Part shown: positions 1 through 64,000 of the stretch, in pieces
Layout of the letters: each line of letters starts with the position of its first letter
Numbering within the stretch: position 1 is the stretch's first letter
Assembly (NCBI GenBank): GCA_964348015.1
Contig: CAYGBC010000050.1
Location: forward strand, 261,001-325,000
Direction: 5' to 3'
Length of the DNA stretch: 64,000 nt
Source of the DNA: an uncultured Eubacteriales bacterium
GTDB taxonomy: Bacteria > Acidobacteriota > Aminicenantia > Aminicenantales > Aminicenantaceae
Position numbers and translations under genes: made by a program
Notes under the pieces: model-generated
What the model was told of the DNA's origin: nothing
What the model saw: the letters and a program-made list of their open reading frames with translations, nothing else
Database searches by the model: none

Positions 1-843
1 GGCATCTATCTGGCTAAAAACGGGAAAAGAGTCTTGTTGATCGATGTGGATATCGGAGGAGCCAACCTTCATTCTTTTCTAGGAATAAACAGGCCCAGAA
101 AATCTCTGACAAACTTTTTTGAGATGGGCATTCCTCTTTCTAAGCTTGCGGTGAATACGGGTGTGGACAACATGTCTCTGATAACAGGCGATGTGCATTC
201 CCTCGCTTCAGATAATATTAAATTCACTCAAAAACTCAAGCTGTTCAGACACATAATGAAACTCAAAAGGGAGTATATCTTGATTGATTTGGGGGGAGGG
301 AGCCATAACAACACGATTGACACTTTTTTGATGGCGGACAAGAAGATCGCTGTGCTCGAGCCGGAGATAATCGCCATCGAGAATATGTACCATTTTATAA
401 AAAATGCTTTGTTCAGAAAAATAAAAATGTCTTTGAGGACCTACGGTTTCAAAGAGATCGTCGAGCACATGTGGGAACAAAGAGAAAAGTATCGGATTAA
501 GAGCCTGAAGGAACTCATCGAAAGTCTTAAAGAGAGCTTCACGCATTTAGGAGATATTCTGGATAAAGAGTTGTCTGATTTCAAGATATATCTGGTGTTG
601 AATAAGATTCGAAGCAGCCAGGATATTCTTATTGGGTCCTCGATGAAGAGCATCTTTAATAAATATTTAGGAATTAACGCCCAGTTCGCCGGGTATATCG
701 AGTATGACGATGCTGTCTGGCGGTCTATTCGGGAGAGACGGCCGCTGATGGTGAATTATTCGCTCTCGCGGGTGGCTAAGGAAATAGGAGCATTCACTGA
801 AAACCTTATTCATGAGAGAGAAATGAAGGTGTCAAGAAGTTAG
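1..843 (+). CDS. MinD/FlhG(FleN)-like ParA-family ATPase, 5'-truncated by the window edge
   Basis: Frame is open from base 1 (GIYLAKNGKRVLLIDVDIGGANLHSFLG). Contains the DxDxGGANLH motif, the ILIDLGGG switch-II region and the C-terminal LNK..GYIEYDDAVWRS segment typical of MinD/FlhG proteins. Walker A would lie upstream of the window. Confidence 0.85.
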   Translation, partial: GIYLAKNGKRVLLIDVDIGGANLHSFLGINRPRKSLTNFFEMGIPLSKLAVNTGVDNMSLITGDVHSLASDNIKFTQKLKLFRHIMKLKREYILIDLGGGSHNNTIDTFLMADKKIAVLEPEIIAIENMYHFIKNALFRKIKMSLRTYGFKEIVEHMWEQREKYRIKSLKELIESLKESFTHLGDILDKELSDFKIYLVLNKIRSSQDILIGSSMKSIFNKYLGINAQFAGYIEYDDAVWRSIRERRPLMVNYSLSRVAKEIGAFTENLIHEREMKVSRS

Positions 844-845
844 TC

Positions 846-1406
846 ATGACGGATAAAAAACTCAAAAAGTATTATGATGTTCTCGAGATCTCCCCGGATG
901 CATCCGTGTTAGAGATCAGGAATGCCTATCTTCGCTTGAAAAAGCTGTACTCTACAGATTCTGTCGTGATGTCTCCAATTGCGGATGAATTCTCGAAGAA
1001 AGAGAGACAGGAAATCCTTCTGAACGTCGAGGAAGCTTTTGGCAAACTGATGGAGAATTTGAAGAGCAGGTATAGCGACCACAACCGTCATGCACGGCTT
1101 AAACCTTCCGCCGGCGACCCGGAAGTCGAGAAAGACGAAGATATCTTCTATTCCGGACCGGAATTGAAGAAGATCAGGGAGAAATTAGGCATCCCGTTAT
1201 TCGAAGTATCGCTCGATACAAAGATCCGGATGGAACTTCTGAAGAGTATCGAACACGAAAGATTTGAGGCTCTCCCTCCAGGGATTTACCTGCGAGGCCA
1301 CTTGATCAATTATGCGAATTACCTGAGGCTCAACGCGAAAAAAGTGGCTGGAGATTATATGGAGAAGTACAAATCCTGGAAAGAAGGGAAAAAAGAAGGA
1401 AACTGA
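846..1406 (+). CDS. J-domain-like N-terminus plus RodZ-type helix-turn-helix (HTH_25)
   Basis: YYDVLEISPDASVLEIRNAYLRLKKLY resembles DnaJ helices I-II, but HPD reads STD. The C-terminal GPELKKIREKLGIPLFEVSLDTKIR..IEHERFEALPPGIYLRGHLINYANYLRLN is RodZ-like HTH. Confidence 0.8.
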   Translation: MTDKKLKKYYDVLEISPDASVLEIRNAYLRLKKLYSTDSVVMSPIADEFSKKERQEILLNVEEAFGKLMENLKSRYSDHNRHARLKPSAGDPEVEKDEDIFYSGPELKKIREKLGIPLFEVSLDTKIRMELLKSIEHERFEALPPGIYLRGHLINYANYLRLNAKKVAGDYMEKYKSWKEGKKEGN

Positions 1407-1439
1407 GTCCAGTCAGTTCCTTTGTGGAAAACGTGACTG

Positions 1440-1790
1440 TTAATGATCGGATGCGGTTCCCAGCTCTGACTCCAACTTTTCCATGATGGAGGGGGGAACA
1501 TGGATGAATTCGAGACCAAACTCGTAAATGAAGTCTGAATCTTTGGGATAGGCATCCACCCAGGCGACTCTTGCCAGCACAACAGTTTTGTGCCCATCAG
1601 AAAAAGAGAGTTCAATATTCACCGTTTCTCCCTTTTTGAAATGAGTATTGCTGAAGATACGCATTCCCCCGAGGCTGAGTTTGGGCACCAGATGTTTTTG
1701 CCCTATGACTTTAGTCGGTCTGTAATGCACGTTGGCCTTGGCCCGTGGATGCCGACGTTTTGTGTGCACGCTGTCGTTGGATCCAGTCAT
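1440..1790 (-). CDS. PilZ domain protein
   Basis: RRHPR (RxxxR) motif, then LSLGGMRI and ARVAWV..YEFGLEF, the PilZ signature. Confidence 0.85.
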   Translation of the reverse strand: MTGSNDSVHTKRRHPRAKANVHYRPTKVIGQKHLVPKLSLGGMRIFSNTHFKKGETVNIELSFSDGHKTVVLARVAWVDAYPKDSDFIYEFGLEFIHVPPSIMEKLESELGTASDH

Positions 1791-2013
1791 GATTTTCTCT
1801 TCCTTGGTCGTTTTTGGACATCTATTTCCAATGCAGTATATGGATGGAGGAAATGGTTGTCAAGAAATTCTTGCACTGAACGGAATTCTTTTGAGTTTTC
1901 ATGTCCGACATGATTTTTTTGAGATTTTTTTGTTTTTCTCTCCGTCATTTAAAAGTCAGGCCCAAGAACGTCCGGGTTTATGCTGGGGATCGCTTGACTT
2001 GAAATAAAGCGGG

Positions 2014-2373
2014 ATGAACAGTAAGAAAAGTGAACAGGAGAGAAACGAACAAAGACTTTTTCTGACTGCGTCCGCTGCGCTCAGAATGGCTCTGGAAGAT
2101 GCGAAGACGGCTCAGTTCATTCAAACGAGTTTCTCCGATCCCCAGGAGAGACCGAACATCCTGTCCAGGACAAGATTATCCCGGAAGAATCAACACTGCT
2201 GTTGGATTGTGGAGATTAAAGAAGAAATTTATCTTTCTCTCGACGGGAAGAGTGGATTGAGAAACATCGCGAGGATCGAGATTGACCCATGTAAAGGAGA
2301 GATAGTCAGACGTTTATTCCTCAAATATATTCTTGAAGATGAATACAGGACGATACTCAGGGAAAAGGACTAA
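2014..2373 (+). CDS. Hypothetical protein (weak PepSY-like C-terminus)
   Basis: 119-aa ORF with ATG filling the gap before the miaB end. The WIVEI..ARIEIDPCKGEIV pattern is only weakly PepSY-like. Confidence 0.55.
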   Translation: MNSKKSEQERNEQRLFLTASAALRMALEDAKTAQFIQTSFSDPQERPNILSRTRLSRKNQHCCWIVEIKEEIYLSLDGKSGLRNIARIEIDPCKGEIVRRLFLKYILEDEYRTILREKD

Positions 2374-2385
2374 ACATTCCGTCTT

Positions 2386-3711
2386 CTATACGGCTTCGCC
2401 GATGAGGCTGTAAGGGCCGCAGGACGTGATGTGGACATTCACAAACCGGCCAGTGAAGTCTTCTGAAGCTTGGAAATTGACCACCTGATAGCCTTGATTC
2501 CGCCCGCTGGAGACCTGGGGATCTTTTTTGCTCCTGCCGAGACAGAGGACTTTCATGGTTTTTCCGATCAATGATGTGTTGAATTCAACCTGAATATTTT
2601 TCTGGAGTGTCTGCACCTGGATAAGCCTTTTTTTCTTTTCATCGAACAGAACGCTGTCTTTTTGGTTTGATGCGGCCGTTTGGGGGCGAGGGGAGTAGTG
2701 AAACGAGAATATGTTGGTGAACCGGACGTCATCCAGAACGCTCAGTGTTTCCTGGAATTCTTTCTCTGTTTCACCGGGATAGCCGACAATGATATCTGTG
2801 CTCAGGCTGATATCCGGCATCAAGCGGCGCAGCATGCGGATTATCTCGAGGTATTCTTCTCTCGAGTAGCCTCTGTTCATGCGTTTCAGGACGCTTGACG
2901 AGCCAGACTGGATGGGGAGGTGAAGCTGACGGCATACTTTATCTGAGCCGGCCATTGTCTCCGCGATATCTCGACTGAAATTCTTCGGGTGGGACGTGAT
3001 AAACCGGATCCATTCGATCCCATCCACTTGATCCACCTCTTCCAGCAGTATGGAAAAACTCTTTCCACTTTCAGGATCACAGTAGGAATTCACATTCTGA
3101 CCCAGAAGCTGGATTTCTTTATAGCCTTTCCGGGCCAAATCCCGGACTTCCTGGAGAATGGCCTTCATAGGTCTGAATTTCTCTCTTCCTCGAGTGTAGG
3201 GAACAATGCAGTAGGAGCAGAAGTTGTTGCAGCCTTCCATTATAGTCACGTAGGCGCTGACCCTGGATTCCCGGAAGATTTGTTCAAACGGAAAATCTTG
3301 GAAAATCTGGCTCCAGCTTGTGGAGATGATCTTTTCCTCGCGATTGCTGCGCACGATCTCGGAAAGAGCGCTGTAATTATCCGGCCCTATGATGAAATCC
3401 ACAAACGGTTTTCGTTCCAGGATCTCTGATTTGTAGAGCTGCGCCACGCATCCCACAACTCCGACAGTCACGTTTTTTCTTTTTTTGATCGAGGCCAACC
3501 GGCCCAAATAGGAGTAAAGCTTTTCTTCTGATTTTTTTCGGACGGCACAAGTGTTGATGATGATCAGGTCGCTCTTTTCCAGAGAAGTGGACGGTTTCGC
3601 GCCCTCAGAGGTCAAGATGCCAGCAATGCGCTCTGAGTCATTCACATTCATCTGGCACCCAAACGTGCGGATGTGAAATTTCATGTTTCTCAAGTCACCC
3701 GTTTTTTTCAT
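2386..3711 (-). CDS. miaB: tRNA-2-methylthio-N6-dimethylallyladenosine synthase MiaB (alternative start 3684)
   Basis: TFGCQMNVNDSE, NTCAVRKKSEEK, VGCVAQ, radical-SAM motif EGCNNFCSYCIVPYTRGRE, and a C-terminal TRAM domain. Confidence 0.95.
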   Translation of the reverse strand: MKKTGDLRNMKFHIRTFGCQMNVNDSERIAGILTSEGAKPSTSLEKSDLIIINTCAVRKKSEEKLYSYLGRLASIKKRKNVTVGVVGCVAQLYKSEILERKPFVDFIIGPDNYSALSEIVRSNREEKIISTSWSQIFQDFPFEQIFRESRVSAYVTIMEGCNNFCSYCIVPYTRGREKFRPMKAILQEVRDLARKGYKEIQLLGQNVNSYCDPESGKSFSILLEEVDQVDGIEWIRFITSHPKNFSRDIAETMAGSDKVCRQLHLPIQSGSSSVLKRMNRGYSREEYLEIIRMLRRLMPDISLSTDIIVGYPGETEKEFQETLSVLDDVRFTNIFSFHYSPRPQTAASNQKDSVLFDEKKKRLIQVQTLQKNIQVEFNTSLIGKTMKVLCLGRSKKDPQVSSGRNQGYQVVNFQASEDFTGRFVNVHITSCGPYSLIGEAV

Positions 3712-3871
3712 CGTGTTTTCCTGCGTGCACTCTTAGACACATAACTATATTACAATCTTTGCACCATGAAAAGGAGGTTGAGAATCAGATTAAGCAAAAT
3801 GGGGATGTCTTTCCCGAGGAATGTTTAAAGATTCTTAACACCGGAAATGGGTTTCTCCGGGAAGGAACAGA

Positions 3872-4306
3872 TCATAAAATATCTTTAATGATTTTGGCTG
3901 CACTCTGGACAAATTCCGGGCAGATTGTATCGAAAAGCTTTTTTTCTTCTGAGATCTTCATGCCCTCAGGGGTGCTGATGTCGTACCCCAAGAGCTCCCT
4001 GCATATAACCGAGCCATTCTGTATCTTGAATAGGGACATGAATTCTTTTGCCAATTCATACGTTTTTTCCTTGGCCTCTTGGTCTTCGGATTTGATCTTC
4101 CCGTGTTTGAGTCCGATCACCATCAGTGCTCCGCTCACGGCCCCACACATTTGGCCTGTTCGGGCGATCCCGCCGCCGAAGGCCTGGGCGATCTTGAGCG
4201 CCTTTTTGCGTCTCAGCCCGAACCTCTTCGAGAAGCTCGAAAGTATAGCTTGAGAGCAGTTGAATCCCTCCTGAAAACAAGACACGGCGTGTTCGATCTG
4301 ATTCAT
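3872..4306 (-). CDS. C_GCAxxG_C_C family putative redox protein
   Basis: FNCSQA, FGGGIARTGQMCGAVSGA, SVICRELLG and ICPEFV motifs. Start moved to ATG 4306, which follows an AGAGGAG RBS. Confidence 0.9.
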   Translation of the reverse strand: MNQIEHAVSCFQEGFNCSQAILSSFSKRFGLRRKKALKIAQAFGGGIARTGQMCGAVSGALMVIGLKHGKIKSEDQEAKEKTYELAKEFMSLFKIQNGSVICRELLGYDISTPEGMKISEEKKLFDTICPEFVQSAAKIIKDIL

Positions 4307-4428
4307 GATGCATCTCCTCTCATCTCTGAATGAGTCTGAAAAAAACCGAATGGTTATCTCTTGATCAGCCTTTCTTTCAAAAACATGCCTTTTTTGCCTG
4401 AACAGTGTTATATAGGAACGGTTAAAGA

Positions 4429-6117
4429 TCACGCGGGGCTCTTGTCAAGGTTGTGGCCGAGCATTTCTCGGGCATTCTTGAGAGTTGTCTCGGTGATCCG
4501 GGTTCCTGAGAGGAGCCGGGCGATTTCTGTCACTCTCTCTTCGAAGGAGAGCTTTTTAACAGATGTGAACGTGCGTTCCTTATCGATTTTCTTGTCTATC
4601 TTGTAGTGATGAGTGGCAAATGAGGCAATCTGGGGAAGGTGAGTGATGCAAATGACCTGATGTGTCCGGGACAATTGTCTAAGTTTCTGAGCGACAAATT
4701 CAGCCGTTTTTCCCCCGATGCCGGAATCGATCTCGTCGAAGATCATGGTTTTGAATGTATCGGTCTCTTCGCTGATGGTTTTGAGGGCAAGCATGACTCT
4801 GGACAGCTCTCCTCCTGAAGCCACCTTTCGCAAGGGCCGCAGATCCTCTCCGGGGTTGGGGCTTATCAGGAATTCCACTTCTTCCGTTCCGCTCTCTTTC
4901 ACGCTCTCGACGGATTCGGGATTGGGCGGAGTGGTTTCGACATTTATCTTGAACCGGGCTTTTTTCATCCCCAAGAGGCTGATTTCTTTCTCAACCTCTT
5001 TCTCGAGTTTCACGGCATTCTTTTTTCTTATGCCAGAGAGTTTTTCTGCATCGGATTTGTATGCATTGAAAATTTTCTGGATTTCTTTATCCAAATCTTC
5101 CAACTTCTCCTGGCTTGTGCTGAGATCTTCGTACTCCTGCTTCGCTGTTTCCAGGTGAGACAGGATCTCTTCGACAGTGCGTCCGTATTTTCTTTTGAGC
5201 TTCTCGATCAGGCTCAATCGTTCTTCAAGTTCTTCTAATCTTTCTGGGGCGGCCTCCTGCTTCTGTTGGAACTTGAGAAGGAAATCGGAAAACTCTTGGA
5301 TGGTGATCGAAAACTGATTGATGGCGTCCTCTGCCTCTTTGAATGTTTTATCGAAGTCCACGAGGTGGTGGACAGTATTCTGGAGCTGCGCGAGGAGCGA
5401 AGATATGGAATCTTCCTGGCTGTAGGAGATGTTGAGAGCGCTTTCCACAAGCGAGCCGATCTTTTCTGCATTTTTAAGGATATTCCGCATGTTTCGGAGT
5501 TCTTCCTCCTCTCCGGTTTTGAGCTGGGCACTTTCAATCTCTTTGATCTGGAATTGCAGGAAATCGAGACGCTGTTCTCTTTCTTTTTGTTTCTCTTCGA
5601 GGGCTGTTTTTTCTTTGAGGATTTTTCTCAGTTCTCGAGCCAGACGGGAAACATCTTTTTTCAGCGCAGAGGCCCCGGAAAAATTATCGAGATAATTGAG
5701 CTGATATTCGAGGTTGAGGAGGAAGACATGGTCGTTCTGACCGTAAATGTCGACAAGCTTGACTCCCATTTCCTTGAGCTTTCGGCTGGGAACAAGAACG
5801 CCGTTAACGTAGGCCTTTCCCGCTCCCTTGGCGCGGACCTTTCTTTGCACGAACATTTCTTCTTCTTGTTCGGCAAAAAATTCTTTATAGTCCTCAATGG
5901 CGTGATGCAAAGGGAAAATGACTTCAACGGATGTCTCCTTTTTCCCCGTGCGGATCTTATCTGGAGAGCTTTTCTCTCCGAGGACGAGTCTGATTCCGTC
6001 TATGATGATGGATTTTCCGGCTCCCGTCTCTCCCGTGAGGATAGTGAATCCGTCCTGCAGAGGGAGTTCAACCTCTTCAATCGTGGCGAGATTTTTTATA
6101 TGGAGAGATCTTATCAT
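4429..6117 (-). CDS. recN: DNA repair protein RecN
   Basis: Walker A LTGETGAGKSII, IYGQNDH Q-loop, long coiled coil, ASGGELSRVMLAL signature, FDEIDSGIGG and ITHLPQIA. Confidence 0.97.
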   Translation of the reverse strand: MIRSLHIKNLATIEEVELPLQDGFTILTGETGAGKSIIIDGIRLVLGEKSSPDKIRTGKKETSVEVIFPLHHAIEDYKEFFAEQEEEMFVQRKVRAKGAGKAYVNGVLVPSRKLKEMGVKLVDIYGQNDHVFLLNLEYQLNYLDNFSGASALKKDVSRLARELRKILKEKTALEEKQKEREQRLDFLQFQIKEIESAQLKTGEEEELRNMRNILKNAEKIGSLVESALNISYSQEDSISSLLAQLQNTVHHLVDFDKTFKEAEDAINQFSITIQEFSDFLLKFQQKQEAAPERLEELEERLSLIEKLKRKYGRTVEEILSHLETAKQEYEDLSTSQEKLEDLDKEIQKIFNAYKSDAEKLSGIRKKNAVKLEKEVEKEISLLGMKKARFKINVETTPPNPESVESVKESGTEEVEFLISPNPGEDLRPLRKVASGGELSRVMLALKTISEETDTFKTMIFDEIDSGIGGKTAEFVAQKLRQLSRTHQVICITHLPQIASFATHHYKIDKKIDKERTFTSVKKLSFEERVTEIARLLSGTRITETTLKNAREMLGHNLDKSPA

Positions 6118-7487
6118 TTGTGTGGGTTCAACGCAGAAAGAATGATCGGCACCAGAGCCCGTTCCATATTGATCCGGCCGTATCCAAGATTATTATCTCT
6201 TCCTTCAAGAGTTGCGGAATTCACATCATCCGCGGTGTAGCGGATGATATTCATGATATCTTCGGCAGAAAGTTCGGGTTTTATACTCCTGATGAGAGCT
6301 GCTAGGCCAGCCACATGAGGAGTGGAGAATGAAGTTCCCGATGCCCAGCTGTAAGGAAGGAATGGTGGAGTTGTGAGAGAAGTGGGATAGAGACTCAGTA
6401 CCCAATCCCCAGGGGCGGCGACATCGATTTCAGGCCCAAAATTGGATTCCCAGGGCAGTGGATCAGTGGCGGTATTTGCAAAAGTGACTCTTTCGTCGCT
6501 TGAATTCGTCGCAGCCACAGCCATGCATTCAGGGTAAGCCGCAGGGAAGTACGTCGCGACTCCGTCGTTTCCGGCGGCGGCCACCACGACAATGCCGTTA
6601 TTGTAAGCGGTGCGTATCGCGTCTTGTTCAGATTGGGCTGCCCCGACTCCACCCAGGCTGAGGTTGATGACGTCAGCACCATTGAGAAGGGCCCAGTTGA
6701 TCCCGTCAATTTCTGTGGACACATCGGTCACGCCGGTATTGTCCAAGATTTTGATAGGTAAAATTCTGCAGTTCCATGCGACTCCGGCGATGCCTTCTCC
6801 GTTATTGGTCTCCGCGGCCGCAACTCCGGCGACGAGCGTTCCATGCCCGTGGTCATCAATCGGGTCAGGATCATCGTTGATAAAATCGTATCCGTTCGAA
6901 AGAAGCTTGTCATCAAGGTCAGGATGGTCAAAGTCCGCCCCAGTGTCGAGAACGGCAATGATTACGGTCTCATCCCCCCGTGTCTCAACCCAGCCTTCCC
7001 TGGCCTTGATATCTGCATTCGCTGTTCCGTCTTGAGGGCTGCTCGGAGGCCCGAATTGCCCACCAGGATTGTAGAGGGCATACTGACGATTGAAATACTC
7101 ATCATTCGGAGTCACTTGAGCAAGTCGCCTGATATAGTTCGGCTCTGCGTACTCCACATCAGGATTTAGCTCGAGAAGATAGAGCATCTCCTCTACGGAG
7201 AGGTCTTCGGGGATCTGGAGATGATAGATGTCAAGGGCTGATATCTTTTTCAGTGTTGTGGATCGATACGAGACGATTGCCGCCTCTCTCCGTTCTTCTG
7301 TGACCGATGATTTAAACTTGACGAGCACTTGGCTGGAGACATACTGCACTCCCCCGGAGCTGTAGGCGTTCACCTGGTTGACGAGTATGAGGTCTTTTTG
7401 ATCGAAAGACGAATCCTGGCTTGTCTGGCACGCAGAAAGAAAGAAAGAGACAAGAATAAATCCCCATACGAATTTTTTTCCCTTCAT
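6114..7487 (-). CDS. Subtilisin-like S8 serine peptidase, lipoprotein with fervidolysin-type propeptide
   Basis: Catalytic triad motifs AVLDTG, HGHGTLVAG and GTSFSTPHVAG, oxyanion-hole AAAGND, and lipobox LSAC. Start placed at ATG 7487 after a GGAGG RBS. Confidence 0.92.
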   Translation of the reverse strand: MKGKKFVWGFILVSFFLSACQTSQDSSFDQKDLILVNQVNAYSSGGVQYVSSQVLVKFKSSVTEERREAAIVSYRSTTLKKISALDIYHLQIPEDLSVEEMLYLLELNPDVEYAEPNYIRRLAQVTPNDEYFNRQYALYNPGGQFGPPSSPQDGTANADIKAREGWVETRGDETVIIAVLDTGADFDHPDLDDKLLSNGYDFINDDPDPIDDHGHGTLVAGVAAAETNNGEGIAGVAWNCRILPIKILDNTGVTDVSTEIDGINWALLNGADVINLSLGGVGAAQSEQDAIRTAYNNGIVVVAAAGNDGVATYFPAAYPECMAVAATNSSDERVTFANTATDPLPWESNFGPEIDVAAPGDWVLSLYPTSLTTPPFLPYSWASGTSFSTPHVAGLAALIRSIKPELSAEDIMNIIRYTADDVNSATLEGRDNNLGYGRINMERALVPIILSALNPHK

Positions 7488-7503
7488 GATCGCCTCCGTG
7501 CGA

Positions 7504-8298
7504 TTAATCGAGTGTATACATGGCTTTGACCAGTATGCCAAAATCCGTTCCCTCCTTATAGGGCATAAAACTGGCTTCGGATTTGAAGCTGATGGATTCC
7601 GTGAGCTTGAAGGTGAATCCGAGTGACACGCAGAATGAACTCTCTCCGGATATCTTCTGCTCTTCTCTGCCTGTGAGGTCCTGAATGATTTCATCCATGT
7701 TGAATTTTCCCCAGAGTTTGTTGAAGTTCAGGTTGATGTAGGGGAAGAAAGTTTCATATCCTGTATAGGTGAAAATCAGCCCTACGGGAACTCTCATCCA
7801 TTTGGGCCTTCCTTCAACAGTCCCCTCCACTGCCAAGTCCGGGATTTCCCATTCTTGCTTAGAGCCGTAGTTGTAATAGAACTGGCCGAAAGCGTCCACT
7901 CTTAAGCTTTCTGAATGGACGAGTAATTTTCTGACCTCTGCACCCAGAATGAACCCTTTGAGATAGTCCTCAGGAACTTGGACAGATACAGGAAGCTCTC
8001 TGAAAGCGAGTCCCTCATAGTCAGAAGAGGAAAAGCCGATAACGGCTCTCAGGTAGAGTCCCCTCCGGAGTTCCGTTTCTATATCCAGAGTCAAGAAAAA
8101 GGATTTGAGCTTGGATGTATACTCATCATCCCAGCCTATGGTTCGTGAGAAATATTCGAATCCCAAACCGGGGCTGATGGACTCCGCGTTAAACAATCTG
8201 TGTTCCTGTTCTTGCGGTTCCAGTTCTTGTGCCGAGAGGAAACAGGTGAGAATCATCACCAATGTAGCAGATAAAAGGAAAATTTCAATTTTTTTCAT
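7504..8298 (-). CDS. Predicted outer-membrane beta-barrel protein
   Basis: Signal peptide MKKIEIFLLSATLVMILTCFLSA, then alternating amphipathic beta-strands ending in an aromatic terminal strand (GILVKAMYTLD). Start placed at ATG 8298. Confidence 0.65.
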   Translation of the reverse strand: MKKIEIFLLSATLVMILTCFLSAQELEPQEQEHRLFNAESISPGLGFEYFSRTIGWDDEYTSKLKSFFLTLDIETELRRGLYLRAVIGFSSSDYEGLAFRELPVSVQVPEDYLKGFILGAEVRKLLVHSESLRVDAFGQFYYNYGSKQEWEIPDLAVEGTVEGRPKWMRVPVGLIFTYTGYETFFPYINLNFNKLWGKFNMDEIIQDLTGREEQKISGESSFCVSLGFTFKLTESISFKSEASFMPYKEGTDFGILVKAMYTLD

Positions 8299-9160
8299 GG
8301 AAAGCTCCCGCACTTTGGCGATCCCCGTTCTTTTTTGGAGGGGCCTTTTTTTCGGCTTCTTTGATCTTCTTTTCAATTTCCTCAAGTTTCTTCTTGGCTT
8401 TTTTCGCGAATTTACTTTGGGGGTAGTCAGTGATCAACTTAGTGAAAAAGGAAGAACTCTGAGAGTAATTTTTTCCCTTGTAAAAAGACGCTCCAAGATA
8501 ATAATACACTCGTTCCAATCCGGAGTAATTGGGATAGGCTGTCAGGATTTCCCTCAACCGGATGATGGCGGCCCTGTAGCTTCCGACTTTGTAATAATGA
8601 AGCCCTATCTGAAAAGCGTGTTCGGCCAGTTTGTCTTCGCAGTCCAAGATTTTTTCCTGAGCCTCCTTGGCTTCTTCACTTGTCGGGTAATTCGTCAGCA
8701 CCTTCTTGAACTCTTCGAGGGCCTGTTGTGTTTTTGTCTGGTCTCTTCCGGGGCTGTAGATTTTTTTGTAGTACGTCATGGCGATTTGGAATTGAGCATA
8801 GGGCGCCGAAGGACTGAACGGAAAGAGATTAATGAACTCCCTGTATTCAGACGCGGCCAGAATCATATTGGCCTCATCCCTCTTTCGGAAATAAGAATCC
8901 GCGATAGCGAGTTTAGACTGTTGGGCATAAAAACTCTGTGGGAACGAGTCGATCACCTGCCTAAAATAAAGGCGGGCTCTCTCCGGGTCTTTTTTCAGGT
9001 ATTTTTCTCCTTCTCTGAACATGGTTTCAGCCGAGTTGGCCAGTTCCGGAGATATTTCTGCTTTTTTTCCTCGGCATCCTGAAACCAGCAGAATACAGAA
9101 CAGAGAAATCAGGAAGGCGCATATGATTGTATTCCATGAGCTTTTTCGTATTCCACGCAT
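8285..9160 (-). CDS. bamD: Outer membrane protein assembly factor BamD
   Basis: Lipobox SGC, TPR repeats, and the Y..FI.LFPFSPSAPYAQFQIAMTYY..RDQTKTQQALEEF..LAEHAFQIGLHYYKVGSYRAAIIR pattern. Confidence 0.92.
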   Translation of the reverse strand: MRGIRKSSWNTIICAFLISLFCILLVSGCRGKKAEISPELANSAETMFREGEKYLKKDPERARLYFRQVIDSFPQSFYAQQSKLAIADSYFRKRDEANMILAASEYREFINLFPFSPSAPYAQFQIAMTYYKKIYSPGRDQTKTQQALEEFKKVLTNYPTSEEAKEAQEKILDCEDKLAEHAFQIGLHYYKVGSYRAAIIRLREILTAYPNYSGLERVYYYLGASFYKGKNYSQSSSFFTKLITDYPQSKFAKKAKKKLEEIEKKIKEAEKKAPPKKNGDRQSAGAFHEKN

Positions 9161-9175
9161 TTTCTCTCTCCAGCT

Positions 9176-10120
9176 TTAAGGATAATACAGATGCTGAATC
9201 CAAGTCCACTCTTCCTTAAGTCCCTCCTGAAGCTGAATCCGGGGCGAATAATCCAGATCTCTCTGGGCTTTCTCAATCTGGGCAAAGGTATGGAGAACAT
9301 CTCCTTTCTGCTTGTTTCGATGCCTCACCTTGATCTTTTTTCCGCAGATCTCTTCAATGACGGGGAAGATGTCATTCAGTTTATTGCGGTTTCCGCCTCC
9401 AATATTGTAGATCTCTCCTGCGCGCCCTTTCTCTAAAGATCCCAGGTTAGCGTCTATGATGTCATCAATATAAGTGAAGTCACGGGTTTGATTCCCGTCA
9501 CCAAAGATCGAGATCTCCTTGTTTTCAGCAATGGATTTAAAGAATTTGTGAAAGGCCATATCCGGACGTTGCCCCGGTCCGTACACGGTGAAAAACCGAA
9601 GAGAAACGGCCGGAATCCCGTAATTTTTATGATAGAGCATGCAGAGATGCTCGCCGGCGAGTTTGGTCACTCCATAAGGGGAGAAAGGGAAAAGAGGGCT
9701 CGTTTCTGACATCGGAAGCTCTGGGCAGGATCCGTAAACAGATGAAGAGGAGGCATAGATGAATTTTTTTATGCGTGAATCTCGGGAAGCCTCCAGTAAT
9801 TTTTGCGTGGCTTCGATATTGTTCCTGGAATACACAGAAAAATTTTCCCCCCAGCTCGCCCGAACTCCGGCTTGAGCGGCATGATGGAAAACACACTCTA
9901 TACCTGCCAACGTATTCTTCAACTCCAGTTCATTCAGGTCCTTTTCTAGGAATTTAAATTTCTTTTCTTTTTTCAGAGGTTCGAAATTTTTTTCCTTCAT
10001 CCACCTGGGGTAATAATCGGTGAACGAATCAATGCCCACGACATCATGTCCGTTTCTGAGCAGCTTCTGGCACAGGTGAGAACCGATGAATCCTGCGGCT
10101 CCGGTAACGAGGCAGTTCAT
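9176..10120 (-). CDS. NAD-dependent epimerase/dehydratase (UDP-glucuronate 4-epimerase-like)
   Basis: VTGAAGFIGSHL, HHAAQAGVRASW, ASSSSVYG, catalytic YGVTK and FTVYGPGQRPDMAF. Confidence 0.92.
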   Translation of the reverse strand: MNCLVTGAAGFIGSHLCQKLLRNGHDVVGIDSFTDYYPRWMKEKNFEPLKKEKKFKFLEKDLNELELKNTLAGIECVFHHAAQAGVRASWGENFSVYSRNNIEATQKLLEASRDSRIKKFIYASSSSVYGSCPELPMSETSPLFPFSPYGVTKLAGEHLCMLYHKNYGIPAVSLRFFTVYGPGQRPDMAFHKFFKSIAENKEISIFGDGNQTRDFTYIDDIIDANLGSLEKGRAGEIYNIGGGNRNKLNDIFPVIEEICGKKIKVRHRNKQKGDVLHTFAQIEKAQRDLDYSPRIQLQEGLKEEWTWIQHLYYP

Positions 10121-10785
10121 GGCACTCCGGTTTCTTCTGCGAGCTTCTTCATTTTTGTGATGGCTTCCCCCGGATTTTTTTCGCCAAAAACTGCAGAGCC
10201 AGCGACCAAAATATCAGCGCCATCCTTGATGAGCTCTTCCATGTTGGTCAGAGAAACTCCTCCGTCGATCTGAATAAGGATTTCACGCTTTTGCTCGCGT
10301 ATCCAGTCTCTGAGTTGAGAAATCTTGGAGTGGCAGGATGGGATGAATTCCTGGCCTCCCCAACCCGGATTTACAGTCATCAGAAGAACAAAATCAAGTG
10401 CTTCGAGAATTTCATTCATCAGAGAGAGGGGAGTGGCGGGATTCAATGCCAGCCCCGCTTTTTTATCGTGTTCTTTGATCAGAGTGATGTCTTTGTGGAG
10501 ATGAACAGAAGCTTCGGCATGAATAGAGATCCAATCGGCCCCGGCTTTTGCAAAGAGCGGGATGAACATGCGGGGATTGTCAACCATCAAGTGAACATCA
10601 AGGGGTAACGAGGTTTTTTCCCTGAGCGAGGCGACCAGCTGAGGTCCAAACGTGAGGTTGGGGACGAAGTGCCCATCCATCACATCTACATGGATCACAT
10701 CCGCACCGGAATCTTCGGCAATCTTCACTGCATCTGAGATCATTGAAAAATCCGCCGAAAGAATGGACGGGGCAATTTGAATCAT
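10117..10785 (-). CDS. rpe: Ribulose-phosphate 3-epimerase
   Basis: IAPSILSADF, HVDVMDGHFVPNLTFG, DVHLMV, MTVNPGWGGQ, DGG and VAGSAVF. Confidence 0.97.
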   Translation of the reverse strand: MIQIAPSILSADFSMISDAVKIAEDSGADVIHVDVMDGHFVPNLTFGPQLVASLREKTSLPLDVHLMVDNPRMFIPLFAKAGADWISIHAEASVHLHKDITLIKEHDKKAGLALNPATPLSLMNEILEALDFVLLMTVNPGWGGQEFIPSCHSKISQLRDWIREQKREILIQIDGGVSLTNMEELIKDGADILVAGSAVFGEKNPGEAITKMKKLAEETGVP

Positions 10786-11501
10786 TATTTGCTGACCTCT
10801 AAGGTAATCGGGTAGTTTTTCTGGATCATATAGCCATGTCGAGGATGCTGTTTGATGATGATTCCGGAGCTGAGTCCAGGATAATATGTGTTGCGGACGT
10901 CTTCGACCTTGAAATTCAATTCCTCAAGCCAGGGAATGACGTCTTCGGATTTTTTTCCGATCAAGTCAGGCATGAGGTACTTTTCTTCCCATTCTCCTTC
11001 ACTGACTAAAAGGCTCACAGGCGTTCCTCTTCCGACCTCCGTCTGAGGAGGAGGATACTGGCCCATGATTCTTCCAGCAGCATATTTGGGATTATGGACA
11101 TGAGAGATTTTTCCGCGGACAATCCCTGCATCCCTGAGAAGCGGTCCGATATTCTGAAAATTCTCACCTCTCACTTGAGGGATCATGACTTTTTCTTTCC
11201 CTGCACTCATTATGACTTTCACGACACTGTTGATCTTGATTTTGGATCCCTCGGAGGGGTCATGAAAGATGATCCGGCCGCGCTCATAACGGGTATCGAA
11301 CTGAACTCCCTGTTGCAAAATACCCAAACGTCTTCTGGCAAGAGCGTTTTTGGCTTCATCGAAAGTTTTCCCGATGAGATTCGGGATGGTGACCATTTCT
11401 CCTTTAAACACAGCCCTGTAAGTGAGAATGGCGCTCGAGAAAAAGATGATGAGAAAGATGAGGGAATAGAGAAGGAAGTGGTAAGTTTTGGTCGATATCA
11501 T
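10785..11501 (-). CDS. Membrane-anchored PASTA-repeat protein (3 PASTA domains, no kinase)
   Basis: N-terminal TM helix followed by three units starting IPNLIGK, IPQVRG and MPDLIGK, each ending in V.L.VS. Lies immediately upstream of rpe. Confidence 0.88.
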   Translation of the reverse strand: MISTKTYHFLLYSLIFLIIFFSSAILTYRAVFKGEMVTIPNLIGKTFDEAKNALARRRLGILQQGVQFDTRYERGRIIFHDPSEGSKIKINSVVKVIMSAGKEKVMIPQVRGENFQNIGPLLRDAGIVRGKISHVHNPKYAAGRIMGQYPPPQTEVGRGTPVSLLVSEGEWEEKYLMPDLIGKKSEDVIPWLEELNFKVEDVRNTYYPGLSSGIIIKQHPRHGYMIQKNYPITLEVSK

Positions 11502-11713
11502 GATTCGAATGCAAATTTAAAATAAGAATTATCTATACCATAGATTTATAACCAAGTAAACGGTGAAAAAGTTTCCGCACGCTCAGGGGCCAGAGTCTTC
11601 ATTTTGTGAAGTGAGGCCTTGTCAAAATCGATACTGTGTGATCCGAGTGGGGAACCGAATCTTAAAGTTCTGTAGCTTTTTTAAAACTTTGGACCCTCCG
11701 CCTCAAAAAAGAT

Positions 11714-11742
11714 TTGCTGCGGGAATGTTTATTTTCTATAAT
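11714..11742 (+). promoter_or_regulatory. Putative sigma-70 promoter for ltaE
   Basis: TTGCTG-N17-TATAAT, 28 bp before ATG 11770, with an AAGGAG RBS. Confidence 0.55.
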
Positions 11743-11769
11743 GAGCCCTCGGTAAAAGGAGAACACGCC

Positions 11770-12804
11770 ATGCATGAATTTTCCGATTTTAGGAGCGACA
11801 CCGTGACCCGGCCCACTGAAAACATGAGGAAGGCCATGGCTGAGGCCGTCGTGGGAGACGATGTGCTGGGGGATGATCCCACCGTTCAAAAGCTGGAGGC
11901 TCTGGCTGCGGATATAATGGGCAAAGAAGCGGCTTTGTACGTCCCTTCAGGGACCATGGGGAATTCTATATCTGTAAAAGTCTGGACGAGAGAACTGGAG
12001 GAGGTGATAATTGAAGGGCGATCGCACATCTACAACATGGAATCTACTCATATGACATTTATATCGAGAATCACGCCGCGACCTCTCCAGTCCGACCGCG
12101 GAACCATGGATCCCGAAGAAATAGAAAGTAATATACGGAAGCCTTCTGTCCATATCCCTCGGACATCCCTGATCTGTGTTGAAAACACGCACAACAACTG
12201 GAGCGGGGCTGTTGTGCCCATGGAAAACTTAAGAGCCATCCGGAAGATCGCTGACCGGCATGATGTCAAGATTCACTTTGACGGAGCCCGTGTATTCAAT
12301 GCGAGCGCAGCGACTGGAATACCGGTCAAGGAGTATGCGGAGATCGGCGACTCATTGATGTTTTGCCTCTCCAAGGGACTCTCTGCTCCCGTCGGCTCTT
12401 TGATCGTCGGACCTCAGAAATTTATAGAATATGCCCGCCGGGTGAGGAAAGCACTTGGCGGAGGCTTGAGACAGGTGGGAGTTCTCGCAGCTCCGGGAAT
12501 CGTCGCGCTGACAGAGATGACAGACAGGCTCAAAGAGGACCATGAGAGAGCCAAAAAATTGGCTGAATCCATTGCTGAACTTCCGGGAATCTCACTCGAC
12601 CCGGAGACAATCCAAACAAATATCATCATATTCAATCTCGAACATCCCAAGGTCTCTGTGCCTGAATTTTTGGAAGAAATGAAAGACCGGAAGGTGTTGG
12701 CTCTGGCAACAACAGGAGGGATCCGTTTCGTGGTTCACAAGGATATCGATGATGAAGATGTGGAGAGAGCGATATCCGCTTTTCGCGAACTTCTCGAAGG
12801 TTAA
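11770..12804 (+). CDS. ltaE: Low-specificity L-threonine aldolase
   Basis: DFRSDTVTRPT, GDDVLGDDPTV, PSGTMGN, ENTHN, HFDGARVFNA, PLP-lysine motif CLSKGLSAPVGS, and RKALGGGLRQ. Start moved from 11563 to ATG 11770. Confidence 0.93.
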   Translation: MHEFSDFRSDTVTRPTENMRKAMAEAVVGDDVLGDDPTVQKLEALAADIMGKEAALYVPSGTMGNSISVKVWTRELEEVIIEGRSHIYNMESTHMTFISRITPRPLQSDRGTMDPEEIESNIRKPSVHIPRTSLICVENTHNNWSGAVVPMENLRAIRKIADRHDVKIHFDGARVFNASAATGIPVKEYAEIGDSLMFCLSKGLSAPVGSLIVGPQKFIEYARRVRKALGGGLRQVGVLAAPGIVALTEMTDRLKEDHERAKKLAESIAELPGISLDPETIQTNIIIFNLEHPKVSVPEFLEEMKDRKVLALATTGGIRFVVHKDIDDEDVERAISAFRELLEG

Positions 12805-12969
12805 ACGAATACAGACATAAGACTTCCGGTTTGGCCGTTATCCGGTAAAAGGGAAAATCAAGAATCTTGATTAATCCGTCGCAATTTTTCAACTCCTCTG
12901 CATAACGCAGGACTGAATAAAGAGAAAAAATTCTGTTTCTGGGAAAAGAATTCTGTCGATTCAGTTCGG

Positions 12970-14976
12970 TCAGGTTGACGGTCCGGAGGGGACGGATATC
13001 TTCTTTTTTTCGCCAAAGAGAGCCTGCTCTACGATCTCCGCAATATCCCAAATTTTCAGACTTTCTTCCATCTCCTTGTCCTTTATCGCATCATCAAACA
13101 TGGTGACACAGAAGGGGCAGGCCGTGGCGATCCACTCTGGATTTGTGGTCAAGGCCTCTTCCAGACGGAGGAGGTTGATTCTTTTTCCGATTTTCTCATC
13201 CATCCACATCCAGCCTCCCCCGGCTCCACAGCACAGGGAGTCGACCCGGGCATGTTCCATTTCCCGGATGTCCAGAGTGGGAATGGACTCTAAGATTTCT
13301 CTTGGAGGCTCGTAGATACCGCTGTACCGTCCGAGGTAACAGGGATCATGATAAGTCAGTCTTTTCTCCAGAGGATGATCGAATTTGAGGCGTCCGCTCC
13401 GAAAGGATTCCTTCAGAAAAGTCGCATGGTGCATCACATCACAACCGAAACCGAGCTGCGGGTATTCGACCTTGAGTGTATTGTAGCAATGGGGGCAAGT
13501 GGTCAGGATGCGATTGACCTTATAACGCTGCAACGTTTCGATATTGGTCTGGGCAAGGATCTGGTACAGGTATTCGTTGCCCACGCGCCTGGCCGGATCT
13601 CCGCAGCATCCTTCTTCCATCCCCAGAATAGCAAACTTGACGCCAAGATGGTGGAGAATTCGCGTCATCGACTCTGTCACTTTCCTGTTGCGGTCATCGT
13701 AGGACCGGATGCACCCCACGAAAAACAAGAAATCGATTTTTTCTCCGGGAATATCTGAAAGAATAGGGACATCCAACTCCTTCATCCAGTCGGCTCGGTT
13801 GTCACGCCCCATACCCCAGGGATTCGAGTTGTTTTCCAAACCTTTAAAGGCAGCGGTCAGCTCTTCGGGAAACCGGCTCTCCATCAGTACCTGATACCGC
13901 CGCATGTCCACAATCTTATCCACATGTTCGATGTAGACGGGGCAGTGCTCCATACAGGAGCGGCAGGTTGTGCATGTCCAGAGCTCGTCTTCCTGGATCA
14001 CGCTCCCCACAAGAGGAGGAGCGTCTTCCAGATCGTTTCCTCTGGCGCGGGCTTTGATGAGATGAGGTGCTCTCGAAGACATGTGGTCTTTTAAGTCATT
14101 GATGACTTTTTTGGGAGAGAGAGGCTTTTCTGTCAGATGGGCCGGACAGTGGTCCTGACATCGTCCGCACCGTGTGCAGGCATCAAGGTCCATCAGTTGC
14201 TTCCAGTTGAACTCCTCAATCTTGGACACGCCGAAGCTCTCTGCCTCCTCATCCTCCAGGTCTAACAGGTTCAGGGAGCCCTTCGGGTCCAGGGAGCGAA
14301 GGAGCATGTTCATCGGGGAACTGACGATATGGAAAAGTTTAGAGAAGGGGAGAATGGCGATGAAAACCAGGACGAGGATAAAGTGAATCCTGAAGACGAT
14401 CATGGCCATGAGGCCCTTGGCACTTGTGCTCAGGCCGACAAGGTCGAGCAGGGCGGCAAGGGCCTGACCTGCCGGCGCCCATGCATGCGCGTCCTTTCCG
14501 ATTACGGAAAGCCTCAGGCCTTCCAGGAAGATTCCGGTCAGAAGAATGAGCAAGATCAAAACAAGTGCACCTAAATCATCCAGGCGGTTATCCAGGCGTG
14601 GAGGGCGGGACACATAGCGCCTGATCATGGCCAGTCCCACACCCGCGATCGCAACGAGCGCTATCAAATCGAGGACAAAGGACAAAGGCCGGGCGATCCG
14701 GTGAGGCAGAACGAACATGAACTGCGTGATCACGATGACTGTGAGAGGCATCAATACGCCCACGAACAGGAACAGGTGGATGAGCCCAGGGAAAAAATCC
14801 TCCAGGATCCTTTTGTGAGCAATTCCCTCCACCAAGAAAGATTTTATCCGGGGTCCGGCAGGGCCGGAAGGTTCATATTCTTGTCCCACACGCCATAGGC
14901 GGAATCTTCGGCGGATTCCCCAAATGAAAACAATGAGTGCCAAAAGGATGAGGAAGATATCAAAAGCCTTGATCAT
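12970..14976 (-). CDS. Membrane-bound heterodisulfide-reductase-like protein (NarI heme-b domain + 2x[4Fe-4S] + 2 CCG domains)
   Basis: N-terminal TM helices with candidate His heme ligands, CTRCGRCQDHCP and CTTCRSCMEHCP, CCG domains EGCCG..CPHC and HDPCY..LCCGAGGG..ACPFC. Confidence 0.9.
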   Translation of the reverse strand: MIKAFDIFLILLALIVFIWGIRRRFRLWRVGQEYEPSGPAGPRIKSFLVEGIAHKRILEDFFPGLIHLFLFVGVLMPLTVIVITQFMFVLPHRIARPLSFVLDLIALVAIAGVGLAMIRRYVSRPPRLDNRLDDLGALVLILLILLTGIFLEGLRLSVIGKDAHAWAPAGQALAALLDLVGLSTSAKGLMAMIVFRIHFILVLVFIAILPFSKLFHIVSSPMNMLLRSLDPKGSLNLLDLEDEEAESFGVSKIEEFNWKQLMDLDACTRCGRCQDHCPAHLTEKPLSPKKVINDLKDHMSSRAPHLIKARARGNDLEDAPPLVGSVIQEDELWTCTTCRSCMEHCPVYIEHVDKIVDMRRYQVLMESRFPEELTAAFKGLENNSNPWGMGRDNRADWMKELDVPILSDIPGEKIDFLFFVGCIRSYDDRNRKVTESMTRILHHLGVKFAILGMEEGCCGDPARRVGNEYLYQILAQTNIETLQRYKVNRILTTCPHCYNTLKVEYPQLGFGCDVMHHATFLKESFRSGRLKFDHPLEKRLTYHDPCYLGRYSGIYEPPREILESIPTLDIREMEHARVDSLCCGAGGGWMWMDEKIGKRINLLRLEEALTTNPEWIATACPFCVTMFDDAIKDKEMEESLKIWDIAEIVEQALFGEKKKISVPSGPST

Positions 14977-15044
14977 TCTCTCTTATCCCTGCCCGTGCTT
15001 ATTCATAATCATTCATCTGCTCTCAAGTCTCTGAACAGGCCTGA

Positions 15045-15067
15045 CTGAACTTTTCAGGAAAGTTCAG
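15045..15067 (-). terminator. Intergenic stem-loop (terminator or mRNA-stabilising hairpin)
   Basis: CTGAACTTT-tcagg-AAAGTTCAG 9-bp stem, extendable by flanking GCCT/AGGC, between the hexaheme cytochrome and the Hdr-like gene. Confidence 0.45.
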
Positions 15068-15076
15068 AAGGCTTCC

Positions 15077-15667
15077 TTAAAAACTCTTTCCTGGGGCCAG
15101 CATGACCTCATGGCAGTTCAAACACTTCTGGTTTTTTGGCGGCCCCTCGAATTCTCGGATGTGGCACTCTATGCATTCCATGACTGTGGGGCGGTTTGTT
15201 CCTCCCGTCATGTATTCATGCCCTGCAGTCCGGTGACAATCCACACATTCCAGGCCTTCTTCACGGTGATATCGGTGATTGAAACGGATCACTCTTTTTT
15301 TAACTGCGTAACCGAGCTCAAGAATAATTTCATGACATTCCAGGCATCTTTGAGAGGTGAGGTCATCGTCAGCCAGATATTCCGGAGGGGCAAGAGTATC
15401 GCGGTAGTGCCGGAACACATCCCATCCTTCAGGAGATAGTGAGGGCTCATCGGAATGACATTGATAGCATCTGGTCTGGTCTGCAGGATGCCCGTTAGAT
15501 TTCTTCCACAAGTCAAAAAGTTCGGGATGACACTGTTGACAGACACGTTCACTGGTGGCGGAGTACCGCACCAAGTAGGCCGTGATCGATCCGGCTCCAA
15601 TCAGCAGAAGAAGCAGAACGAGAGCGAATAATATTCGGAATCTTGTCCTGAATCTCCGAGAACTCAT
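15077..15667 (-). CDS. Membrane-anchored hexaheme c-type cytochrome
   Basis: N-terminal TM helix and six CxxCH motifs: CQQCH, CYQCH, CLECH, CVDCH, CIECH, CLNCH. Confidence 0.92.
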   Translation of the reverse strand: MSSRRFRTRFRILFALVLLLLLIGAGSITAYLVRYSATSERVCQQCHPELFDLWKKSNGHPADQTRCYQCHSDEPSLSPEGWDVFRHYRDTLAPPEYLADDDLTSQRCLECHEIILELGYAVKKRVIRFNHRYHREEGLECVDCHRTAGHEYMTGGTNRPTVMECIECHIREFEGPPKNQKCLNCHEVMLAPGKSF

Positions 15668-15668
15668 C

Positions 15669-16946
15669 TTAATGATTCACTTCAATCTGCAGTAAATAAA
15701 TTTCAGGCATCTCTTTGCCTAAAGGTGGGCCGACGAGAAGAGCTCTGTCTCCGGTGAAGCTCATGATCCGGGCTCCCCAAAAAGCCGGGATCTGCGGAAA
15801 ATCCATAGGGATAAGCCCTTTGATGTATCCCGGAGTGTCCTGGTCAAAAGCCACCTTTTCTCTTCCAGTTTGGAGGTCTAGCATCATTCCCGTATAGATG
15901 TGTTTATACAGAAGAATGCGCCCATTTCCGGATAGGTCGAAAAACTCAATCCTGGGAGCGACTTCGGATTTAAGATGCTTCAATCCAGATCCGTCAGTGT
16001 TCATCACGTATGTTCCCATGCCGTCAATTTTTTTCCCGCTGTAAGAGAAGACCAGTATTTTCCCGTCGTGACTGATGTCTGCCAAGCTGAACCAGCGGTC
16101 GTGGAAGTCGGTTATCCTCTTCATTCCTTTTCCACCCCAGCCCACAGAGTAGAGGTCGAAGTCGGTTTTTGCATCTGATGATTGAGCCCCGAATATGAGT
16201 TTTTCTCCATTCCCGCTCAGGCAGAAAACCCATCCGCCTCCCAGGAGCGGACGTCGAGGAAAGGAAGACCATTCCCATTCTGTGCCGTTGAAATCCGGGC
16301 TGAGGATGGTTTGCTGTTTTCCGTCTTTGGCGTCCAAGAGTATGATTCCACTCGCGCTTCCGTATCTTCTCGGGCCCAGATGGCCCTTAAGAAGACAAGC
16401 GATTCGCTGCCCTTCTCTGTCTATCGCATAGTTTGAGATCCGCTCCCAATCCTGGCTTTTAAACTCCAGCGATTTGATGTTCTTTTGGTTTAATGACTCT
16501 ATGGGAAAAGAAAAGATCCTCAGATCATTACTATCTGTGTTGATGATTCCCAGGTAGTGGTCGGTCATATTTTCAGGCTCCCCCAGAGTCAGCGGGAAGA
16601 CTGCCACTTGTCCGTTTCCGCTAATCAAGGGCGGTTTGGAGCCGACTAAAAGCGGGATGTTTTCGTAAGGGGCAGGGGCCATTTTGGTTCCGCTTCGGAA
16701 GAGCTCTTGCTGCTGGCCGGTGTCAAGATTCATGAGCATCACGGCTTTGGTGGGTATGTCGGCCTCCTTGATCTCGAGTACATACAACATCCATCGTCCG
16801 TCATCACTCAAACAGGGGAATCCAGCCTTGTTATTTCCAGAATAGGTCAGTCTTTGTATTCCAGTGCCGTTGGTTGATGGAAAGACAGATGCGGTCATAC
16901 AGAGGAAGAGAAAGGCCGCGGCAATCGGAGTGTATTTTTTTATCAT
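15669..16946 (-). CDS. Exported TolB/PD40-like beta-propeller protein
   Basis: Signal peptide MIKKYTPIAAAFLFLCMTASVFP and repeated LSDDGRW / ISGNGQV / LSGNGEK / ISHDGKI / LSGNGRI blades. ATG 16946 overlaps the upstream stop codon (ATGA). Confidence 0.8.
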   Translation of the reverse strand: MIKKYTPIAAAFLFLCMTASVFPSTNGTGIQRLTYSGNNKAGFPCLSDDGRWMLYVLEIKEADIPTKAVMLMNLDTGQQQELFRSGTKMAPAPYENIPLLVGSKPPLISGNGQVAVFPLTLGEPENMTDHYLGIINTDSNDLRIFSFPIESLNQKNIKSLEFKSQDWERISNYAIDREGQRIACLLKGHLGPRRYGSASGIILLDAKDGKQQTILSPDFNGTEWEWSSFPRRPLLGGGWVFCLSGNGEKLIFGAQSSDAKTDFDLYSVGWGGKGMKRITDFHDRWFSLADISHDGKILVFSYSGKKIDGMGTYVMNTDGSGLKHLKSEVAPRIEFFDLSGNGRILLYKHIYTGMMLDLQTGREKVAFDQDTPGYIKGLIPMDFPQIPAFWGARIMSFTGDRALLVGPPLGKEMPEIYLLQIEVNH

Positions 16947-19252
16947 TCTCCTTGACCTCCGGGTAACTTCTCGATCTGAACCACTGTATCTTTTAAGCCC
17001 AGACCTCCGCCAACAGGATCCTGTTTTGATAGGATTATCTCCATCGGATTCACGCCGTTTTCTTTTGAACTCCACCAGATCAGAGAGGTGTCTCTATCTT
17101 TGCTTTTGAATCGTTGGCCTCTGGCCACGCTTCCCACTGCAGTATGGCCCAGACCTTCAGCAAGAGCGACGGAATCCGGATGGATCCGGTTGGTGGTGAG
17201 AACCTTTATTCTCAAAGAGCCCACGGGTGAAGTCACGCGCACTCGTTCATTATTCTTGATCCCCAACTGATTGGCGACTTTTGCGTTGATCCACAGGCGA
17301 TTTTCATGGAGTATCTCCCGGGCCCACTTGCTGTTGGCTGTCCCGTTTCCCTCGAGATTAGATGTGAACGTGGTCAGGACGAACTCGTTCTTCTCTGTAT
17401 GTGTGTGCGATTTGATCGGTCGGTAATCGAGAGGTGGAGAAATCTTCTCCCCTCGAAAAGTTGAACGTATCCTGACGAGGAGAGTTTTTGAGTCATCCTT
17501 TCTCTCGGATGTGGGTTCTATCCAGAATCCTTTATTTCTCAGGCTTTCCAGCCCTTCCGGGGTTCTCGACTCTAAGAGGGAAGACACTTGCTGGCTGACA
17601 TAGTCAGATGTGTTCTTGAAAGGAAGTTTTTGGGATGGGCGTCCACCGATCCGGCGAGCGAGCTCCAGGGACATGTTCCCGATTTCAACGGATTCACCCA
17701 TGGGTTGAAAGGACGGTTCGAGCAGCTTTCCCGCATCAAACGCGGGGGACCGCAGTGCCTTGGCTGCGCTCACCAGAGAGACCACCGGCTGTTGGAGATT
17801 CAGGATAAATTGTCCATCCAGGGGAGGCGCACTGCTTAAACCCCAAGCCTCGAGAAACGTGGCAGCGGGGAGGATTAAATCTGCCAGATTGGCAGTCTCA
17901 GTCATATGAGTATCCATGACCACCAGGAAGGGAACGGTATTTTCATTTCCAAGGAAGCGACTGGTCGATTGACAGTCCGGTTCAGAGTAAGCGGGATTTG
18001 CCAGATAGGCAAAGTACAAGTCGATCGGGATGTTGGCTTCCTCGAGTTCCGCGATTCCACTGATCGTTTTTCCCAAGTTCGGCGGGATGTGAGTCGGCTG
18101 TTCTTGGATTGTGTTTTGAGCGACAAAACGGCGAGGCAAGAAAAGGCCTCCTTCTTCTTGAAGGTTTCCCACAAGCCAGTTCAAGAGAGAGACACATCGT
18201 GCATTCTGAGTACCGTTCTCATGGTCTGTGAGACCCCCTCCATAAATTGCCACAGATGGTTTACGCGTCGCGAACTCCACAGCCAACTGCACGATATCCG
18301 AACCTTTGACTCCGCTTTCTCTTTCGGCCGATTCAAGGGAATAGGGAGCGAGAAGGCGCTTGAGGTCCATGAGAGTGAAGTCTGTCCTTGTATCTATAAA
18401 ATCCGAGTCTGCCAATCCTTTGTTAATGATCACTCTCGCCATGGCCAGAGCGACGATACCGTCCGTTCCAGCCTTGAGGGGAAACCAGGCATCGCTTTTT
18501 GCGGCTGTTTCGGACATCCTCACGTCGAATGTCACAAGCTTTGCGCCTTTCTCGATTCGGGCAAGGATCAGTCTTCGGGCAAAACCGATAAAAGAGTCAT
18601 GGTTGGCAAACGGATTGGCTCCAAAATTAAATACCGTGCGACTCTTTGCGATATCTTCAGTCAAAGTCGGAACATCAACCATTGATAGGGAAGCCGCATG
18701 GCGGTTCAGATTCTTCAATGTGTTCCTGTCGATGACGCGGGGAGTGTTGAGAGTTGAAAGAAACCGGTCGAACAGAGAGTCGTCCTGTCCTGTGTCGATC
18801 ACGAATTCAGAGATCCTCTCTTCCTCCAGCATCTTTCGGATGCGGAGGCTGAGCATGGAATAGACTTCGTCCCATGTTATTCGTGTCCAGAGGCCGCTTC
18901 CGCGCGCTCCCGCTCTCTTGAGAGGATACAGAAGGCGTTCGGGATCATTCACCAGATTGATCCCCGCAATCCCTTTGGCACAAATTCCACCGCGGTTGTT
19001 GGGATGGTCCGGATTCCCAAGAATTTGGACCAATCTTTCTCCATCGAGATAGGCGATTATCCCACATCCCGCCGGGCACTGTTGGCATGTCGTGGGGATG
19101 GCATGGAGAGCTTTGAGCGATGTCCTGGAAACGGCATTAATTTTTTTATCTGTGGTCGTCATACCGCTTGATCCGAGGCTCGCCGCGGTTCCCGCGATCC
19201 AGGTCAATCCAGTTTTCATGAATCTTCGTCTGGAGATTCTTTGTATTTTCAT
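16943..19252 (-). CDS. Tat-exported molybdopterin-oxidoreductase-fold subunit (PsrA/TtrA-like), canonical Mo ligand apparently absent
   Basis: Twin-arginine signal SRRRFMK, [4Fe-4S] motif CQQCPAGC..CAKG, GANP, KLVTFDVRMSETAAKSDAW.PLKAGTDG, and the C-terminal WINAKVANQLGI..VRVTSPVG domain. Start placed at ATG 19252. Confidence 0.88.
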   Translation of the reverse strand: MKIQRISRRRFMKTGLTWIAGTAASLGSSGMTTTDKKINAVSRTSLKALHAIPTTCQQCPAGCGIIAYLDGERLVQILGNPDHPNNRGGICAKGIAGINLVNDPERLLYPLKRAGARGSGLWTRITWDEVYSMLSLRIRKMLEEERISEFVIDTGQDDSLFDRFLSTLNTPRVIDRNTLKNLNRHAASLSMVDVPTLTEDIAKSRTVFNFGANPFANHDSFIGFARRLILARIEKGAKLVTFDVRMSETAAKSDAWFPLKAGTDGIVALAMARVIINKGLADSDFIDTRTDFTLMDLKRLLAPYSLESAERESGVKGSDIVQLAVEFATRKPSVAIYGGGLTDHENGTQNARCVSLLNWLVGNLQEEGGLFLPRRFVAQNTIQEQPTHIPPNLGKTISGIAELEEANIPIDLYFAYLANPAYSEPDCQSTSRFLGNENTVPFLVVMDTHMTETANLADLILPAATFLEAWGLSSAPPLDGQFILNLQQPVVSLVSAAKALRSPAFDAGKLLEPSFQPMGESVEIGNMSLELARRIGGRPSQKLPFKNTSDYVSQQVSSLLESRTPEGLESLRNKGFWIEPTSERKDDSKTLLVRIRSTFRGEKISPPLDYRPIKSHTHTEKNEFVLTTFTSNLEGNGTANSKWAREILHENRLWINAKVANQLGIKNNERVRVTSPVGSLRIKVLTTNRIHPDSVALAEGLGHTAVGSVARGQRFKSKDRDTSLIWWSSKENGVNPMEIILSKQDPVGGGLGLKDTVVQIEKLPGGQGE

Positions 19253-19265
19253 CCAGTCATACCTT

Positions 19266-20162
19266 TTACAGCAATGGGATAAATTCTCCTGCGGCAACCA
19301 CAACATAACGCATGAAAAAGATCCCCACCACCACAAGAATGGAAGCGATGACCACTGTTGTCAGCTTCCGAAACTTCGGAATAATCAGGAGCATAAAAGG
19401 AACGATCTTTCCGAGCAGGTTCTCGATAATTAAAAATTGCGTGCTGAATTTTCCTTCAAGAATTAATTCCGCAGATGCCTGAGCGTCTGAATGAGAAATC
19501 ACAAGGACAAGAAGTTCACTGCCCACAAGGAACAGGTCAAATACGATCATCCAGGCCAACAATTTCCCAAGATTCATTATCAGTTCCAGGTCAATTTTTT
19601 TTGTTTTTGAAAAGAAACGGTCCTTCACGGCGACGACGAGAATCATGAGTGCGATCCCAGAGACAATGGCTGAGGCCAGAAAGAGAATGGGCATCAGAGC
19701 GGTGTTCCACAAAGCTCTCGCTTTCCCAAAGGCCAGGATGAAGCCCGTGTACCCATGAACGGATATGGCCAGAGGAATTCCGATGAACCCAAAGATTCGT
19801 GTCAGCTTGACGTTTTCTTTGAACATGAAGTAACCATAGATGATGCAGTTTATCGGATACAGGACAAGAAGGAAGGAGCCCCAGGTGATCGGAGATGACA
19901 TGTTGAGATACACAAACAGGTGCCAGGCGCGATGGGGCATCCCGATGTGGATCAGAAGGAAGAACGGAGCGATAATCAAAAGGAGGGTGGCCAGCACCAC
20001 TCCGACCCGGCCTATGGCTTTGTACTGGTTCATGCCGAAACCGTAGGCCAGAGTAGAGAGGATGAAAGATCCTGCACTCAGCCCCGTGAGATAGAAGTAC
20101 ATGGCGATATTGAAGCCAAACGCTTCCTGGTGGAAGATGTTGTAGAGGACTTGAGTCTCCAT
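19266..20162 (-). CDS. NrfD/PsrC-family polysulfide-reductase membrane anchor
   Basis: IAMYFYLTGLSAGSF, HIGMPHRAWH, SPITWGSFLL, HGYTGFIL and ARALWNTALMP, with about 8 TM helices. Confidence 0.92.
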   Translation of the reverse strand: METQVLYNIFHQEAFGFNIAMYFYLTGLSAGSFILSTLAYGFGMNQYKAIGRVGVVLATLLLIIAPFFLLIHIGMPHRAWHLFVYLNMSSPITWGSFLLVLYPINCIIYGYFMFKENVKLTRIFGFIGIPLAISVHGYTGFILAFGKARALWNTALMPILFLASAIVSGIALMILVVAVKDRFFSKTKKIDLELIMNLGKLLAWMIVFDLFLVGSELLVLVISHSDAQASAELILEGKFSTQFLIIENLLGKIVPFMLLIIPKFRKLTTVVIASILVVVGIFFMRYVVVAAGEFIPLL

Positions 20163-20165
20163 TTT

Positions 20166-20759
20166 TTATTCGTCTTCTGTCAGTTTAGCCTCGACTGAAT
20201 CAATATCCAGGCCAATATAAAATGCTTGCGGATCTGTTCCGCTTTCCGGTTTGATGACCTGCACAGCATTTCCCGCCACAGCTCTTGAGATATCGCTCTC
20301 CGGGTCGTTCAAGTCCCCGAACATAATGGCGTCAGTCGGGCAGGCTTCCACACATGCAGGTGCGAGGCCGGCATCCACTCTGTGATGGCACCAGTAACAT
20401 TTTTCTGCAATTTTTCGAGTGGGATGAATATACCTTACCCCATACGGACAGGAAGCCATGCAGTAACGACAGCCGATGCACCTGTGCGGGTCGATATAGA
20501 TAATGCCATCCGGACGCTTGATACCGGCGTTCACTGGGCAGACAGTCACACAGATCGGATCTTCGCAGTTGTTGCAGAGGATGGGCAGGAAAAATTCTCT
20601 AGAATGAGGATAACGTCCTTTTTCCACTCGTTTGACCCAATTCCTCCAGACTCCAAGCGGAACATCGTTTTCGCTTTTGCAGGCCATGGCGCAGGTGTTG
20701 CATCCGATGCATTTCCTGAGATCGAACAATACACCCAATCTTTTATTATGGGCCTTCAT
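20166..20759 (-). CDS. NrfC/PsrB/DmsB-type 4x[4Fe-4S] electron-transfer subunit
   Basis: CIGCNTCAMAC, CNNCEDPICVTVCP, CIGCRYCMASCPY and KCYWC..PACVEACP. No signal peptide of its own. Confidence 0.95.
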   Translation of the reverse strand: MKAHNKRLGVLFDLRKCIGCNTCAMACKSENDVPLGVWRNWVKRVEKGRYPHSREFFLPILCNNCEDPICVTVCPVNAGIKRPDGIIYIDPHRCIGCRYCMASCPYGVRYIHPTRKIAEKCYWCHHRVDAGLAPACVEACPTDAIMFGDLNDPESDISRAVAGNAVQVIKPESGTDPQAFYIGLDIDSVEAKLTEDE

Positions 20760-21979
20760 TCTGTTTCTCTTTCCCCTTCATTCGCATTATTTTCTGGTTC
20801 TTCTGTCTGTTTATGGGTTTGATCCTCTTTCTCCGGGTGAGGTGTCTGATCATCTTCCTTTGGTGTGTGTTCGGAAACAGAGCTGTCTTTTTTTTCATCA
20901 ACCTGTTCTTTCCCCTGTTCTTCTTCTTGAACTTTATCAGTAACTTTTGTTTCTTCCTCTTTGGGAGTTGCTTCTTTCAAGCGTGGATCTTCCTTTTCCG
21001 CTTCTTCTTTTTTTTCTTCGGGCGCTTCCTGCTCGTGTTTTATTTCTTCTTTCTTGGTTTCTGAATCCTTTTCGGGCAGAGTTTGAGGCTCTGGTCCTTC
21101 CTTTTTAACTGCTCCTGTATCTTTTTCTGGAGTTTTGTCTTCGATCCTCATGTCCTCGAGCCAGGATTTTATTCTGTTCGCAACGCTTTTCCGGGATCTG
21201 TAACCAAGATAGGCGCACACACCCAGAACAATTGTCAGTACGAGAGCGCTGGCCCAATCGTTGAGAGGAGATGACCTGATCGAACTCAGATGTGTCGGGC
21301 CCATGACGAAATTGGCCATCGTGCGCACATCATGACAGCGGGAACAGAAAGCTTTGTACACGCGTTTGGTTCCATGAGCAGAATCCTGATAATGACAGCT
21401 GATGCAGATCCTCATATCGAATCTTTCAGAAATGTCTCCTTTGCGGTGACCGGATATTTTCCCCAGGGAACCTCCTCCAAAAATTCTCTGGACCATAACT
21501 TCGGCATGGCAGTTGGAGCAGGTTTCGCCGATGTTTTTTTCGTGCACTGAGGAGGCGGGATCATCATGAGGAAGGACGTGATGTTTGGTGTGACAGTGAA
21601 AGCAAAGAGGTAGCTCCTTTCCTGGAGAAGGAGAGGAAAATGTCAGGTGGACATTTTTCAGGTATTCTTCGGCTTCCTCCGGGTGGCATCTCGCACAATC
21701 CACCTTGATCGATCCCTCTCTGAAATGAAGGTAAGGATTAGCTTGAGTGTGGCAGTCCACGCAGAGCAAATGGCCTCTGTGGTGGATATCCTGATTCCAT
21801 TTCTCCGGATCGACAAAGAGTGAACGCACCTTTCCGCCACTCGTGATCTGGGAAATTTCAGGCTGGCCATGGCATAAGAGGCATTCTTTGTCCGCATAAG
21901 AATTCGATTGAGAATACGACTTCAGTGCAAAGAGAGATAATGAAACGATAAGAAGTGTGGCGAGTCTTTTCAACCGCAT
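20756..21979 (-). CDS. Heptaheme c-type cytochrome with C-terminal TM helix and long acidic tail (start uncertain, 21979-22150)
   Basis: Signal-like MRLKRLATLLIVSLSLFALKSYS, seven CxxCH motifs (CLLCH, CVDCH, CARCH, CFHCH, CSNCH, CISCH, CSRCH), TM segment ASALVLTIVLGVCAYLGY, then about 130 aa rich in E/K. Confidence 0.88.
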   Translation of the reverse strand: MRLKRLATLLIVSLSLFALKSYSQSNSYADKECLLCHGQPEISQITSGGKVRSLFVDPEKWNQDIHHRGHLLCVDCHTQANPYLHFREGSIKVDCARCHPEEAEEYLKNVHLTFSSPSPGKELPLCFHCHTKHHVLPHDDPASSVHEKNIGETCSNCHAEVMVQRIFGGGSLGKISGHRKGDISERFDMRICISCHYQDSAHGTKRVYKAFCSRCHDVRTMANFVMGPTHLSSIRSSPLNDWASALVLTIVLGVCAYLGYRSRKSVANRIKSWLEDMRIEDKTPEKDTGAVKKEGPEPQTLPEKDSETKKEEIKHEQEAPEEKKEEAEKEDPRLKEATPKEEETKVTDKVQEEEQGKEQVDEKKDSSVSEHTPKEDDQTPHPEKEDQTHKQTEEPENNANEGERETE

Positions 21980-22329
21980 GCCGAATAAGGGCCTTGTCCG
22001 ATTATTATTCAGGTCACCCTGCTTCAAGGTTCTCTGTTTCCGGTCACACTTGCATCTACAGGGAGGCACTCGTGATTTCCAAATTTGGGATTCATCCGTA
22101 CTCAAATTTGGAGCAGGGCACATGCTAACACAATGTTTTGTGGTTGACAAGAAAAATGTAAGAGGTCAGGTCATTGTCATTCATCCGATTTAAAGGTCTT
22201 CCATTTTGTGAGAGTGGATGAATGCTAAAATAAACGGAAATAACATCCCTCTCTTCAGATTTTTCACGCCATTTCCTTGAATTGCACCCGCCAGTCTGCA
22301 AGCGAGCTGAGAAAGTTTTATAAATTATG

Positions 22330-22358
22330 TTCAAAATGACGCAGGAGATGAGTATAAT
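22330..22358 (+). promoter_or_regulatory. Putative sigma-70 promoter for lpdA
   Basis: TTCAAA-N17-TATAAT. Confidence 0.45.
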
Positions 22359-22482
22359 TGTCCCATCATTTATGTTTCGTGTTATGCGGCAGATTATGAA
22401 TCTTCAGACCGTGAAGGGATCAAGAGCGGTATTCAGATCAGAATAAGACCCCTTCATAATCTGAGTCTGCAGGGGAGAGAAA

Positions 22483-23883
22483 ATGGATACGAAATGGGAT
22501 TTAGTCATAATCGGAGGAGGCCCGGGCGGCTACGTGGCAGCTATTCGAGGCGCTCAAATGAGGAAGAAGGTCCTTCTTATCGAGAAGCATAAAATCGGGG
22601 GAACGTGCATGAATTATGGATGCATTCCCGCAAAATATCTCCTGCACCAGACAAAGGTCTCTAAAGAACTTAAAGAAAACAGGAACTTTGACGGCCTTCC
22701 GTCAGAAATCAAGCTCGACTGGACAAAAGTGCAGCAGGAGAGAGGACGGGTCGTGGAGAGACTGGTCAAGGGTCTGGAATTCCTTATCCGGAAAAATGGG
22801 GTGGAAATCATCAGCGGTCAGGCCTCCATAAAAGAAGCAGGAAAGGTTTCAGTCCAGGTGGAAGCGAAAGCAGAAAAAGTGATTGATGCCGAAAAGATCA
22901 TTTTGGCTACGGGGAGCAGGCCGGCAGAACTTCCGTTTCTCCGGCCCAACGGAAAAGAAATCATGACATCCCGGGAGGCACTCGAACTCGAGGTCGTGCC
23001 CCGCAAAATGGTGGTCATCGGTGCGGGAGCCATCGGATTGGAGATGGGAACGATCTTTCAAAGGTTAGGGACGCAAGTCTTGATCCTGGAAATTCTGCCC
23101 ACCATACTTCCGGGAAGTGATAAAGAATCGGTGAAGCGCTTGGAACGAATACTTAAAGCGCAGGGGCTCGAGATTCACACGCAGTTCAAGTTAGAATCCA
23201 GTCAGCTTAAAAAGGGAAAAGTCGTCCTTAAAGGAACAAGCTTAGAAACCCGGTCTCCTTTTGAGATCGAGGCGGAAAAGATACTTTTGGCGGTCGGCCG
23301 AAATCCCAATTCCGAGGATTTGGCAGAAACAGAGATCACCCTCGATGAAAAGGGTTTTGTCCGCGTGAACTCGCGACTCGAAACGTCTCTTCCTGGAGTG
23401 TATGCTATCGGAGATTTGATCGGCGGAAATCTTCTCGCGCATAAAGCGTCGCATGAAGGCTGGCTGGCTGCGGAGAATGCCTCAGGAGCAAAAAAAGAGA
23501 TGCGCTATGAGGCATTACCTATGGCCGTTTATACGGAACCAGAGTTCGCATCCGTGGGTTTGACCGAGGAGGAGGCGTCAAGGAAGGGAATAAAAATCCA
23601 GACAGGATCATTCTCACTCCAGGCCTGCGGACGCGCTCTTACGCTGGGGAGACAGGAGGGAATGGTCAAAGTCATAGCGGATCTGAATGATAAAATAATT
23701 GGGGCTCACATTCTCGCTCCGAACGCGAGTGAAATAATTCCTGAGATCACTCTGGCCATGAACAAGGGATTGACGGTTCAAGACATCTCGTCTTCGATTC
23801 ATATTCACCCCACTTTATCCGAATCCGTGATGGAAGCCGCCTTGAAAGTCAAGAATGAAGCCATCCACATGCTGAATGTTTAG
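22483..23883 (+). CDS. lpdA: Dihydrolipoyl dehydrogenase
   Basis: GGGPGGYVAAIR, redox motif GGTCMNYGCIPAK, GAGAIGLEM, LAHKASHEG and C-terminal HIHPTLSE. Confidence 0.96.
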   Translation: MDTKWDLVIIGGGPGGYVAAIRGAQMRKKVLLIEKHKIGGTCMNYGCIPAKYLLHQTKVSKELKENRNFDGLPSEIKLDWTKVQQERGRVVERLVKGLEFLIRKNGVEIISGQASIKEAGKVSVQVEAKAEKVIDAEKIILATGSRPAELPFLRPNGKEIMTSREALELEVVPRKMVVIGAGAIGLEMGTIFQRLGTQVLILEILPTILPGSDKESVKRLERILKAQGLEIHTQFKLESSQLKKGKVVLKGTSLETRSPFEIEAEKILLAVGRNPNSEDLAETEITLDEKGFVRVNSRLETSLPGVYAIGDLIGGNLLAHKASHEGWLAAENASGAKKEMRYEALPMAVYTEPEFASVGLTEEEASRKGIKIQTGSFSLQACGRALTLGRQEGMVKVIADLNDKIIGAHILAPNASEIIPEITLAMNKGLTVQDISSSIHIHPTLSESVMEAALKVKNEAIHMLNV

Positions 23884-24008
23884 GGATTCAGGCTTCAACA
23901 CAGATATCTCATTCATGGGAATGGTCGAGCCTTACAAGGAGAATAAGTCCTGTTTTGAATGTCTGAAATTGAATCTTGAGCTCTAAAAAAAAATTTTTTT
24001 CAAAAAGT

Positions 24009-24037
24009 TTGCAAATTTAAATTTATTTGTATAAAAT
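24009..24037 (+). promoter_or_regulatory. Putative sigma-70 promoter of the nuo operon
   Basis: TTGCAA-N17-TAAAAT within an AT-rich tract, with a GGAGA RBS before ATG 24063. Confidence 0.5.
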
Positions 24038-24062
24038 TTATGCCTTTATTTTACGGAGACTC

Positions 24063-24407
24063 ATGATAGAACTTTTCCTTGTTTTTCTCGTTTTCGGTTT
24101 CCTGGGTCTTGTTTTGATCATGATGAATAAGTTCCTGGGTCCGACAAAGACCAATCCCGCAAAGGAAAGTCCCTTTGAATGCGGAAGCCCTTACCTCCAG
24201 GAAGGAATCAATCCTATTCCAATCAAATTTTACCTTGTCGCTTTTCTTTTTCTCCTTTTTGACATCGAAGTGGTCTTCTTTTTCCCTTGGGCACTGATAT
24301 TTAAAGAAATGGGGACAACCGCCTTGATCGTCATGTTTGCGTATATGGTCGTTATCGTGTTGGGTTTTGTTTATGCTTGGAAAAAAGGCGCGCTCCAGTG
24401 GGATTAG
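24063..24407 (+). CDS. nuoA: NADH-quinone oxidoreductase subunit A
   Basis: KESPFECG and KFYLVAFLFLLFDIEVVFFFPWA..YAWKKGALQWD. Start placed at ATG 24063. Confidence 0.96.
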   Translation: MIELFLVFLVFGFLGLVLIMMNKFLGPTKTNPAKESPFECGSPYLQEGINPIPIKFYLVAFLFLLFDIEVVFFFPWALIFKEMGTTALIVMFAYMVVIVLGFVYAWKKGALQWD

Positions 24408-24448
24408 AAAACACGGATACGAATAACTTATTGTAAAGTCATAAAATC

Positions 24449-24925
24449 ATGGAAGGAAGCTTCATAACAACAAAATTCAATCACATCCTCGGGTGGGCCC
24501 GGAAATTTTCTCTTTTCCATTATCCTTACGTGACAGCGTGCTGTGGAATGGAATACATGTCGGCGGCCTGTGCTCATTTTGACTTGGATCGTTTCGGAGC
24601 CGGCTGGACTCGTTTTTCACCGCGTCAATCGGATATGATGCTCGTGGTGGGAACGATCTCTCATAAGCTGGCGCCGGTCCTGCGCACAGTCTATGATCAG
24701 ATGACCGAGCCAAAATTCGTGATCGCCTTCGGCACATGCACGGTAAGCGGCGGTATTTACGACAATTATGCCGTGGTCCAAGGAATCGATAAGATTATTC
24801 CGGTCGACGTTTATGTTCCAGGCTGCCCGCCCCGGCCAGAGACTGTTTTGGATGCCTTAATGAAACTCATGGAAAAAATTCAGAACCAAGAACAAGATTG
24901 GAAATGGAAGAAAAAAAAGTCATAG
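24449..24925 (+). CDS. nuoB: NADH-quinone oxidoreductase subunit B
   Basis: [29 protein letters not shown] and [14 protein letters not shown] (N2 cluster). Confidence 0.96.
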
Positions 24926-25383
24926 CCGATCTCAAAAAAAAATTCGCCGATAGAATTAAAGAGACCGTGTCCGAGTTCGGGGATGACACGGTGGCTATAG
25001 ACAGAGATTTTCTTGCCGAGCTTGTTCAATTCCTCAAACAGAAGCCGTATGAATACACGATGCTGCTCGACATCACCTGCGTGGATTATCTGGGCCGGGA
25101 GCCGCGGTTTGAGATGGTCTATCATCTGCTGTCCCTCACTGCGAAACACCGTCTCCGGATAAAAGTTCCTCTTTCAGAGTCAAATCTCTCTATCGAATCT
25201 CTGAGCTCACTCTGGAAAAATGCCAACTGGCTGGAACGAGAAGTGTATGACATGTTCGGGGTGCGTTTCCATGGCCATCCGGACCTGAGGAGACTCTTCA
25301 TGTATGATGGATTCGAGGGTTTTCCTCTGCGCAAAGATTACCCTCTCCGGAAATCTCAGCCGAGAATCAAATTGAGAAAATAA
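24898..25383 (+). CDS. nuoC: NADH-quinone oxidoreductase subunit C
   Basis: [43 protein letters not shown] and PLRKDYP. Confidence 0.96.
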
Positions 25384-25384
25384 A

Positions 25385-26710
25385 ATGCCAACGAGAATCC
25401 AGAAAGAGGCCAAAAAAGACAGCCTCATGATCAACATGGGGCCTTCCCACCCCGCAATGCACGGAACCATCCGGATCATGGTTGAGCTGGACGGCGAAAG
25501 GATCATCAATTCAGAAGTGGAAGTGGGGTACTTGCATCGGGGATTCGAGAAGATATGCGAGAACAAGACCTACTTCAATCTGCTGCCATACACAGACAGG
25601 ATGAATTACGTATCTCCTCTGATCAACAACCTCGGATATGTGATGGCCTTGGAAAAGATGTTGGATATAGAGGTTCCGGAAAAGGCACAGTACATCCGGG
25701 TCATCATGAGCGAGCTCTCCAGAATCTCCGACCATCTCACCTGCATCGCAGCCATGGCGATGGAAAGCGGTGCGTTCACGATTCTCCTGTACAAAATGAA
25801 GGCTCGAGAGTTCATCTGGGATGTCATCGAACAGACAACAGGCGCCCGAATGACCACCTCTTATATCCGCATCGGCGGAGTCAGGGCTGACCTCCATCCG
25901 AATTATGAAGAGGTTCTGAAAAAGGCGATCATCGAAACGGGAAAAGTCTTGAAGGATGTTCACGGACTTTTGGACAAAAATAAGATATTTCTGAATAGGA
26001 CCAGGGACATCGCGGTCGTTGCGCCGGAAACAGCGATCAACTACGGCTGGACCGGTCCGTGTCTGCGATCGACGGGAGTGTACTTTGACATCCGGAAGAC
26101 ATTTCCGTACTTGGTCTATGACCAGTTGGATTTCGAGGTCCCTCTCGGGGAAAGAGGAGACAATTTTGACCGCTACATGGTCCGGATGAAAGAGATGGAG
26201 CAGAGTTTGCGGATCATTGAACAGGCCATGGAGAAAATACCGAAGTCCGGGGCTCCAACTGTGGCCAATGGCATAGAACCTGTTGATGCGATAAGAGCAT
26301 CGAGAGAACGGAAGGTGGACAGAAAGATTAAGCTGTCCCCAACTCTGGAAGGTTCGGAAAAAGACAAGTATCAGGATATTCTCACCAAGACTCCAAAAGT
26401 TATTGTCCCTCCCAAAGAGGATGCCTACACGTCTATTGAAGGGCTGATCAGTCATTTCAAATTCTTCATGAGCGAACACGGTATCCGGCCTCCCAAAGGT
26501 GATGTGTATTTGGCTGTTGAAGGGGGCAATGGCGAGCTGGGATATTACATCGTATCTGACGGAACCGATAAACCCTACCGACTGCATGTGAGAGCTCCGT
26601 GTTTTCATGTGATGGCGGCTCTCGAGGAAATGATTCAGGGGCATTATGTGGCTGACGTCATTCCCACATTCGGATCTGTGAATATGATCGGTGGAGAGAT
26701 GGATCGATGA
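25385..26710 (+). CDS. nuoD: NADH-quinone oxidoreductase subunit D
   Basis: NMGPSHPAMHGTIR, GYLHRGFEK, DRMNY, EGGNGELG and GSVNMIGGEMDR. No Ni-binding CxxC motifs. Confidence 0.96.
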   Translation: MPTRIQKEAKKDSLMINMGPSHPAMHGTIRIMVELDGERIINSEVEVGYLHRGFEKICENKTYFNLLPYTDRMNYVSPLINNLGYVMALEKMLDIEVPEKAQYIRVIMSELSRISDHLTCIAAMAMESGAFTILLYKMKAREFIWDVIEQTTGARMTTSYIRIGGVRADLHPNYEEVLKKAIIETGKVLKDVHGLLDKNKIFLNRTRDIAVVAPETAINYGWTGPCLRSTGVYFDIRKTFPYLVYDQLDFEVPLGERGDNFDRYMVRMKEMEQSLRIIEQAMEKIPKSGAPTVANGIEPVDAIRASRERKVDRKIKLSPTLEGSEKDKYQDILTKTPKVIVPPKEDAYTSIEGLISHFKFFMSEHGIRPPKGDVYLAVEGGNGELGYYIVSDGTDKPYRLHVRAPCFHVMAALEEMIQGHYVADVIPTFGSVNMIGGEMDR

Positions 26711-27180
26711 GTCCTGAATTTTCTGGAAAAGTCCGGAAGGAAATCGATAAGATAGTCGCTCGCTATCCTCAGAAGGAGGCGGCCATTCTTCCGGTCCTCC
26801 ATATCGCGCAGCAGGAGTTCGGTTTTATCTCTCCAGAGTCAGAAGAGATGGTGGCGGGCATTCTCGGAGTTAAGCCCATCCGTGTGAGAGAAGTCGTGAC
26901 CTTTTACACCATGCTGAACAGTGAGCCTGTCGGGAAGTACCATATTCAGGTCTGTTCCAACCTGAGCTGTTCGCTTCTCGGCTCTGAGAAGTTGATCGAC
27001 TATATCAAAGAAAAACTGAGCATCCAGCCGGGAGAAACATCAAAAGACAAAAAATTCACACTCTCTCTGGTCGAGTGCCTCGGTGCGTGCGAGCAGGCCC
27101 CCTGCATGATGGTCAATTTTGAGTATCACGGAAACCTGGATAAGAAAAAAATCGACAAGATTTTGGACGGTTTGGAATAG
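26707..27180 (+). CDS. nuoE: NADH-quinone oxidoreductase subunit E
   Basis: AILPVLHIAQ, VVTFYTM and [2Fe-2S] ligands VCSNLSC..VECLGACEQAP. Confidence 0.95.
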   Translation: MSPEFSGKVRKEIDKIVARYPQKEAAILPVLHIAQQEFGFISPESEEMVAGILGVKPIRVREVVTFYTMLNSEPVGKYHIQVCSNLSCSLLGSEKLIDYIKEKLSIQPGETSKDKKFTLSLVECLGACEQAPCMMVNFEYHGNLDKKKIDKILDGLE

Positions 27181-27182
27181 AG

Positions 27183-28418
27183 ATGGCTGAGAACGTCCTG
27201 ACCCAGCACTTCGGATTGGAGAACCTCTATAAAATAGATGAGTACGTGAAAAAGCGGGGGTACACAGCTGTCAAGAAAGCCCTGCAGATGAAGCCTGAAG
27301 ATATCCTCGAGGAGATGAAGAAGGCCAATTTACGCGGCCGAGGCGGCGCGGGCTTTCCGGCTGGAGTCAAGTGGGGATTTGTTCCTCAGGTGGACAAACC
27401 AAAATATCTGTGTGTGAACGCCGATGAAGGAGAGCCGGGGACGTTCAAAGACCGGTATATCATGAGTCATAATCCCCACATGCTTATTGAGGGGATCATC
27501 ATCACATCCTACTGCGTCGGAATCCACTCGGCTTACATCTATATCCGTGGGGAATACGAAGCCATCGCCCAGAGACTCGAAGAAGCCATTGCCGAAGCCT
27601 CTGAAAAAGGATTTCTAGGAAAAAACATTCTGAACAGTGGATTTAGCCTGGATGTCTTTGTCCATCGAGGCGCGGGGGCCTACATCTGCGGGGAGGAAAC
27701 GGCGCTCCTGGAGTCCCTCGAAGGGAAAAGAGGTAATCCGCGGCTTAAGCCTCCGTTCCCGGCTTCAGTCGGGCTTTTTCAGTGTCCCACAGTTATAAAT
27801 AACGTGGAGACGATTTCCAATATTCCTCAGATCATCCTGAACGGAGCCGAATGGTTTATCGGAAAAGGCCTGCCCAAGGATGGCGGCACAAGAATTTTTG
27901 GAGTCAGCGGGATGGTCGAGAAGCCCGGGATTTATGAGCTTCCGCTTGGAACGAACCTGAAAGAGATTATCAATAAACATGCCGGTGGCGTGAAAAAAGG
28001 CAAGAAACTGAAAGCCGTTATTCCCGGAGGAATGTCGGCTCCTGTGCTCAAGGCGGATGAGATAGACATCCCGATGGATTTTGATTCCCTGGTGAATGCC
28101 GAATCCATGCTGGGTTCAGCCGCCATCATTGTCATTGACACCGGGACATCCATGCTGGATGTTTTGAAAACAGTGACAAAATTCTATTCTCATGAATCCT
28201 GCGGCCAGTGCACGCCGTGCCGGATCGGAACCTCCTGGATCCATAAGATCGTTAAAAGAATGACTGAAGGGAAGGGAAGGAAAAAGGACATCGACGAAAT
28301 CATCCGGTTGGCCTCGAACATTCTGGGGAAAACGCTCTGTCCCCTGGGAGATGCTGCAGCCATGCCCATCCTTTCGATAGCCAAAAAATTCAGAAAAGAA
28401 CTCGAGTCTCGATTATAA
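27183..28418 (+). CDS. nuoF: NADH-quinone oxidoreductase subunit F
   Basis: LRGRGGAGFPAGVKW, NADEGEPGTFKDR, GAGAYICGEETALLESLEG and HESCGQCTPCRIG..CPLG. Confidence 0.97.
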   Translation: MAENVLTQHFGLENLYKIDEYVKKRGYTAVKKALQMKPEDILEEMKKANLRGRGGAGFPAGVKWGFVPQVDKPKYLCVNADEGEPGTFKDRYIMSHNPHMLIEGIIITSYCVGIHSAYIYIRGEYEAIAQRLEEAIAEASEKGFLGKNILNSGFSLDVFVHRGAGAYICGEETALLESLEGKRGNPRLKPPFPASVGLFQCPTVINNVETISNIPQIILNGAEWFIGKGLPKDGGTRIFGVSGMVEKPGIYELPLGTNLKEIINKHAGGVKKGKKLKAVIPGGMSAPVLKADEIDIPMDFDSLVNAESMLGSAAIIVIDTGTSMLDVLKTVTKFYSHESCGQCTPCRIGTSWIHKIVKRMTEGKGRKKDIDEIIRLASNILGKTLCPLGDAAAMPILSIAKKFRKELESRL

Positions 28419-28443
28419 GGGAGAGACGGAAGAAAAAACGAAG

Positions 28444-30000
28444 ATGGCAAAGATTACCATAGATGAAAAACCGATAGATATCGAGGAAGGCACCACTGTT
28501 CTCAAGGCCGCAGAGACAGCGGGGATATCCATCCCTCATCTGTGTTATCATGACGCTTTTCCGCCGGAAGGCAGTTGCCGTATATGTCTGGTTGAGATCG
28601 AGGGATTGCCCAAGCTTGAGCTGGCGTGTTCGACTCAGGTCCGGGAGGGGATGAAAGTTTTGACTCAGAGTGAAAAAGTCGTTGAAGCGAGGAAAGGCGT
28701 GTTGGAGTTCCTGCTCGCTGAGCATCCTCTGGATTGTCCGATTTGCGACAAGGCCGGTGACTGCAAACTCCAGGATTATTACGATGAATACGGCCTCTTC
28801 GAAAGCCAGTTTAAGGAATCCAAAGAAAAGAGAGAGAAGACGGATAAAATCGGAAAATCCCTTATCCATGATGAAGAAAGATGCATCCTCTGCCGGCGGT
28901 GTGTCCGTTTTTTAGCGGAAATCACCAAAACACAGGAGTTGGGCGTTTTTGAGAGAGGTGTTCACTCAAGAGTGAATATATACGACCTCACTCCAGTCGA
29001 TAACAACTATTCGGGTAATCTTGCTCAGATCTGTCCTGTGGGGGCTATTACAGACGAAGATTTCAGGTTTAAGACGCGAAGCTGGTTTTTAAAAAAAGGT
29101 GAGTCGATCTGCCCATTGTGCAGCCGCGGGTGCAACATCACGATCGAGTACCATCCGGGTTTTTCCCACTTCGGAGTTCCCAGAAGAGTGTACAGGATAC
29201 AGTCCCGCAAGAACCAAGAAATCAACGGTTTTTGGATTTGTGACTTGGGTCGTTATGGGCACTCGTACTTGGGTGAAAACCGTCTGGACGAGATTGTGAT
29301 AAACAATAAAGAATGGAATATCGAGCCAAATTGGGAAAATATATCCTCCTTTATCTGTCAGCAGCTGAAAAAAATAGTGGAAGGAAAGAAGGTGTCCCAG
29401 ATAGCTTTAATCCTGAACACGTGGCTGTCCAACGAGGAACTCTTCCTGATTCATAAAATCTTCAGAAATGATCAGAAATTGAACAGGATATTCTTCGCGG
29501 ACAATTCCCAAGCGGAGAAAGATGATTTTCTGCTGACCGCTGAACGGACTCCAAACAAAAAAGGGGCCCGGGAAATCGGATTTGATATCCAACCCGTGAA
29601 GCCGGGAGCTTTAGAGGACAAGACGGATATGCTGCTTGCCTTTGGCCCCTTCCTTGCAGAGAAGTTCACCGTATCTGATCTCAAGAAAGCTCTGGAAAAG
29701 ATTGAGACCAAGGTTCTTTTCAGTTCTCATGCGAATGACTTGAATTCCCTTTTCGATATCGTGTTCCCGACCGCTTTGATTGCGGAAAAGGGGGGCTCCT
29801 TGACAAATGTCGATGGGAAGATCCAGAAATTTTCACCTGCTTTTGATTCTCCGGGCGATAGCCTCCCGGAGTGGAGGATGCTTTCTGACTTGGGGAGAAA
29901 ATTTGGAGTTAATTCTTCCTTTTACGAAGGATTCACCACTCCGGAAGCCATCTTCACAGAAATCGGGAAGGCCGTTCCTTTTTTTAGAGAGCCAAAGTGA
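28444..30000 (+). CDS. nuoG: NADH-quinone oxidoreductase subunit G (short form)
   Basis: N1b CYH..GSCRIC..AC, N5 HPLDCPICDKAGDC, N4 CILCRRC..CPVGA and N7 CPLCSRGC..WIC. 518 aa. Confidence 0.92.
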   Translation: MAKITIDEKPIDIEEGTTVLKAAETAGISIPHLCYHDAFPPEGSCRICLVEIEGLPKLELACSTQVREGMKVLTQSEKVVEARKGVLEFLLAEHPLDCPICDKAGDCKLQDYYDEYGLFESQFKESKEKREKTDKIGKSLIHDEERCILCRRCVRFLAEITKTQELGVFERGVHSRVNIYDLTPVDNNYSGNLAQICPVGAITDEDFRFKTRSWFLKKGESICPLCSRGCNITIEYHPGFSHFGVPRRVYRIQSRKNQEINGFWICDLGRYGHSYLGENRLDEIVINNKEWNIEPNWENISSFICQQLKKIVEGKKVSQIALILNTWLSNEELFLIHKIFRNDQKLNRIFFADNSQAEKDDFLLTAERTPNKKGAREIGFDIQPVKPGALEDKTDMLLAFGPFLAEKFTVSDLKKALEKIETKVLFSSHANDLNSLFDIVFPTALIAEKGGSLTNVDGKIQKFSPAFDSPGDSLPEWRMLSDLGRKFGVNSSFYEGFTTPEAIFTEIGKAVPFFREPK

Positions 30001-31073
30001 TTGAAATATTGATTGTATTCATCAAGATTGTGTGTGCTTTGGTCTGGTTTCTCCTTCTGACACTCTACTTGACGTGGGTCGAGAGAAAAGAGAGCGCGCT
30101 CATCCAGGACCGGATTGGCGCGAACCGGGCCTCGATCTTCGGAATTCGGATCCTCGGGCTTTTCCAGCCGTTTGCCGATGCGATTAAAATGATCTTTAAA
30201 GAAGATTTTGTTCCTCCGTTCTCCAGGAAATTTCTCCATACTCTGGCGCCGTTTGTTTCTTTTTTCTTCGTGGCCATCACCATTTCCGCGGTCCCGTTCG
30301 GTGATTCCATCAGAATCGGAGAGCGGACCATTTCCCTCCAGATACTGGACTTTAACGTCGGCCTGCTGTTCATCCTGGCCATGCTGTCCTTGGGGATTTA
30401 CGGAATTATTCTCAGCGGTTGGGCATCGAATAACAGGTACACTCTTCTCGGCGGATTGAGAGGAACGGCTCAGCTGATATCCTACGAAGTCGCGTTGGGC
30501 CTTTCTCTGATTGGCCTGATCATGATCTATCCTTCCCTGCGACTTTCCGCCATTGTGCATTATCAAGGCGAGATGATTTTTGGATTCCTTCCCAAGTGGG
30601 GAATTTTCCTCCAACCTCTCGGATTCCTCGTGTTTTTGTTCGCCGCTCTTGCGGAAACAAAGAGAGCGCCGTTCGACCTTCCCGAAGCCGAATCAGAAAT
30701 CATCGGATTTTTTGCCGAATACGGCGGTCTGAAATGGGGCCTTTTCATGATGACGGATTTCATGGAAATCATTGTGATTTCCGCATTACTCACAACGCTC
30801 TTCTTCGGAGGGTGGCAGGTCCCCTGGATGGCTGCGGACGGATTTCACTGGCCGTGGGGAGGAGAGTGGCTCTTGCCCCAATGGCTGGTCGTCGTATTTC
30901 AAGTGGCCGCTTTCAATCTGAAGGTTTTCTTTTTCTGCTGGCTTCAGATTTTAATTCGATGGACCTATCCGCGATTCCGTTATGACCAGTTAATGGATAT
31001 GGGTTGGAAATTGCTTATTCCTTTAAGCCTGGTGAACATCGTTGGAACAGGCATTGTGATGAGTATAATATAA
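29997..31073 (+). CDS. nuoH: NADH-quinone oxidoreductase subunit H
   Basis: ERK..IQDRIGANR, QPFADAIKMIFKED, SYEVALGL, AETKRAPFDLPEAESE and RWTYPRFRYDQLM. Confidence 0.97.
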   Translation: MIEILIVFIKIVCALVWFLLLTLYLTWVERKESALIQDRIGANRASIFGIRILGLFQPFADAIKMIFKEDFVPPFSRKFLHTLAPFVSFFFVAITISAVPFGDSIRIGERTISLQILDFNVGLLFILAMLSLGIYGIILSGWASNNRYTLLGGLRGTAQLISYEVALGLSLIGLIMIYPSLRLSAIVHYQGEMIFGFLPKWGIFLQPLGFLVFLFAALAETKRAPFDLPEAESEIIGFFAEYGGLKWGLFMMTDFMEIIVISALLTTLFFGGWQVPWMAADGFHWPWGGEWLLPQWLVVVFQVAAFNLKVFFFCWLQILIRWTYPRFRYDQLMDMGWKLLIPLSLVNIVGTGIVMSII

Positions 31074-31546
31074 TGATTAAAGCTCTGGGCTATTTCATCG
31101 AGATTATAAGGGGAAGTCTGATCACGTCTCGCCATTTCTTCGTTAATTTGTTCTTCCACATTCTCAAAGTGATGGGAATAAAAACGAAGAGAAAAGGAGC
31201 CGTGACCATTCAGTACCCTGAACAGAAAAAAGAGATCGCCACAAGGCACAGAAGCCTGCACCGGCTGATGACCGGAGAAAACGGCAAGCCAAGATGCGTG
31301 GCCTGCATGCTGTGTGCCACAGTATGCCCGTCCGAATGTATTTATGTGGAGGCGGCCGAAGACCCTGAGCTGGAGATGCAGAAATATCCCTCCAAGTTTA
31401 TCATTGATATCGGCCGCTGCTGCTTTTGTGGATTCTGTGTTGAAGCCTGTCCTGAAGACGCGATCCGGATGGATTCGGGAGAGATAGATTTCGCAGGATA
31501 CACACGCGATGACCTGGTCTATGACCTGGATAAACTCCTCAGATGA
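31073..31546 (+). CDS. nuoI: NADH-quinone oxidoreductase subunit I
   Basis: TIQYPE, CVACMLCATVCP and CCFCGFCVEACPEDAI. ATG 31073 overlaps the nuoH stop (TAATG). Confidence 0.95.
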   Translation: MIKALGYFIEIIRGSLITSRHFFVNLFFHILKVMGIKTKRKGAVTIQYPEQKKEIATRHRSLHRLMTGENGKPRCVACMLCATVCPSECIYVEAAEDPELEMQKYPSKFIIDIGRCCFCGFCVEACPEDAIRMDSGEIDFAGYTRDDLVYDLDKLLR

Positions 31547-32406
31547 CGATCGATAAGATTGCCCTTGGGCAGTTTGTGATACACGGCCTGAGAGACGGCT
31601 TTTTTCGCCTGGACGGGGGGGCGATGTTCGGAGTGGTTCCCAAGCCCCTCTGGGAGAAAAAATTCCCCTCCGATGATCAAAACCGGATTAGACTGGCTCT
31701 CAATTCCTTCCTGATTAAAAAATCTGATCTGCTCATCCTGATCGAGACTGGCATAGGGACTGATCTTGACGAGAAAATATTCAAGTATTATTCTGTAGAG
31801 AGGGAACCAGGACTCCTCGGCTCACTCCAGAGACTCGGATTTCAAGCCGGTGATATCGACATCGTGATCAACACCCATCTCCATTTCGACCACTGCGGGG
31901 GGAACACGACCAAGACCGAGAAGGGAGAAATAGTGCCGACCTTTTCCAAAGCCAAATACATCATCCAGAAGGAAGAATGGGAATACGCTCTTGCCCCGAC
32001 CGAAAGAGACAGGCCCAGTTATCTTCAACAGAACTTCCTGCCTCTGGAAAAACACGGACAGCTTCAGCTGGTGGAGGGAGACGCAGAAATCACACAAGGA
32101 GTGGAGACTGTCCGGATACGCGGGCACACTTCCAGTCATCAATGCGTGAAAGTCCAATCCTCAGGAAAAACCTTCTTTTTTCTGGGAGATTTGGTGCCCA
32201 CAACAGGGCACATCGGTTTGCCCTACATCATGAGCTACGACCTCTTTCCCCAGGAAACCCTGGAAAACAAAAAGAAAGTTTTTGACCAAGCGATCAAGGA
32301 AGACTGGATACTCGGCTTCAACCACGACCCGGATCATTATTTCGGTCAAGTTGAAAAAATCGAAGATAAATACAGGTTCAAACCTCTCAAAACGCTCAAC
32401 GTGTAA
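31543..32406 (+). CDS. MBL-fold metallo-hydrolase (YtnP-like)
   Basis: LDGGAMFGVVPKPLW, THLHFDHCGG, GHTSSHQ, GDLVPT and FNHDP. Confidence 0.92.
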   Translation: MTIDKIALGQFVIHGLRDGFFRLDGGAMFGVVPKPLWEKKFPSDDQNRIRLALNSFLIKKSDLLILIETGIGTDLDEKIFKYYSVEREPGLLGSLQRLGFQAGDIDIVINTHLHFDHCGGNTTKTEKGEIVPTFSKAKYIIQKEEWEYALAPTERDRPSYLQQNFLPLEKHGQLQLVEGDAEITQGVETVRIRGHTSSHQCVKVQSSGKTFFFLGDLVPTTGHIGLPYIMSYDLFPQETLENKKKVFDQAIKEDWILGFNHDPDHYFGQVEKIEDKYRFKPLKTLNV

Positions 32407-32469
32407 AAACACGTTCTCATTTTCACCATCCCTGTGCATTGGGGAATATTTAGCTTATCACAGGGGAGC

Positions 32470-32498
32470 TTGAATATTTCATGCGCGGATGTTATAAA
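32470..32498 (+). promoter_or_regulatory. Putative sigma-70 promoter (extended -10) for the LigD-PE gene
   Basis: TTGAAT-N17-TATAAA, with TG one base upstream of the -10 element. Confidence 0.5.
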
Positions 32499-32564
32499 TA
32501 CACTTCGGCTTCAAATCCTCAAATTGCAGAGAATTCCCTTTATTCACACTGCCTTTAAGACAAG

Positions 32565-33029
32565 ATGAGCCTCAAAGAGTACAAGAAAAAACGAGATTTC
32601 AGCAGGACTCAGGAGCCTTCGGATTCCAAGGCGAAAAAGGGAGAAGGATTGATCTATGTCATCCAGAGACATCAAGCTTCCCGTCTTCATTATGACCTTC
32701 GCCTGGAAGAGGAGGGAGTCTTGAAAAGCTGGGCGATTCCCAAATCACCTCCAGAGGAAGCAGGAGTGAGACGGCTGGCCGTTCAAACTGAAGACCACCC
32801 CTTAGGATACGAGGATTTCGAAGGGATCATCCCGGAGGGCGAGTACGGAGCCGGAACCGTCAAGACCTGGGATAAGGGAATCTATTCTGTGCTCGAATCC
32901 GATTCGGCCAAGAGAATCATCGAGATTAAAGGAAAAAAAATCAAGGGAAAGTACGCTCTGATCAAATTGAAGCCGAAAAATCCGGATGACACAAACTGGC
33001 TTTTTTTCAAGCTTAAACAGGTCAAATGA
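32565..33029 (+). CDS. Stand-alone LigD-type DNA 3'-phosphoesterase (PE domain)
   Basis: LKEYKKKRDFSRTQEP, YVIQRHQASRLHYDLRLE..GVLKSWAIPK, LAVQTEDHPLGY and YGAGTVKTWDKG. Confidence 0.95.
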   Translation: MSLKEYKKKRDFSRTQEPSDSKAKKGEGLIYVIQRHQASRLHYDLRLEEEGVLKSWAIPKSPPEEAGVRRLAVQTEDHPLGYEDFEGIIPEGEYGAGTVKTWDKGIYSVLESDSAKRIIEIKGKKIKGKYALIKLKPKNPDDTNWLFFKLKQVK

Positions 33030-33068
33030 CCTGAAATTTCAGCGAAAAACAAGGAGAAAGTAAAGGAC

Positions 33069-33230
33069 ATGAAAGACGAAGAAAAAATTTCTTGCCATAT
33101 CTGCAAGAAGGAAATCCCGAAAGCCGCGGCAGTTCATTCTGAAGGAGAAGAATACGTTCTCCATTTCTGTGATGTCGGATGCCTGGATTACTGGAAAAAA
33201 GAAAAGGAAAAAAAGAGGACAGAGGAATAG
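33069..33230 (+). CDS. Small DUF3330-like (TRASH/YHS-type Cys) metal-binding protein, 53 aa, absent from the ORF track
   Basis: Translated by hand after an AAGGA RBS: MKDEEKISCHICKKEIPKAAAVHSEGEEYVLHFCDVGCLDYWKKEKEKKRTEE. CxxCKEIP..A..EG.EYV.HFC..C matches the DUF3330 pattern as I recall it. Confidence 0.8.
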   Translation: MKDEEKISCHICKKEIPKAAAVHSEGEEYVLHFCDVGCLDYWKKEKEKKRTEE

Positions 33231-33391
33231 AGAAATCACCTGATTTACCGATCAGAATATCTGTTCAACACGCAATACAATTAATATCCTGATTTCTTTA
33301 TAAATTTTCAACTGAATCAATCAGAAAGGATGGGAACCTTCTGAGATTTATATTCGTATAATCTATTGATCATTAAGGACAGGAGGAGTCC

Positions 33392-34483
33392 ATGTTTAAG
33401 AAAATATTCATCCCTCTGCTCATCATAGTCGTGATTGCGGCTGTCATTTTTTTGAAGGCCAAGAATTCCTCGAACGGAAAGGACAACGGGATCAAAATGA
33501 TCAAAGTCCAGAGAGGTGACATCGTTGAGAACGCCCTGGCCATCGGCCGGATCGTGCCGAAAATGGAAATCGCGGTCAAGTCGAAAATATCCGGTATTGT
33601 CAAGACCGTTTACGTGGAAGTCGGTGACGAAGTGAAGGTCGGGGAGCCGCTGTTGGAAATCAAACCAGACCCGACTCCCTTGGAATTTGCTGAGGCCAAG
33701 AGGAATGTCGAGATGGCGATTGTAAATCTTGAGAAGGCTGAAAACGAATACGAACGAATGGAAAAATTATTGAACGACAACCTGGTTTCCCAGCAAGAAT
33801 ATGATGCCGCTGAAAACGAATACAAGCAGCTCCAACTGAGAGTGAAAATCGCCCGGGAAAGACTCGCATTGATCGAAGAGGGGAGGACAAAGATTGCTGA
33901 CCGCCAGGTGGATACAATCCTAAAATCTTCTGTGGCCGGAACGGTTCTCGAGCGGAGAGTCAACGAGGGAGACCCAGTCGTCCCGCTGACCTCATACCAG
34001 GCCGGTACGGAGCTTCTTCTTCTGGCCAATATGGATAATCTGATTTTCAAAGGAACCGTAGACGAGATCGACGTGGGCAAACTCGAGGTGGGAATGATGG
34101 CTGAATTGAAAATAGGCGCAATCCCAGACGAAAAGATAATCGGTCAACTGACAAAAATTTCACCCAAAGCCAAACAGCAGGATAATGCCACTCTTTTTGA
34201 TGTGGAGATCGAGATCACGCAAAGAGGAGAAAAGATGATCAGAGCCGGATATTCTGCGAATGCGGAGCTGGTCATCAACAAAGCCGAGAACACTCTCTTC
34301 ATTCCGGAGAGGTTGGTCGAATTTAACAACGAGCAGACCTTCGTTGAAGTCATGGATGAAAACGGCGAGATCATCAAAAAAGAGGTGAAAATCGGGCTCA
34401 GCGATGGGATCAGCGTGGAGATTCAAGAAGGATTGGAGGAAGGAGAAGAGGTTGTTGAGAGACCTCCAAAGGAAATTGAATAG
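33392..34483 (+). CDS. Efflux periplasmic adaptor (MacA/HlyD-like)
   Basis: N-terminal anchor, VKSKISGIVKTVYVEVGDEVKVGEPL lipoyl half, coiled coil, VDEIDVGKL and GLSDG..EIQEGLEEGEEV. Confidence 0.93.
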   Translation: MFKKIFIPLLIIVVIAAVIFLKAKNSSNGKDNGIKMIKVQRGDIVENALAIGRIVPKMEIAVKSKISGIVKTVYVEVGDEVKVGEPLLEIKPDPTPLEFAEAKRNVEMAIVNLEKAENEYERMEKLLNDNLVSQQEYDAAENEYKQLQLRVKIARERLALIEEGRTKIADRQVDTILKSSVAGTVLERRVNEGDPVVPLTSYQAGTELLLLANMDNLIFKGTVDEIDVGKLEVGMMAELKIGAIPDEKIIGQLTKISPKAKQQDNATLFDVEIEITQRGEKMIRAGYSANAELVINKAENTLFIPERLVEFNNEQTFVEVMDENGEIIKKEVKIGLSDGISVEIQEGLEEGEEVVERPPKEIE

Positions 34484-34565
34484 TGCATCTGACTCGATGT
34501 GGACTTAAGTTCAATGTCTCAGACACTCCTCCATATGTTTCACCAAGTCCATTGAGGTTGCGGCA

Positions 34566-35798
34566 ATGAAATCCTTCATGTTTCTCTCCCAGTTTCTCAG
34601 AGACATGCGTTCTCAGAAAGTGAGAACTTTCCTGACGATTTTTGGGATCACCTGGGGGACCATCTCAGTCGTCCTGCTCCTTGCGTTTGGCGTAGGAATG
34701 GAAAAGCAGATGGACAAGAACATGCACGGCCTGGGAGAAGGAATCATGATCATCTGGCCGGGCCGGACGAGTGTGGCGTATGAAGGGTTGAGTAAAGGCC
34801 GGCCTCTGCGATTCCGAGAAGAAGATGCTTTTCTCGTTGAGCAGGAGATTCCCCAGATCAAGCAATCCTGTCCTGAATATACCGGATGGGGAATCAAATT
34901 GAAGTACGGGAAGAATGCTTATTCGTGCGTCATGAAGGGCATTTATCCTGTGTATTCGGACATAAGGAACGTCATTCCGCGGAGAGGGGGGCGGTTCATC
35001 AATGATACAGACATTTCACAAAAAAGACGAACCATATTCATCGGGTTTAGCGTCAAAGAGGAGCTGTTCAAGGAGAAGGAGGCTGTCGGAAAATATGTCC
35101 ATGTCAACGGTGTTCCGTTTCAGGTGATCGGTGTTCTGATCGAAAAGACGCAGAATTCTTCGTACAACAGTCGAGATGAATACGCCGCTTTTATTCCCGC
35201 CACGACTTTCGCGTCTTTCTTCGGCTCAAAATACATCAGCAATTTTGTTGTTCAGGCCTATGACCCCTTCAAGAATGAATACATCGAGAAACAGATTCTT
35301 CAGGTGCTCGGTAAAAAATATAAGTTTCATCCAGAGGATACAGAGGCACTCGCTGTCTGGGACACGATGGAAGGAGAAAAGATCACCAGTTCGATCATGA
35401 TCGGGTTCAACATTTTCCTCGGAATCGTCGGAGCCTTTACGCTGATTGTGGGAAGCATAGGCGTCTCGAACATCATGAATGTAGTCGTCGAGGAGAGGAC
35501 AAGGGAAATCGGACTGAAGATGGCTTTGGGGGCTAAAAAAAGATTTGTCCTGGCTCAGTTTCTATTCGAGACCCTGTTGATCACCTTGGTCGGGGGCGCT
35601 TTGGGGATTACTTTTTCTTACTTAATCGTTTCCGTATTCCCGACAACCGGTATCGAGGAATTCATCGGAAAGCCGACTTTTTCATTGACCATAGGACTCA
35701 TCACCGCTGCTCTTTTAGGTATGATCGGATTGATCTCTGGATGGGGACCTGCGCGCCGGGCCTCGAACCTTCACCCAGTGGAGGCGCTCAGGTCTTAG
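34566..35798 (+). CDS. MacB/FtsX-family ABC permease
   Basis: RTFLTIFGITWG, IGVSNIMNVVVEERTREIGLKMALGAK and PARRASNLHPVEALRS. Confidence 0.93.
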   Translation: MKSFMFLSQFLRDMRSQKVRTFLTIFGITWGTISVVLLLAFGVGMEKQMDKNMHGLGEGIMIIWPGRTSVAYEGLSKGRPLRFREEDAFLVEQEIPQIKQSCPEYTGWGIKLKYGKNAYSCVMKGIYPVYSDIRNVIPRRGGRFINDTDISQKRRTIFIGFSVKEELFKEKEAVGKYVHVNGVPFQVIGVLIEKTQNSSYNSRDEYAAFIPATTFASFFGSKYISNFVVQAYDPFKNEYIEKQILQVLGKKYKFHPEDTEALAVWDTMEGEKITSSIMIGFNIFLGIVGAFTLIVGSIGVSNIMNVVVEERTREIGLKMALGAKKRFVLAQFLFETLLITLVGGALGITFSYLIVSVFPTTGIEEFIGKPTFSLTIGLITAALLGMIGLISGWGPARRASNLHPVEALRS

Positions 35799-35807
35799 GA
35801 GCAGAGA

Positions 35808-37055
35808 ATGAAGCTCATCACTCTTTTCCGGCTGTTCTACAGGGAGCTCAAAAGCCAGAAGAAGAGGATCACTCTGACCATATTCGCCTTGGCCTGGGGC
35901 ACTTTTTCGATAGTCATCCTCCTCGCTTTCGGTGAAGGGCTGAAGAGGCAGATGATTAAAGCCATGCACGGTCTTGGAGATGGGATATGCATCGTCTATG
36001 CCGGTCAGACATCAAAGCCCTATAAAGGCCTGGGAAAAGGGCGGGTGATCAGACTTCAGCTGGATGATGTGGAACTGCTCCGCAGCAGGGTTTCCGGGAT
36101 CGCACTCATCAGTCCGGAGAATGACCGCTCCCGGAACAACATGACCTATGAACGCAAAAGCCTTTCAGAGCGAGTCATCGGAGTGTACCCGGATTTTGAA
36201 GATTTGCGCGGTTATAATCCGGATAGAAACAGCCGGTTCATCAATGACCTGGATATTTTGAACAAGAAGAGGGTTGTTTTCTTGGGCACGGAGTTGAAGA
36301 AGAGGCTTTTTGAGGATGAAGAAGCCGTCGGAAAGACGATTCTGATCAACCGCATTCCGTTTTTGGTGATCGGAGTCATGGTGGACAAGATGCAGAACAG
36401 TATGTACAACGGTGCAGATGTGGATAAAGCCGCCATCCCGTACTCGGCCTTCAAAACGATTTATGGAGATAAATACCTGCACCGGCTGATCTATAGACCA
36501 GAAGATCTCTCCCAAGCGGAGATGGTCAAAGATGAAGTTTTCAAAGTGCTGTCCCAGAAGTACAAATTCGACCCCACGGATAAACAGGCGCTCGAGATCT
36601 GGGATATGGTGGAAGAGGAAAAACTGATGAGAAACATTTTCCTCGGTCTGGAAATCTTCATGGGCGTCATCGGCGGGCTCACGTTGATCGTTGCGGGGGT
36701 GGGTGTGGCCAATATCATGTATGTTTCCGCAAAAAAAAGGACCAAAGAGATAGGAATCAAGATGGCGCTCGGAGCCAAAAAAAGACACGTCCTTCTCCAG
36801 TTCATTTCTGAAGCTCTGATGATCTCCTTTATCGGGGGAGGCGCAGGCGTCTTGTTCTCTTTTATCATAGTGGAGACCTTTCAAGCTCTTCCCTTACAAG
36901 GGGAGGTGGCGGATATTCTGGCCCATCCGGTCATCTCTTTGAAGATAATGGTATTAACCGCTTTCATCCTGAGTATTATCGGCTTTCTTGCGGGAATATT
37001 CCCGGCACGGAGAGCGGCCTCAGCCAAGCCCGTAGAGGCTTTGAGGTACGAATAA
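35808..37055 (+). CDS. MacB/FtsX-family ABC permease (second paralogue)
   Basis: GVANIMYVSAKKRTKEIGIKMALGAK and PARRAASAKPVEALRYE. Confidence 0.93.
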   Translation: MKLITLFRLFYRELKSQKKRITLTIFALAWGTFSIVILLAFGEGLKRQMIKAMHGLGDGICIVYAGQTSKPYKGLGKGRVIRLQLDDVELLRSRVSGIALISPENDRSRNNMTYERKSLSERVIGVYPDFEDLRGYNPDRNSRFINDLDILNKKRVVFLGTELKKRLFEDEEAVGKTILINRIPFLVIGVMVDKMQNSMYNGADVDKAAIPYSAFKTIYGDKYLHRLIYRPEDLSQAEMVKDEVFKVLSQKYKFDPTDKQALEIWDMVEEEKLMRNIFLGLEIFMGVIGGLTLIVAGVGVANIMYVSAKKRTKEIGIKMALGAKKRHVLLQFISEALMISFIGGGAGVLFSFIIVETFQALPLQGEVADILAHPVISLKIMVLTAFILSIIGFLAGIFPARRAASAKPVEALRYE

Positions 37056-37348
37056 CATGATGACAATACGCGGAAATGGCTTTGTTCCCTTCAGATTTTT
37101 TGCGCCATTCCTTCACCATCCTTCTCGGCGCCTGCGTAACTCCGCATGCCAATCCTGCCACTTCAAACTTGATAGCCGTTCTAGATCGATTTCTATGAGA
37201 TTGATTCTTTCGTGCTCAGACATACTCAGCGGCCGATTCGATCGGCTTCCCTCGAAGGATGATTCGAGAAGGCTAAATCTTCAAGGTCGCTTCATCCATT
37301 CCCGCGTATTTGACTCTCACAATTCAAAAGGAATCTAGGAGTTTGACC

Positions 37349-38020
37349 ATGATTAAAATGGATAAAATTAAGAAGATATACGGCGAAGGACCTGCGCGGG
37401 TCGCAGCCTTAAAAAATATCGACCTGGAAGTCAAGGAGAATGAGTTCGTGGGGCTGGTCGGTCCGTCGGGCTCCGGAAAATCCACTTTGATGAACATCAT
37501 GGGCTGTCTGGATGTCCCGAGTTCAGGGAAATATTATTTCGAGGGAGAGCCTGTCGCCGATTTTAACCATAATAAGCTGGCGGAGATCCGGAATAAAAAG
37601 ATCGGATTCGTGTTCCAGAATTTCAACCTGCTTCCGTACGCCACAGCCTATGAGAACGTTGAGATTCCGATGATATTCATGGGAATGCGGGCCAAAGCCA
37701 GGAAATCCCGGGCGATTGAGTTGCTCGATAAGGTCGGTCTTGGAGGACGAGCGCATCACAAACCCAGCGAGCTTTCTGGAGGAGAGATGCAGCGGGTGGC
37801 TATAGCCAGAGCTCTGGCGAATAATCCCAGACTCATTCTGGCGGATGAACCGACTGGAAACCTGGATACCAAATCCGGAGACGAAATCCTGGCCATATTC
37901 GAAGATCTCTGGAAACAGGGCCACACTCTGGTGGTTATCACTCATAATCCTTATATTTCTGAACGGGCCCAGAGAGTTATTCATCTTATCGACGGGACGA
38001 TCGAGAATAATGGTGCCTGA
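37349..38020 (+). CDS. ABC transporter ATP-binding protein (LolD/MacB type)
   Basis: [34 protein letters not shown] and ITH. Start placed at ATG 37349 after AGGAG. Confidence 0.95.
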
Positions 38021-38142
38021 TTTTTGAGAGGCTTTCAGTCAGCCCTGTTCCCGTTAGCGGCATGTCCATTCACTCGAACTGATGAGTGAGAAAAGAAGTG
38101 AATTAAAACGAAAACGGGAGTTTGGATAAAAGGAGGGGATTC

Positions 38143-38481
38143 ATGCTCAAAAACACGTCTAACACGCCCAAAGTCGAGTGGGCGGACAATTGTTTTTCCT
38201 GGAATTTGATTGACCGCAGAGAATTCAGCCTCAAAATGGAGGAAATCCCCCCTGGAGGAAGCTCGGATTCTCATTTTCATGCCAGTTCGTTTCAATTCTT
38301 CTTCATTCTGGAAGGAAAGGCAACGATTGAACTCGAGGGAATTCAATTCAAATTGAAACCAAACGAAGGGATTGAAATTCCTTTTAGGAAGAAACACCAG
38401 ATCACTAACTCGAGCAACGAGAATCTTCGCTTCCTGCTTATCAGTTGCCCTCGGATCGAAAAGAACGACATCTGCATTTGA
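38143..38481 (+). CDS. Cupin-domain protein
   Basis: EEIPPGGSSDSHFH..QFFFILEGKA..EGIEIP..HQITN cupin motifs. ATG 38143 follows AGGAGG. Confidence 0.88.
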   Translation: MLKNTSNTPKVEWADNCFSWNLIDRREFSLKMEEIPPGGSSDSHFHASSFQFFFILEGKATIELEGIQFKLKPNEGIEIPFRKKHQITNSSNENLRFLLISCPRIEKNDICI

Positions 38482-38506
38482 CTTGATGCAGGGAGAATGC
38501 TATAGC
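38478..38506 (+). promoter_or_regulatory. Putative sigma-70 promoter for the PD-(D/E)XK nuclease
   Basis: TTGACT-N17-TATAGC with an extended TG motif. Confidence 0.5.
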
Positions 38507-38638
38507 TTTGAGGGTTATTCGCGCCAGCTCAATTCAGCAGAAACAATGAGAAGTTTAGCTAAAAATGTCAGTCATTTCTAATGGAAGATGCGAAAATGAC
38601 TGGCTTTCGTACACGATAACAGCAAGGAGAAAGCTTTC

Positions 38639-39853
38639 ATGAGTAAAACCTATTCCATCAGCCGGATTGAAAGCTTCGAAAAGTGTCCACTGCAGTATAA
38701 GTACAGATACATCGATAAAGTGCCTCTGAAGGTCGTTACCATCGAAGCATTTCTGGGCACTCAAGTTCACGAAACGCTGAAAGAATTCTATGACTTTATC
38801 AGGAACAGGATCGTCAAGCCGAAGGAGTGGCTTCTCTCCAAGTACGATGAATTGTGGAAGAAAAACTTCGAAGATTCGATCAAGATCGTGAAAAAGGAGC
38901 TCTCAGCGGAGGAATATTATCAGAAGGGGAAGAAAAGTCTGGCCGATTATTACGAGGAATACCAGCCTTTTGACAGAACAAAAATAGTGAAGACCGAGGA
39001 GTCTATTTATTTCAACATGAAGAGGAACTCAGAAGAATACAGTTTTGTCGGTATACTCGACCGCCTCGACTGGAACGATAAAGAAAAAATATTCGAGATC
39101 CATGATTACAAGACTTCATCCACGCTCATGACCCAGGAGGAAGCAGACCAGGATCATCAGCTGCCGATCTATCAGCTGGCTCTGATGAGCAAATGGCCTG
39201 AGGCCGAGAAGGCCAAACTCGTCTGGCATTATCTTTTATTCAATAAACAGATTGTATCCTCCAGGACAAAGAAACAACTTAGTGAAGTCCAAGATAAGGT
39301 TGTCGAAAGAATACAGATCATCGAGGATTCAGAGGAATTCATCCCGCACAAAAGCGCACTCTGTGATTGGTGTGATTTTCAGGAGATATGTCCTCTGTGG
39401 AAACATCCCAAAAAAGTAGAAAAATTGGAGGAGAACAAGTACAAAAAGGATCCCGGAGTGAAAATGGTCACGGCTTATACAAAGTTGGAAGAAGAGAAAA
39501 AAGAACTGAAAGAGAAAATTGCTAGCATAGAACACGAGCAAGCGAAGATCGCAGAAGCGGCTATTGAGCTAGCCGAAAGAGAGGATATCCGTGTCATTGA
39601 TGGACCGGGTAAGCGGTTGGTCATTACACTCAAAGAAGAGCTTGCGGCACCAACACGGAAAGACGATCAGGAAAAGTGGACGAGACTGCGCCAGTTTCTC
39701 ATCGAGAATGATAAGTATAGGGACGTATCCACTGTGAACAACAGCATGCTCATCAAGACGATGAAAACCTGGCCCCGGGATGTCTTGGCCAGGATAAAGG
39801 ATTTTCTGGTGAAGAAAAAGATCCGGAAGGTCGATCTCAAAAATAAGAATTAA
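38639..39853 (+). CDS. PD-(D/E)XK nuclease (AddB/RecB-C-terminal/Cas4-like) with putative Fe-S staple and C-terminal coiled coil
   Basis: YSISRIESFEKCPLQY, GILDRLD..IHDYKTS, QLPIYQLA and CDWCDFQEICP (1+3 Cys arrangement). Confidence 0.88.
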   Translation: MSKTYSISRIESFEKCPLQYKYRYIDKVPLKVVTIEAFLGTQVHETLKEFYDFIRNRIVKPKEWLLSKYDELWKKNFEDSIKIVKKELSAEEYYQKGKKSLADYYEEYQPFDRTKIVKTEESIYFNMKRNSEEYSFVGILDRLDWNDKEKIFEIHDYKTSSTLMTQEEADQDHQLPIYQLALMSKWPEAEKAKLVWHYLLFNKQIVSSRTKKQLSEVQDKVVERIQIIEDSEEFIPHKSALCDWCDFQEICPLWKHPKKVEKLEENKYKKDPGVKMVTAYTKLEEEKKELKEKIASIEHEQAKIAEAAIELAEREDIRVIDGPGKRLVITLKEELAAPTRKDDQEKWTRLRQFLIENDKYRDVSTVNNSMLIKTMKTWPRDVLARIKDFLVKKKIRKVDLKNKN

Positions 39854-40069
39854 TGGCACCTGTGTGAGTTTATTTTTTTGAACCCGAATATTGTCTGAGA
39901 CCAAGACAGTCGCCGGCTTTAAAAGTCCTGGTTGACACGGGGCCTGAATTCACTCGGAAATATCCTCGACCACAGATTTGGCCCCATGACCGTGGAGAGC
40001 CTACTCGGCTGGAGAACTCTTTTCTTTGGCCTCGACGAAAAGAGTGCGGGGACTTCATCCGAAATTCGA

Positions 40070-40098
40070 TTGACATTTTAAGGAACAATTCTTATATT
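40070..40098 (+). promoter_or_regulatory. Near-consensus sigma-70 promoter of the secreted-paralogue operon
   Basis: TTGACA(40070-75)-N17-TATATT(40093-98), about 155 nt before the AGGAGG RBS and ATG 40256. Confidence 0.65.
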
Positions 40099-40255
40099 TA
40101 GACAGAAGCCAAGAAGGAAATGAGCGGATTCGAGAACTCTTCCCATACAAAAGGGCACGGCCCGAATATCTATGCGCTGGTCTTTTCTCCAAAAGGTTTT
40201 CGACACTAATCGAAACAAATAGATAATTTTTATGGCTTTGAAAAAGGAGGAAAAA

Positions 40256-42430
40256 ATGATGCGTCTATTATTTCGCCCAAAAAGTCTGTTTACCTGTCTT
40301 TTCATCGTCACATTGGTTTTTACTTCGACAAGTCTCTTGAGCCAGGCTTCTGATATCGAGGTGTATAACTTTATCAAGAAGGCGCGTTCTGCCAAATGGG
40401 AAAGGAATAACACTGCTGCGGGAAGGCTGCCTTTCAACGGTCCAAACACGGATAAAAGGGGATTCGCGCGCTACGTGAACGGCGCAGTCCTGGAAAATAA
40501 CGAAAAGCCCCGCACATCTGTTCTGCAGACTCATCCCGAGTGGAAAAGGAACGGAAGGATTCACGGGGTATATGAAGGAGTGAAGATTCCGCCGAATGCA
40601 AGATTCGAAGCCGCAGTCGGATTTCTCAAAGGAGCGCAAGGAACGGATGGCGTGACCTTTGAGGTCATGGTGTATGATCCGGCTACGAAAGGCGGGTATG
40701 TTGTACTCAAGAGAAGAGCTGTTTATAACGGAAGGATGAATCGGTTAAGGGCTGATTTAAGCAAATATGCCAACAAGACCCGAACAATCATCCTTCAGGT
40801 TTCTGCCGGAAATTCTTCGTCTAAAGACTGGGCCGTCTGGAAGGAGGCGAAGATCATGGCCAGGCCTGTGGTCGCGACCACAGTGAGAACGACTGCAAAG
40901 GCCCAGACCACAGTCAAAAAGACCGCCAGAACAAAGGCGGCAATTCAGCCCGGAAAATATCAGCTTGCGAAGATGAAAGCCGTGCAGCTCAGGCCTGTCG
41001 GAACAGCTCCGCCTAAACAGGATATCACCTATCTCGGACCGGTCGAAGTGGAGGAGCCCATAGTCCTTTCAGAACATATCTATAGGGACAATAAAAATCG
41101 AAGTCTATTCTACTTCCTGCCCAAAGAGATCAACTTGGTGCGCGGCCGTGACCAGGGGAGTTACAAGATCAGCGCTGTCTGGACCCAGGATAAGAAGATC
41201 AAAGCCACTCTGATCTTGAGCGCGAACATCGACCCCTCAGATGTGAAGATACTGGAAGAAGTTGTGAGGAAAAAATACGGACGGAGAGCTGTCCTGAGAC
41301 CTCTTCCTTATGACGAAGCAGAGATCATTGACATGGAAGGCTGGGGGGACTGGCAGATCGAAGACATCCGCATTCCGAGTTTCGGGTCATTGGAAGGGGA
41401 GATGCCCGTGAATATCACCATGACTCCGGATAGCCTTGCCGAACTGAAGCCGCTTCTGGAGAAAGAAGGATTAACCGCAGGAATGCACATTAAATCCGCT
41501 GCGATTGAAAAAGAAATCCCGATCAAGATCGGATTGCGCTATTTTGCCGGGAGGTTCCACTCTCCCCTTGATGAGGTGAACTTTTCCTTTAACAACAAAG
41601 ATTCCACGTTCACGATCCACAACGTGAAAAACTATTCAGACTTTCCTTTGAAAATCGATAACGTGAACCTCCGGTTTCAATTCCAGAAGGGAAGCGAAAT
41701 CTACCGCGCTCTCAGGTGTGACCCCGAAGTGATCATCCCTCCGGGGGAGGAAGCAGCGATCAAAGTCCTGATCGCCCCGAAAGCCATACTCAAAGAGGAA
41801 TTGAAAAAAACACTCGGAGAAGAAGTGAAAGAACAGAAGAAAAAATCCATACTGGATCAGGCACTGGATATCGTGAAGGAAGAGGCAGAAGAGATCGTCA
41901 AGAAGAAAGCCAAAGAGAAGGTCGGAGTGGATATCCCGGAAGGCGAGGAATACATCGACCCTAAAGTCAATCAGTTCTTCAAGGACAATCTGAAGAGCTA
42001 CTGGCTCGAAATATTGCCTGATTTCGACTGCCAGGAATGTCTGGACGTTATCTGGGAAAACGTTGAGGTTGTGTCCTACATCGAAAGGATGAGGAAGATC
42101 AACATAGAGGTGCTCGACAATGTATTCGAGGCCTCCCAGTACGAGACTTCCATCGAGATTGAAAAGATCCACATCGAGATCAAATCTCCCTATCTCAGCC
42201 CTCAGCCGAAAGAGGGTTTGATCGCCTCTGTGGACCTGACCAAGGATAAAATGCAGGATGCCATTCTGGTTTATCTGCCGCTTTCCGACCAAGAGCCTCT
42301 GGAATTCTATTACAAGATCAAAGCTATAACAAAGTCGGGCGAATCAAGGGAATCCATGGATTGGGAGTTTGTCTCAGATTCACTCGACCTCACCGTGGGC
42401 GTGTTTCATGTGGCAGAACTGTTCAAATGA
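40256..42430 (+). CDS. Secreted protein 1 of the paralogue operon: putative galactose-binding-like (NPCBM-like) N-domain, divergent family core and C-terminal beta-sandwich
   Basis: Signal peptide. The segment LQTHP..GRIHGVY..RFEAAVGF..DGVTFEV..ADLSKY..IILQV..AVW.EAKI looks like a jelly roll. IYRDNKNRSLFYFLP matches the (F/Y)xDHxD..(F/Y)YYxP start of the downstream paralogues. Confidence 0.75.
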   Translation: MMRLLFRPKSLFTCLFIVTLVFTSTSLLSQASDIEVYNFIKKARSAKWERNNTAAGRLPFNGPNTDKRGFARYVNGAVLENNEKPRTSVLQTHPEWKRNGRIHGVYEGVKIPPNARFEAAVGFLKGAQGTDGVTFEVMVYDPATKGGYVVLKRRAVYNGRMNRLRADLSKYANKTRTIILQVSAGNSSSKDWAVWKEAKIMARPVVATTVRTTAKAQTTVKKTARTKAAIQPGKYQLAKMKAVQLRPVGTAPPKQDITYLGPVEVEEPIVLSEHIYRDNKNRSLFYFLPKEINLVRGRDQGSYKISAVWTQDKKIKATLILSANIDPSDVKILEEVVRKKYGRRAVLRPLPYDEAEIIDMEGWGDWQIEDIRIPSFGSLEGEMPVNITMTPDSLAELKPLLEKEGLTAGMHIKSAAIEKEIPIKIGLRYFAGRFHSPLDEVNFSFNNKDSTFTIHNVKNYSDFPLKIDNVNLRFQFQKGSEIYRALRCDPEVIIPPGEEAAIKVLIAPKAILKEELKKTLGEEVKEQKKKSILDQALDIVKEEAEEIVKKKAKEKVGVDIPEGEEYIDPKVNQFFKDNLKSYWLEILPDFDCQECLDVIWENVEVVSYIERMRKINIEVLDNVFEASQYETSIEIEKIHIEIKSPYLSPQPKEGLIASVDLTKDKMQDAILVYLPLSDQEPLEFYYKIKAITKSGESRESMDWEFVSDSLDLTVGVFHVAELFK

Positions 42431-42523
42431 AACGCGCAGAGCCTACAGGAAATAATAAGAGTCTCTAAAAGATTTTATTAGAGAGGAAGGGAGAAATCCT
42501 TCGCCTCTGGAAAGGAGAATACG

Positions 42524-44194
42524 ATGCGTTTCCTCAATCGTTTGCTTTTAATCGGATTCAGTGTATTTGTTATCACTTTTATGGTTCATGCGGAGCTTTT
42601 ACTCGATACCGAACCTATCCAGGCCGGGAGTGTCATGCTGTTTAAAGACCATGCGGATGAACACGGCTATCATTACATGCCCTTAGCACCGAGAATCGCT
42701 ACCTGGCCCGATGGAACACCCAAGTTCAGTTTTCTCCAGTATGTTCGAACAGGAAAAGAAGTGACCGGAGGAATCCTCCATTTTCTGGTGACTTATGCCG
42801 TAACGGATGAAGATCTAAGGGAAGCTGAGAGAGAGTTGAAGAAATTCGATGAGGACGGGAAAATCATAGGGCCTGTGCCTTTCACAAAAGGCGAATTCCA
42901 CATCATCTCTTCCACAGCCGGAGAAGGAGGGATCTTCACGCGGAAGGTGACTGGAACAGGAAAGGCGCCTCTGCTGGCCGGAGCCGAAGCCGCGGTATCC
43001 ATCGCTTTGAATGAGGAAGGATCGACTTTTCTGATAGAGTCCTTCCAGAGGCCGACCTCTGATGTATCTGTCCAGTTCGTGATGACCTATCAGGGGCTAA
43101 CGCCTGCTTATGAAGCGTCTTTAACGGTCAACTGGGATAAGGTCTACGAACACCATGAGTTTCAGGCTGAGATAGGCAATTTTTTCACGAGCGCCAAGAT
43201 CAGCGCAGTCTTCGACGAGCTGAAGGAACAAGGCGCAATCGTGCTGGAAGTGACAGGAGAAGACACCAAGATGGACGACCTGTTGACAACGGCCTATAAC
43301 ATTCTGACTAAGATGATGTTCGAGGCCAAACCCGTGAGCACCGAAGACTTGGGAAAGGCAAAGGGCAAGTCCGGGAGCAATTGGCTGGGAAAACTCTTCG
43401 GCCAGGCGCATGCGAGCTATTCGATGAAGAAGGTGAAGATGTCAGGGTTGTACACTGTAGACTTAAGGCGGCGAAAAAGAGACCAGAGGGAAATTCCCTT
43501 GACGGGAAACATCGGGAATTTCTACGAAAAACACGGAAAGAACCAGGAGATTTTTGGGGTGGTCGACCTGGATGATCCGACGTTCGAAGAGCGGACGATC
43601 CACGTCATTCTGGACGGGGAGGATTTGGAGACCTTCGGGCAATTCATCAACTTTGCCGGGATCACGTTTAAAAAAGAGTATGAAGATGAAAATATGAAGG
43701 CCGTGGCCGAAGACATCATCTTTGACAGGACCAAATTCACCGAAAGCGGTAACAAGCTGTCCTTCACTTACAGAAGGAAAGGTGACAGTTCTGAAAAGTG
43801 GCTGGAATATGAGTATAAGCCGATCTGGAGTTACATCGGAGGCCTGGAAGTGGCGGGGAGCTGGATGAAGACATCTCAGCCCGTGATCACCCTGGCTCCT
43901 CCTCATAGATACCGTTTTATTGAAGTCTTGGCCGAAGAAGAGAACATGAACGAACACGGCATCATACGAGTCGCCGTGCAGTTCAAACACACCAATTTCG
44001 GGAAAGAGATCCAGAGAGAAGTCGTCCTTAGGAAAGGAGAGCCTCTCAATCTGGACTATTTCTATTTCCACGAACCGAATAACCTGGATTATGAATACAA
44101 TATCATGTGGCTCTTGAAGACCGGAAAAAAGGTTTCTTCAGGTTGGAAAAAAGCCACTGATCCCTTTGTCTATGCCTATTTTGAGGGGGAATGA
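42524..44194 (+). CDS. Secreted protein 2 (full-length member of an uncharacterised family)
   Basis: Signal peptide cleaving VHA/ELLLD. Conserved core LFKDHAD..YMPLAPRIATWPDGTPKF..GGILHFLVTY..GPVPF.KG..GEGG..GKAP..YQGLTPAYEA, then FEERTI.VILDGED and a terminal DYEY..W..SGW..DPFVY. Confidence 0.85.
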   Translation: MRFLNRLLLIGFSVFVITFMVHAELLLDTEPIQAGSVMLFKDHADEHGYHYMPLAPRIATWPDGTPKFSFLQYVRTGKEVTGGILHFLVTYAVTDEDLREAERELKKFDEDGKIIGPVPFTKGEFHIISSTAGEGGIFTRKVTGTGKAPLLAGAEAAVSIALNEEGSTFLIESFQRPTSDVSVQFVMTYQGLTPAYEASLTVNWDKVYEHHEFQAEIGNFFTSAKISAVFDELKEQGAIVLEVTGEDTKMDDLLTTAYNILTKMMFEAKPVSTEDLGKAKGKSGSNWLGKLFGQAHASYSMKKVKMSGLYTVDLRRRKRDQREIPLTGNIGNFYEKHGKNQEIFGVVDLDDPTFEERTIHVILDGEDLETFGQFINFAGITFKKEYEDENMKAVAEDIIFDRTKFTESGNKLSFTYRRKGDSSEKWLEYEYKPIWSYIGGLEVAGSWMKTSQPVITLAPPHRYRFIEVLAEEENMNEHGIIRVAVQFKHTNFGKEIQREVVLRKGEPLNLDYFYFHEPNNLDYEYNIMWLLKTGKKVSSGWKKATDPFVYAYFEGE

Positions 44195-45201
44195 TTAGAA
44201 AAAGAGTCTTTTCTTCTGCCATCTGTCTCGTGATCCTGGCGAGCGTAATGCTCGACATGCATGCGGACCCTCTGCTAAGCCAGGGAAGAATCATCGGTGA
44301 CAAGATTTTGGTTTTCCCAGACCATGCGGCAAAGAAAGTTTTCTATTACGTTCCGACAGGAATGGACCTGACACAGGCCTACGGGAAACCCCAGTTCTTC
44401 TTCTATAAATACGTCTACATCAAATCGGGCTCTTCAGGCGAGACAGAGAGAATGGCCGGAGGTGTTCTGACCCTTTCGGTCGAATTCAGCGATGAGAGTG
44501 AAGAGCTTAAAGAGATGATGGGGGAAAACCTTGAGTTCAAGCCGATTCCTGTGGAAGAGCTCAAATGTGTCCTGAACTACAGCGTTTTTGAGGGTGAGGA
44601 AAAGAAAGAAGAAGAACTCTCCCAGAGGAAAACGCCCTGGACAAAAAAGAACTTCACCATTCCTCTCAGCCGCAAGACGGCTCCTTATCTCTGGGAGATC
44701 TTTGAAGGTGAAAAGGCCCTCGGCTTGAGCATGGACTGTGAATTCACTTTCAGCGGATATGAGCTGAAAGAAGGGAAGTATGAAGAAGCCCGGAGAACTG
44801 ACCGGATGGCTTTTCCTGTGAGCGTATCGATGACGGAATATCCGGATCTTTTCAAGGTCATCAACCTTGCCAATAAGGTTTCTTTCAATTTCCGGTACAT
44901 GACAGTCCTCTGTTTCGATTTCGTGAATCAAACAAACCCGGATGTGACAAGGAAGATCGTTGAGATCGAAATCCAGACCGCGCGGGGACAGAGAGACTTT
45001 AAAAGGATATATTTTTCCGAAGACTCCGAGACACAGAAGGATCTGGAATTTGACATCCCTGAAAAAAAGGGCGGCACATACAGATTTCGAATCACGAATG
45101 TTTTGAAGGATGGGAGGACTCAAAGGACTGAATGGCAGGAGGGAAATGATTTCTACCTTGATGTGTCTGAGTATGAGATGCTAGTCAAGGATGAGAAATA
45201 A
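44191..45201 (+). CDS. Secreted protein 3 (short paralogue: partial core plus terminal beta-sandwich)
   Basis: Signal peptide MHA/DPLLS, VFPDHAAKKVFYYVP..GKPQFFFYKY..GGVLTLSV..KPIPV, and terminal TYRFRITNVLKDGRTQRTEWQEG. Start overlaps the previous stop (ATGA). Confidence 0.82.
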   Translation: MIRKRVFSSAICLVILASVMLDMHADPLLSQGRIIGDKILVFPDHAAKKVFYYVPTGMDLTQAYGKPQFFFYKYVYIKSGSSGETERMAGGVLTLSVEFSDESEELKEMMGENLEFKPIPVEELKCVLNYSVFEGEEKKEEELSQRKTPWTKKNFTIPLSRKTAPYLWEIFEGEKALGLSMDCEFTFSGYELKEGKYEEARRTDRMAFPVSVSMTEYPDLFKVINLANKVSFNFRYMTVLCFDFVNQTNPDVTRKIVEIEIQTARGQRDFKRIYFSEDSETQKDLEFDIPEKKGGTYRFRITNVLKDGRTQRTEWQEGNDFYLDVSEYEMLVKDEK

Positions 45202-45226
45202 ATGCGGATCACAAAGGAGATGTCCA

Positions 45227-47941
45227 ATGAAGTATAAAAAGATCGCATTTGTGTTTATCCTCTTCTTTTCCTGTCTGATTCTTCTGAAGGCAGAGGTTTC
45301 GCTGGAGGAAGTCATCCAGGCGGGACGGTTTGTTTTTTACAGAGACCATGCGGATCCTCATAAATATTATTATGTTCCGGATGAGCCGAGGCTCGCCACG
45401 AAGAGGGATGGGACGCCTGAATTCACATTCATCAAATACACAAAGACTGGCGGGGACATCAAGGGCGGAATAGTGCATTTCTTGGTGACCTGGGGACTGA
45501 GGGAAAGTGAGATTCTTACGGCAGAGTCTTCTCTCCAGATGCTGGACCCCGAAGCCAAAGTTGTAGGGCCAGTCCCTTTCAAGGAAGGAACGTTCAAGAT
45601 CATATCCGCCACTGCCGGAGAAGGAGGTCTTTTTAACGTGAAGATTTGCGGAGAGGGGCAAGCTCCCATCATGCCCGGCCAGAAGGGAGCCGTGTCCATC
45701 GCTTTGACTCAGGAAGGGGCGTCTTTGCTCTGGGAATCTTTCAAGAATCCGACCACGGATATATCAGTTATGTTCATGCTGAAATACAGCGGGATCACCC
45801 CTGCCTACGAAGCCAAGCTCAAAGTCGATTGGGACAAAGTCTACACCCATCATGACGTCTCTGCAGCCGTAAGTGGGACAGTGAAGGCCATCAAACTGGA
45901 CGCGGAGGTTAAAGCCATTTTTGATGAGTTGAGGCAGAAAGGGGCCATCCAGCTGGAGGTGACTGGGGAGTCAAAGGAAATGGAAAAGCTTCTTGAGGTG
46001 GCCTACGGCCATCTTATCAAGCTGATGTGCAACACGGATATCAAATCAGATGATCAGATCAAGAAATCGAAATCCAGGTCAACCCGGCGAAGAACGACCC
46101 GGAGCACCAGGAAAATAAAAAAGATCGCATCGCGTGAACTCGCTCCGGTCCTCTTCTATTCCGGCGACTCGTTATCTCTGAGTTCATGGGTCAGTCAACT
46201 CAATCCGTTCCAAACACCCAAAGCCATATTCCCGGGATTGGGAACAGCTTGGACTCTGGAAGAGAAGCTTTCAGGGCAGGACCAGCAGAGGTCTGACGAG
46301 GGAAGCCAGAAAGCGCTGAGCCTCAAAGAAGAAGGAAAAAATCATGAGGATGCGGGCGAATACATGAAAGCCATCGAGAAATACGTAAAAAGCTACGGAA
46401 CTTCTCCCGAGCCTGAGCTTCTCCATTCAGTGGCCAAGATTTATGACGAACATCTTCAAGACCCAGAAAGGGCGTCGCAGAATTACAGCCTGTACCTGAG
46501 AGAGGGAGAGAAAAAGAATGTATTTAAGGGGCGTGAAAACATAAAAAGCACAATCCAGGAGAGGATTCAGCGTCTCAAAGAATCTGTTGAGCACCACAGC
46601 AAAGGTATGGAACTGAGCATTGAGAAATCGTATCGCGAAGCCTTGATGGAGTTTGAACAATCCCAGGAAATCGCTCCGTTCTATAAGAATCTCGAGGCCA
46701 TGGGATCTTGCCACGAGAAATTGAATGAGAAGGAGATGTCTCTCGAGTATTACAGAAAATTTCTGGATTATGTCAAAAAATATACTGAACAGTTCGGGGA
46801 AATCGGTATCGAGCAGAGAATAGAGAGAAAGATCGACAGCCTTCAGTCCGGCACAGATACTCAATCCCGGACAGGTGAGATGGCTGACAGCGAGAGCACG
46901 GGGAAAGATGCGCAGAAAGGAAGCCAGGCTGCGAAGACGGATAAAACAACAGGCTCGCAGGAAAAGGCTCAACAGGAAAAAAGCGGTTCCACAAAAGGAC
47001 AAACAAAAGATGCAGGAAAGCAACGGGCTTCCTCATCGGGAAAACAGACTTCATCTCCAAGCCGCATCCCACAGCGGTCCACAAGAAGACGAGCACCCAC
47101 AAGGCCAAAAACTTCAAAGAAAACCCCTGAGGTCAAGCCTCCGTTTAACTTAAAGGTCAGCTACACCTTCAAGAGAGTCAAAATGTCCGGCCATTATGAA
47201 GTGGACCTGAGGCACCGCATTAGAGAAGAGAGGATCATGGTCATGAGCGGGAACATCGGCGGTATTTACCAACGGTTCGGGGAGGACAAGAGCTATTTCA
47301 GCACGGTTTCACTGGATGACCCGGTGTTCCAGGAAAGGACGATCGAAGTCATCCTTGACGGCCAGAACTTCGAGGATTTCAAGGAATATATCAATAGTGT
47401 TTCGGTTTTATTTAAAAAAGAGAGGTGGGGAAATCCCGCCACGACAGGAGAAGTCAAATTCTTCGATGAGCAGTTTGCGGAAAAAGGAAACCGGCTGACT
47501 TTCACCTACGGAAGAGGAGGAGAAGGCTCGACAGAATGGCTCAACTACGAATACAAGCCCAAATGGAGTTTTCACGGGGGAATTGAGTGGGAAGGCGATT
47601 GGGTGAAGACTTCGGACTCGGTAGTCACATTAAGTCCGGTGGTCAACTACCGAAGCGTTCAGATCACGATGGACAAGGATAACATCGAAGAGAACGGCAT
47701 CAAAGCCGCGGCCTTCCAGATCAAGCATCAGATCTTCGGGAAGGAGACTCTGCGAGAAGTCATCGTTGACCATGAAAAAGGTGATCCTTTGGAGGCGGAG
47801 TACAGATATTTGCATGAAGAGGGAATATTGGATTACCAGTACAAGGTCATCTGGCTTCTCAAGGATGGCAGAGAAATTCACTCGGATTGGATAAAAAAAG
47901 AAACTCCGATCATATACGCTTTTTATCAAGAACAGGATTAA
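45227..47941 (+). CDS. Secreted protein 4 (full-length paralogue with an ~360-aa inserted TPR/low-complexity module)
   Basis: Signal peptide LKA/EVSLE and a core near-colinear with protein 2 (FYRDHADPHKYYYVPDEPRLATKRDGTPEF..GGIVHFLVTW..GPVPFKEG). Two TPR-like units lie at about 46310-46850. ATG 45227 follows AGGAG. Confidence 0.85.
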   Translation: MKYKKIAFVFILFFSCLILLKAEVSLEEVIQAGRFVFYRDHADPHKYYYVPDEPRLATKRDGTPEFTFIKYTKTGGDIKGGIVHFLVTWGLRESEILTAESSLQMLDPEAKVVGPVPFKEGTFKIISATAGEGGLFNVKICGEGQAPIMPGQKGAVSIALTQEGASLLWESFKNPTTDISVMFMLKYSGITPAYEAKLKVDWDKVYTHHDVSAAVSGTVKAIKLDAEVKAIFDELRQKGAIQLEVTGESKEMEKLLEVAYGHLIKLMCNTDIKSDDQIKKSKSRSTRRRTTRSTRKIKKIASRELAPVLFYSGDSLSLSSWVSQLNPFQTPKAIFPGLGTAWTLEEKLSGQDQQRSDEGSQKALSLKEEGKNHEDAGEYMKAIEKYVKSYGTSPEPELLHSVAKIYDEHLQDPERASQNYSLYLREGEKKNVFKGRENIKSTIQERIQRLKESVEHHSKGMELSIEKSYREALMEFEQSQEIAPFYKNLEAMGSCHEKLNEKEMSLEYYRKFLDYVKKYTEQFGEIGIEQRIERKIDSLQSGTDTQSRTGEMADSESTGKDAQKGSQAAKTDKTTGSQEKAQQEKSGSTKGQTKDAGKQRASSSGKQTSSPSRIPQRSTRRRAPTRPKTSKKTPEVKPPFNLKVSYTFKRVKMSGHYEVDLRHRIREERIMVMSGNIGGIYQRFGEDKSYFSTVSLDDPVFQERTIEVILDGQNFEDFKEYINSVSVLFKKERWGNPATTGEVKFFDEQFAEKGNRLTFTYGRGGEGSTEWLNYEYKPKWSFHGGIEWEGDWVKTSDSVVTLSPVVNYRSVQITMDKDNIEENGIKAAAFQIKHQIFGKETLREVIVDHEKGDPLEAEYRYLHEEGILDYQYKVIWLLKDGREIHSDWIKKETPIIYAFYQEQD

Positions 47942-47961
47942 AACACTTTGGAGGTCAAAGA

Positions 47962-49662
47962 ATGAAAACGAAAAAACGAATTATTCTTCTCTTGTGTGCA
48001 TTTCTTCTGACATCAGCCATTCTCCAGGCTGAGGTTCTGCTGGACCAGGCTCCTCTTCAGATCGGGAATGCCATTCTTTTGCGAGATAGCGCATCGCCAA
48101 ACACATTTTACTACATTCCGAACAAGCCCCGGATCGCCACCTGGCCGGACGGCACCCCCAAACTGACCTTTCTCAAGTACACGAAAGCGGGGGAAAAAGA
48201 GCTCAAAGGAGGAATCCTTCACTTCTTTGTCACGTACAGCCTTACTCCGCAGGAACTGAAAAAGGTCAGGGATGAACTGAAAAAAAAGAACGAGAAGGCT
48301 ATGTTGAAAGGTCCGGTGATATTTAAAAAAGGAACCTTCGGCGTGATCTCCGCTGCGGTTGGGGAAGGAGGCGCGTTTACCAGGAAAGTTATAGGAGAAG
48401 GCAAGGCCCCACTGGTCTCAGGCTCGGAAGTTTCTGTCTCTATTGCTGTCACGCCGGAAGGAGCCGCCTTTCTCGATGAGGCACTGCGACAACCGACGTA
48501 TCCGGTCAGTATCCGGTTTGATATGACTTATGAGGGGCTGACTCCCAAATTTAACGCCAAAGCCAGAATTCACTGGTCTAAAGTGCGCGAATATTTTGAG
48601 GAATACAAAAAATGGAGAATCTACAAGACAAAGAAATTTTTATTCTGGAAGTGGAAAGTCCAAAAGGGAACAGGGGAGAGCCTCGATATCACGGATGAAT
48701 TGCGCTCCAAACAGATGATCGAGATCGATGTCACGGGCGAAGATGAAAACATGGAATCCATCCTTCAGACTGTGACGGACACAGTCATGCGGGAGATGTT
48801 CGAGATGAAGATCGAGCTGCCCACAGGAGCCACAGAAGAAGAGGGGGAAGAAGGAGAAGAGGAGGGAAGCCAGGATAGGGATTACGGCGTGAGCACGACG
48901 ATGAAAAAAGTGAGCCGGACGGGAACAGCAGTCATCAATCTGACCAAAAGGCTCCGCCAAGATAGGGACACGGGACCGATGGACGCCAGCATCGGTGATA
49001 TCCTCAGAAAATACAAGAATGATAAGCGTGTCCATGATGTCATCAACCTCGATGACCCGGACCTGGAAGACCGTACGGTTTACTCCATCCTGGACGGCGA
49101 GGATTTTGACAATTTCGGGAAATATATCAACTTCGTCACAGTGAGCTTCAAGAAAGCCCATCCTCAGGGCCAGCCAACCACCGCTGATGTCATTTTTAAC
49201 GCCAAGACCTTCGCGGAAAAGGGAAACATGCTCCCCTTCGTATATCCGCGGCTTGGCGAGGGGGAGGGATGGCTCAATTATGAATACAAAACCACCTGGA
49301 GCTTTATGGGAGGCATCAAGGTTGAGGGGGATTGGGTCAACACCGATGAACCGGCCGTGAGTCTTTCCCCACCGCACAGATACCGGACAGTGGACATCAT
49401 CGCCGATGAAGAAAACGTGGCCCAGTACAACATCAAACTGATCACGGTCACTCTCAAGAATAGAGTGTTTGGCAGGGAAAGAGTGCGGCAGGTCAAGATC
49501 ATGCCCCAGCAGTCCATGTGGGAAAAATACGAGTACAATCATGAAGAAGGAAGCCTCGATTTTTCTTACCAGATCACCTGGCTCCTGGGGGACGGGAGAA
49601 CAGTGACTTCTGAATGGCAGACAACCACCGATCCCTTTGTGTACACATTGTATAAAGAGTAA
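47962..49662 (+). CDS. Secreted protein 5 (full-length paralogue with a Trp/Lys-rich loop)
   Basis: Signal peptide LQA/EVLLD, PRIATWPDGTPKL, GGILHFFVTY, YEGLTPKFNAK and LEDRTVYSILDGEDF. ATG 47962 follows GGAGG. Confidence 0.85.
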   Translation: MKTKKRIILLLCAFLLTSAILQAEVLLDQAPLQIGNAILLRDSASPNTFYYIPNKPRIATWPDGTPKLTFLKYTKAGEKELKGGILHFFVTYSLTPQELKKVRDELKKKNEKAMLKGPVIFKKGTFGVISAAVGEGGAFTRKVIGEGKAPLVSGSEVSVSIAVTPEGAAFLDEALRQPTYPVSIRFDMTYEGLTPKFNAKARIHWSKVREYFEEYKKWRIYKTKKFLFWKWKVQKGTGESLDITDELRSKQMIEIDVTGEDENMESILQTVTDTVMREMFEMKIELPTGATEEEGEEGEEEGSQDRDYGVSTTMKKVSRTGTAVINLTKRLRQDRDTGPMDASIGDILRKYKNDKRVHDVINLDDPDLEDRTVYSILDGEDFDNFGKYINFVTVSFKKAHPQGQPTTADVIFNAKTFAEKGNMLPFVYPRLGEGEGWLNYEYKTTWSFMGGIKVEGDWVNTDEPAVSLSPPHRYRTVDIIADEENVAQYNIKLITVTLKNRVFGRERVRQVKIMPQQSMWEKYEYNHEEGSLDFSYQITWLLGDGRTVTSEWQTTTDPFVYTLYKE

Positions 49663-49684
49663 GAAAACCCGCATTTAAAAAAGA

Positions 49685-50608
49685 ATGAAAAAGGGATTCG
49701 CATTTATTCTGTCTCTCTGTGTTATTCTCGTCACAAGTCCGTCAGCAGAAGTGCTCTTGGACGAGATACCATTAAAAATAGGAAAAATACTCCTCTTCAA
49801 GGACCACACGGATCCAAAAATCTTCTTTTATCTCCCCGCAGAAATCCGTGTGCCTTCAGGACCGGATAACAGGCCAAAAGTCAACTTTTTCAAGCTCAGA
49901 GAGAGGGAAGCGGCCCTGAGTTTTTTCCTCACACACGGCTTGTCTCCTGACGAATTCGACAGAATAGGAAAAAAACTCGCTGAGGAGAGACCGGGAGCCA
50001 TTCTGAAGGGCCCGCTCTCGTTCTCAAAGGGGAAATTCTTTGTTTTCCACAAATCAAACGGAGCGACTGAGCTCTGGGCCAAAGGGAAAGCTCCTCTGTT
50101 TCCAAACCAGGAAATTGTTGTCACCAAAAGACTGAAAGAGCCCTTCGAATGGGATATTAGGGCTGTTTTTGTCATGGAATACGAAGGAATCACGAAAAAA
50201 ATCAACGCAAAACTGCGTGTGGATTGGGATGAAATCTATGTCCAGAGCGCTTTCAGCCAAAAAACAAACTGGACTTCAGAAGAAATAAAGGAGAGCTTGA
50301 TCAAACTCAAGGAGACCAGAGCTGTACAGTTGGAGGTGACAGGAGATGAAAGCGATTTCGATGCGGCTTGGAAGGCCGCCTCCGAACACGTGATTCATCA
50401 GATATTCGATGTTCAAGAAATCCGATTGACCGAATTTCCAAAAAAAGGTCTCAAGGAGACAGGCCCTGAAATCCTTGTCTACGCGCTCAAAACAGAAAAG
50501 AAATCAGGCAGCTACCAGGTTGATTTCAACAGACGTTTCAGGGATAAACGGAAAATTGTCCTGATATCTGATATAGGCGATACGATTAAGAAAGCCCTGG
50601 GTCATTGA
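49685..50608 (+). CDS. Secreted protein 6 (core-only paralogue)
   Basis: Signal peptide PSA/EVLLD, LFKDHTDPKIFFYLP, GPLSFSKG, GKAPL, YEGITKKINAKLRVDW and SGSYQVDF. Ends at the point where the others begin their C-terminal domains. Confidence 0.82.
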   Translation: MKKGFAFILSLCVILVTSPSAEVLLDEIPLKIGKILLFKDHTDPKIFFYLPAEIRVPSGPDNRPKVNFFKLREREAALSFFLTHGLSPDEFDRIGKKLAEERPGAILKGPLSFSKGKFFVFHKSNGATELWAKGKAPLFPNQEIVVTKRLKEPFEWDIRAVFVMEYEGITKKINAKLRVDWDEIYVQSAFSQKTNWTSEEIKESLIKLKETRAVQLEVTGDESDFDAAWKAASEHVIHQIFDVQEIRLTEFPKKGLKETGPEILVYALKTEKKSGSYQVDFNRRFRDKRKIVLISDIGDTIKKALGH

Positions 50609-50671
50609 GTATTTTTTCATAAGACGGCCTGTCATCTTTTTATATTCCAGAATGTATAAAAGGAGGAATGA

Positions 50672-51424
50672 ATGAAAGATATTTTCAGAAAAATCATTTG
50701 TGTTATTCCGATTCTCTTTTTTACTTCACTGAACCTGACTGCTCAAGAGGTCGTTCCTGATCTTATCAGTACGAGCACAAAAAGAATTCTTCTCCCTGAA
50801 ACAACAGAGCCGCTTGTTTTCATTATCAAAAGCAAGCCGGATACGGCAATCAACATAGAATTCACTGCCGATAGAAAGTTATTCACTGATTATGATAATC
50901 AGACCGAAGAGAACTTTATTTCAGATTATCTGATAATCGGCAAAGCGCCAGGCGCTCCGGCTGACAAGACTGTAGAAAAAAAATATGAACTGACTCTTGA
51001 AGATGTGAAAGCGCTGGGTCGGAGTAAGAAAAAAGAAGGATTTAAGATTTATTATCGAGCTTTAGTCCTCGGACCTGAAGATGAAGAAGGAGAATCAGCG
51101 GTCACGCACTGGTCTTTCAGTGACGATGACTTGGAGAAGGCTCCGTTCGTCTTCGTTTTTAAAACTCATGAGGCACAGATGGGATATGATTCCTTTTTAA
51201 AAGGAGAAGAGTACTTCAGGCAGGATGAATACACCAAAGCGATCGAGGAGTATGAATCCGCTTTTTTCTATTATCCTGATCCTGTGTTTATTTATAATAT
51301 CGGGATATGTCATCTTCGACTGGCTACGGCGCATATCCTGGAGTTTTTAGAATACGAGGAAGTTACTGAGGAAGACCGTACGAGAGCACAGAATCTCCTC
51401 AAGAGGTTGCGTGGGGATAAGTAG
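50672..51424 (+). CDS. Secreted protein 7: unknown N-domain plus C-terminal TPR
   Basis: Signal peptide LTA/QEV and C-terminal F.KGEEYF..EY.KAIEEYE.AF..YPDP.FIYNIG.CH.RL TPR. Confidence 0.75.
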   Translation: MKDIFRKIICVIPILFFTSLNLTAQEVVPDLISTSTKRILLPETTEPLVFIIKSKPDTAINIEFTADRKLFTDYDNQTEENFISDYLIIGKAPGAPADKTVEKKYELTLEDVKALGRSKKKEGFKIYYRALVLGPEDEEGESAVTHWSFSDDDLEKAPFVFVFKTHEAQMGYDSFLKGEEYFRQDEYTKAIEEYESAFFYYPDPVFIYNIGICHLRLATAHILEFLEYEEVTEEDRTRAQNLLKRLRGDK

Positions 51425-51624
51425 GAAAATAAAATTTCTGATTCTTAATCTTTAAGGGATGAAAAAAGAATTTTTTAACTTCAGTTTCCCATAAAATTTT
51501 CCGGCAAAGGATCCTTTTTTTGATTTTTAATCATTCTTTAGAATTGATGTTTTTAGTATGAGATTCAGTTTTTTCTTGATTTTTTTCCAACTTATGGATA
51601 AAGGATAGTGAGAGGTCAAACACT

Positions 51625-52104
51625 ATGGAACACACAGATGATCTGAGAAAACCTTATCGTACGGCGGTCATAGTCAATGCCGCAGTCATCGGGACTCTGA
51701 TTGCGTATGCGGTGATAATTGAAATAATTCGGAAACAGTTGGCTCCTTTTCAGGGATTTGTGGAAATCACGAATTTTTCTGCACTTCGTTATATTTTTTA
51801 TGGAGTCGCAGTGGCCAACATCTTCATCATACGAATCACTGGAGTATCGCTATTGCGAAAACGGAATTCGGACGAATTCAAACTCATCAGGCTCCAGCTC
51901 CTCAGGGCTTCAGTAGTCAATGCCGCTTTATGCGAGATCCCGGCCATACTGGGTTTCATTCTTTTTCTTTTAGTCGGTTCTGTCCGTGACTATTATCAGT
52001 TGGCCGGAGTCTCATTCATTCTCGTATTTCTCCATTTTCCGCGCTACGGAAAATGGAAAGAATGGGCCAAAAATCCGAAAAAAAACATTGCATCGTGTGG
52101 ATAG
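51625..52104 (+). CDS. Hypothetical integral membrane protein
   Basis: Three to four hydrophobic helices, GAGG RBS. Confidence 0.7.
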   Translation: MEHTDDLRKPYRTAVIVNAAVIGTLIAYAVIIEIIRKQLAPFQGFVEITNFSALRYIFYGVAVANIFIIRITGVSLLRKRNSDEFKLIRLQLLRASVVNAALCEIPAILGFILFLLVGSVRDYYQLAGVSFILVFLHFPRYGKWKEWAKNPKKNIASCG

Positions 52105-52168
52105 CTGATTCCGGAGGATTCAAGCTCAGTTTTTTGTCTGGCAGATCCAGTATTGGATTTTACCTCAA

Positions 52169-52690
52169 ATGAAAAAAAAGAGGAGGATTTCGAACATGCT
52201 CATACCCACTATAGTAATGGCGTGTCTTGCCGTGGTGCTTCTCATTATTGGTTATTCAAGAGGGGAGGGGCAGCACATCACCGGATTGAAATCCGCCTTG
52301 AACATGACAATTGATATTCTTCCGCTGTTGATCTTTGCTTTCATCATGGCGGGTATGATACAGACTCTTTTGCCCCAGGAACTCCTTTCGAGATGGATAG
52401 GGGAGGAGTCCGGAATTCGAGGAATTCTCATCGGAACGATTGCCGGAGGCCTCACTCCTGGCGGACCTTATGTGAGCCTGCCGCTTGCGGCTGGTTTTTT
52501 ACGTGCAGGGGCAAGCCTGGGAACGATGGTGGCCTTTATAACGGCCTGGTCGTTATGGGCGGTCGCGCGTCTGCCGATGGAAATAGGAATAATGGGATGG
52601 AAGTTCACAGCTGTTCGGCTGGTCTGCACTTTTTTCTTCCCTCCGATCGCGGGACTCCTGGCCCAGATGCTGTTTTCTGGATTGAAGTAG
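52169..52690 (+). CDS. Short DUF318/ArsP-type permease
   Basis: GEESGIRGILIGTIAGGLTPGGPYVSLPLAAGFLRAGASLGTMVAFITAWSL motif, highly hydrophobic. Confidence 0.75.
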   Translation: MKKKRRISNMLIPTIVMACLAVVLLIIGYSRGEGQHITGLKSALNMTIDILPLLIFAFIMAGMIQTLLPQELLSRWIGEESGIRGILIGTIAGGLTPGGPYVSLPLAAGFLRAGASLGTMVAFITAWSLWAVARLPMEIGIMGWKFTAVRLVCTFFFPPIAGLLAQMLFSGLK

Positions 52691-52739
52691 GAAATCCTGG
52701 ATTCGGGCTATTCACAAGGACTTAACTCTCTCAAATGGG

Positions 52740-53084
52740 TCAAAGTGTGTTTCTGATTTCATCCAGACATTTCTTGGATTGAGGAACCATCTCAAAAAAT
52801 TTTTCCAGCTTTTCACATGCATAATCACTGCAGTGAGCACAGTTCTCAACGCCCTTTTCCTTTCCACATTTTCTGATTTCGCATATTCGGCTGTAATTGA
52901 AGACATTGTCGCTTTCTGTGAGGCAACCTTCGCAGTCGATGTCTTCAGGCTTGATGTCTGATTTGTATTCCTTTGACCAGATCTCTGCCACTTGGGCTCT
53001 CTTTGCATCATCATTGTCTCTCGTGGCCTGGAATGCCCCGCATTCATGACAGTTTATTCCGCAGAAAGCTGTCATTTCGTCCAT
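52740..53084 (-). CDS. DUF3795-family Cys-rich protein
   Basis: AFCGINCHEC..CEGC..CEIRKC..NCAHCSDYACEKL. Confidence 0.85.
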   Translation of the reverse strand: MDEMTAFCGINCHECGAFQATRDNDDAKRAQVAEIWSKEYKSDIKPEDIDCEGCLTESDNVFNYSRICEIRKCGKEKGVENCAHCSDYACEKLEKFFEMVPQSKKCLDEIRNTL

Positions 53085-53125
53085 TTTACCCTCCGGTAAT
53101 AGTCATCGAGTCTTTTTCTTAAAAT

Positions 53126-54481
53126 TCAAAACCTCAATGTGAAAATCGTCTGGACATTCGGCTCTGAATGAACGCCTATAGATCCATTGTGCAGCCGTAT
53201 GATCTGCCGCGAAAGGCTGAGCCCGATACCTGAACCCTCATCTTTTGTGGAGAAGAAAGGAATGAAGATCTTTTCCAGATTTTCCCGTGGAATTCCCGGA
53301 CCGTTATCGACAACCTGAATGATAACACGACCTCTTCCGTCCATCAGGCCGTTGAGTTCTATATGTGCGTTTTTCCGTCCTTTGACTGCCTGAAAGGCAT
53401 TCAACATCAAATTGATCAAGACCTGTTCGGTGAGCTCTGGGTCGGCGGTGAGCTCAAGAGTTTCAGGATCAACTCTGACTTTCAAGCGAATGGAATTCTC
53501 TTTGATATTGGATTGCATGAGTTTCTGAACCCGATCAAAAAGCTCTTTTATCGGAAAAATCTGAAAATTGGGCTTGGGAATCAGAGTCAGGTTTCTGTAT
53601 GCATCCACAAAATGAAGAAGTCCCTGGCTTCGTTTCTGGATGGTCTTCAGGGCCTGCTGGATATCCTCCAGTGCTTCACTTTTGAACTTTTTCTGTGTCG
53701 TCTTCTTTCCATAAGTGTCCTGGATCAATCCGCTGACCGTAGACGTCAGGGAAGAAATCGGGGTGATCGAGTTCATGATTTCGTGGGTGAGGACCCGGAT
53801 GAGTTTTTGCCAGGCTTCCATCTCTTTTTCTTCCAATTCGCTATGAATATTTTGTAGGGAAACCAGCGAAAATTTCTGTCCTCTTAATTTGAACTCAGTG
53901 GCATATAAGGCGAGGTGCAGTAATTCATTCTCATATTCCACTTTAACGAGCGCGCTTTCTCTTGATTTTAAGTCCAGCATAGTCTTCACCAGAGTCTTGC
54001 TGAGCGATTCGAGTGATTTGATGTTTTTAAGCCTGGCGACTCCCAACAGTCTTTTCGCTGCAGTGTTGATCAGCTCAACTTCTCCATCCGACTGAAAGGC
54101 AATCAACCCGATGCCTACGTGCTGAACGACGGTCTGCAGATACTGGAAGTGTTCCTCCTTTTCGGACCGCGTCTTGCGAAACGCTGCCATGACATCTGAA
54201 AACGCATCCTTCAGCGCATCGAAAGATGGACCAAATCCTTTATCTCTGAATGACTGGGAAAAATCCCCGTATTTGATGGATTCGAAAAATCGAGTCAGGT
54301 CTCTGTTCGTTTTTTCGACATACCGGATGAGGTCGAAAATTTGAAACAGGATGATTATGCCTAAAATAAAGAGCGCCGTGTACAAACTGGTCCGAAATAA
54401 AAGAAAAAAGAAGATGTAGATCGATGCTCCGATAAGGAGAATTCGAACAAGGCAGTTGATCCTGAAGCGATTAAAGACCAT
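53126..54481 (-). CDS. Sensor histidine kinase (NtrY/NtrB-like, PAS + HisKA + HATPase)
   Basis: Two N-terminal TM helices, H-box LTHEIMNSITPI, N-box QVLINLMLNA, DNGPGI, F-box PFFSTK and GSGIGLS. Start placed at ATG 54481. Confidence 0.93.
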   Translation of the reverse strand: MVFNRFRINCLVRILLIGASIYIFFFLLFRTSLYTALFILGIIILFQIFDLIRYVEKTNRDLTRFFESIKYGDFSQSFRDKGFGPSFDALKDAFSDVMAAFRKTRSEKEEHFQYLQTVVQHVGIGLIAFQSDGEVELINTAAKRLLGVARLKNIKSLESLSKTLVKTMLDLKSRESALVKVEYENELLHLALYATEFKLRGQKFSLVSLQNIHSELEEKEMEAWQKLIRVLTHEIMNSITPISSLTSTVSGLIQDTYGKKTTQKKFKSEALEDIQQALKTIQKRSQGLLHFVDAYRNLTLIPKPNFQIFPIKELFDRVQKLMQSNIKENSIRLKVRVDPETLELTADPELTEQVLINLMLNAFQAVKGRKNAHIELNGLMDGRGRVIIQVVDNGPGIPRENLEKIFIPFFSTKDEGSGIGLSLSRQIIRLHNGSIGVHSEPNVQTIFTLRF

Positions 54482-55847
54482 ATTTCTCGAATCTTCGATA
54501 CAAAGATGTCCGGGATAATCCCAGTTCTTTGGCCGCATGGCTGATGTTTCCACCGTGTTTACTGAGAGCCTTCCGGATGATCAATTTTTCTATCTCCTCA
54601 AGATTGTAATCCTCGAAGAACAGCGAGTCTTCTTTGGATTCTACAGAAGGAAAAAAGAAATCAGAGGGCTGCAGCACTGTGGAGTCACTCATTATGACGG
54701 CTCGCTCAATCGCATGCTGGAGTTCGCGAACGTTTCCGGGCCAGGGATATTTCTCCACGCGTTTCAAAGAAGCAGGATTCACTTTTTTGAGAGGCTTGTT
54801 GTATTTTTTGCAGTAAACCTTGAGAAAATGATCCAGAAGCAGGGGAATATCCTCAGGGCGGTCTTTCAAATGAGGAATCCGGATTTCCACAGTGTTCACT
54901 CTGTAGAGGAGATCCTGCCGGAACCTATTCTCCGCGATCATTTCGTGGATCGGCATGTTGGTCGCGCAAATGAGGCGGACATCGATCGGAATGGGTTTAT
55001 TCGAACCAAGGCGTATGACTTTCCGGTTTTCTAATACGGTGAGAAGTTTGGCCTGGAGAGTCAGCGGAAGATTGCAGATCTCATCGAGGAACAGGGTTCC
55101 TCCGGACGCGATCTCAAAACGGCCTGCGCGGTCTTCCCTTGCGTCTGTAAAAGCACCTTTCACATGGCCGAAGAGTTCGCTCTCGAAGAGGGTTTCGCTC
55201 ACGGCGCCCATGTCCACATTGATGAAAACCTCATTGCAGCGCAAGGACTGGCGGTGCAATTCCCGGGCGACCAATTCCTTTCCTGTTCCGTTGTCTCCCA
55301 GAATCAAAACATTGGCATCGGTTTTAGCCACTTTTTGGATAGTCATGAAGACTTCTTCCATTGCAGGACTTTGACCGATAAAGTCGTGAAATGGCTGGTC
55401 CAGGTCCGCACTGAGCTGTTTCTGGCGGGACCGGAGATGATTCGCTTCCACTCGAGATTCCCTCAAATGAATAGCGGCCGAGACTGTGGCGATGAGCTTT
55501 TCGTTCTGCCAGGGTTTGAGGACAAAGTCCGTCGCTCCTTCTTTGACTGCCCGGACTGCCATTTCCACGTCACCAAAGGCTGTGATCAAGACGATCACCA
55601 CAGAAGGATCGATTTCAAGGATCTTACTGAGCCAGATAAAACCTTCTTTGCCGCTCGTAGCCCCTTTGGCGAAATTCATATCCAGAAGAATCACATCATA
55701 GCTCTCATTCTTCATCAGAGAAGGGATGGACTTCGGGTTTTTTTCTGTATCCACCTGGGCGACATGCTTTTTCAGGAGTAGCCGGGCAGCCTGAAGAATG
55801 TCTTCGTCGTCATCGACGATAAGTATCTTTCCTGTTTTCTTGTCCAT
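54471..55847 (-). CDS. Sigma-54-dependent response regulator (NtrC family)
   Basis: Receiver ILIVDDD..LLDMN, AAA+ GDNGTGKE, ESELFGHVKGAFTDA, LFLDEI, DLLYR, WPGNVREL and a Fis-type HTH. Confidence 0.96.
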   Translation of the reverse strand: MDKKTGKILIVDDDEDILQAARLLLKKHVAQVDTEKNPKSIPSLMKNESYDVILLDMNFAKGATSGKEGFIWLSKILEIDPSVVIVLITAFGDVEMAVRAVKEGATDFVLKPWQNEKLIATVSAAIHLRESRVEANHLRSRQKQLSADLDQPFHDFIGQSPAMEEVFMTIQKVAKTDANVLILGDNGTGKELVARELHRQSLRCNEVFINVDMGAVSETLFESELFGHVKGAFTDAREDRAGRFEIASGGTLFLDEICNLPLTLQAKLLTVLENRKVIRLGSNKPIPIDVRLICATNMPIHEMIAENRFRQDLLYRVNTVEIRIPHLKDRPEDIPLLLDHFLKVYCKKYNKPLKKVNPASLKRVEKYPWPGNVRELQHAIERAVIMSDSTVLQPSDFFFPSVESKEDSLFFEDYNLEEIEKLIIRKALSKHGGNISHAAKELGLSRTSLYRRFEKYGL

Positions 55848-56021
55848 AAGAGAGATCCTTCATCATTGGAATTATTATACCAAAAAGAGTGTGTCAAAAT
55901 CTTTTTTTGCATCGTCGAATTATAACTTTGCAAATTCTATGCCTTTCTGGAACGATCTGTTCTCTTTCTGACTATAATCCTGTTTTATCCAGTCTTGAAG
56001 CCTGAAATAGGGGAGTCAAAC

Positions 56022-56059
56022 TGTTCGTTTTCGCACACCTCCTGTCGTATCAGCGAACA
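56022..56059. promoter_or_regulatory. Candidate tandem enhancer (activator-binding) sites
   Basis: TGTTCG-TTTT-CGCACA and TGTCGT-ATCAG-CGAACA, imperfect TGT-N10/11-ACA palindromes about 21 bp apart, 55-90 bp upstream of the -24 element. Confidence 0.55.
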
Positions 56060-56113
56060 CTTTTTTCATGATTTCGTGCAACCGTTTTGACATTCTCTCC
56101 GTAAAGTCAATTC

Positions 56114-56129
56114 TGGCACATTTATTGCA
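56114..56129 (+). promoter_or_regulatory. Sigma-54 (-24/-12) promoter of exporter operon 2
   Basis: TGGCAC-ATTTA-TTGCA, near-consensus, next to a divergent sigma-54 activator gene. Confidence 0.85.
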
Positions 56130-56229
56130 AATGACAGGAGTGAAGAGCGCAAATATGTACAAGATTTTATACATACGGATGGATAAATTAGGGAAGAAAT
56201 GATGAGACGTTCGAAGATGGAGGATAGAA

Positions 56230-64000: not shown

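Follow-up and report, generated by a model that had tools for sequence, protein, structure and literature searches.

A MopB-fold subunit with lysine at the Mo/W-ligand position in a seven-gene operon of Aminicenantes

The seven-gene operon and its MopB subunit

The window analysed here is a stretch of 64,000 nt of contig CAYGBC010000050.1 (GCA_964348015.1), which belongs to an Aminicenantes genome that is 88% complete. Its minus strand carries an operon of seven genes, given here in operon order:

20756..21979, minus strand: heptahaem cytochrome c with seven CxxCH motifs (Pfam Cytochrome_C7)
20166..20759, minus strand: four-cluster FeS subunit, 197 aa, 16 Cys (TtrB 206 bits, DsrO 193 bits)
19266..20162, minus strand: NrfD/PsrC-type membrane subunit, 298 aa (Pfam NrfD 1.3e-46, model positions 9-309 of 313)
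16943..19252, minus strand: MopB-fold subunit, 769 aa, with Tat signal, FS0 four-Cys motif and Lys at the Mo-ligand position
15669..16946, minus strand: exported beta-propeller protein, 425 aa (AF2 mean pLDDT 85.8)
15077..15667, minus strand: membrane-anchored hexahaem cytochrome, NrfH/NapC/QrcA-like, with a hydrophobic helix at the N-terminus and six CxxCH motifs
12970..14976, minus strand: fusion of a NarI-like membrane domain with an HdrD/DsrK-like FeS part that carries two CCG domains, 668 aa (Pfam Nitrate_red_gam, Fer4_8, CCG)

This order is invariant in Aminicenantes, and the NrfD gene lies directly upstream of the MopB gene in every case. The heptahaem cytochrome has a signal peptide, a C-terminal membrane helix (hydrophobic segment, ORF residues 299-317) and a long charged tail. 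No signal peptide was found in the sequence of the FeS subunit, and its matches to the TtrB and DsrO models begin at profile position 39-40, past the signal region of those models. The NrfD subunit contains about eight hydrophobic segments, and its orthologues are 61-92% identical. For the beta-propeller protein, a clade-specific gene product, no Pfam match above cut-off was obtained, while Foldseek returned the oligogalacturonate lyase 3pe7, S9-peptidase propellers and TolB. Matches of the hexahaem cytochrome to the QrcA and NrfH models of NCBIfam are weak, and those of the NarI/HdrD fusion to TfrB, DsrK, TmcB and HmcF are all below cut-off. The neighborhood had originally been described as a Psr/Ttr-type gene set. 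This holds for the FeS and NrfD partners, which are of Psr type, but the set is not a plain one, as it also comprises two multihaem cytochromes, the beta-propeller protein and the NarI/HdrD fusion. A literature search on Aminicenantes with molybdopterin, multiheme or NrfD retrieved no description of the operon.

The MopB subunit matches the Pfam families Molybdop_Fe4S4 (PF04879), Molybdopterin (PF00384) and Molydop_binding (PF01568), and thus has the three MopB domains which, together with a Tat signal and the FS0 four-Cys motif, make up the PsrA/PhsA-type architecture. Its best NCBIfam model is PhsA, with 250 bits against a cut-off of 694; the QrcB model gives 188 bits (cut-off 440). PhsA is also the top model for every sampled relative, and a Cys-bearing relative from Desulfosporosinus reaches 606 bits. 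A family alignment and profile of 23 sequences (A1) was generated for the subunit. The AF2 model calculated from A1 was poor (mean pLDDT 49).

Ligand position and phylogenetic placement

Four features of the MopB subunit were located by translation and profile alignment:

19214..19234, minus strand: twin-arginine motif SRRRFMK, conserved in the A1 consensus
18980..19087, minus strand: FS0 motif C56-x2-C59-x3-C63 ... C91, followed by A-K-G
18713..18715, minus strand: Lys180 codon; the residue aligns with the Cys/Sec ligand to Mo/W
17333..17362, minus strand: domain IV segment SNLEGNGTAN (PVHTFARTQN in PsrA, THSRTQN in Cys-bearing relatives)

The minus-strand ORF reads LNTPRVIDRNTLKNLNRHAAS at positions 18689-18751 of the window, within the region (18680-18760) for which a replacement of the Mo-ligating Cys by Lys had been predicted. 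Alignment of the A1 profile to PDB sequences bears this out, as Lys180 pairs with Cys173 of PsrA (2vpw) and stands in the column of the ligand Cys of ArrA (6cz7) and of the Sec of the F420-dependent formate dehydrogenase (9t1s). In single-sequence phmmer searches against the PDB, the ligand fell into a gap or was shifted by one or two residues, with no Cys within reach, an ambiguity that was settled by the family profile. Lys180 is invariant in A1, and the ligand loop contains no conserved Cys, Ser or Asp. More than 50 orthologues, 23 in A1 and 30 taken from genomes, have no Cys at the ligand position. Among the 30 orthologues from Aminicenantes genomes, the column holds Lys in 24, Arg in three, Asn in one and Glu in one. 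At about 32% identity, the nearest relatives with a Cys read HTSVCEGG, in which the Cys occupies the Lys180 column. The loss of the ligand is neither a chance event nor a one-off.

In domain IV, SNLEGNGTAN stands in place of the H-x-x-x-R-T segment, as had been predicted; it aligns with PVHTFARTQN of PsrA, so that both the His and the Arg, putative cofactor contacts, are replaced. Most of the classical segments that bind the cofactor, for instance GANPFANHD, TFDVRMSETAAKSD and VVMDTHMTETA..LAD..LPAAT.LE.WG, have remained well conserved and look like their counterparts in Cys-bearing relatives. The same applies to the lysine in C-A-K-G after the fourth FS0 cysteine, a classical element of cofactor binding. 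The N-terminal four-Cys cluster motif and the Tat signal, described as intact in the original prediction, are indeed complete, with C56, C59, C63 and C91 invariant across A1 and also present in tier 2 relatives, which include Thermodesulfobacteriota and KSB1.

A tree was calculated with the source genome's own QrcB-like gene as outgroup. The MopB subunit falls inside a clade of 41 sequences that is set off by a long stem branch (0.57) and in which every member is ligand-less, while Cys-bearing PhsA-like sequences lie between it and the QrcB-like gene. The MopB subunit thus forms its own ligand-less branch within the Psr/Phs lineage and belongs to neither the QrcB nor the ActB family. The source genome also has a separate Qrc/ACIII-like locus.

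Molybdenum-cofactor biosynthesis in the carrier genomes

In the source genome (88% complete), MoaC, MoeA_N, MoeA_C and the C-terminal domain of MoaA were all undetected, and the sole gene with a MoCF domain (PF00994) is CinA. Among 35 further genomes carrying an orthologue of the MopB subunit, MoaC was detected in six, MoeA_N in seven and MoeA_C in seven, and some cofactor genes are present in 10 of them. In 26 of the 36 carriers (the source genome and 25 of the 35 others) MoaC, MoeA_N and MoeA_C were all undetected; most carrier genomes are incomplete MAGs and the cofactor genes are clustered, so that a single missing contig could remove all of them. One of these 26 is a closed chromosome (CP070825.1), and there MoaC, MoeA_N, MoeA_C, the MoaA C-terminal domain and any MoCF gene other than CinA are likewise missing. 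The PF00994 matches in this chromosome and in the source genome were rejected as cofactor genes, since they represent CinA. None of the other MopB genes in these two genomes encodes a Cys or Sec ligand. When applied to the 151 genomes of the class, the same searches detected MoaC in 110 and MoeA_N in 113. As an internal control, a Cys-bearing paralogue in genome G135 lies 2-4 kb from MoaC and MoeA. MoaE (PF02391) was undetected in all five genomes searched, including those with MoaA, MoaC and MoeA, and is therefore uninformative here.

A second closed chromosome, CP070750.1, calls for caution. MoaA and MoaC were undetected in it, yet its acetylene-hydratase-like MopB protein keeps the ligand Cys, and a divergent MoeA-like gene and a MOSC gene are encoded as well. 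The statement that both closed chromosomes lack everything was therefore dropped, and missing MoaA and MoaC may not always equal an absence of cofactor use. Nevertheless, with MoaC and MoeA undetected in most carriers and MoaC present in 110 of the 151 genomes of the class, the MopB subunit very probably has no need of Mo/W-bisPGD for its function, as is the case for QrcB and ActB.

Proposed function and comparison with known complexes

It is quite likely that the MopB subunit, a member of the Psr/Phs lineage, has lost both the binding of Mo/W-bisPGD and any molybdoenzyme activity. Its most likely role is that of a non-catalytic iron-sulfur and scaffold subunit in a membrane respiratory complex of seven proteins. 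A non-catalytic scaffold had been one option of the original prediction and is well supported by the lack of cofactor genes in most carriers and by a ligand column that tolerates Lys, Arg, Asn and Glu. In such a complex, the MopB subunit would let its signal-less FeS partner hitch-hike along the Tat pathway, and might cap and stabilise the FeS/NrfD quinone module. It could further offer a docking surface for the adjacent multihaem cytochromes and the beta-propeller protein, possibly with FS0 as a relay. Much like Hmc and DsrMKJOP, the complex as a whole would link the periplasmic haems and the quinone pool to an HdrD-type site in the cytoplasm, either for thiol/disulfide or for an electron carrier.

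Several observations speak against a cofactor-free subunit and would fit an enzyme that still holds Mo/W-bisPGD, either ligand-free or via Lys or carbamyl-Lys, and catalyses some redox reaction. FS0 is conserved, as are many of the segments that bind the cofactor; the ligand column favours a basic residue (27 of 29 orthologues tallied), some cofactor genes occur in 10 of the 35 further carriers, and the arsenite oxidase AioA and the iodate reductase IdrA set a precedent as MopB enzymes that keep the cofactor without a protein ligand (PMC10100899). We nonetheless consider retention of the cofactor quite improbable, given that MoaC and both MoeA domains are undetected in 26 of 36 carriers, one of them closed, and that the ligand column is filled arbitrarily (I, L, M, F, S, T, H, N) throughout the 41-sequence clade. 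A metal-ligating Lys also fits poorly with Asn or Glu in two orthologues and Arg in three, and carbamyl-Lys was rejected as a ligand on account of these variants at position 180. AioA and IdrA resemble the MopB subunit in that the ligand position is not occupied by Cys, Sec, Ser or Asp. Their N-terminal motif is of [3Fe-4S] type, and they work with a Rieske partner, retain the cofactor and require its biosynthesis, whereas here the four-Cys motif is of [4Fe-4S] type, none of the seven genes encodes a Rieske protein and cofactor genes are mostly undetected.

The former active-site funnel might instead have been re-used independently of Mo, with Lys/Arg180 and Arg176 binding an anionic substrate or a partner such as the beta-propeller protein, and FS0 as the only redox center. 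In A1, Arg176 is invariant along with Lys180, and N181 and N183 are nearly so, in a loop that is otherwise ligand-less; FS0 is strictly kept though its usual electron partner is gone; the long stem branch of the clade and the 4-nt overlap of the propeller start with the MopB stop codon, indicating translational coupling, point in the same direction. Such a re-use is rather unlikely, as Lys180 is not universal, QrcB and ActB illustrate that subunits of this kind can be purely structural, and the conservation may reflect mere packing of an emptied pocket. Equally doubtful is the further proposal that the emptied Mo site has become a new docking or catalytic pocket, formed by Arg176 and Lys/Arg180 and served by FS0 and the propeller, through which the complex would run an undescribed periplasmic redox reaction. 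That the MopB gene is a decaying, functionless remnant of a PsrA/PhsA gene would agree with the lost catalytic ligand and a PhsA score far under the cut-off, but is hardly conceivable. The ORFs are intact, translation of the downstream gene is coupled to that of MopB, searches found more than 120 protein clusters at 54-78% identity, well over 100 columns of A1 are invariant, and the position of the gene in the operon is constant across two families of the class. This conservation of sequence and position led us to reject a pseudogene, and the orthologue identity together with the invariant operon order indicates strong purifying selection.

As a scaffold rather than a catalyst, the MopB subunit would resemble QrcB and ActB, two MopB homologues shown experimentally to lack the cofactor (PMC6303296, PMC13059093, PMC10100899). 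QrcB of the Desulfovibrio menaquinone reductase QrcABCD likewise is a periplasmic MopB fold without Mo ligand (PMC6303296, PMC13059093), and both are encoded with an FeS protein of four clusters, an NrfD-type subunit and a hexahaem cytochrome anchored in the membrane. The Aminicenantes genes, however, follow the order cytochrome-FeS-NrfD-MopB instead of ABCD, and the QrcB score stays below its cut-off. Moreover, the FS0 four-Cys motif is invariant and predicted to bind a cluster, whereas QrcB is described without a redox cofactor, and the NrfD partner has 298 aa as opposed to the ten-helix type of about 400 aa (QrcD) in Qrc.

ActB of alternative complex III (B1 domain; 6F0K, 6LOD, 8K9E) is similar in that a cofactor-less MopB fold sits on an FeS/NrfD quinone module with multihaem cytochromes. 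It is a fusion of about 1000 aa of MopB-like and FeS parts that is related to ArrAB (PMC5928083, PMC10100899), whereas the MopB (769 aa) and FeS (197 aa) proteins are encoded separately here. Homologues of ActD, ActE and ActF are absent from the seven-gene operon, and ActB is matched only marginally in the PDB (6lod_B, E 5e-5). Among solved structures, the profile comes closest to PsrA/PhsA, the catalytic subunit of polysulfide/thiosulfate reductase, from T. thermophilus (2VPZ/2VPW, E 5e-59), which shares the Tat signal, FS0, the domain order and PsrB/PsrC-type partners. In contrast to PsrA/PhsA, the MopB subunit lacks a Cys or Sec ligand to Mo/W, with Lys180 replacing Cys173, and has lost H-x3-R-T in domain IV; the gene order is B-C-A, and, subject to MAG incompleteness, molybdopterin synthesis is not evident in the source genome and 25 of the 35 other carriers.

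HmcABCDEF and DsrMKJOP of sulfate reducers resemble the operon in combining a periplasmic multihaem cytochrome, an FeS protein, an NrfD-type subunit, a NarI-like cytochrome b and an HdrD/DsrK-like CCG protein. Every NCBIfam score is under its cut-off, though, including that of the FeS subunit with the DsrO model (193 bits, cut-off 200), and the NarI and HdrD parts are fused here. To our knowledge, neither the Hmc nor the Dsr complex has a MopB-fold subunit, a beta-propeller protein or an NrfH-type cytochrome.

Beside QrcB, ActB, Nqo3 and FhcB, the MopB subunit represents another line of the molybdoenzyme fold that is ligand-less and probably free of the cofactor. This line sits within the Psr/Phs lineage, and its partner is an NrfD protein of the short kind. 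This pairing contradicts the tidy rule that cofactor-less 'catalytic' subunits accompany ten-helix NrfD proteins (PMC6303296). The operon is a candidate for the main quinone-linked respiratory complex of an uncultured class. Aminicenantes are widespread in sediment and subsurface. Databases name orthologues of the MopB subunit 'molybdopterin-dependent oxidoreductase', 'thiosulfate/polysulfide reductase chain A' or 'selenocysteine-containing dehydrogenase', and with such names metabolic reconstructions of Aminicenantes could wrongly assign sulfur or formate respiration.

Loss of the Mo/W ligand

The MopB-fold protein (769 aa, start set from orthologues) contains three molybdopterin (MopB) oxidoreductase domains according to Pfam and passed none of the NCBIfam equivalog cut-offs (PhsA model: 250 bits, cut-off 694; QrcB model: 188 bits, cut-off 440). 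The relevant window positions are:

16943-19252, minus strand: MopB gene, from the start MKIQRISRRRFMK at 19252 to 16943
18689-18751, minus strand: loop peptide quoted in the original prediction (translation)
18713-18715, minus strand: codon of Lys180, AAG on the coding strand (read directly from the DNA)
17970-17972, minus strand: codon of Cys427

It had been predicted that the Mo-ligating cysteine is replaced by lysine. A profile built from an alignment of 23 homologues (54-79% identity) was run against PDB sequences, and the Lys180 column was found to contain Cys173, the ligand in Thermus PsrA, together with the ligand Cys in Shewanella ArrA and the Sec of an F420-dependent formate dehydrogenase, confirming the replacement. 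Arg176 and Lys180 were invariant in the 23 sequences, and no conserved Cys, Ser or Asp was found in their ligand loop. The nearest Cys-bearing relatives of the same class (genomes G017 and G135, ~32% identity) read HTSVCEGG, with the Cys in the Lys180 column. The domain IV segment, a putative cofactor contact, was altered as anticipated: SNLEGNGTAN pairs with PVHTFARTQN of PsrA and THSRTQN of the Cys-bearing relatives, and the His and Arg of the PsrA-type motif are absent. The N-terminal four-Cys motif FS0 (C56, C59, C63 and C91, all invariant across the family) and the twin-arginine motif of the Tat signal were both found intact, again in line with the original prediction. Cys427, which is not part of FS0 and stands within PDC(Q/E/R)S, is almost invariant across the family; in PsrA, the profile alignment places Val at this position.

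Distribution and ancestry of the ligand-less family

Scanning of the genome collection yielded 35 Aminicenantes loci (53-78% identity to the MopB protein), a second tier of relatives in Thermodesulfobacteriota, Syntrophaceae, Chloroflexi, Bacillota, KSB1 and others (34-40%), and a third tier in Desulfosporosinus, Desulfitobacterium and Symbiobacteriaceae (27-31%). Among 30 full-length Aminicenantes orthologues, the ligand column holds K (24), R (3), N (1) or E (1), while arbitrary residues (I, L, M, F, S, T, H, N, G, K) occupy it in the second tier. In the third tier it is mostly Cys, with Ser in both Anaerolineae members; Desulfosporosinus members reached 606 bits with the PhsA model. When 124 representatives of a library clustered at 50% identity were aligned with ten sequences from this analysis, only 31 of the 134 had Cys in this column.

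In a quick maximum-likelihood tree, the Aminicenantes sequences formed a clade (SH-aLRT 100) on a stem of length 0.57, nested in a 41-sequence clade (SH-aLRT 92) in which all 41 members lack the ligand. A clade with Cys-bearing relatives adjoins it, and Cys-bearing PhsA-like sequences fall between it and the outgroup, the QrcB-like gene of the window's own genome. The tree placement called for by the original prediction thus comes from a quick tree rooted by us on that QrcB-like gene and built without bona fide QrcB and ActB sequences. Given the tier census and this placement, ligand loss is old and common to several phyla; it is probably distinct from that of the QrcB/ActB-like line.

Cofactor-less MopB subunits are already known, namely QrcB, ActB, Nqo3 and FhcB (PMC6303296, PMC13059093, PMC10100899). 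The MopB protein failed the membership tests for QrcB, ActB and PsrA/PhsA and, judged by its sequence, is a separate Psr/Phs-derived line that kept FS0 and has a short NrfD partner, which runs counter to the generalisation that cofactor-less MopB subunits accompany ten-helix NrfD proteins (PMC6303296). The present analysis contributes the ligand-column census, the tree and the following co-occurrence test for cofactor biosynthesis.

Cofactor biosynthesis in carrier genomes

In the window's own genome (2.9 Mb, 88% complete), no MoaC, MoeA_N, MoeA_C or MoaA C-terminal domain was found, and the sole MoCF-domain gene is CinA. Its other MopB genes likewise lack a Cys/Sec ligand: a Qrc/ACIII-like protein has a gap at the ArrA Cys position, a NuoG/FdsA-like protein has Asp-Tyr in place of the FdsA Cys-His, and the third is a short NuoG. 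The Qrc/ACIII-like protein (L002/L016, contig C59) is periplasmic, 819 aa long, keeps the FS0 four-Cys motif and scored 340 bits with the QrcB model (cut-off 440); its gene stands between a small cytochrome gene upstream and an FeS gene downstream, forming a Qrc/ACIII-like locus. Of the MopB domain, only the tail is left in the short NuoG-type subunit (518 aa, window ~28440-30000, plus strand; L004:268-1824), which presumably belongs to a nuo operon located ~9 kb away from the seven-gene cluster.

Among 35 further genomes carrying an orthologue, MoaC was detected in 6, MoeA_N in 7 and MoeA_C in 7; at least one of these was present in 10 and none in 25. On the closed chromosome CP070825.1, MoaC, MoeA_N, MoeA_C, the MoaA C-terminal domain and a Cys-bearing MopB were not found, and CinA is the only MoCF-domain gene. 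Across the class, 151 genomes were put through the same searches: MoaC was detected in 110 and MoeA_N in 113, with genus-wise concordance. Therefore, the search method works within the class, and cofactor genes are depleted rather than enriched among carriers. As an internal control, the G135 contig that encodes a Cys-bearing paralogue also carries MoaC and MoeA, at a distance of 2-4 kb. The paralogue's locus (L024, contig C17:12042-19102) encodes HTSICEGG and has an FeS gene before MopB; unlike for this paralogue, no linkage to MoaC/MoeA genes was seen for the ligand-less family.

Carriers are mostly MAGs, from which a single lost contig could remove all cofactor genes, because these cluster. 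On the closed chromosome CP070750.1 (G172), MoaA and MoaC were not found, and a cytoplasmic acetylene-hydratase-like MopB (L105, C1:538806-540335; nothing relevant among its neighbours) has a Cys aligned with Ahy Cys141. Elsewhere (L110:5431-7436), G172 encodes a divergent MoeA-like protein (MoCF and MoeA_C, with a 290-aa N-terminus lacking a match), followed by a MOSC gene. This combination may point to a salvage route for the cofactor, or to a second MopB without cofactor. Many classical cofactor-binding segments are still conserved across the ligand-less family. MoaE (PF02391) was not found in G000 (the window's genome), G021, G048, G079 and G103, three of which do carry MoaC and MoeA. The MPT synthase large subunit of these genomes may have diverged, or the search may have overlooked it.

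As a whole, the sequence evidence for a cofactor-free MopB protein is strong but not conclusive. The proposed non-catalytic scaffold is supported by the scarcity of cofactor genes in most carriers, the variable ligand column and the QrcB/ActB precedents, and we consider it a likely role.

The seven-gene operon and its possible function

Wherever an Aminicenantes locus is long enough to be assessed, it shows one fixed order of seven genes:

Gene 1: heptahaem cytochrome with signal peptide and C-terminal anchor
Gene 2: four-cluster FeS protein (16 Cys) without signal peptide
Gene 3: NrfD subunit, 298 aa
Gene 4: MopB protein, 16943-19252, minus strand
Gene 5: exported protein, 425 aa, starting 4 nt ahead of the MopB stop codon
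Gene 6: membrane-anchored hexahaem cytochrome, NrfH/QrcA-like
Gene 7: NarI-like domain fused to an HdrD/DsrK-like domain, 12970-14976, minus strand

No Pfam family above cut-off was found for gene 5, whose fold is confidently predicted (pLDDT 85.8) to be a beta-propeller like those of oligogalacturonate lyase, S9 peptidases and TolB. The gene 7 product matched only models below their cut-offs (TfrB, LdhH, GlpC, TmcB, DsrK). Second-tier relatives have only FeS-NrfD-MopB-cytochrome genes, the same parts list as Qrc, but order and MopB line differ. Literature searches returned no description of the seven-gene complex, and none appears in a review of NrfD complexes (PMC8076601).

The Tat signal of PsrA also serves to export PsrB. 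By analogy, the MopB protein would export the signal-less FeS subunit with its own Tat signal, cap the FeS/NrfD quinone module and offer the cytochromes and the propeller a platform, perhaps with FS0 as a relay. Because the complex combines haems on the periplasmic side with an FeS/NrfD module and a cytoplasm-facing cytochrome-b/HdrD module, it would probably couple the quinone pool to a cytoplasmic acceptor and to redox partners in the periplasm or outside the cell; in its overall make-up it resembles Hmc or DsrMKJOP. The heptahaem cytochrome carries an E/K/T-rich tail of ~145 aa beyond its C-terminal membrane helix (window 20756-21200, minus strand); its orthologues mostly end at ~300 aa, so the tail is confined to this genome and a few of its relatives.

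Follow-up and report, generated by a model that had tools for sequence, protein, structure and literature searches.

Introduction

The anti-lipopolysaccharide factor (ALF) carries a cationic, amphipathic beta-hairpin within a folded protein, and its positively charged residues are thought to bind the phosphates of lipid A (PMC10672452). In ALF-L and ALFPm3, the hairpin is cationic, hydrophobic, and aromatic and is part of a folded alpha/beta protein (PMC10672452). A hairpin of similar length and composition is present in P5, an exported protein of an Aminicenantaceae bacterium. However, a disulfide staples the ALF hairpin, while the P5 hairpin region has no Cys. Moreover, ALFs are small arthropod defence proteins, while P5 is a 566-amino-acid subunit encoded by a bacterial operon. 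There is no sequence or fold kinship between them, and binding of lipid A by P5 would be an analogy.

Tachyplesin, polyphemusin, arenicin, and lactoferricin-type Trp-rich peptides resemble the P5 stretch YKKWRIYKTKKFLFWKWKVQK in charge, hydrophobicity, and beta-hairpin shape (PMC10672452). With a charge of +9 and 10 of its 21 residues hydrophobic or aromatic (~48%), YKKWRIYKTKKFLFWKWKVQK has the composition of a cationic antimicrobial peptide (net +2 to +9, at least 30% hydrophobic). In contrast to such peptides, the P5 hairpin has no disulfides, shows no significant two-faced amphipathicity, and is probably not released as a free peptide. The P5 segment lies within the folded protein, with conserved secondary-structure elements on either side, and a processing signal was not recognised. 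Half of its aromatic residues belong to an invariant framework that probably packs the insertion itself.

The stems of the beta-pore-forming toxins (alpha-haemolysin, aerolysin, and the binary-toxin B components) are another point of comparison. P5 is likewise secreted, its hairpin is an insert bounded by conserved anchors, and in one low-confidence model of P5 the hairpin is extended. However, the P5 hairpin is too short, is non-alternating, is charged on both faces, and shows no fold similarity to these toxins. The type V pilus operons of Bacteroidota (fimA-E and mfa1-5) also encode several mutually paralogous, exported, beta-rich proteins, presumably for hetero-assembly. In contrast, the cassette encoding P5 has no lipoprotein signal, fold match, or sequence match to them, and the type V pilins have nothing corresponding to the P5 hairpin.

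Results

The window is the whole stretch of 64,000 nucleotides that was analyzed (contig CAYGBC010000050.1 of assembly GCA_964348015.1, positions 261,001 to 325,000). The P5 gene lies in an operon that is the sole copy of its family in the genome.

40232 to 51424, forward strand: host operon of P1 to P6 and a seventh, TPR-like gene, each with a signal peptide
47962 to 49662, forward strand: P5 gene with its start corrected (based on the ORF list, orthologue lengths and alignment, domain HMM matches, and structure models)

A near-consensus promoter of the sigma-70 type was found at 40070-40098, and a search for a sigma-54 promoter upstream of the operon found none. In the program-made ORF list, the P5 ORF begins with TTG at 47887. 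Since the orthologues are 564-572 residues in length and align from MKTKK, the true start codon is predicted to be ATG at 47962 (MKTKKRIILL...). The resulting product of 566 residues consists of a Sec signal peptide, cleaved after LQA, an N-module, an acidic linker, and a C-terminal beta-sandwich region.

P5 belongs to an unnamed two-domain exported family, as judged by its matches to the family-built profiles (E = 1e-133 for the N-terminal and 7e-126 for the C-terminal domain), its signal peptide, and its tandem cassette. The family comprises 1,209 clusters at E <= 1e-3 in a 50% representative library and is found in Aminicenantes, Desulfobacterota, Verrucomicrobiota, Spirochaetota, and Bacteroidota. 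Its members always occur in tandem paralogue cassettes, cassettes of 3-5 paralogues are present in five phyla, and the presence of several paralogues in every cassette presumably implies hetero-assembly. The family is large, widespread, and undescribed; neither Pfam nor NCBIfam has a model for it, and it has no relative among solved structures. Scans of the seven operon proteins against Pfam, NCBIfam, and PADLOC gave no match above threshold; the sub-threshold hints were TPR and NPCBM, the latter a resemblance of P1 to this carbohydrate-binding domain (E = 0.012). When the neighbouring genes of four distant cassettes and of the window were searched with Pfam, only TPR proteins were found inside the cassettes. 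The flanks of the window encode MacB/HlyD efflux proteins, a PD-(D/E)XK nuclease, small membrane proteins, a histidine kinase, and a sigma-54-type regulator, and this comparison revealed no conserved link between them and the cassette.

In a sequence-only reading of this locus, the segment between the W(D/S)KV and DEL(K/R) anchors had been described as a variable loop differing among the paralogues, Trp/Lys-rich in P5, and had been interpreted as a membrane-contacting or membrane-inserting beta-hairpin at the functional tip of a complex. The observation was partly confirmed and the interpretation is partly supported. The strings given there for P2, P4, and P6 match the translations between the W(D/S)K(V/I) and DEL(K/R) anchors. 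The P5 sequence was also correct, as the forward strand of 48586-48690 encodes REYFEEYKKWRIYKTKKFLFWKWKVQKGTGESLDI, but its end lay one codon short. The final T is encoded by 48691-48693, and the full segment at 48586-48693 on the forward strand is REYFEEYKKWRIYKTKKFLFWKWKVQKGTGESLDIT.

Two independent AlphaFold runs were performed on P5, one for the full-length protein with a shallow alignment and one for the N-module with a deep alignment. In the N-module model (mffc8dbb9219a; pLDDT 87.3, pTM 0.75), the segment folds into a short helix, a beta-hairpin RIYKTKK-FL-FWKWKVQK with 7-8 residues per strand, and a GTG turn.

48574 to 48603, forward strand: short helix WSKVREYFEE, residues 205-214 (model helix 184-193, pLDDT ~91-97)
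48616 to 48636, forward strand: hairpin strand 1 RIYKTKK, residues 219-225 (model strand 198-204)
48637 to 48648, forward strand: hydrophobic tip F226-L227-F228-W229 (turn at model residues 205-206)
48643 to 48666, forward strand: hairpin strand 2 FWKWKVQK, residues 228-235 (model strand 207-214)
48667 to 48678, forward strand: GTGE motif closing the insertion, residues 236-239 (conservation; model loop 215-217)
48688 to 48708, forward strand: downstream anchor helix ITDELRS, residues 243-249 (model helix 222-228, pLDDT ~96)

The proposed beta-hairpin is borne out by both runs, which place the turn at F226-L227/F228, where pLDDT reaches 87-91 in the better model. The runs differ in the extent of the flanking strands: the full-length, shallow-alignment model has strands of 30 residues each (197-226 and 229-258, pLDDT ~73), in contrast to the 7-8 residues predicted with the deep alignment. 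The 30-residue-strand hairpin was dropped as the default state, since the deeper alignment predicts a different local structure with far higher confidence. The hairpin probably sits on the surface of the N-terminal module, and the tip would be exposed, judging from its position in the insertion and at the turn. Since the insertion is absent from the other paralogues, the hairpin is unlikely to be buried in the shared hydrophobic core, the finding that would have spoken against membrane contact.

Conservation was assessed with 121 clusters of P5 orthologues (66-92% identity) and about 150 diverse representatives of the family. In most of the 150 representatives, the segment is 23 residues in length, and the next largest group has 27 residues; the consensus of this canonical element is YxHxxFxAGhAxxYLxAEIxxAF. 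The P5 segment is the canonical 23/27-residue element with an insertion of 9-13 residues, whose length and framework are kept in all 121 orthologue clusters and in two relatives of ~45% identity, P0248 and P0259, which trace to short metagenome contigs. The essentially invariant framework consists of R209, Y211, F212, Y215, K217, W218, I220, W231, V233, and GTGE. The helix of residues 205-214 holds the upstream anchor together with R209, Y211, and F212, all three invariant in the 121 orthologues, as is Y215, one residue past the helix. In strand 1, I220 is invariant and positions 222 and 224 are Lys in at least 94% of the orthologues; in strand 2, W231 is present in 119 and V233 in 117 of the 121. 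G236, G238, and E239 of the GTGE motif are invariant, T237 is found in 120 of the 121, and the DEL(K/R) anchor is conserved across the whole family. The tip positions have the highest column entropy within the segment yet are hydrophobic or aromatic in every orthologue.

Since the orthologues of each paralogue conserve their own version of the segment, the differences among the paralogues reflect paralogue-specific specialisation and not hypervariability. The term variable loop therefore does not suit an element that usually has a fixed length and a consensus. A long-insert paralogue clade in Desulfobacterota and Verrucomicrobiota has an aromatic centre flanked by six K/R residues; it arose independently, at the same site as the P5 insertion and with a similar design. 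The hydrophobic centre with a basic collar is not universal, because it is missing from the long-insert paralogues found in Spirochaetales and Bacteroidota.

The P5 insert had been called cationic and aromatic, and this composition turned out to be rare in the genome. When 36-residue windows with at least three Trp residues, at least nine aromatic residues, and a net charge of at least +5 were sought, only 13 of the 2,233 proteins called from the genome passed, and the other 12 were mostly hit in transmembrane- or juxtamembrane-looking segments. The composition of the P5 segment exceeds chance. Residues 216-235 contain 5-10 K/R and at most one D/E in all 121 orthologues, forming a basic collar. 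On the Wimley-White scale, FLFW sums to -4.67 kcal/mol (rank 0 of 542 P5 tetrapeptides, the most interface-seeking), and FLFWKWKV is the best octapeptide of P5 (-4.47 kcal/mol). The sum for the tip tetrapeptide is favourable in every one of the 121 orthologues (-2.0 to -6.0). The alternation of hydrophobic residues at i/i+2, which had been suggested as a check, was not significant in the P5 hairpin (strand-periodicity moment not above shuffles, p = 0.33-0.35, with p = 0.33 for the hairpin), and Lys residues lie on both faces.

Structure and sequence searches were performed with the N-module, the full-length model, and the hairpin peptide. With the N-module as a query, Foldseek found nothing in the PDB at E <= 0.001 (best hit at E = 0.02 with TM 0.17; best TM values 0.17-0.20) and no resemblance to the solved pore formers (haemolysin, aerolysin/ETX-MTX2, MACPF/CDC, gasdermin, and PA). 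In BFVD, it found one uncharacterised Medusavirus protein, which is uninformative on function. No carbohydrate-binding or DNA-binding fold was recognised for the N-module in these two databases. The full-length model matched only generic beta-sandwich arrays (Ig-like/MG-domain, TM ~0.1, uninformative). A phmmer search with P5 gave no matches among the PDB sequences, and the hairpin peptide alone gave chance-level matches only (E >= 0.6). Coronavirus nsp8 was matched by the family profile among the PDB sequences (E ~0.01-0.04, helix and linker region), and this match was judged compositional and spurious. A literature search on Aminicenantes together with pore-forming found no papers.

Discussion

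The reading I favour, tentatively and at somewhat less than even chances, is that the P5 segment is a paralogue-specific beta-hairpin insertion that anchors P5 peripherally to a surface of anionic lipid (phospholipid or LPS), and not a transmembrane pore hairpin. The hairpin should be peripheral because neither the other paralogues nor most of the 150 family representatives have this insertion. Since P5 has a Sec signal peptide, the lipid surfaces of the envelope are within its reach. The anchor reading is also favoured by the rarity of such windows in the genome and their mostly transmembrane-like setting in other proteins, by the similar design of the long-insert clade in Desulfobacterota and Verrucomicrobiota, and by the lipid A-binding precedent of the ALF hairpin (PMC10672452). 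A mini-core of the insertion itself would be formed by the aromatic and aliphatic residues that are invariant in the helix and on one face of the hairpin, with the FLFW tip and the Lys collar pointing outward. The collar would be drawn electrostatically to the anionic lipid surface, and then the aromatic tip would insert shallowly. In this way, the hairpin may tether P5 to lipid A/LPS or to one leaflet of a membrane, and via P5 the assembly of several paralogues as well, working like the ALF hairpin or the Trp-rich loops of peripheral binders and not like a bilayer-spanning stem. Thus, the membrane contact proposed from the sequence is plausible, because the hairpin is cationic and aromatic, lies outside the shared core, and bears the most interface-seeking tip of P5, at the turn and inside the insertion, variable yet hydrophobic. 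Insertion of the pore type is unsupported, given the short strands, the Lys residues on both faces, the lack of alternation, and the lack of a pore-former fold. The further claim that the segment is the functional tip of the complex is also unsupported. Against the anchor reading, it must be said that Trp/Lys surfaces also bind acidic glycans, nucleic acids, and acidic protein partners. The lack of this design in the long-insert paralogues from Spirochaetales and Bacteroidota and the disagreement of the two AlphaFold runs on the flanking strands also count against it.

If the hairpin binds anionic lipid or LPS, the assembly would be placed in the envelope and the polarity of the complex would be suggested. 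By itself, the hairpin is an ordinary kind of element, a cationic, aromatic surface hairpin. A subunit-specific, conserved hairpin is, however, among the few features of this family that yield a testable hypothesis: which subunit touches lipid, and with what. A bolder and improbable extension is that an undescribed, phylum-spanning, multi-subunit envelope machine engages a membrane or LPS through the hairpin. In such a machine, exactly one subunit per cassette would bear a basic aromatic anchor at the same site, evolved at least twice independently, with the conserved acidic linker of P5 masking it until assembly. If true, this would offer a first way to approach the function of a dark family that counts more than 1,200 sequence clusters and whose fold resembles no solved structure.

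Next in plausibility, though rather unlikely, is that the basic hairpin is a latch that docks on an acidic surface, either its own linker or a patch or insert of another paralogue, and thereby fixes the place of P5 in a hetero-oligomer or masks the hairpin until assembly. Such a latch would help to define the assembly order. The linker is a possible electrostatic partner of the basic hairpin.

48808 to 48879, forward strand: disordered acidic interdomain linker KIELPTGATEEEGEEGEEEGSQDR, residues 283-306 (pLDDT <50)

The net charge of residues 281-309 is -2 to -11 in all 121 orthologues, where that of the hairpin segment is +3 to +8, and the family members with a long segment have more acidic linkers on average (-3.3 versus -0.1). 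One hairpin face is invariant (W218, I220, W231, V233, K222, and K224), as expected for a specific interface; W218, I220, W231, and V233 could form an inter-subunit interface instead of an internal mini-core. The several paralogues in every cassette also fit a latch. However, the family-wide correlation between segment and linker charges is not significant (Spearman -0.11, p = 0.34, for samples that are not phylogenetically independent), and the P5-type relative P0248 has a neutral linker. Free variation of the tip among hydrophobic residues is also less usual for protein contacts of the lock-and-key type.

Sites that bind glycans or nucleic acids typically have surfaces that are both aromatic and basic. 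The hairpin might therefore bind a polyanion other than lipid (an acidic exopolysaccharide or capsule, peptidoglycan-associated polymers, or extracellular DNA), with Trp and Tyr stacking on sugars or bases and Lys pairing with charges. The weak NPCBM resemblance of P1 agrees with this reading, but a purely hydrophobic Phe/Leu/Met/Ile tip is not needed for binding sugar or DNA, and the N-module has no recognisable fold for either, making the reading unlikely. It is less probable still that the insertion is a lineage-specific decoration that the structure tolerates and that binds no specific ligand. The segment as a whole is indeed slightly less conserved than the P5 average (rank 408 of 509 among 36-residue windows). 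However, all 121 clusters, at identities as low as 66%, share one length and 12 invariant positions, the segment can still be recognised in P0248 and P0259, and other phyla independently evolved a similar design at this site.

The strong form of the sequence-only reading, in which the hairpin would cross the membrane as part of a (hetero-)oligomeric beta-barrel pore like those of beta-pore-forming toxins, is very improbable: the 30-residue strands could hint at an alternative extended state, and some bi- and tripartite toxins likewise consist of secreted proteins in paralogue sets, but the 7-8-residue strands of the better model lie between helices and are too short to span a bilayer, the hairpin lacks the strict i/i+2 alternation over about 2 x 10 or more residues of a stem, the other paralogues cannot form a matching barrel because they lack the extension, and the Foldseek, Pfam, NCBIfam, and PADLOC searches brought up no pore former. 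The partial alternating polarity noted in the P2 and P4 inserts holds for P4, of the 27-mer type, whose strand periodicity is significant (p = 0.010) and could be counted in favour of a pore, but not for P2 (p = 0.11). The alternation of P4 is what is expected of any sheet strand with one face against a hydrophobic core.

The P5 segment is a conserved insertion

In P5, one of the six related exported paralogues P1-P6, the Trp/Lys-rich segment is a beta-hairpin inserted into a conserved element of the family; the insertion is specific to this paralogue and is itself conserved. The segment reads REYFEEYKKWRIYKTKKFLFWKWKVQKGTGESLDI, the translation of 48586-48690 (+) of the window within the ORF 47887-49662. 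The residues reported for it in the sequence-only reading were right but the end was not, since the final T is the next codon (48691-48693); the strings for P2, P4 and P6 and the flanking anchors W(D/S)K(V/I) and DEL(K/R) were correct. The genes concerned are as follows.

40232-51424, operon of P1-P6 and the TPR-like seventh gene
42524-44194, P2
45191-47941, P4, with its stop at 47941
49685-50608, P6

The ORF finder begins P5 at TTG 47887. Since P5 orthologues are 564-572 aa long and their alignment begins at MKTKKRIILL, the true start is ATG 47962, which sits 20 nt past the P4 stop. From this Met, taken here as residue 1, P5 has 566 aa with a Sec signal peptide ending in LQA.

The segment had been called a variable loop, which is contradicted by its conservation. 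In 150 diverse family representatives aligned to the N-domain profile, the inter-anchor stretch has 23 residues in the majority and 27 in the second-largest class; its consensus is YxHxxFxAG(V/I)AxxYLxAEIxxAF, its net charge is near zero and it has few Trp. P2 falls in the 23-residue class, P4 in the 27-residue one, and each version is kept among its own orthologues. The P5 segment has 36 residues, an insertion of 9-13 residues relative to these classes, and its length is constant in 121 orthologue clusters (66-92% identity). In these clusters K207, R209, Y211, F212, Y215, K217, W218, I220, G236, G238, E239 and D245 are invariant, and T237 (120/121), W231 (119/121) and V233 (117/121) are almost fixed. 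Variation peaks at tip residues 226-230 (mean column entropy 1.47 bits versus 0.55 for the protein), yet only F/L, M/G/L/W, F/I/V/W/L and W/F occur at 226-229, respectively. Only 4 of the 150 representatives are P5-type clusters; P0248 and P0259 (~45% identical), two such representatives, retain R-x-(Y/F)-F-E ... R-I-(V/Y)-R-basic ... W-x-W-Y-V-x-x-G-E.

The composition is unusual: of the 2,233 proteins called from the same 2.9-Mb genome, 13 contain 36 consecutive residues that include three or more Trp and nine or more aromatics and carry a net charge of +5 or more, and in the remaining twelve this is mostly a transmembrane- or juxtamembrane-looking stretch. This rare composition, together with the conservation, shows that the P5 feature is real and under selection.

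Predicted structure of the segment

AlphaFold was run on full-length P5 with a shallow, mostly Aminicenantes alignment (A2), and on the N-module (residues 22-352, the part also covered by P6) with a far more diverse alignment (A3, 92 rows). The first run (pLDDT 77, pTM 0.44) gave one huge hairpin with strands 197-226 and 229-258 (pLDDT ~73). The second (pLDDT 87.3, pTM 0.75) gave a helix-hairpin-helix region with block pLDDT of 87-97, and this prediction is trusted over the first. Its elements, in P5 numbering, are listed below.

205-214, helix WSKVREYFEE
between 205-214 and 219-225, loop YKKW
219-225, strand RIYKTKK
F226-L227, turn
228-235, strand FWKWKVQK
GTG turn, then short strand 239-242
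243-249, helix ITDELRS

The proposed beta-hairpin was thus recovered, with KKFLFW as its tip in both models. The runs differ locally at 197-258 (window 48550-48735; 30-residue strands versus helix, short hairpin and helix), and this disagreement may be artefactual or may hint at a conformationally plastic region.

The insertion is missing from the other paralogues and lies between conserved anchors; therefore, it is outside the shared core. If the strands pair as the model implies, W218, I220, K222, K224, W229, W231 and V233 line one face; apart from W229, whose sole alternative is Phe, these residues are fixed or almost fixed. The other face (R/K219, Y221, T/K223, K225, F228, x230, K/Y232 and Q/R234) is more variable. 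The insertion may have a small core of its own, made up of the helix aromatics Y211, F212 and Y215 together with the proximal end of the invariant face; the Lys/Trp rungs farther out, like the FLFW tip, would then point outward.

A Foldseek search of the N-module against 350,542 PDB chains gave nothing at E <= 0.001; the best match (E = 0.02, TM ~0.17) was a piece of beta-sandwich. The whole-chain model matched only arrays of Ig-like/MG domains (TM ~0.1), owing to the C-terminal beta-sandwich region. Across all libraries a single structural neighbour had E < 0.001, an uncharacterised Medusavirus stheno protein, A0A7S7YF07, matched by the N-module (window 48025-49017) in BFVD (E = 3e-5, TMq 0.33, 14% identity). 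No relative of P5 was found among PDB sequences, and weak nsp8 matches of the family profile to PDB sequences were regarded as compositional. Since no solved match was found, the N-module fold resembles no solved pore former or other solved structure.

Recurrence in other phyla

Pfam, NCBIfam and PADLOC gave no above-threshold hit for any of the operon proteins, P1-P6 and the seventh. The P2 search of 1.84 billion 50%-identity representatives found 1,209 clusters at E <= 1e-3 and 343 at 1e-30, with a common architecture of N-module, variable linker or insert, and C-terminal beta-rich region. The source names of the P5 and P2 orthologues are Aminicenantes or Ca. Saccharicenans, which assigns the window to that group; further members of the family come from MAGs labelled Desulfobacterota, Verrucomicrobiota, Spirochaetales and Chitinophagaceae/Bacteroidota. 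Outside Aminicenantes its members are always 3-5 co-oriented tandem paralogues, with accessory genes matching TPR families only; the window's genome has a single cassette and no other copy.

Each distant cassette has exactly one paralogue with an extended segment (35-49 aa) at the same anchors. These proteins are ~650-670 aa long with an N-terminal extension; examples from three loci of other phyla are listed below.

L046, 11843-13834
L047, 12583-14586
L045, 12182-14383

The Desulfobacterota segment (48 aa, ...REKKTTKKRYWNPKWYN...) and that of a Verrucomicrobiota MAG (49 aa, ...KSRGGKAGKFWDSLFGKKK...) each have an aromatic centre between 6 Lys/Arg, a design absent from the Spirochaetales (38 aa) and Bacteroidota (35 aa) segments. 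In a maximum-likelihood tree of N-domains with the trait columns taken out (built quickly and rooted arbitrarily, and open to being misled by gene conversion among Aminicenantes paralogues), the P5-type clade (SH-aLRT 93) groups with Aminicenantes P2/P4/P6 and the canonical class, while the long-insert paralogues of other phyla form a separate clade (SH-aLRT 98). The long-insert label requires at least two changes on this tree, which suggests that long inserts of other phyla may have originated independently of the Aminicenantes P5 type.

Possible roles of the hairpin

Ranked by Wimley-White interfacial energy, FLFW (226-229) comes first among the 542 tetrapeptides of mature P5 (-4.67 kcal/mol), and FLFWKWKV is the top octapeptide (-4.47). 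Over 121 orthologues the tip sum is -2.0 to -6.0 (mean -4.0), and residues 216-235 contain 5-10 Lys/Arg with no more than one acidic residue. The P5 insert is cationic and aromatic, as had been noticed. Loops at an anionic membrane interface usually combine a hydrophobic, aromatic tip with a basic collar. In the leading, tentative reading the hairpin would anchor P5 peripherally to a surface of anionic lipid, which may be phospholipid or LPS. In anti-LPS factors, an amphipathic hairpin within a folded alpha/beta protein is proposed to bind lipid A (PMC10672452); P5 is alike in its hydrophobic/aromatic tip, its basic collar and the placement of the hairpin within a folded protein.

The hairpin might instead bind an acidic protein segment as an electrostatic latch, which I consider rather unlikely. 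The interdomain linker 283-306 (window 48808-48879) is disordered (pLDDT < 50), and the net charge over 281-309 is acidic in all 121 orthologues (-2 to -11, mean -5.7), opposite in sign to the hairpin segment (+3 to +8). Family-wide, the linker charge averages -3.3 in long-segment members versus -0.1 in others; segment and linker charge show no significant rank correlation (rho = -0.11, p = 0.34), and the P0248 linker is neutral. It is possible that the linker masks the hairpin. Binding of this basic hairpin to another polyanion ligand is improbable. That the insertion is a decoration without function is harder still to credit, because an extended basic aromatic element arose more than once at one site, which argues for a function there.

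A true transmembrane pore hairpin is very improbable: strands of 7-8 residues with Lys on both faces are incompatible with a bilayer-spanning stem, and the N-module is unlike solved pore formers. Strand (i/i+2) alternation was scored as the hydrophobic moment at 170 degrees against 2,000 shuffles, and was not significant in the P5 hairpin (p = 0.33-0.35), the whole P5 segment (0.34) or the canonical 23-mer (0.09). The partial alternating polarity described for P2 and P4 was borne out in P4 and not in P2 (p = 0.11); the P4 27-mer (YTHHDVSAAVSGTVKAIKLDAEVKAIF, window 45800-45880; p = 0.010), whose class is kept in several representative clusters, is the only paralogue segment with significant periodicity. 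Any sheet strand resting on a hydrophobic core is expected to alternate; thus, the P4 result is no evidence for membrane insertion. The P5 hairpin is an ordinary kind of element, and what makes it valuable is the testable way in that it offers to a widespread family that has yet to be described.

Genomic context of the cassette

A near-consensus sigma-70-type promoter (TTGACA-17-TATATT, 11/12 matches) lies at 40070-40098 (+), ~130 nt upstream of P1, and would fit a cassette that is a single transcription unit. The cassette is flanked in the window by HlyD/MacB/ABC efflux genes, a PD-(D/E)XK nuclease, small membrane proteins, a histidine kinase and a sigma-54-type response regulator. The nuclease gene stands between the cassette and the upstream efflux set. 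Two flanking features are as follows.

33392-38020 (+), complete MacB-type tripartite efflux set: HlyD-family adaptor, two MacB/FtsX permeases and ABC ATPase
54471-55847 (-), sigma-54-type response regulator gene

The flanking genes, including the efflux set, showed no conserved linkage to the cassette in other genomes. No sigma-54 site was found ahead of the paralogue operon. A perfect sigma-54 consensus, TGGCAC-N5-TTGC (TGGCACATTTATTGC), lies at 56114-56128 (+), beyond the adjoining response regulator gene and unrelated to the paralogue operon.
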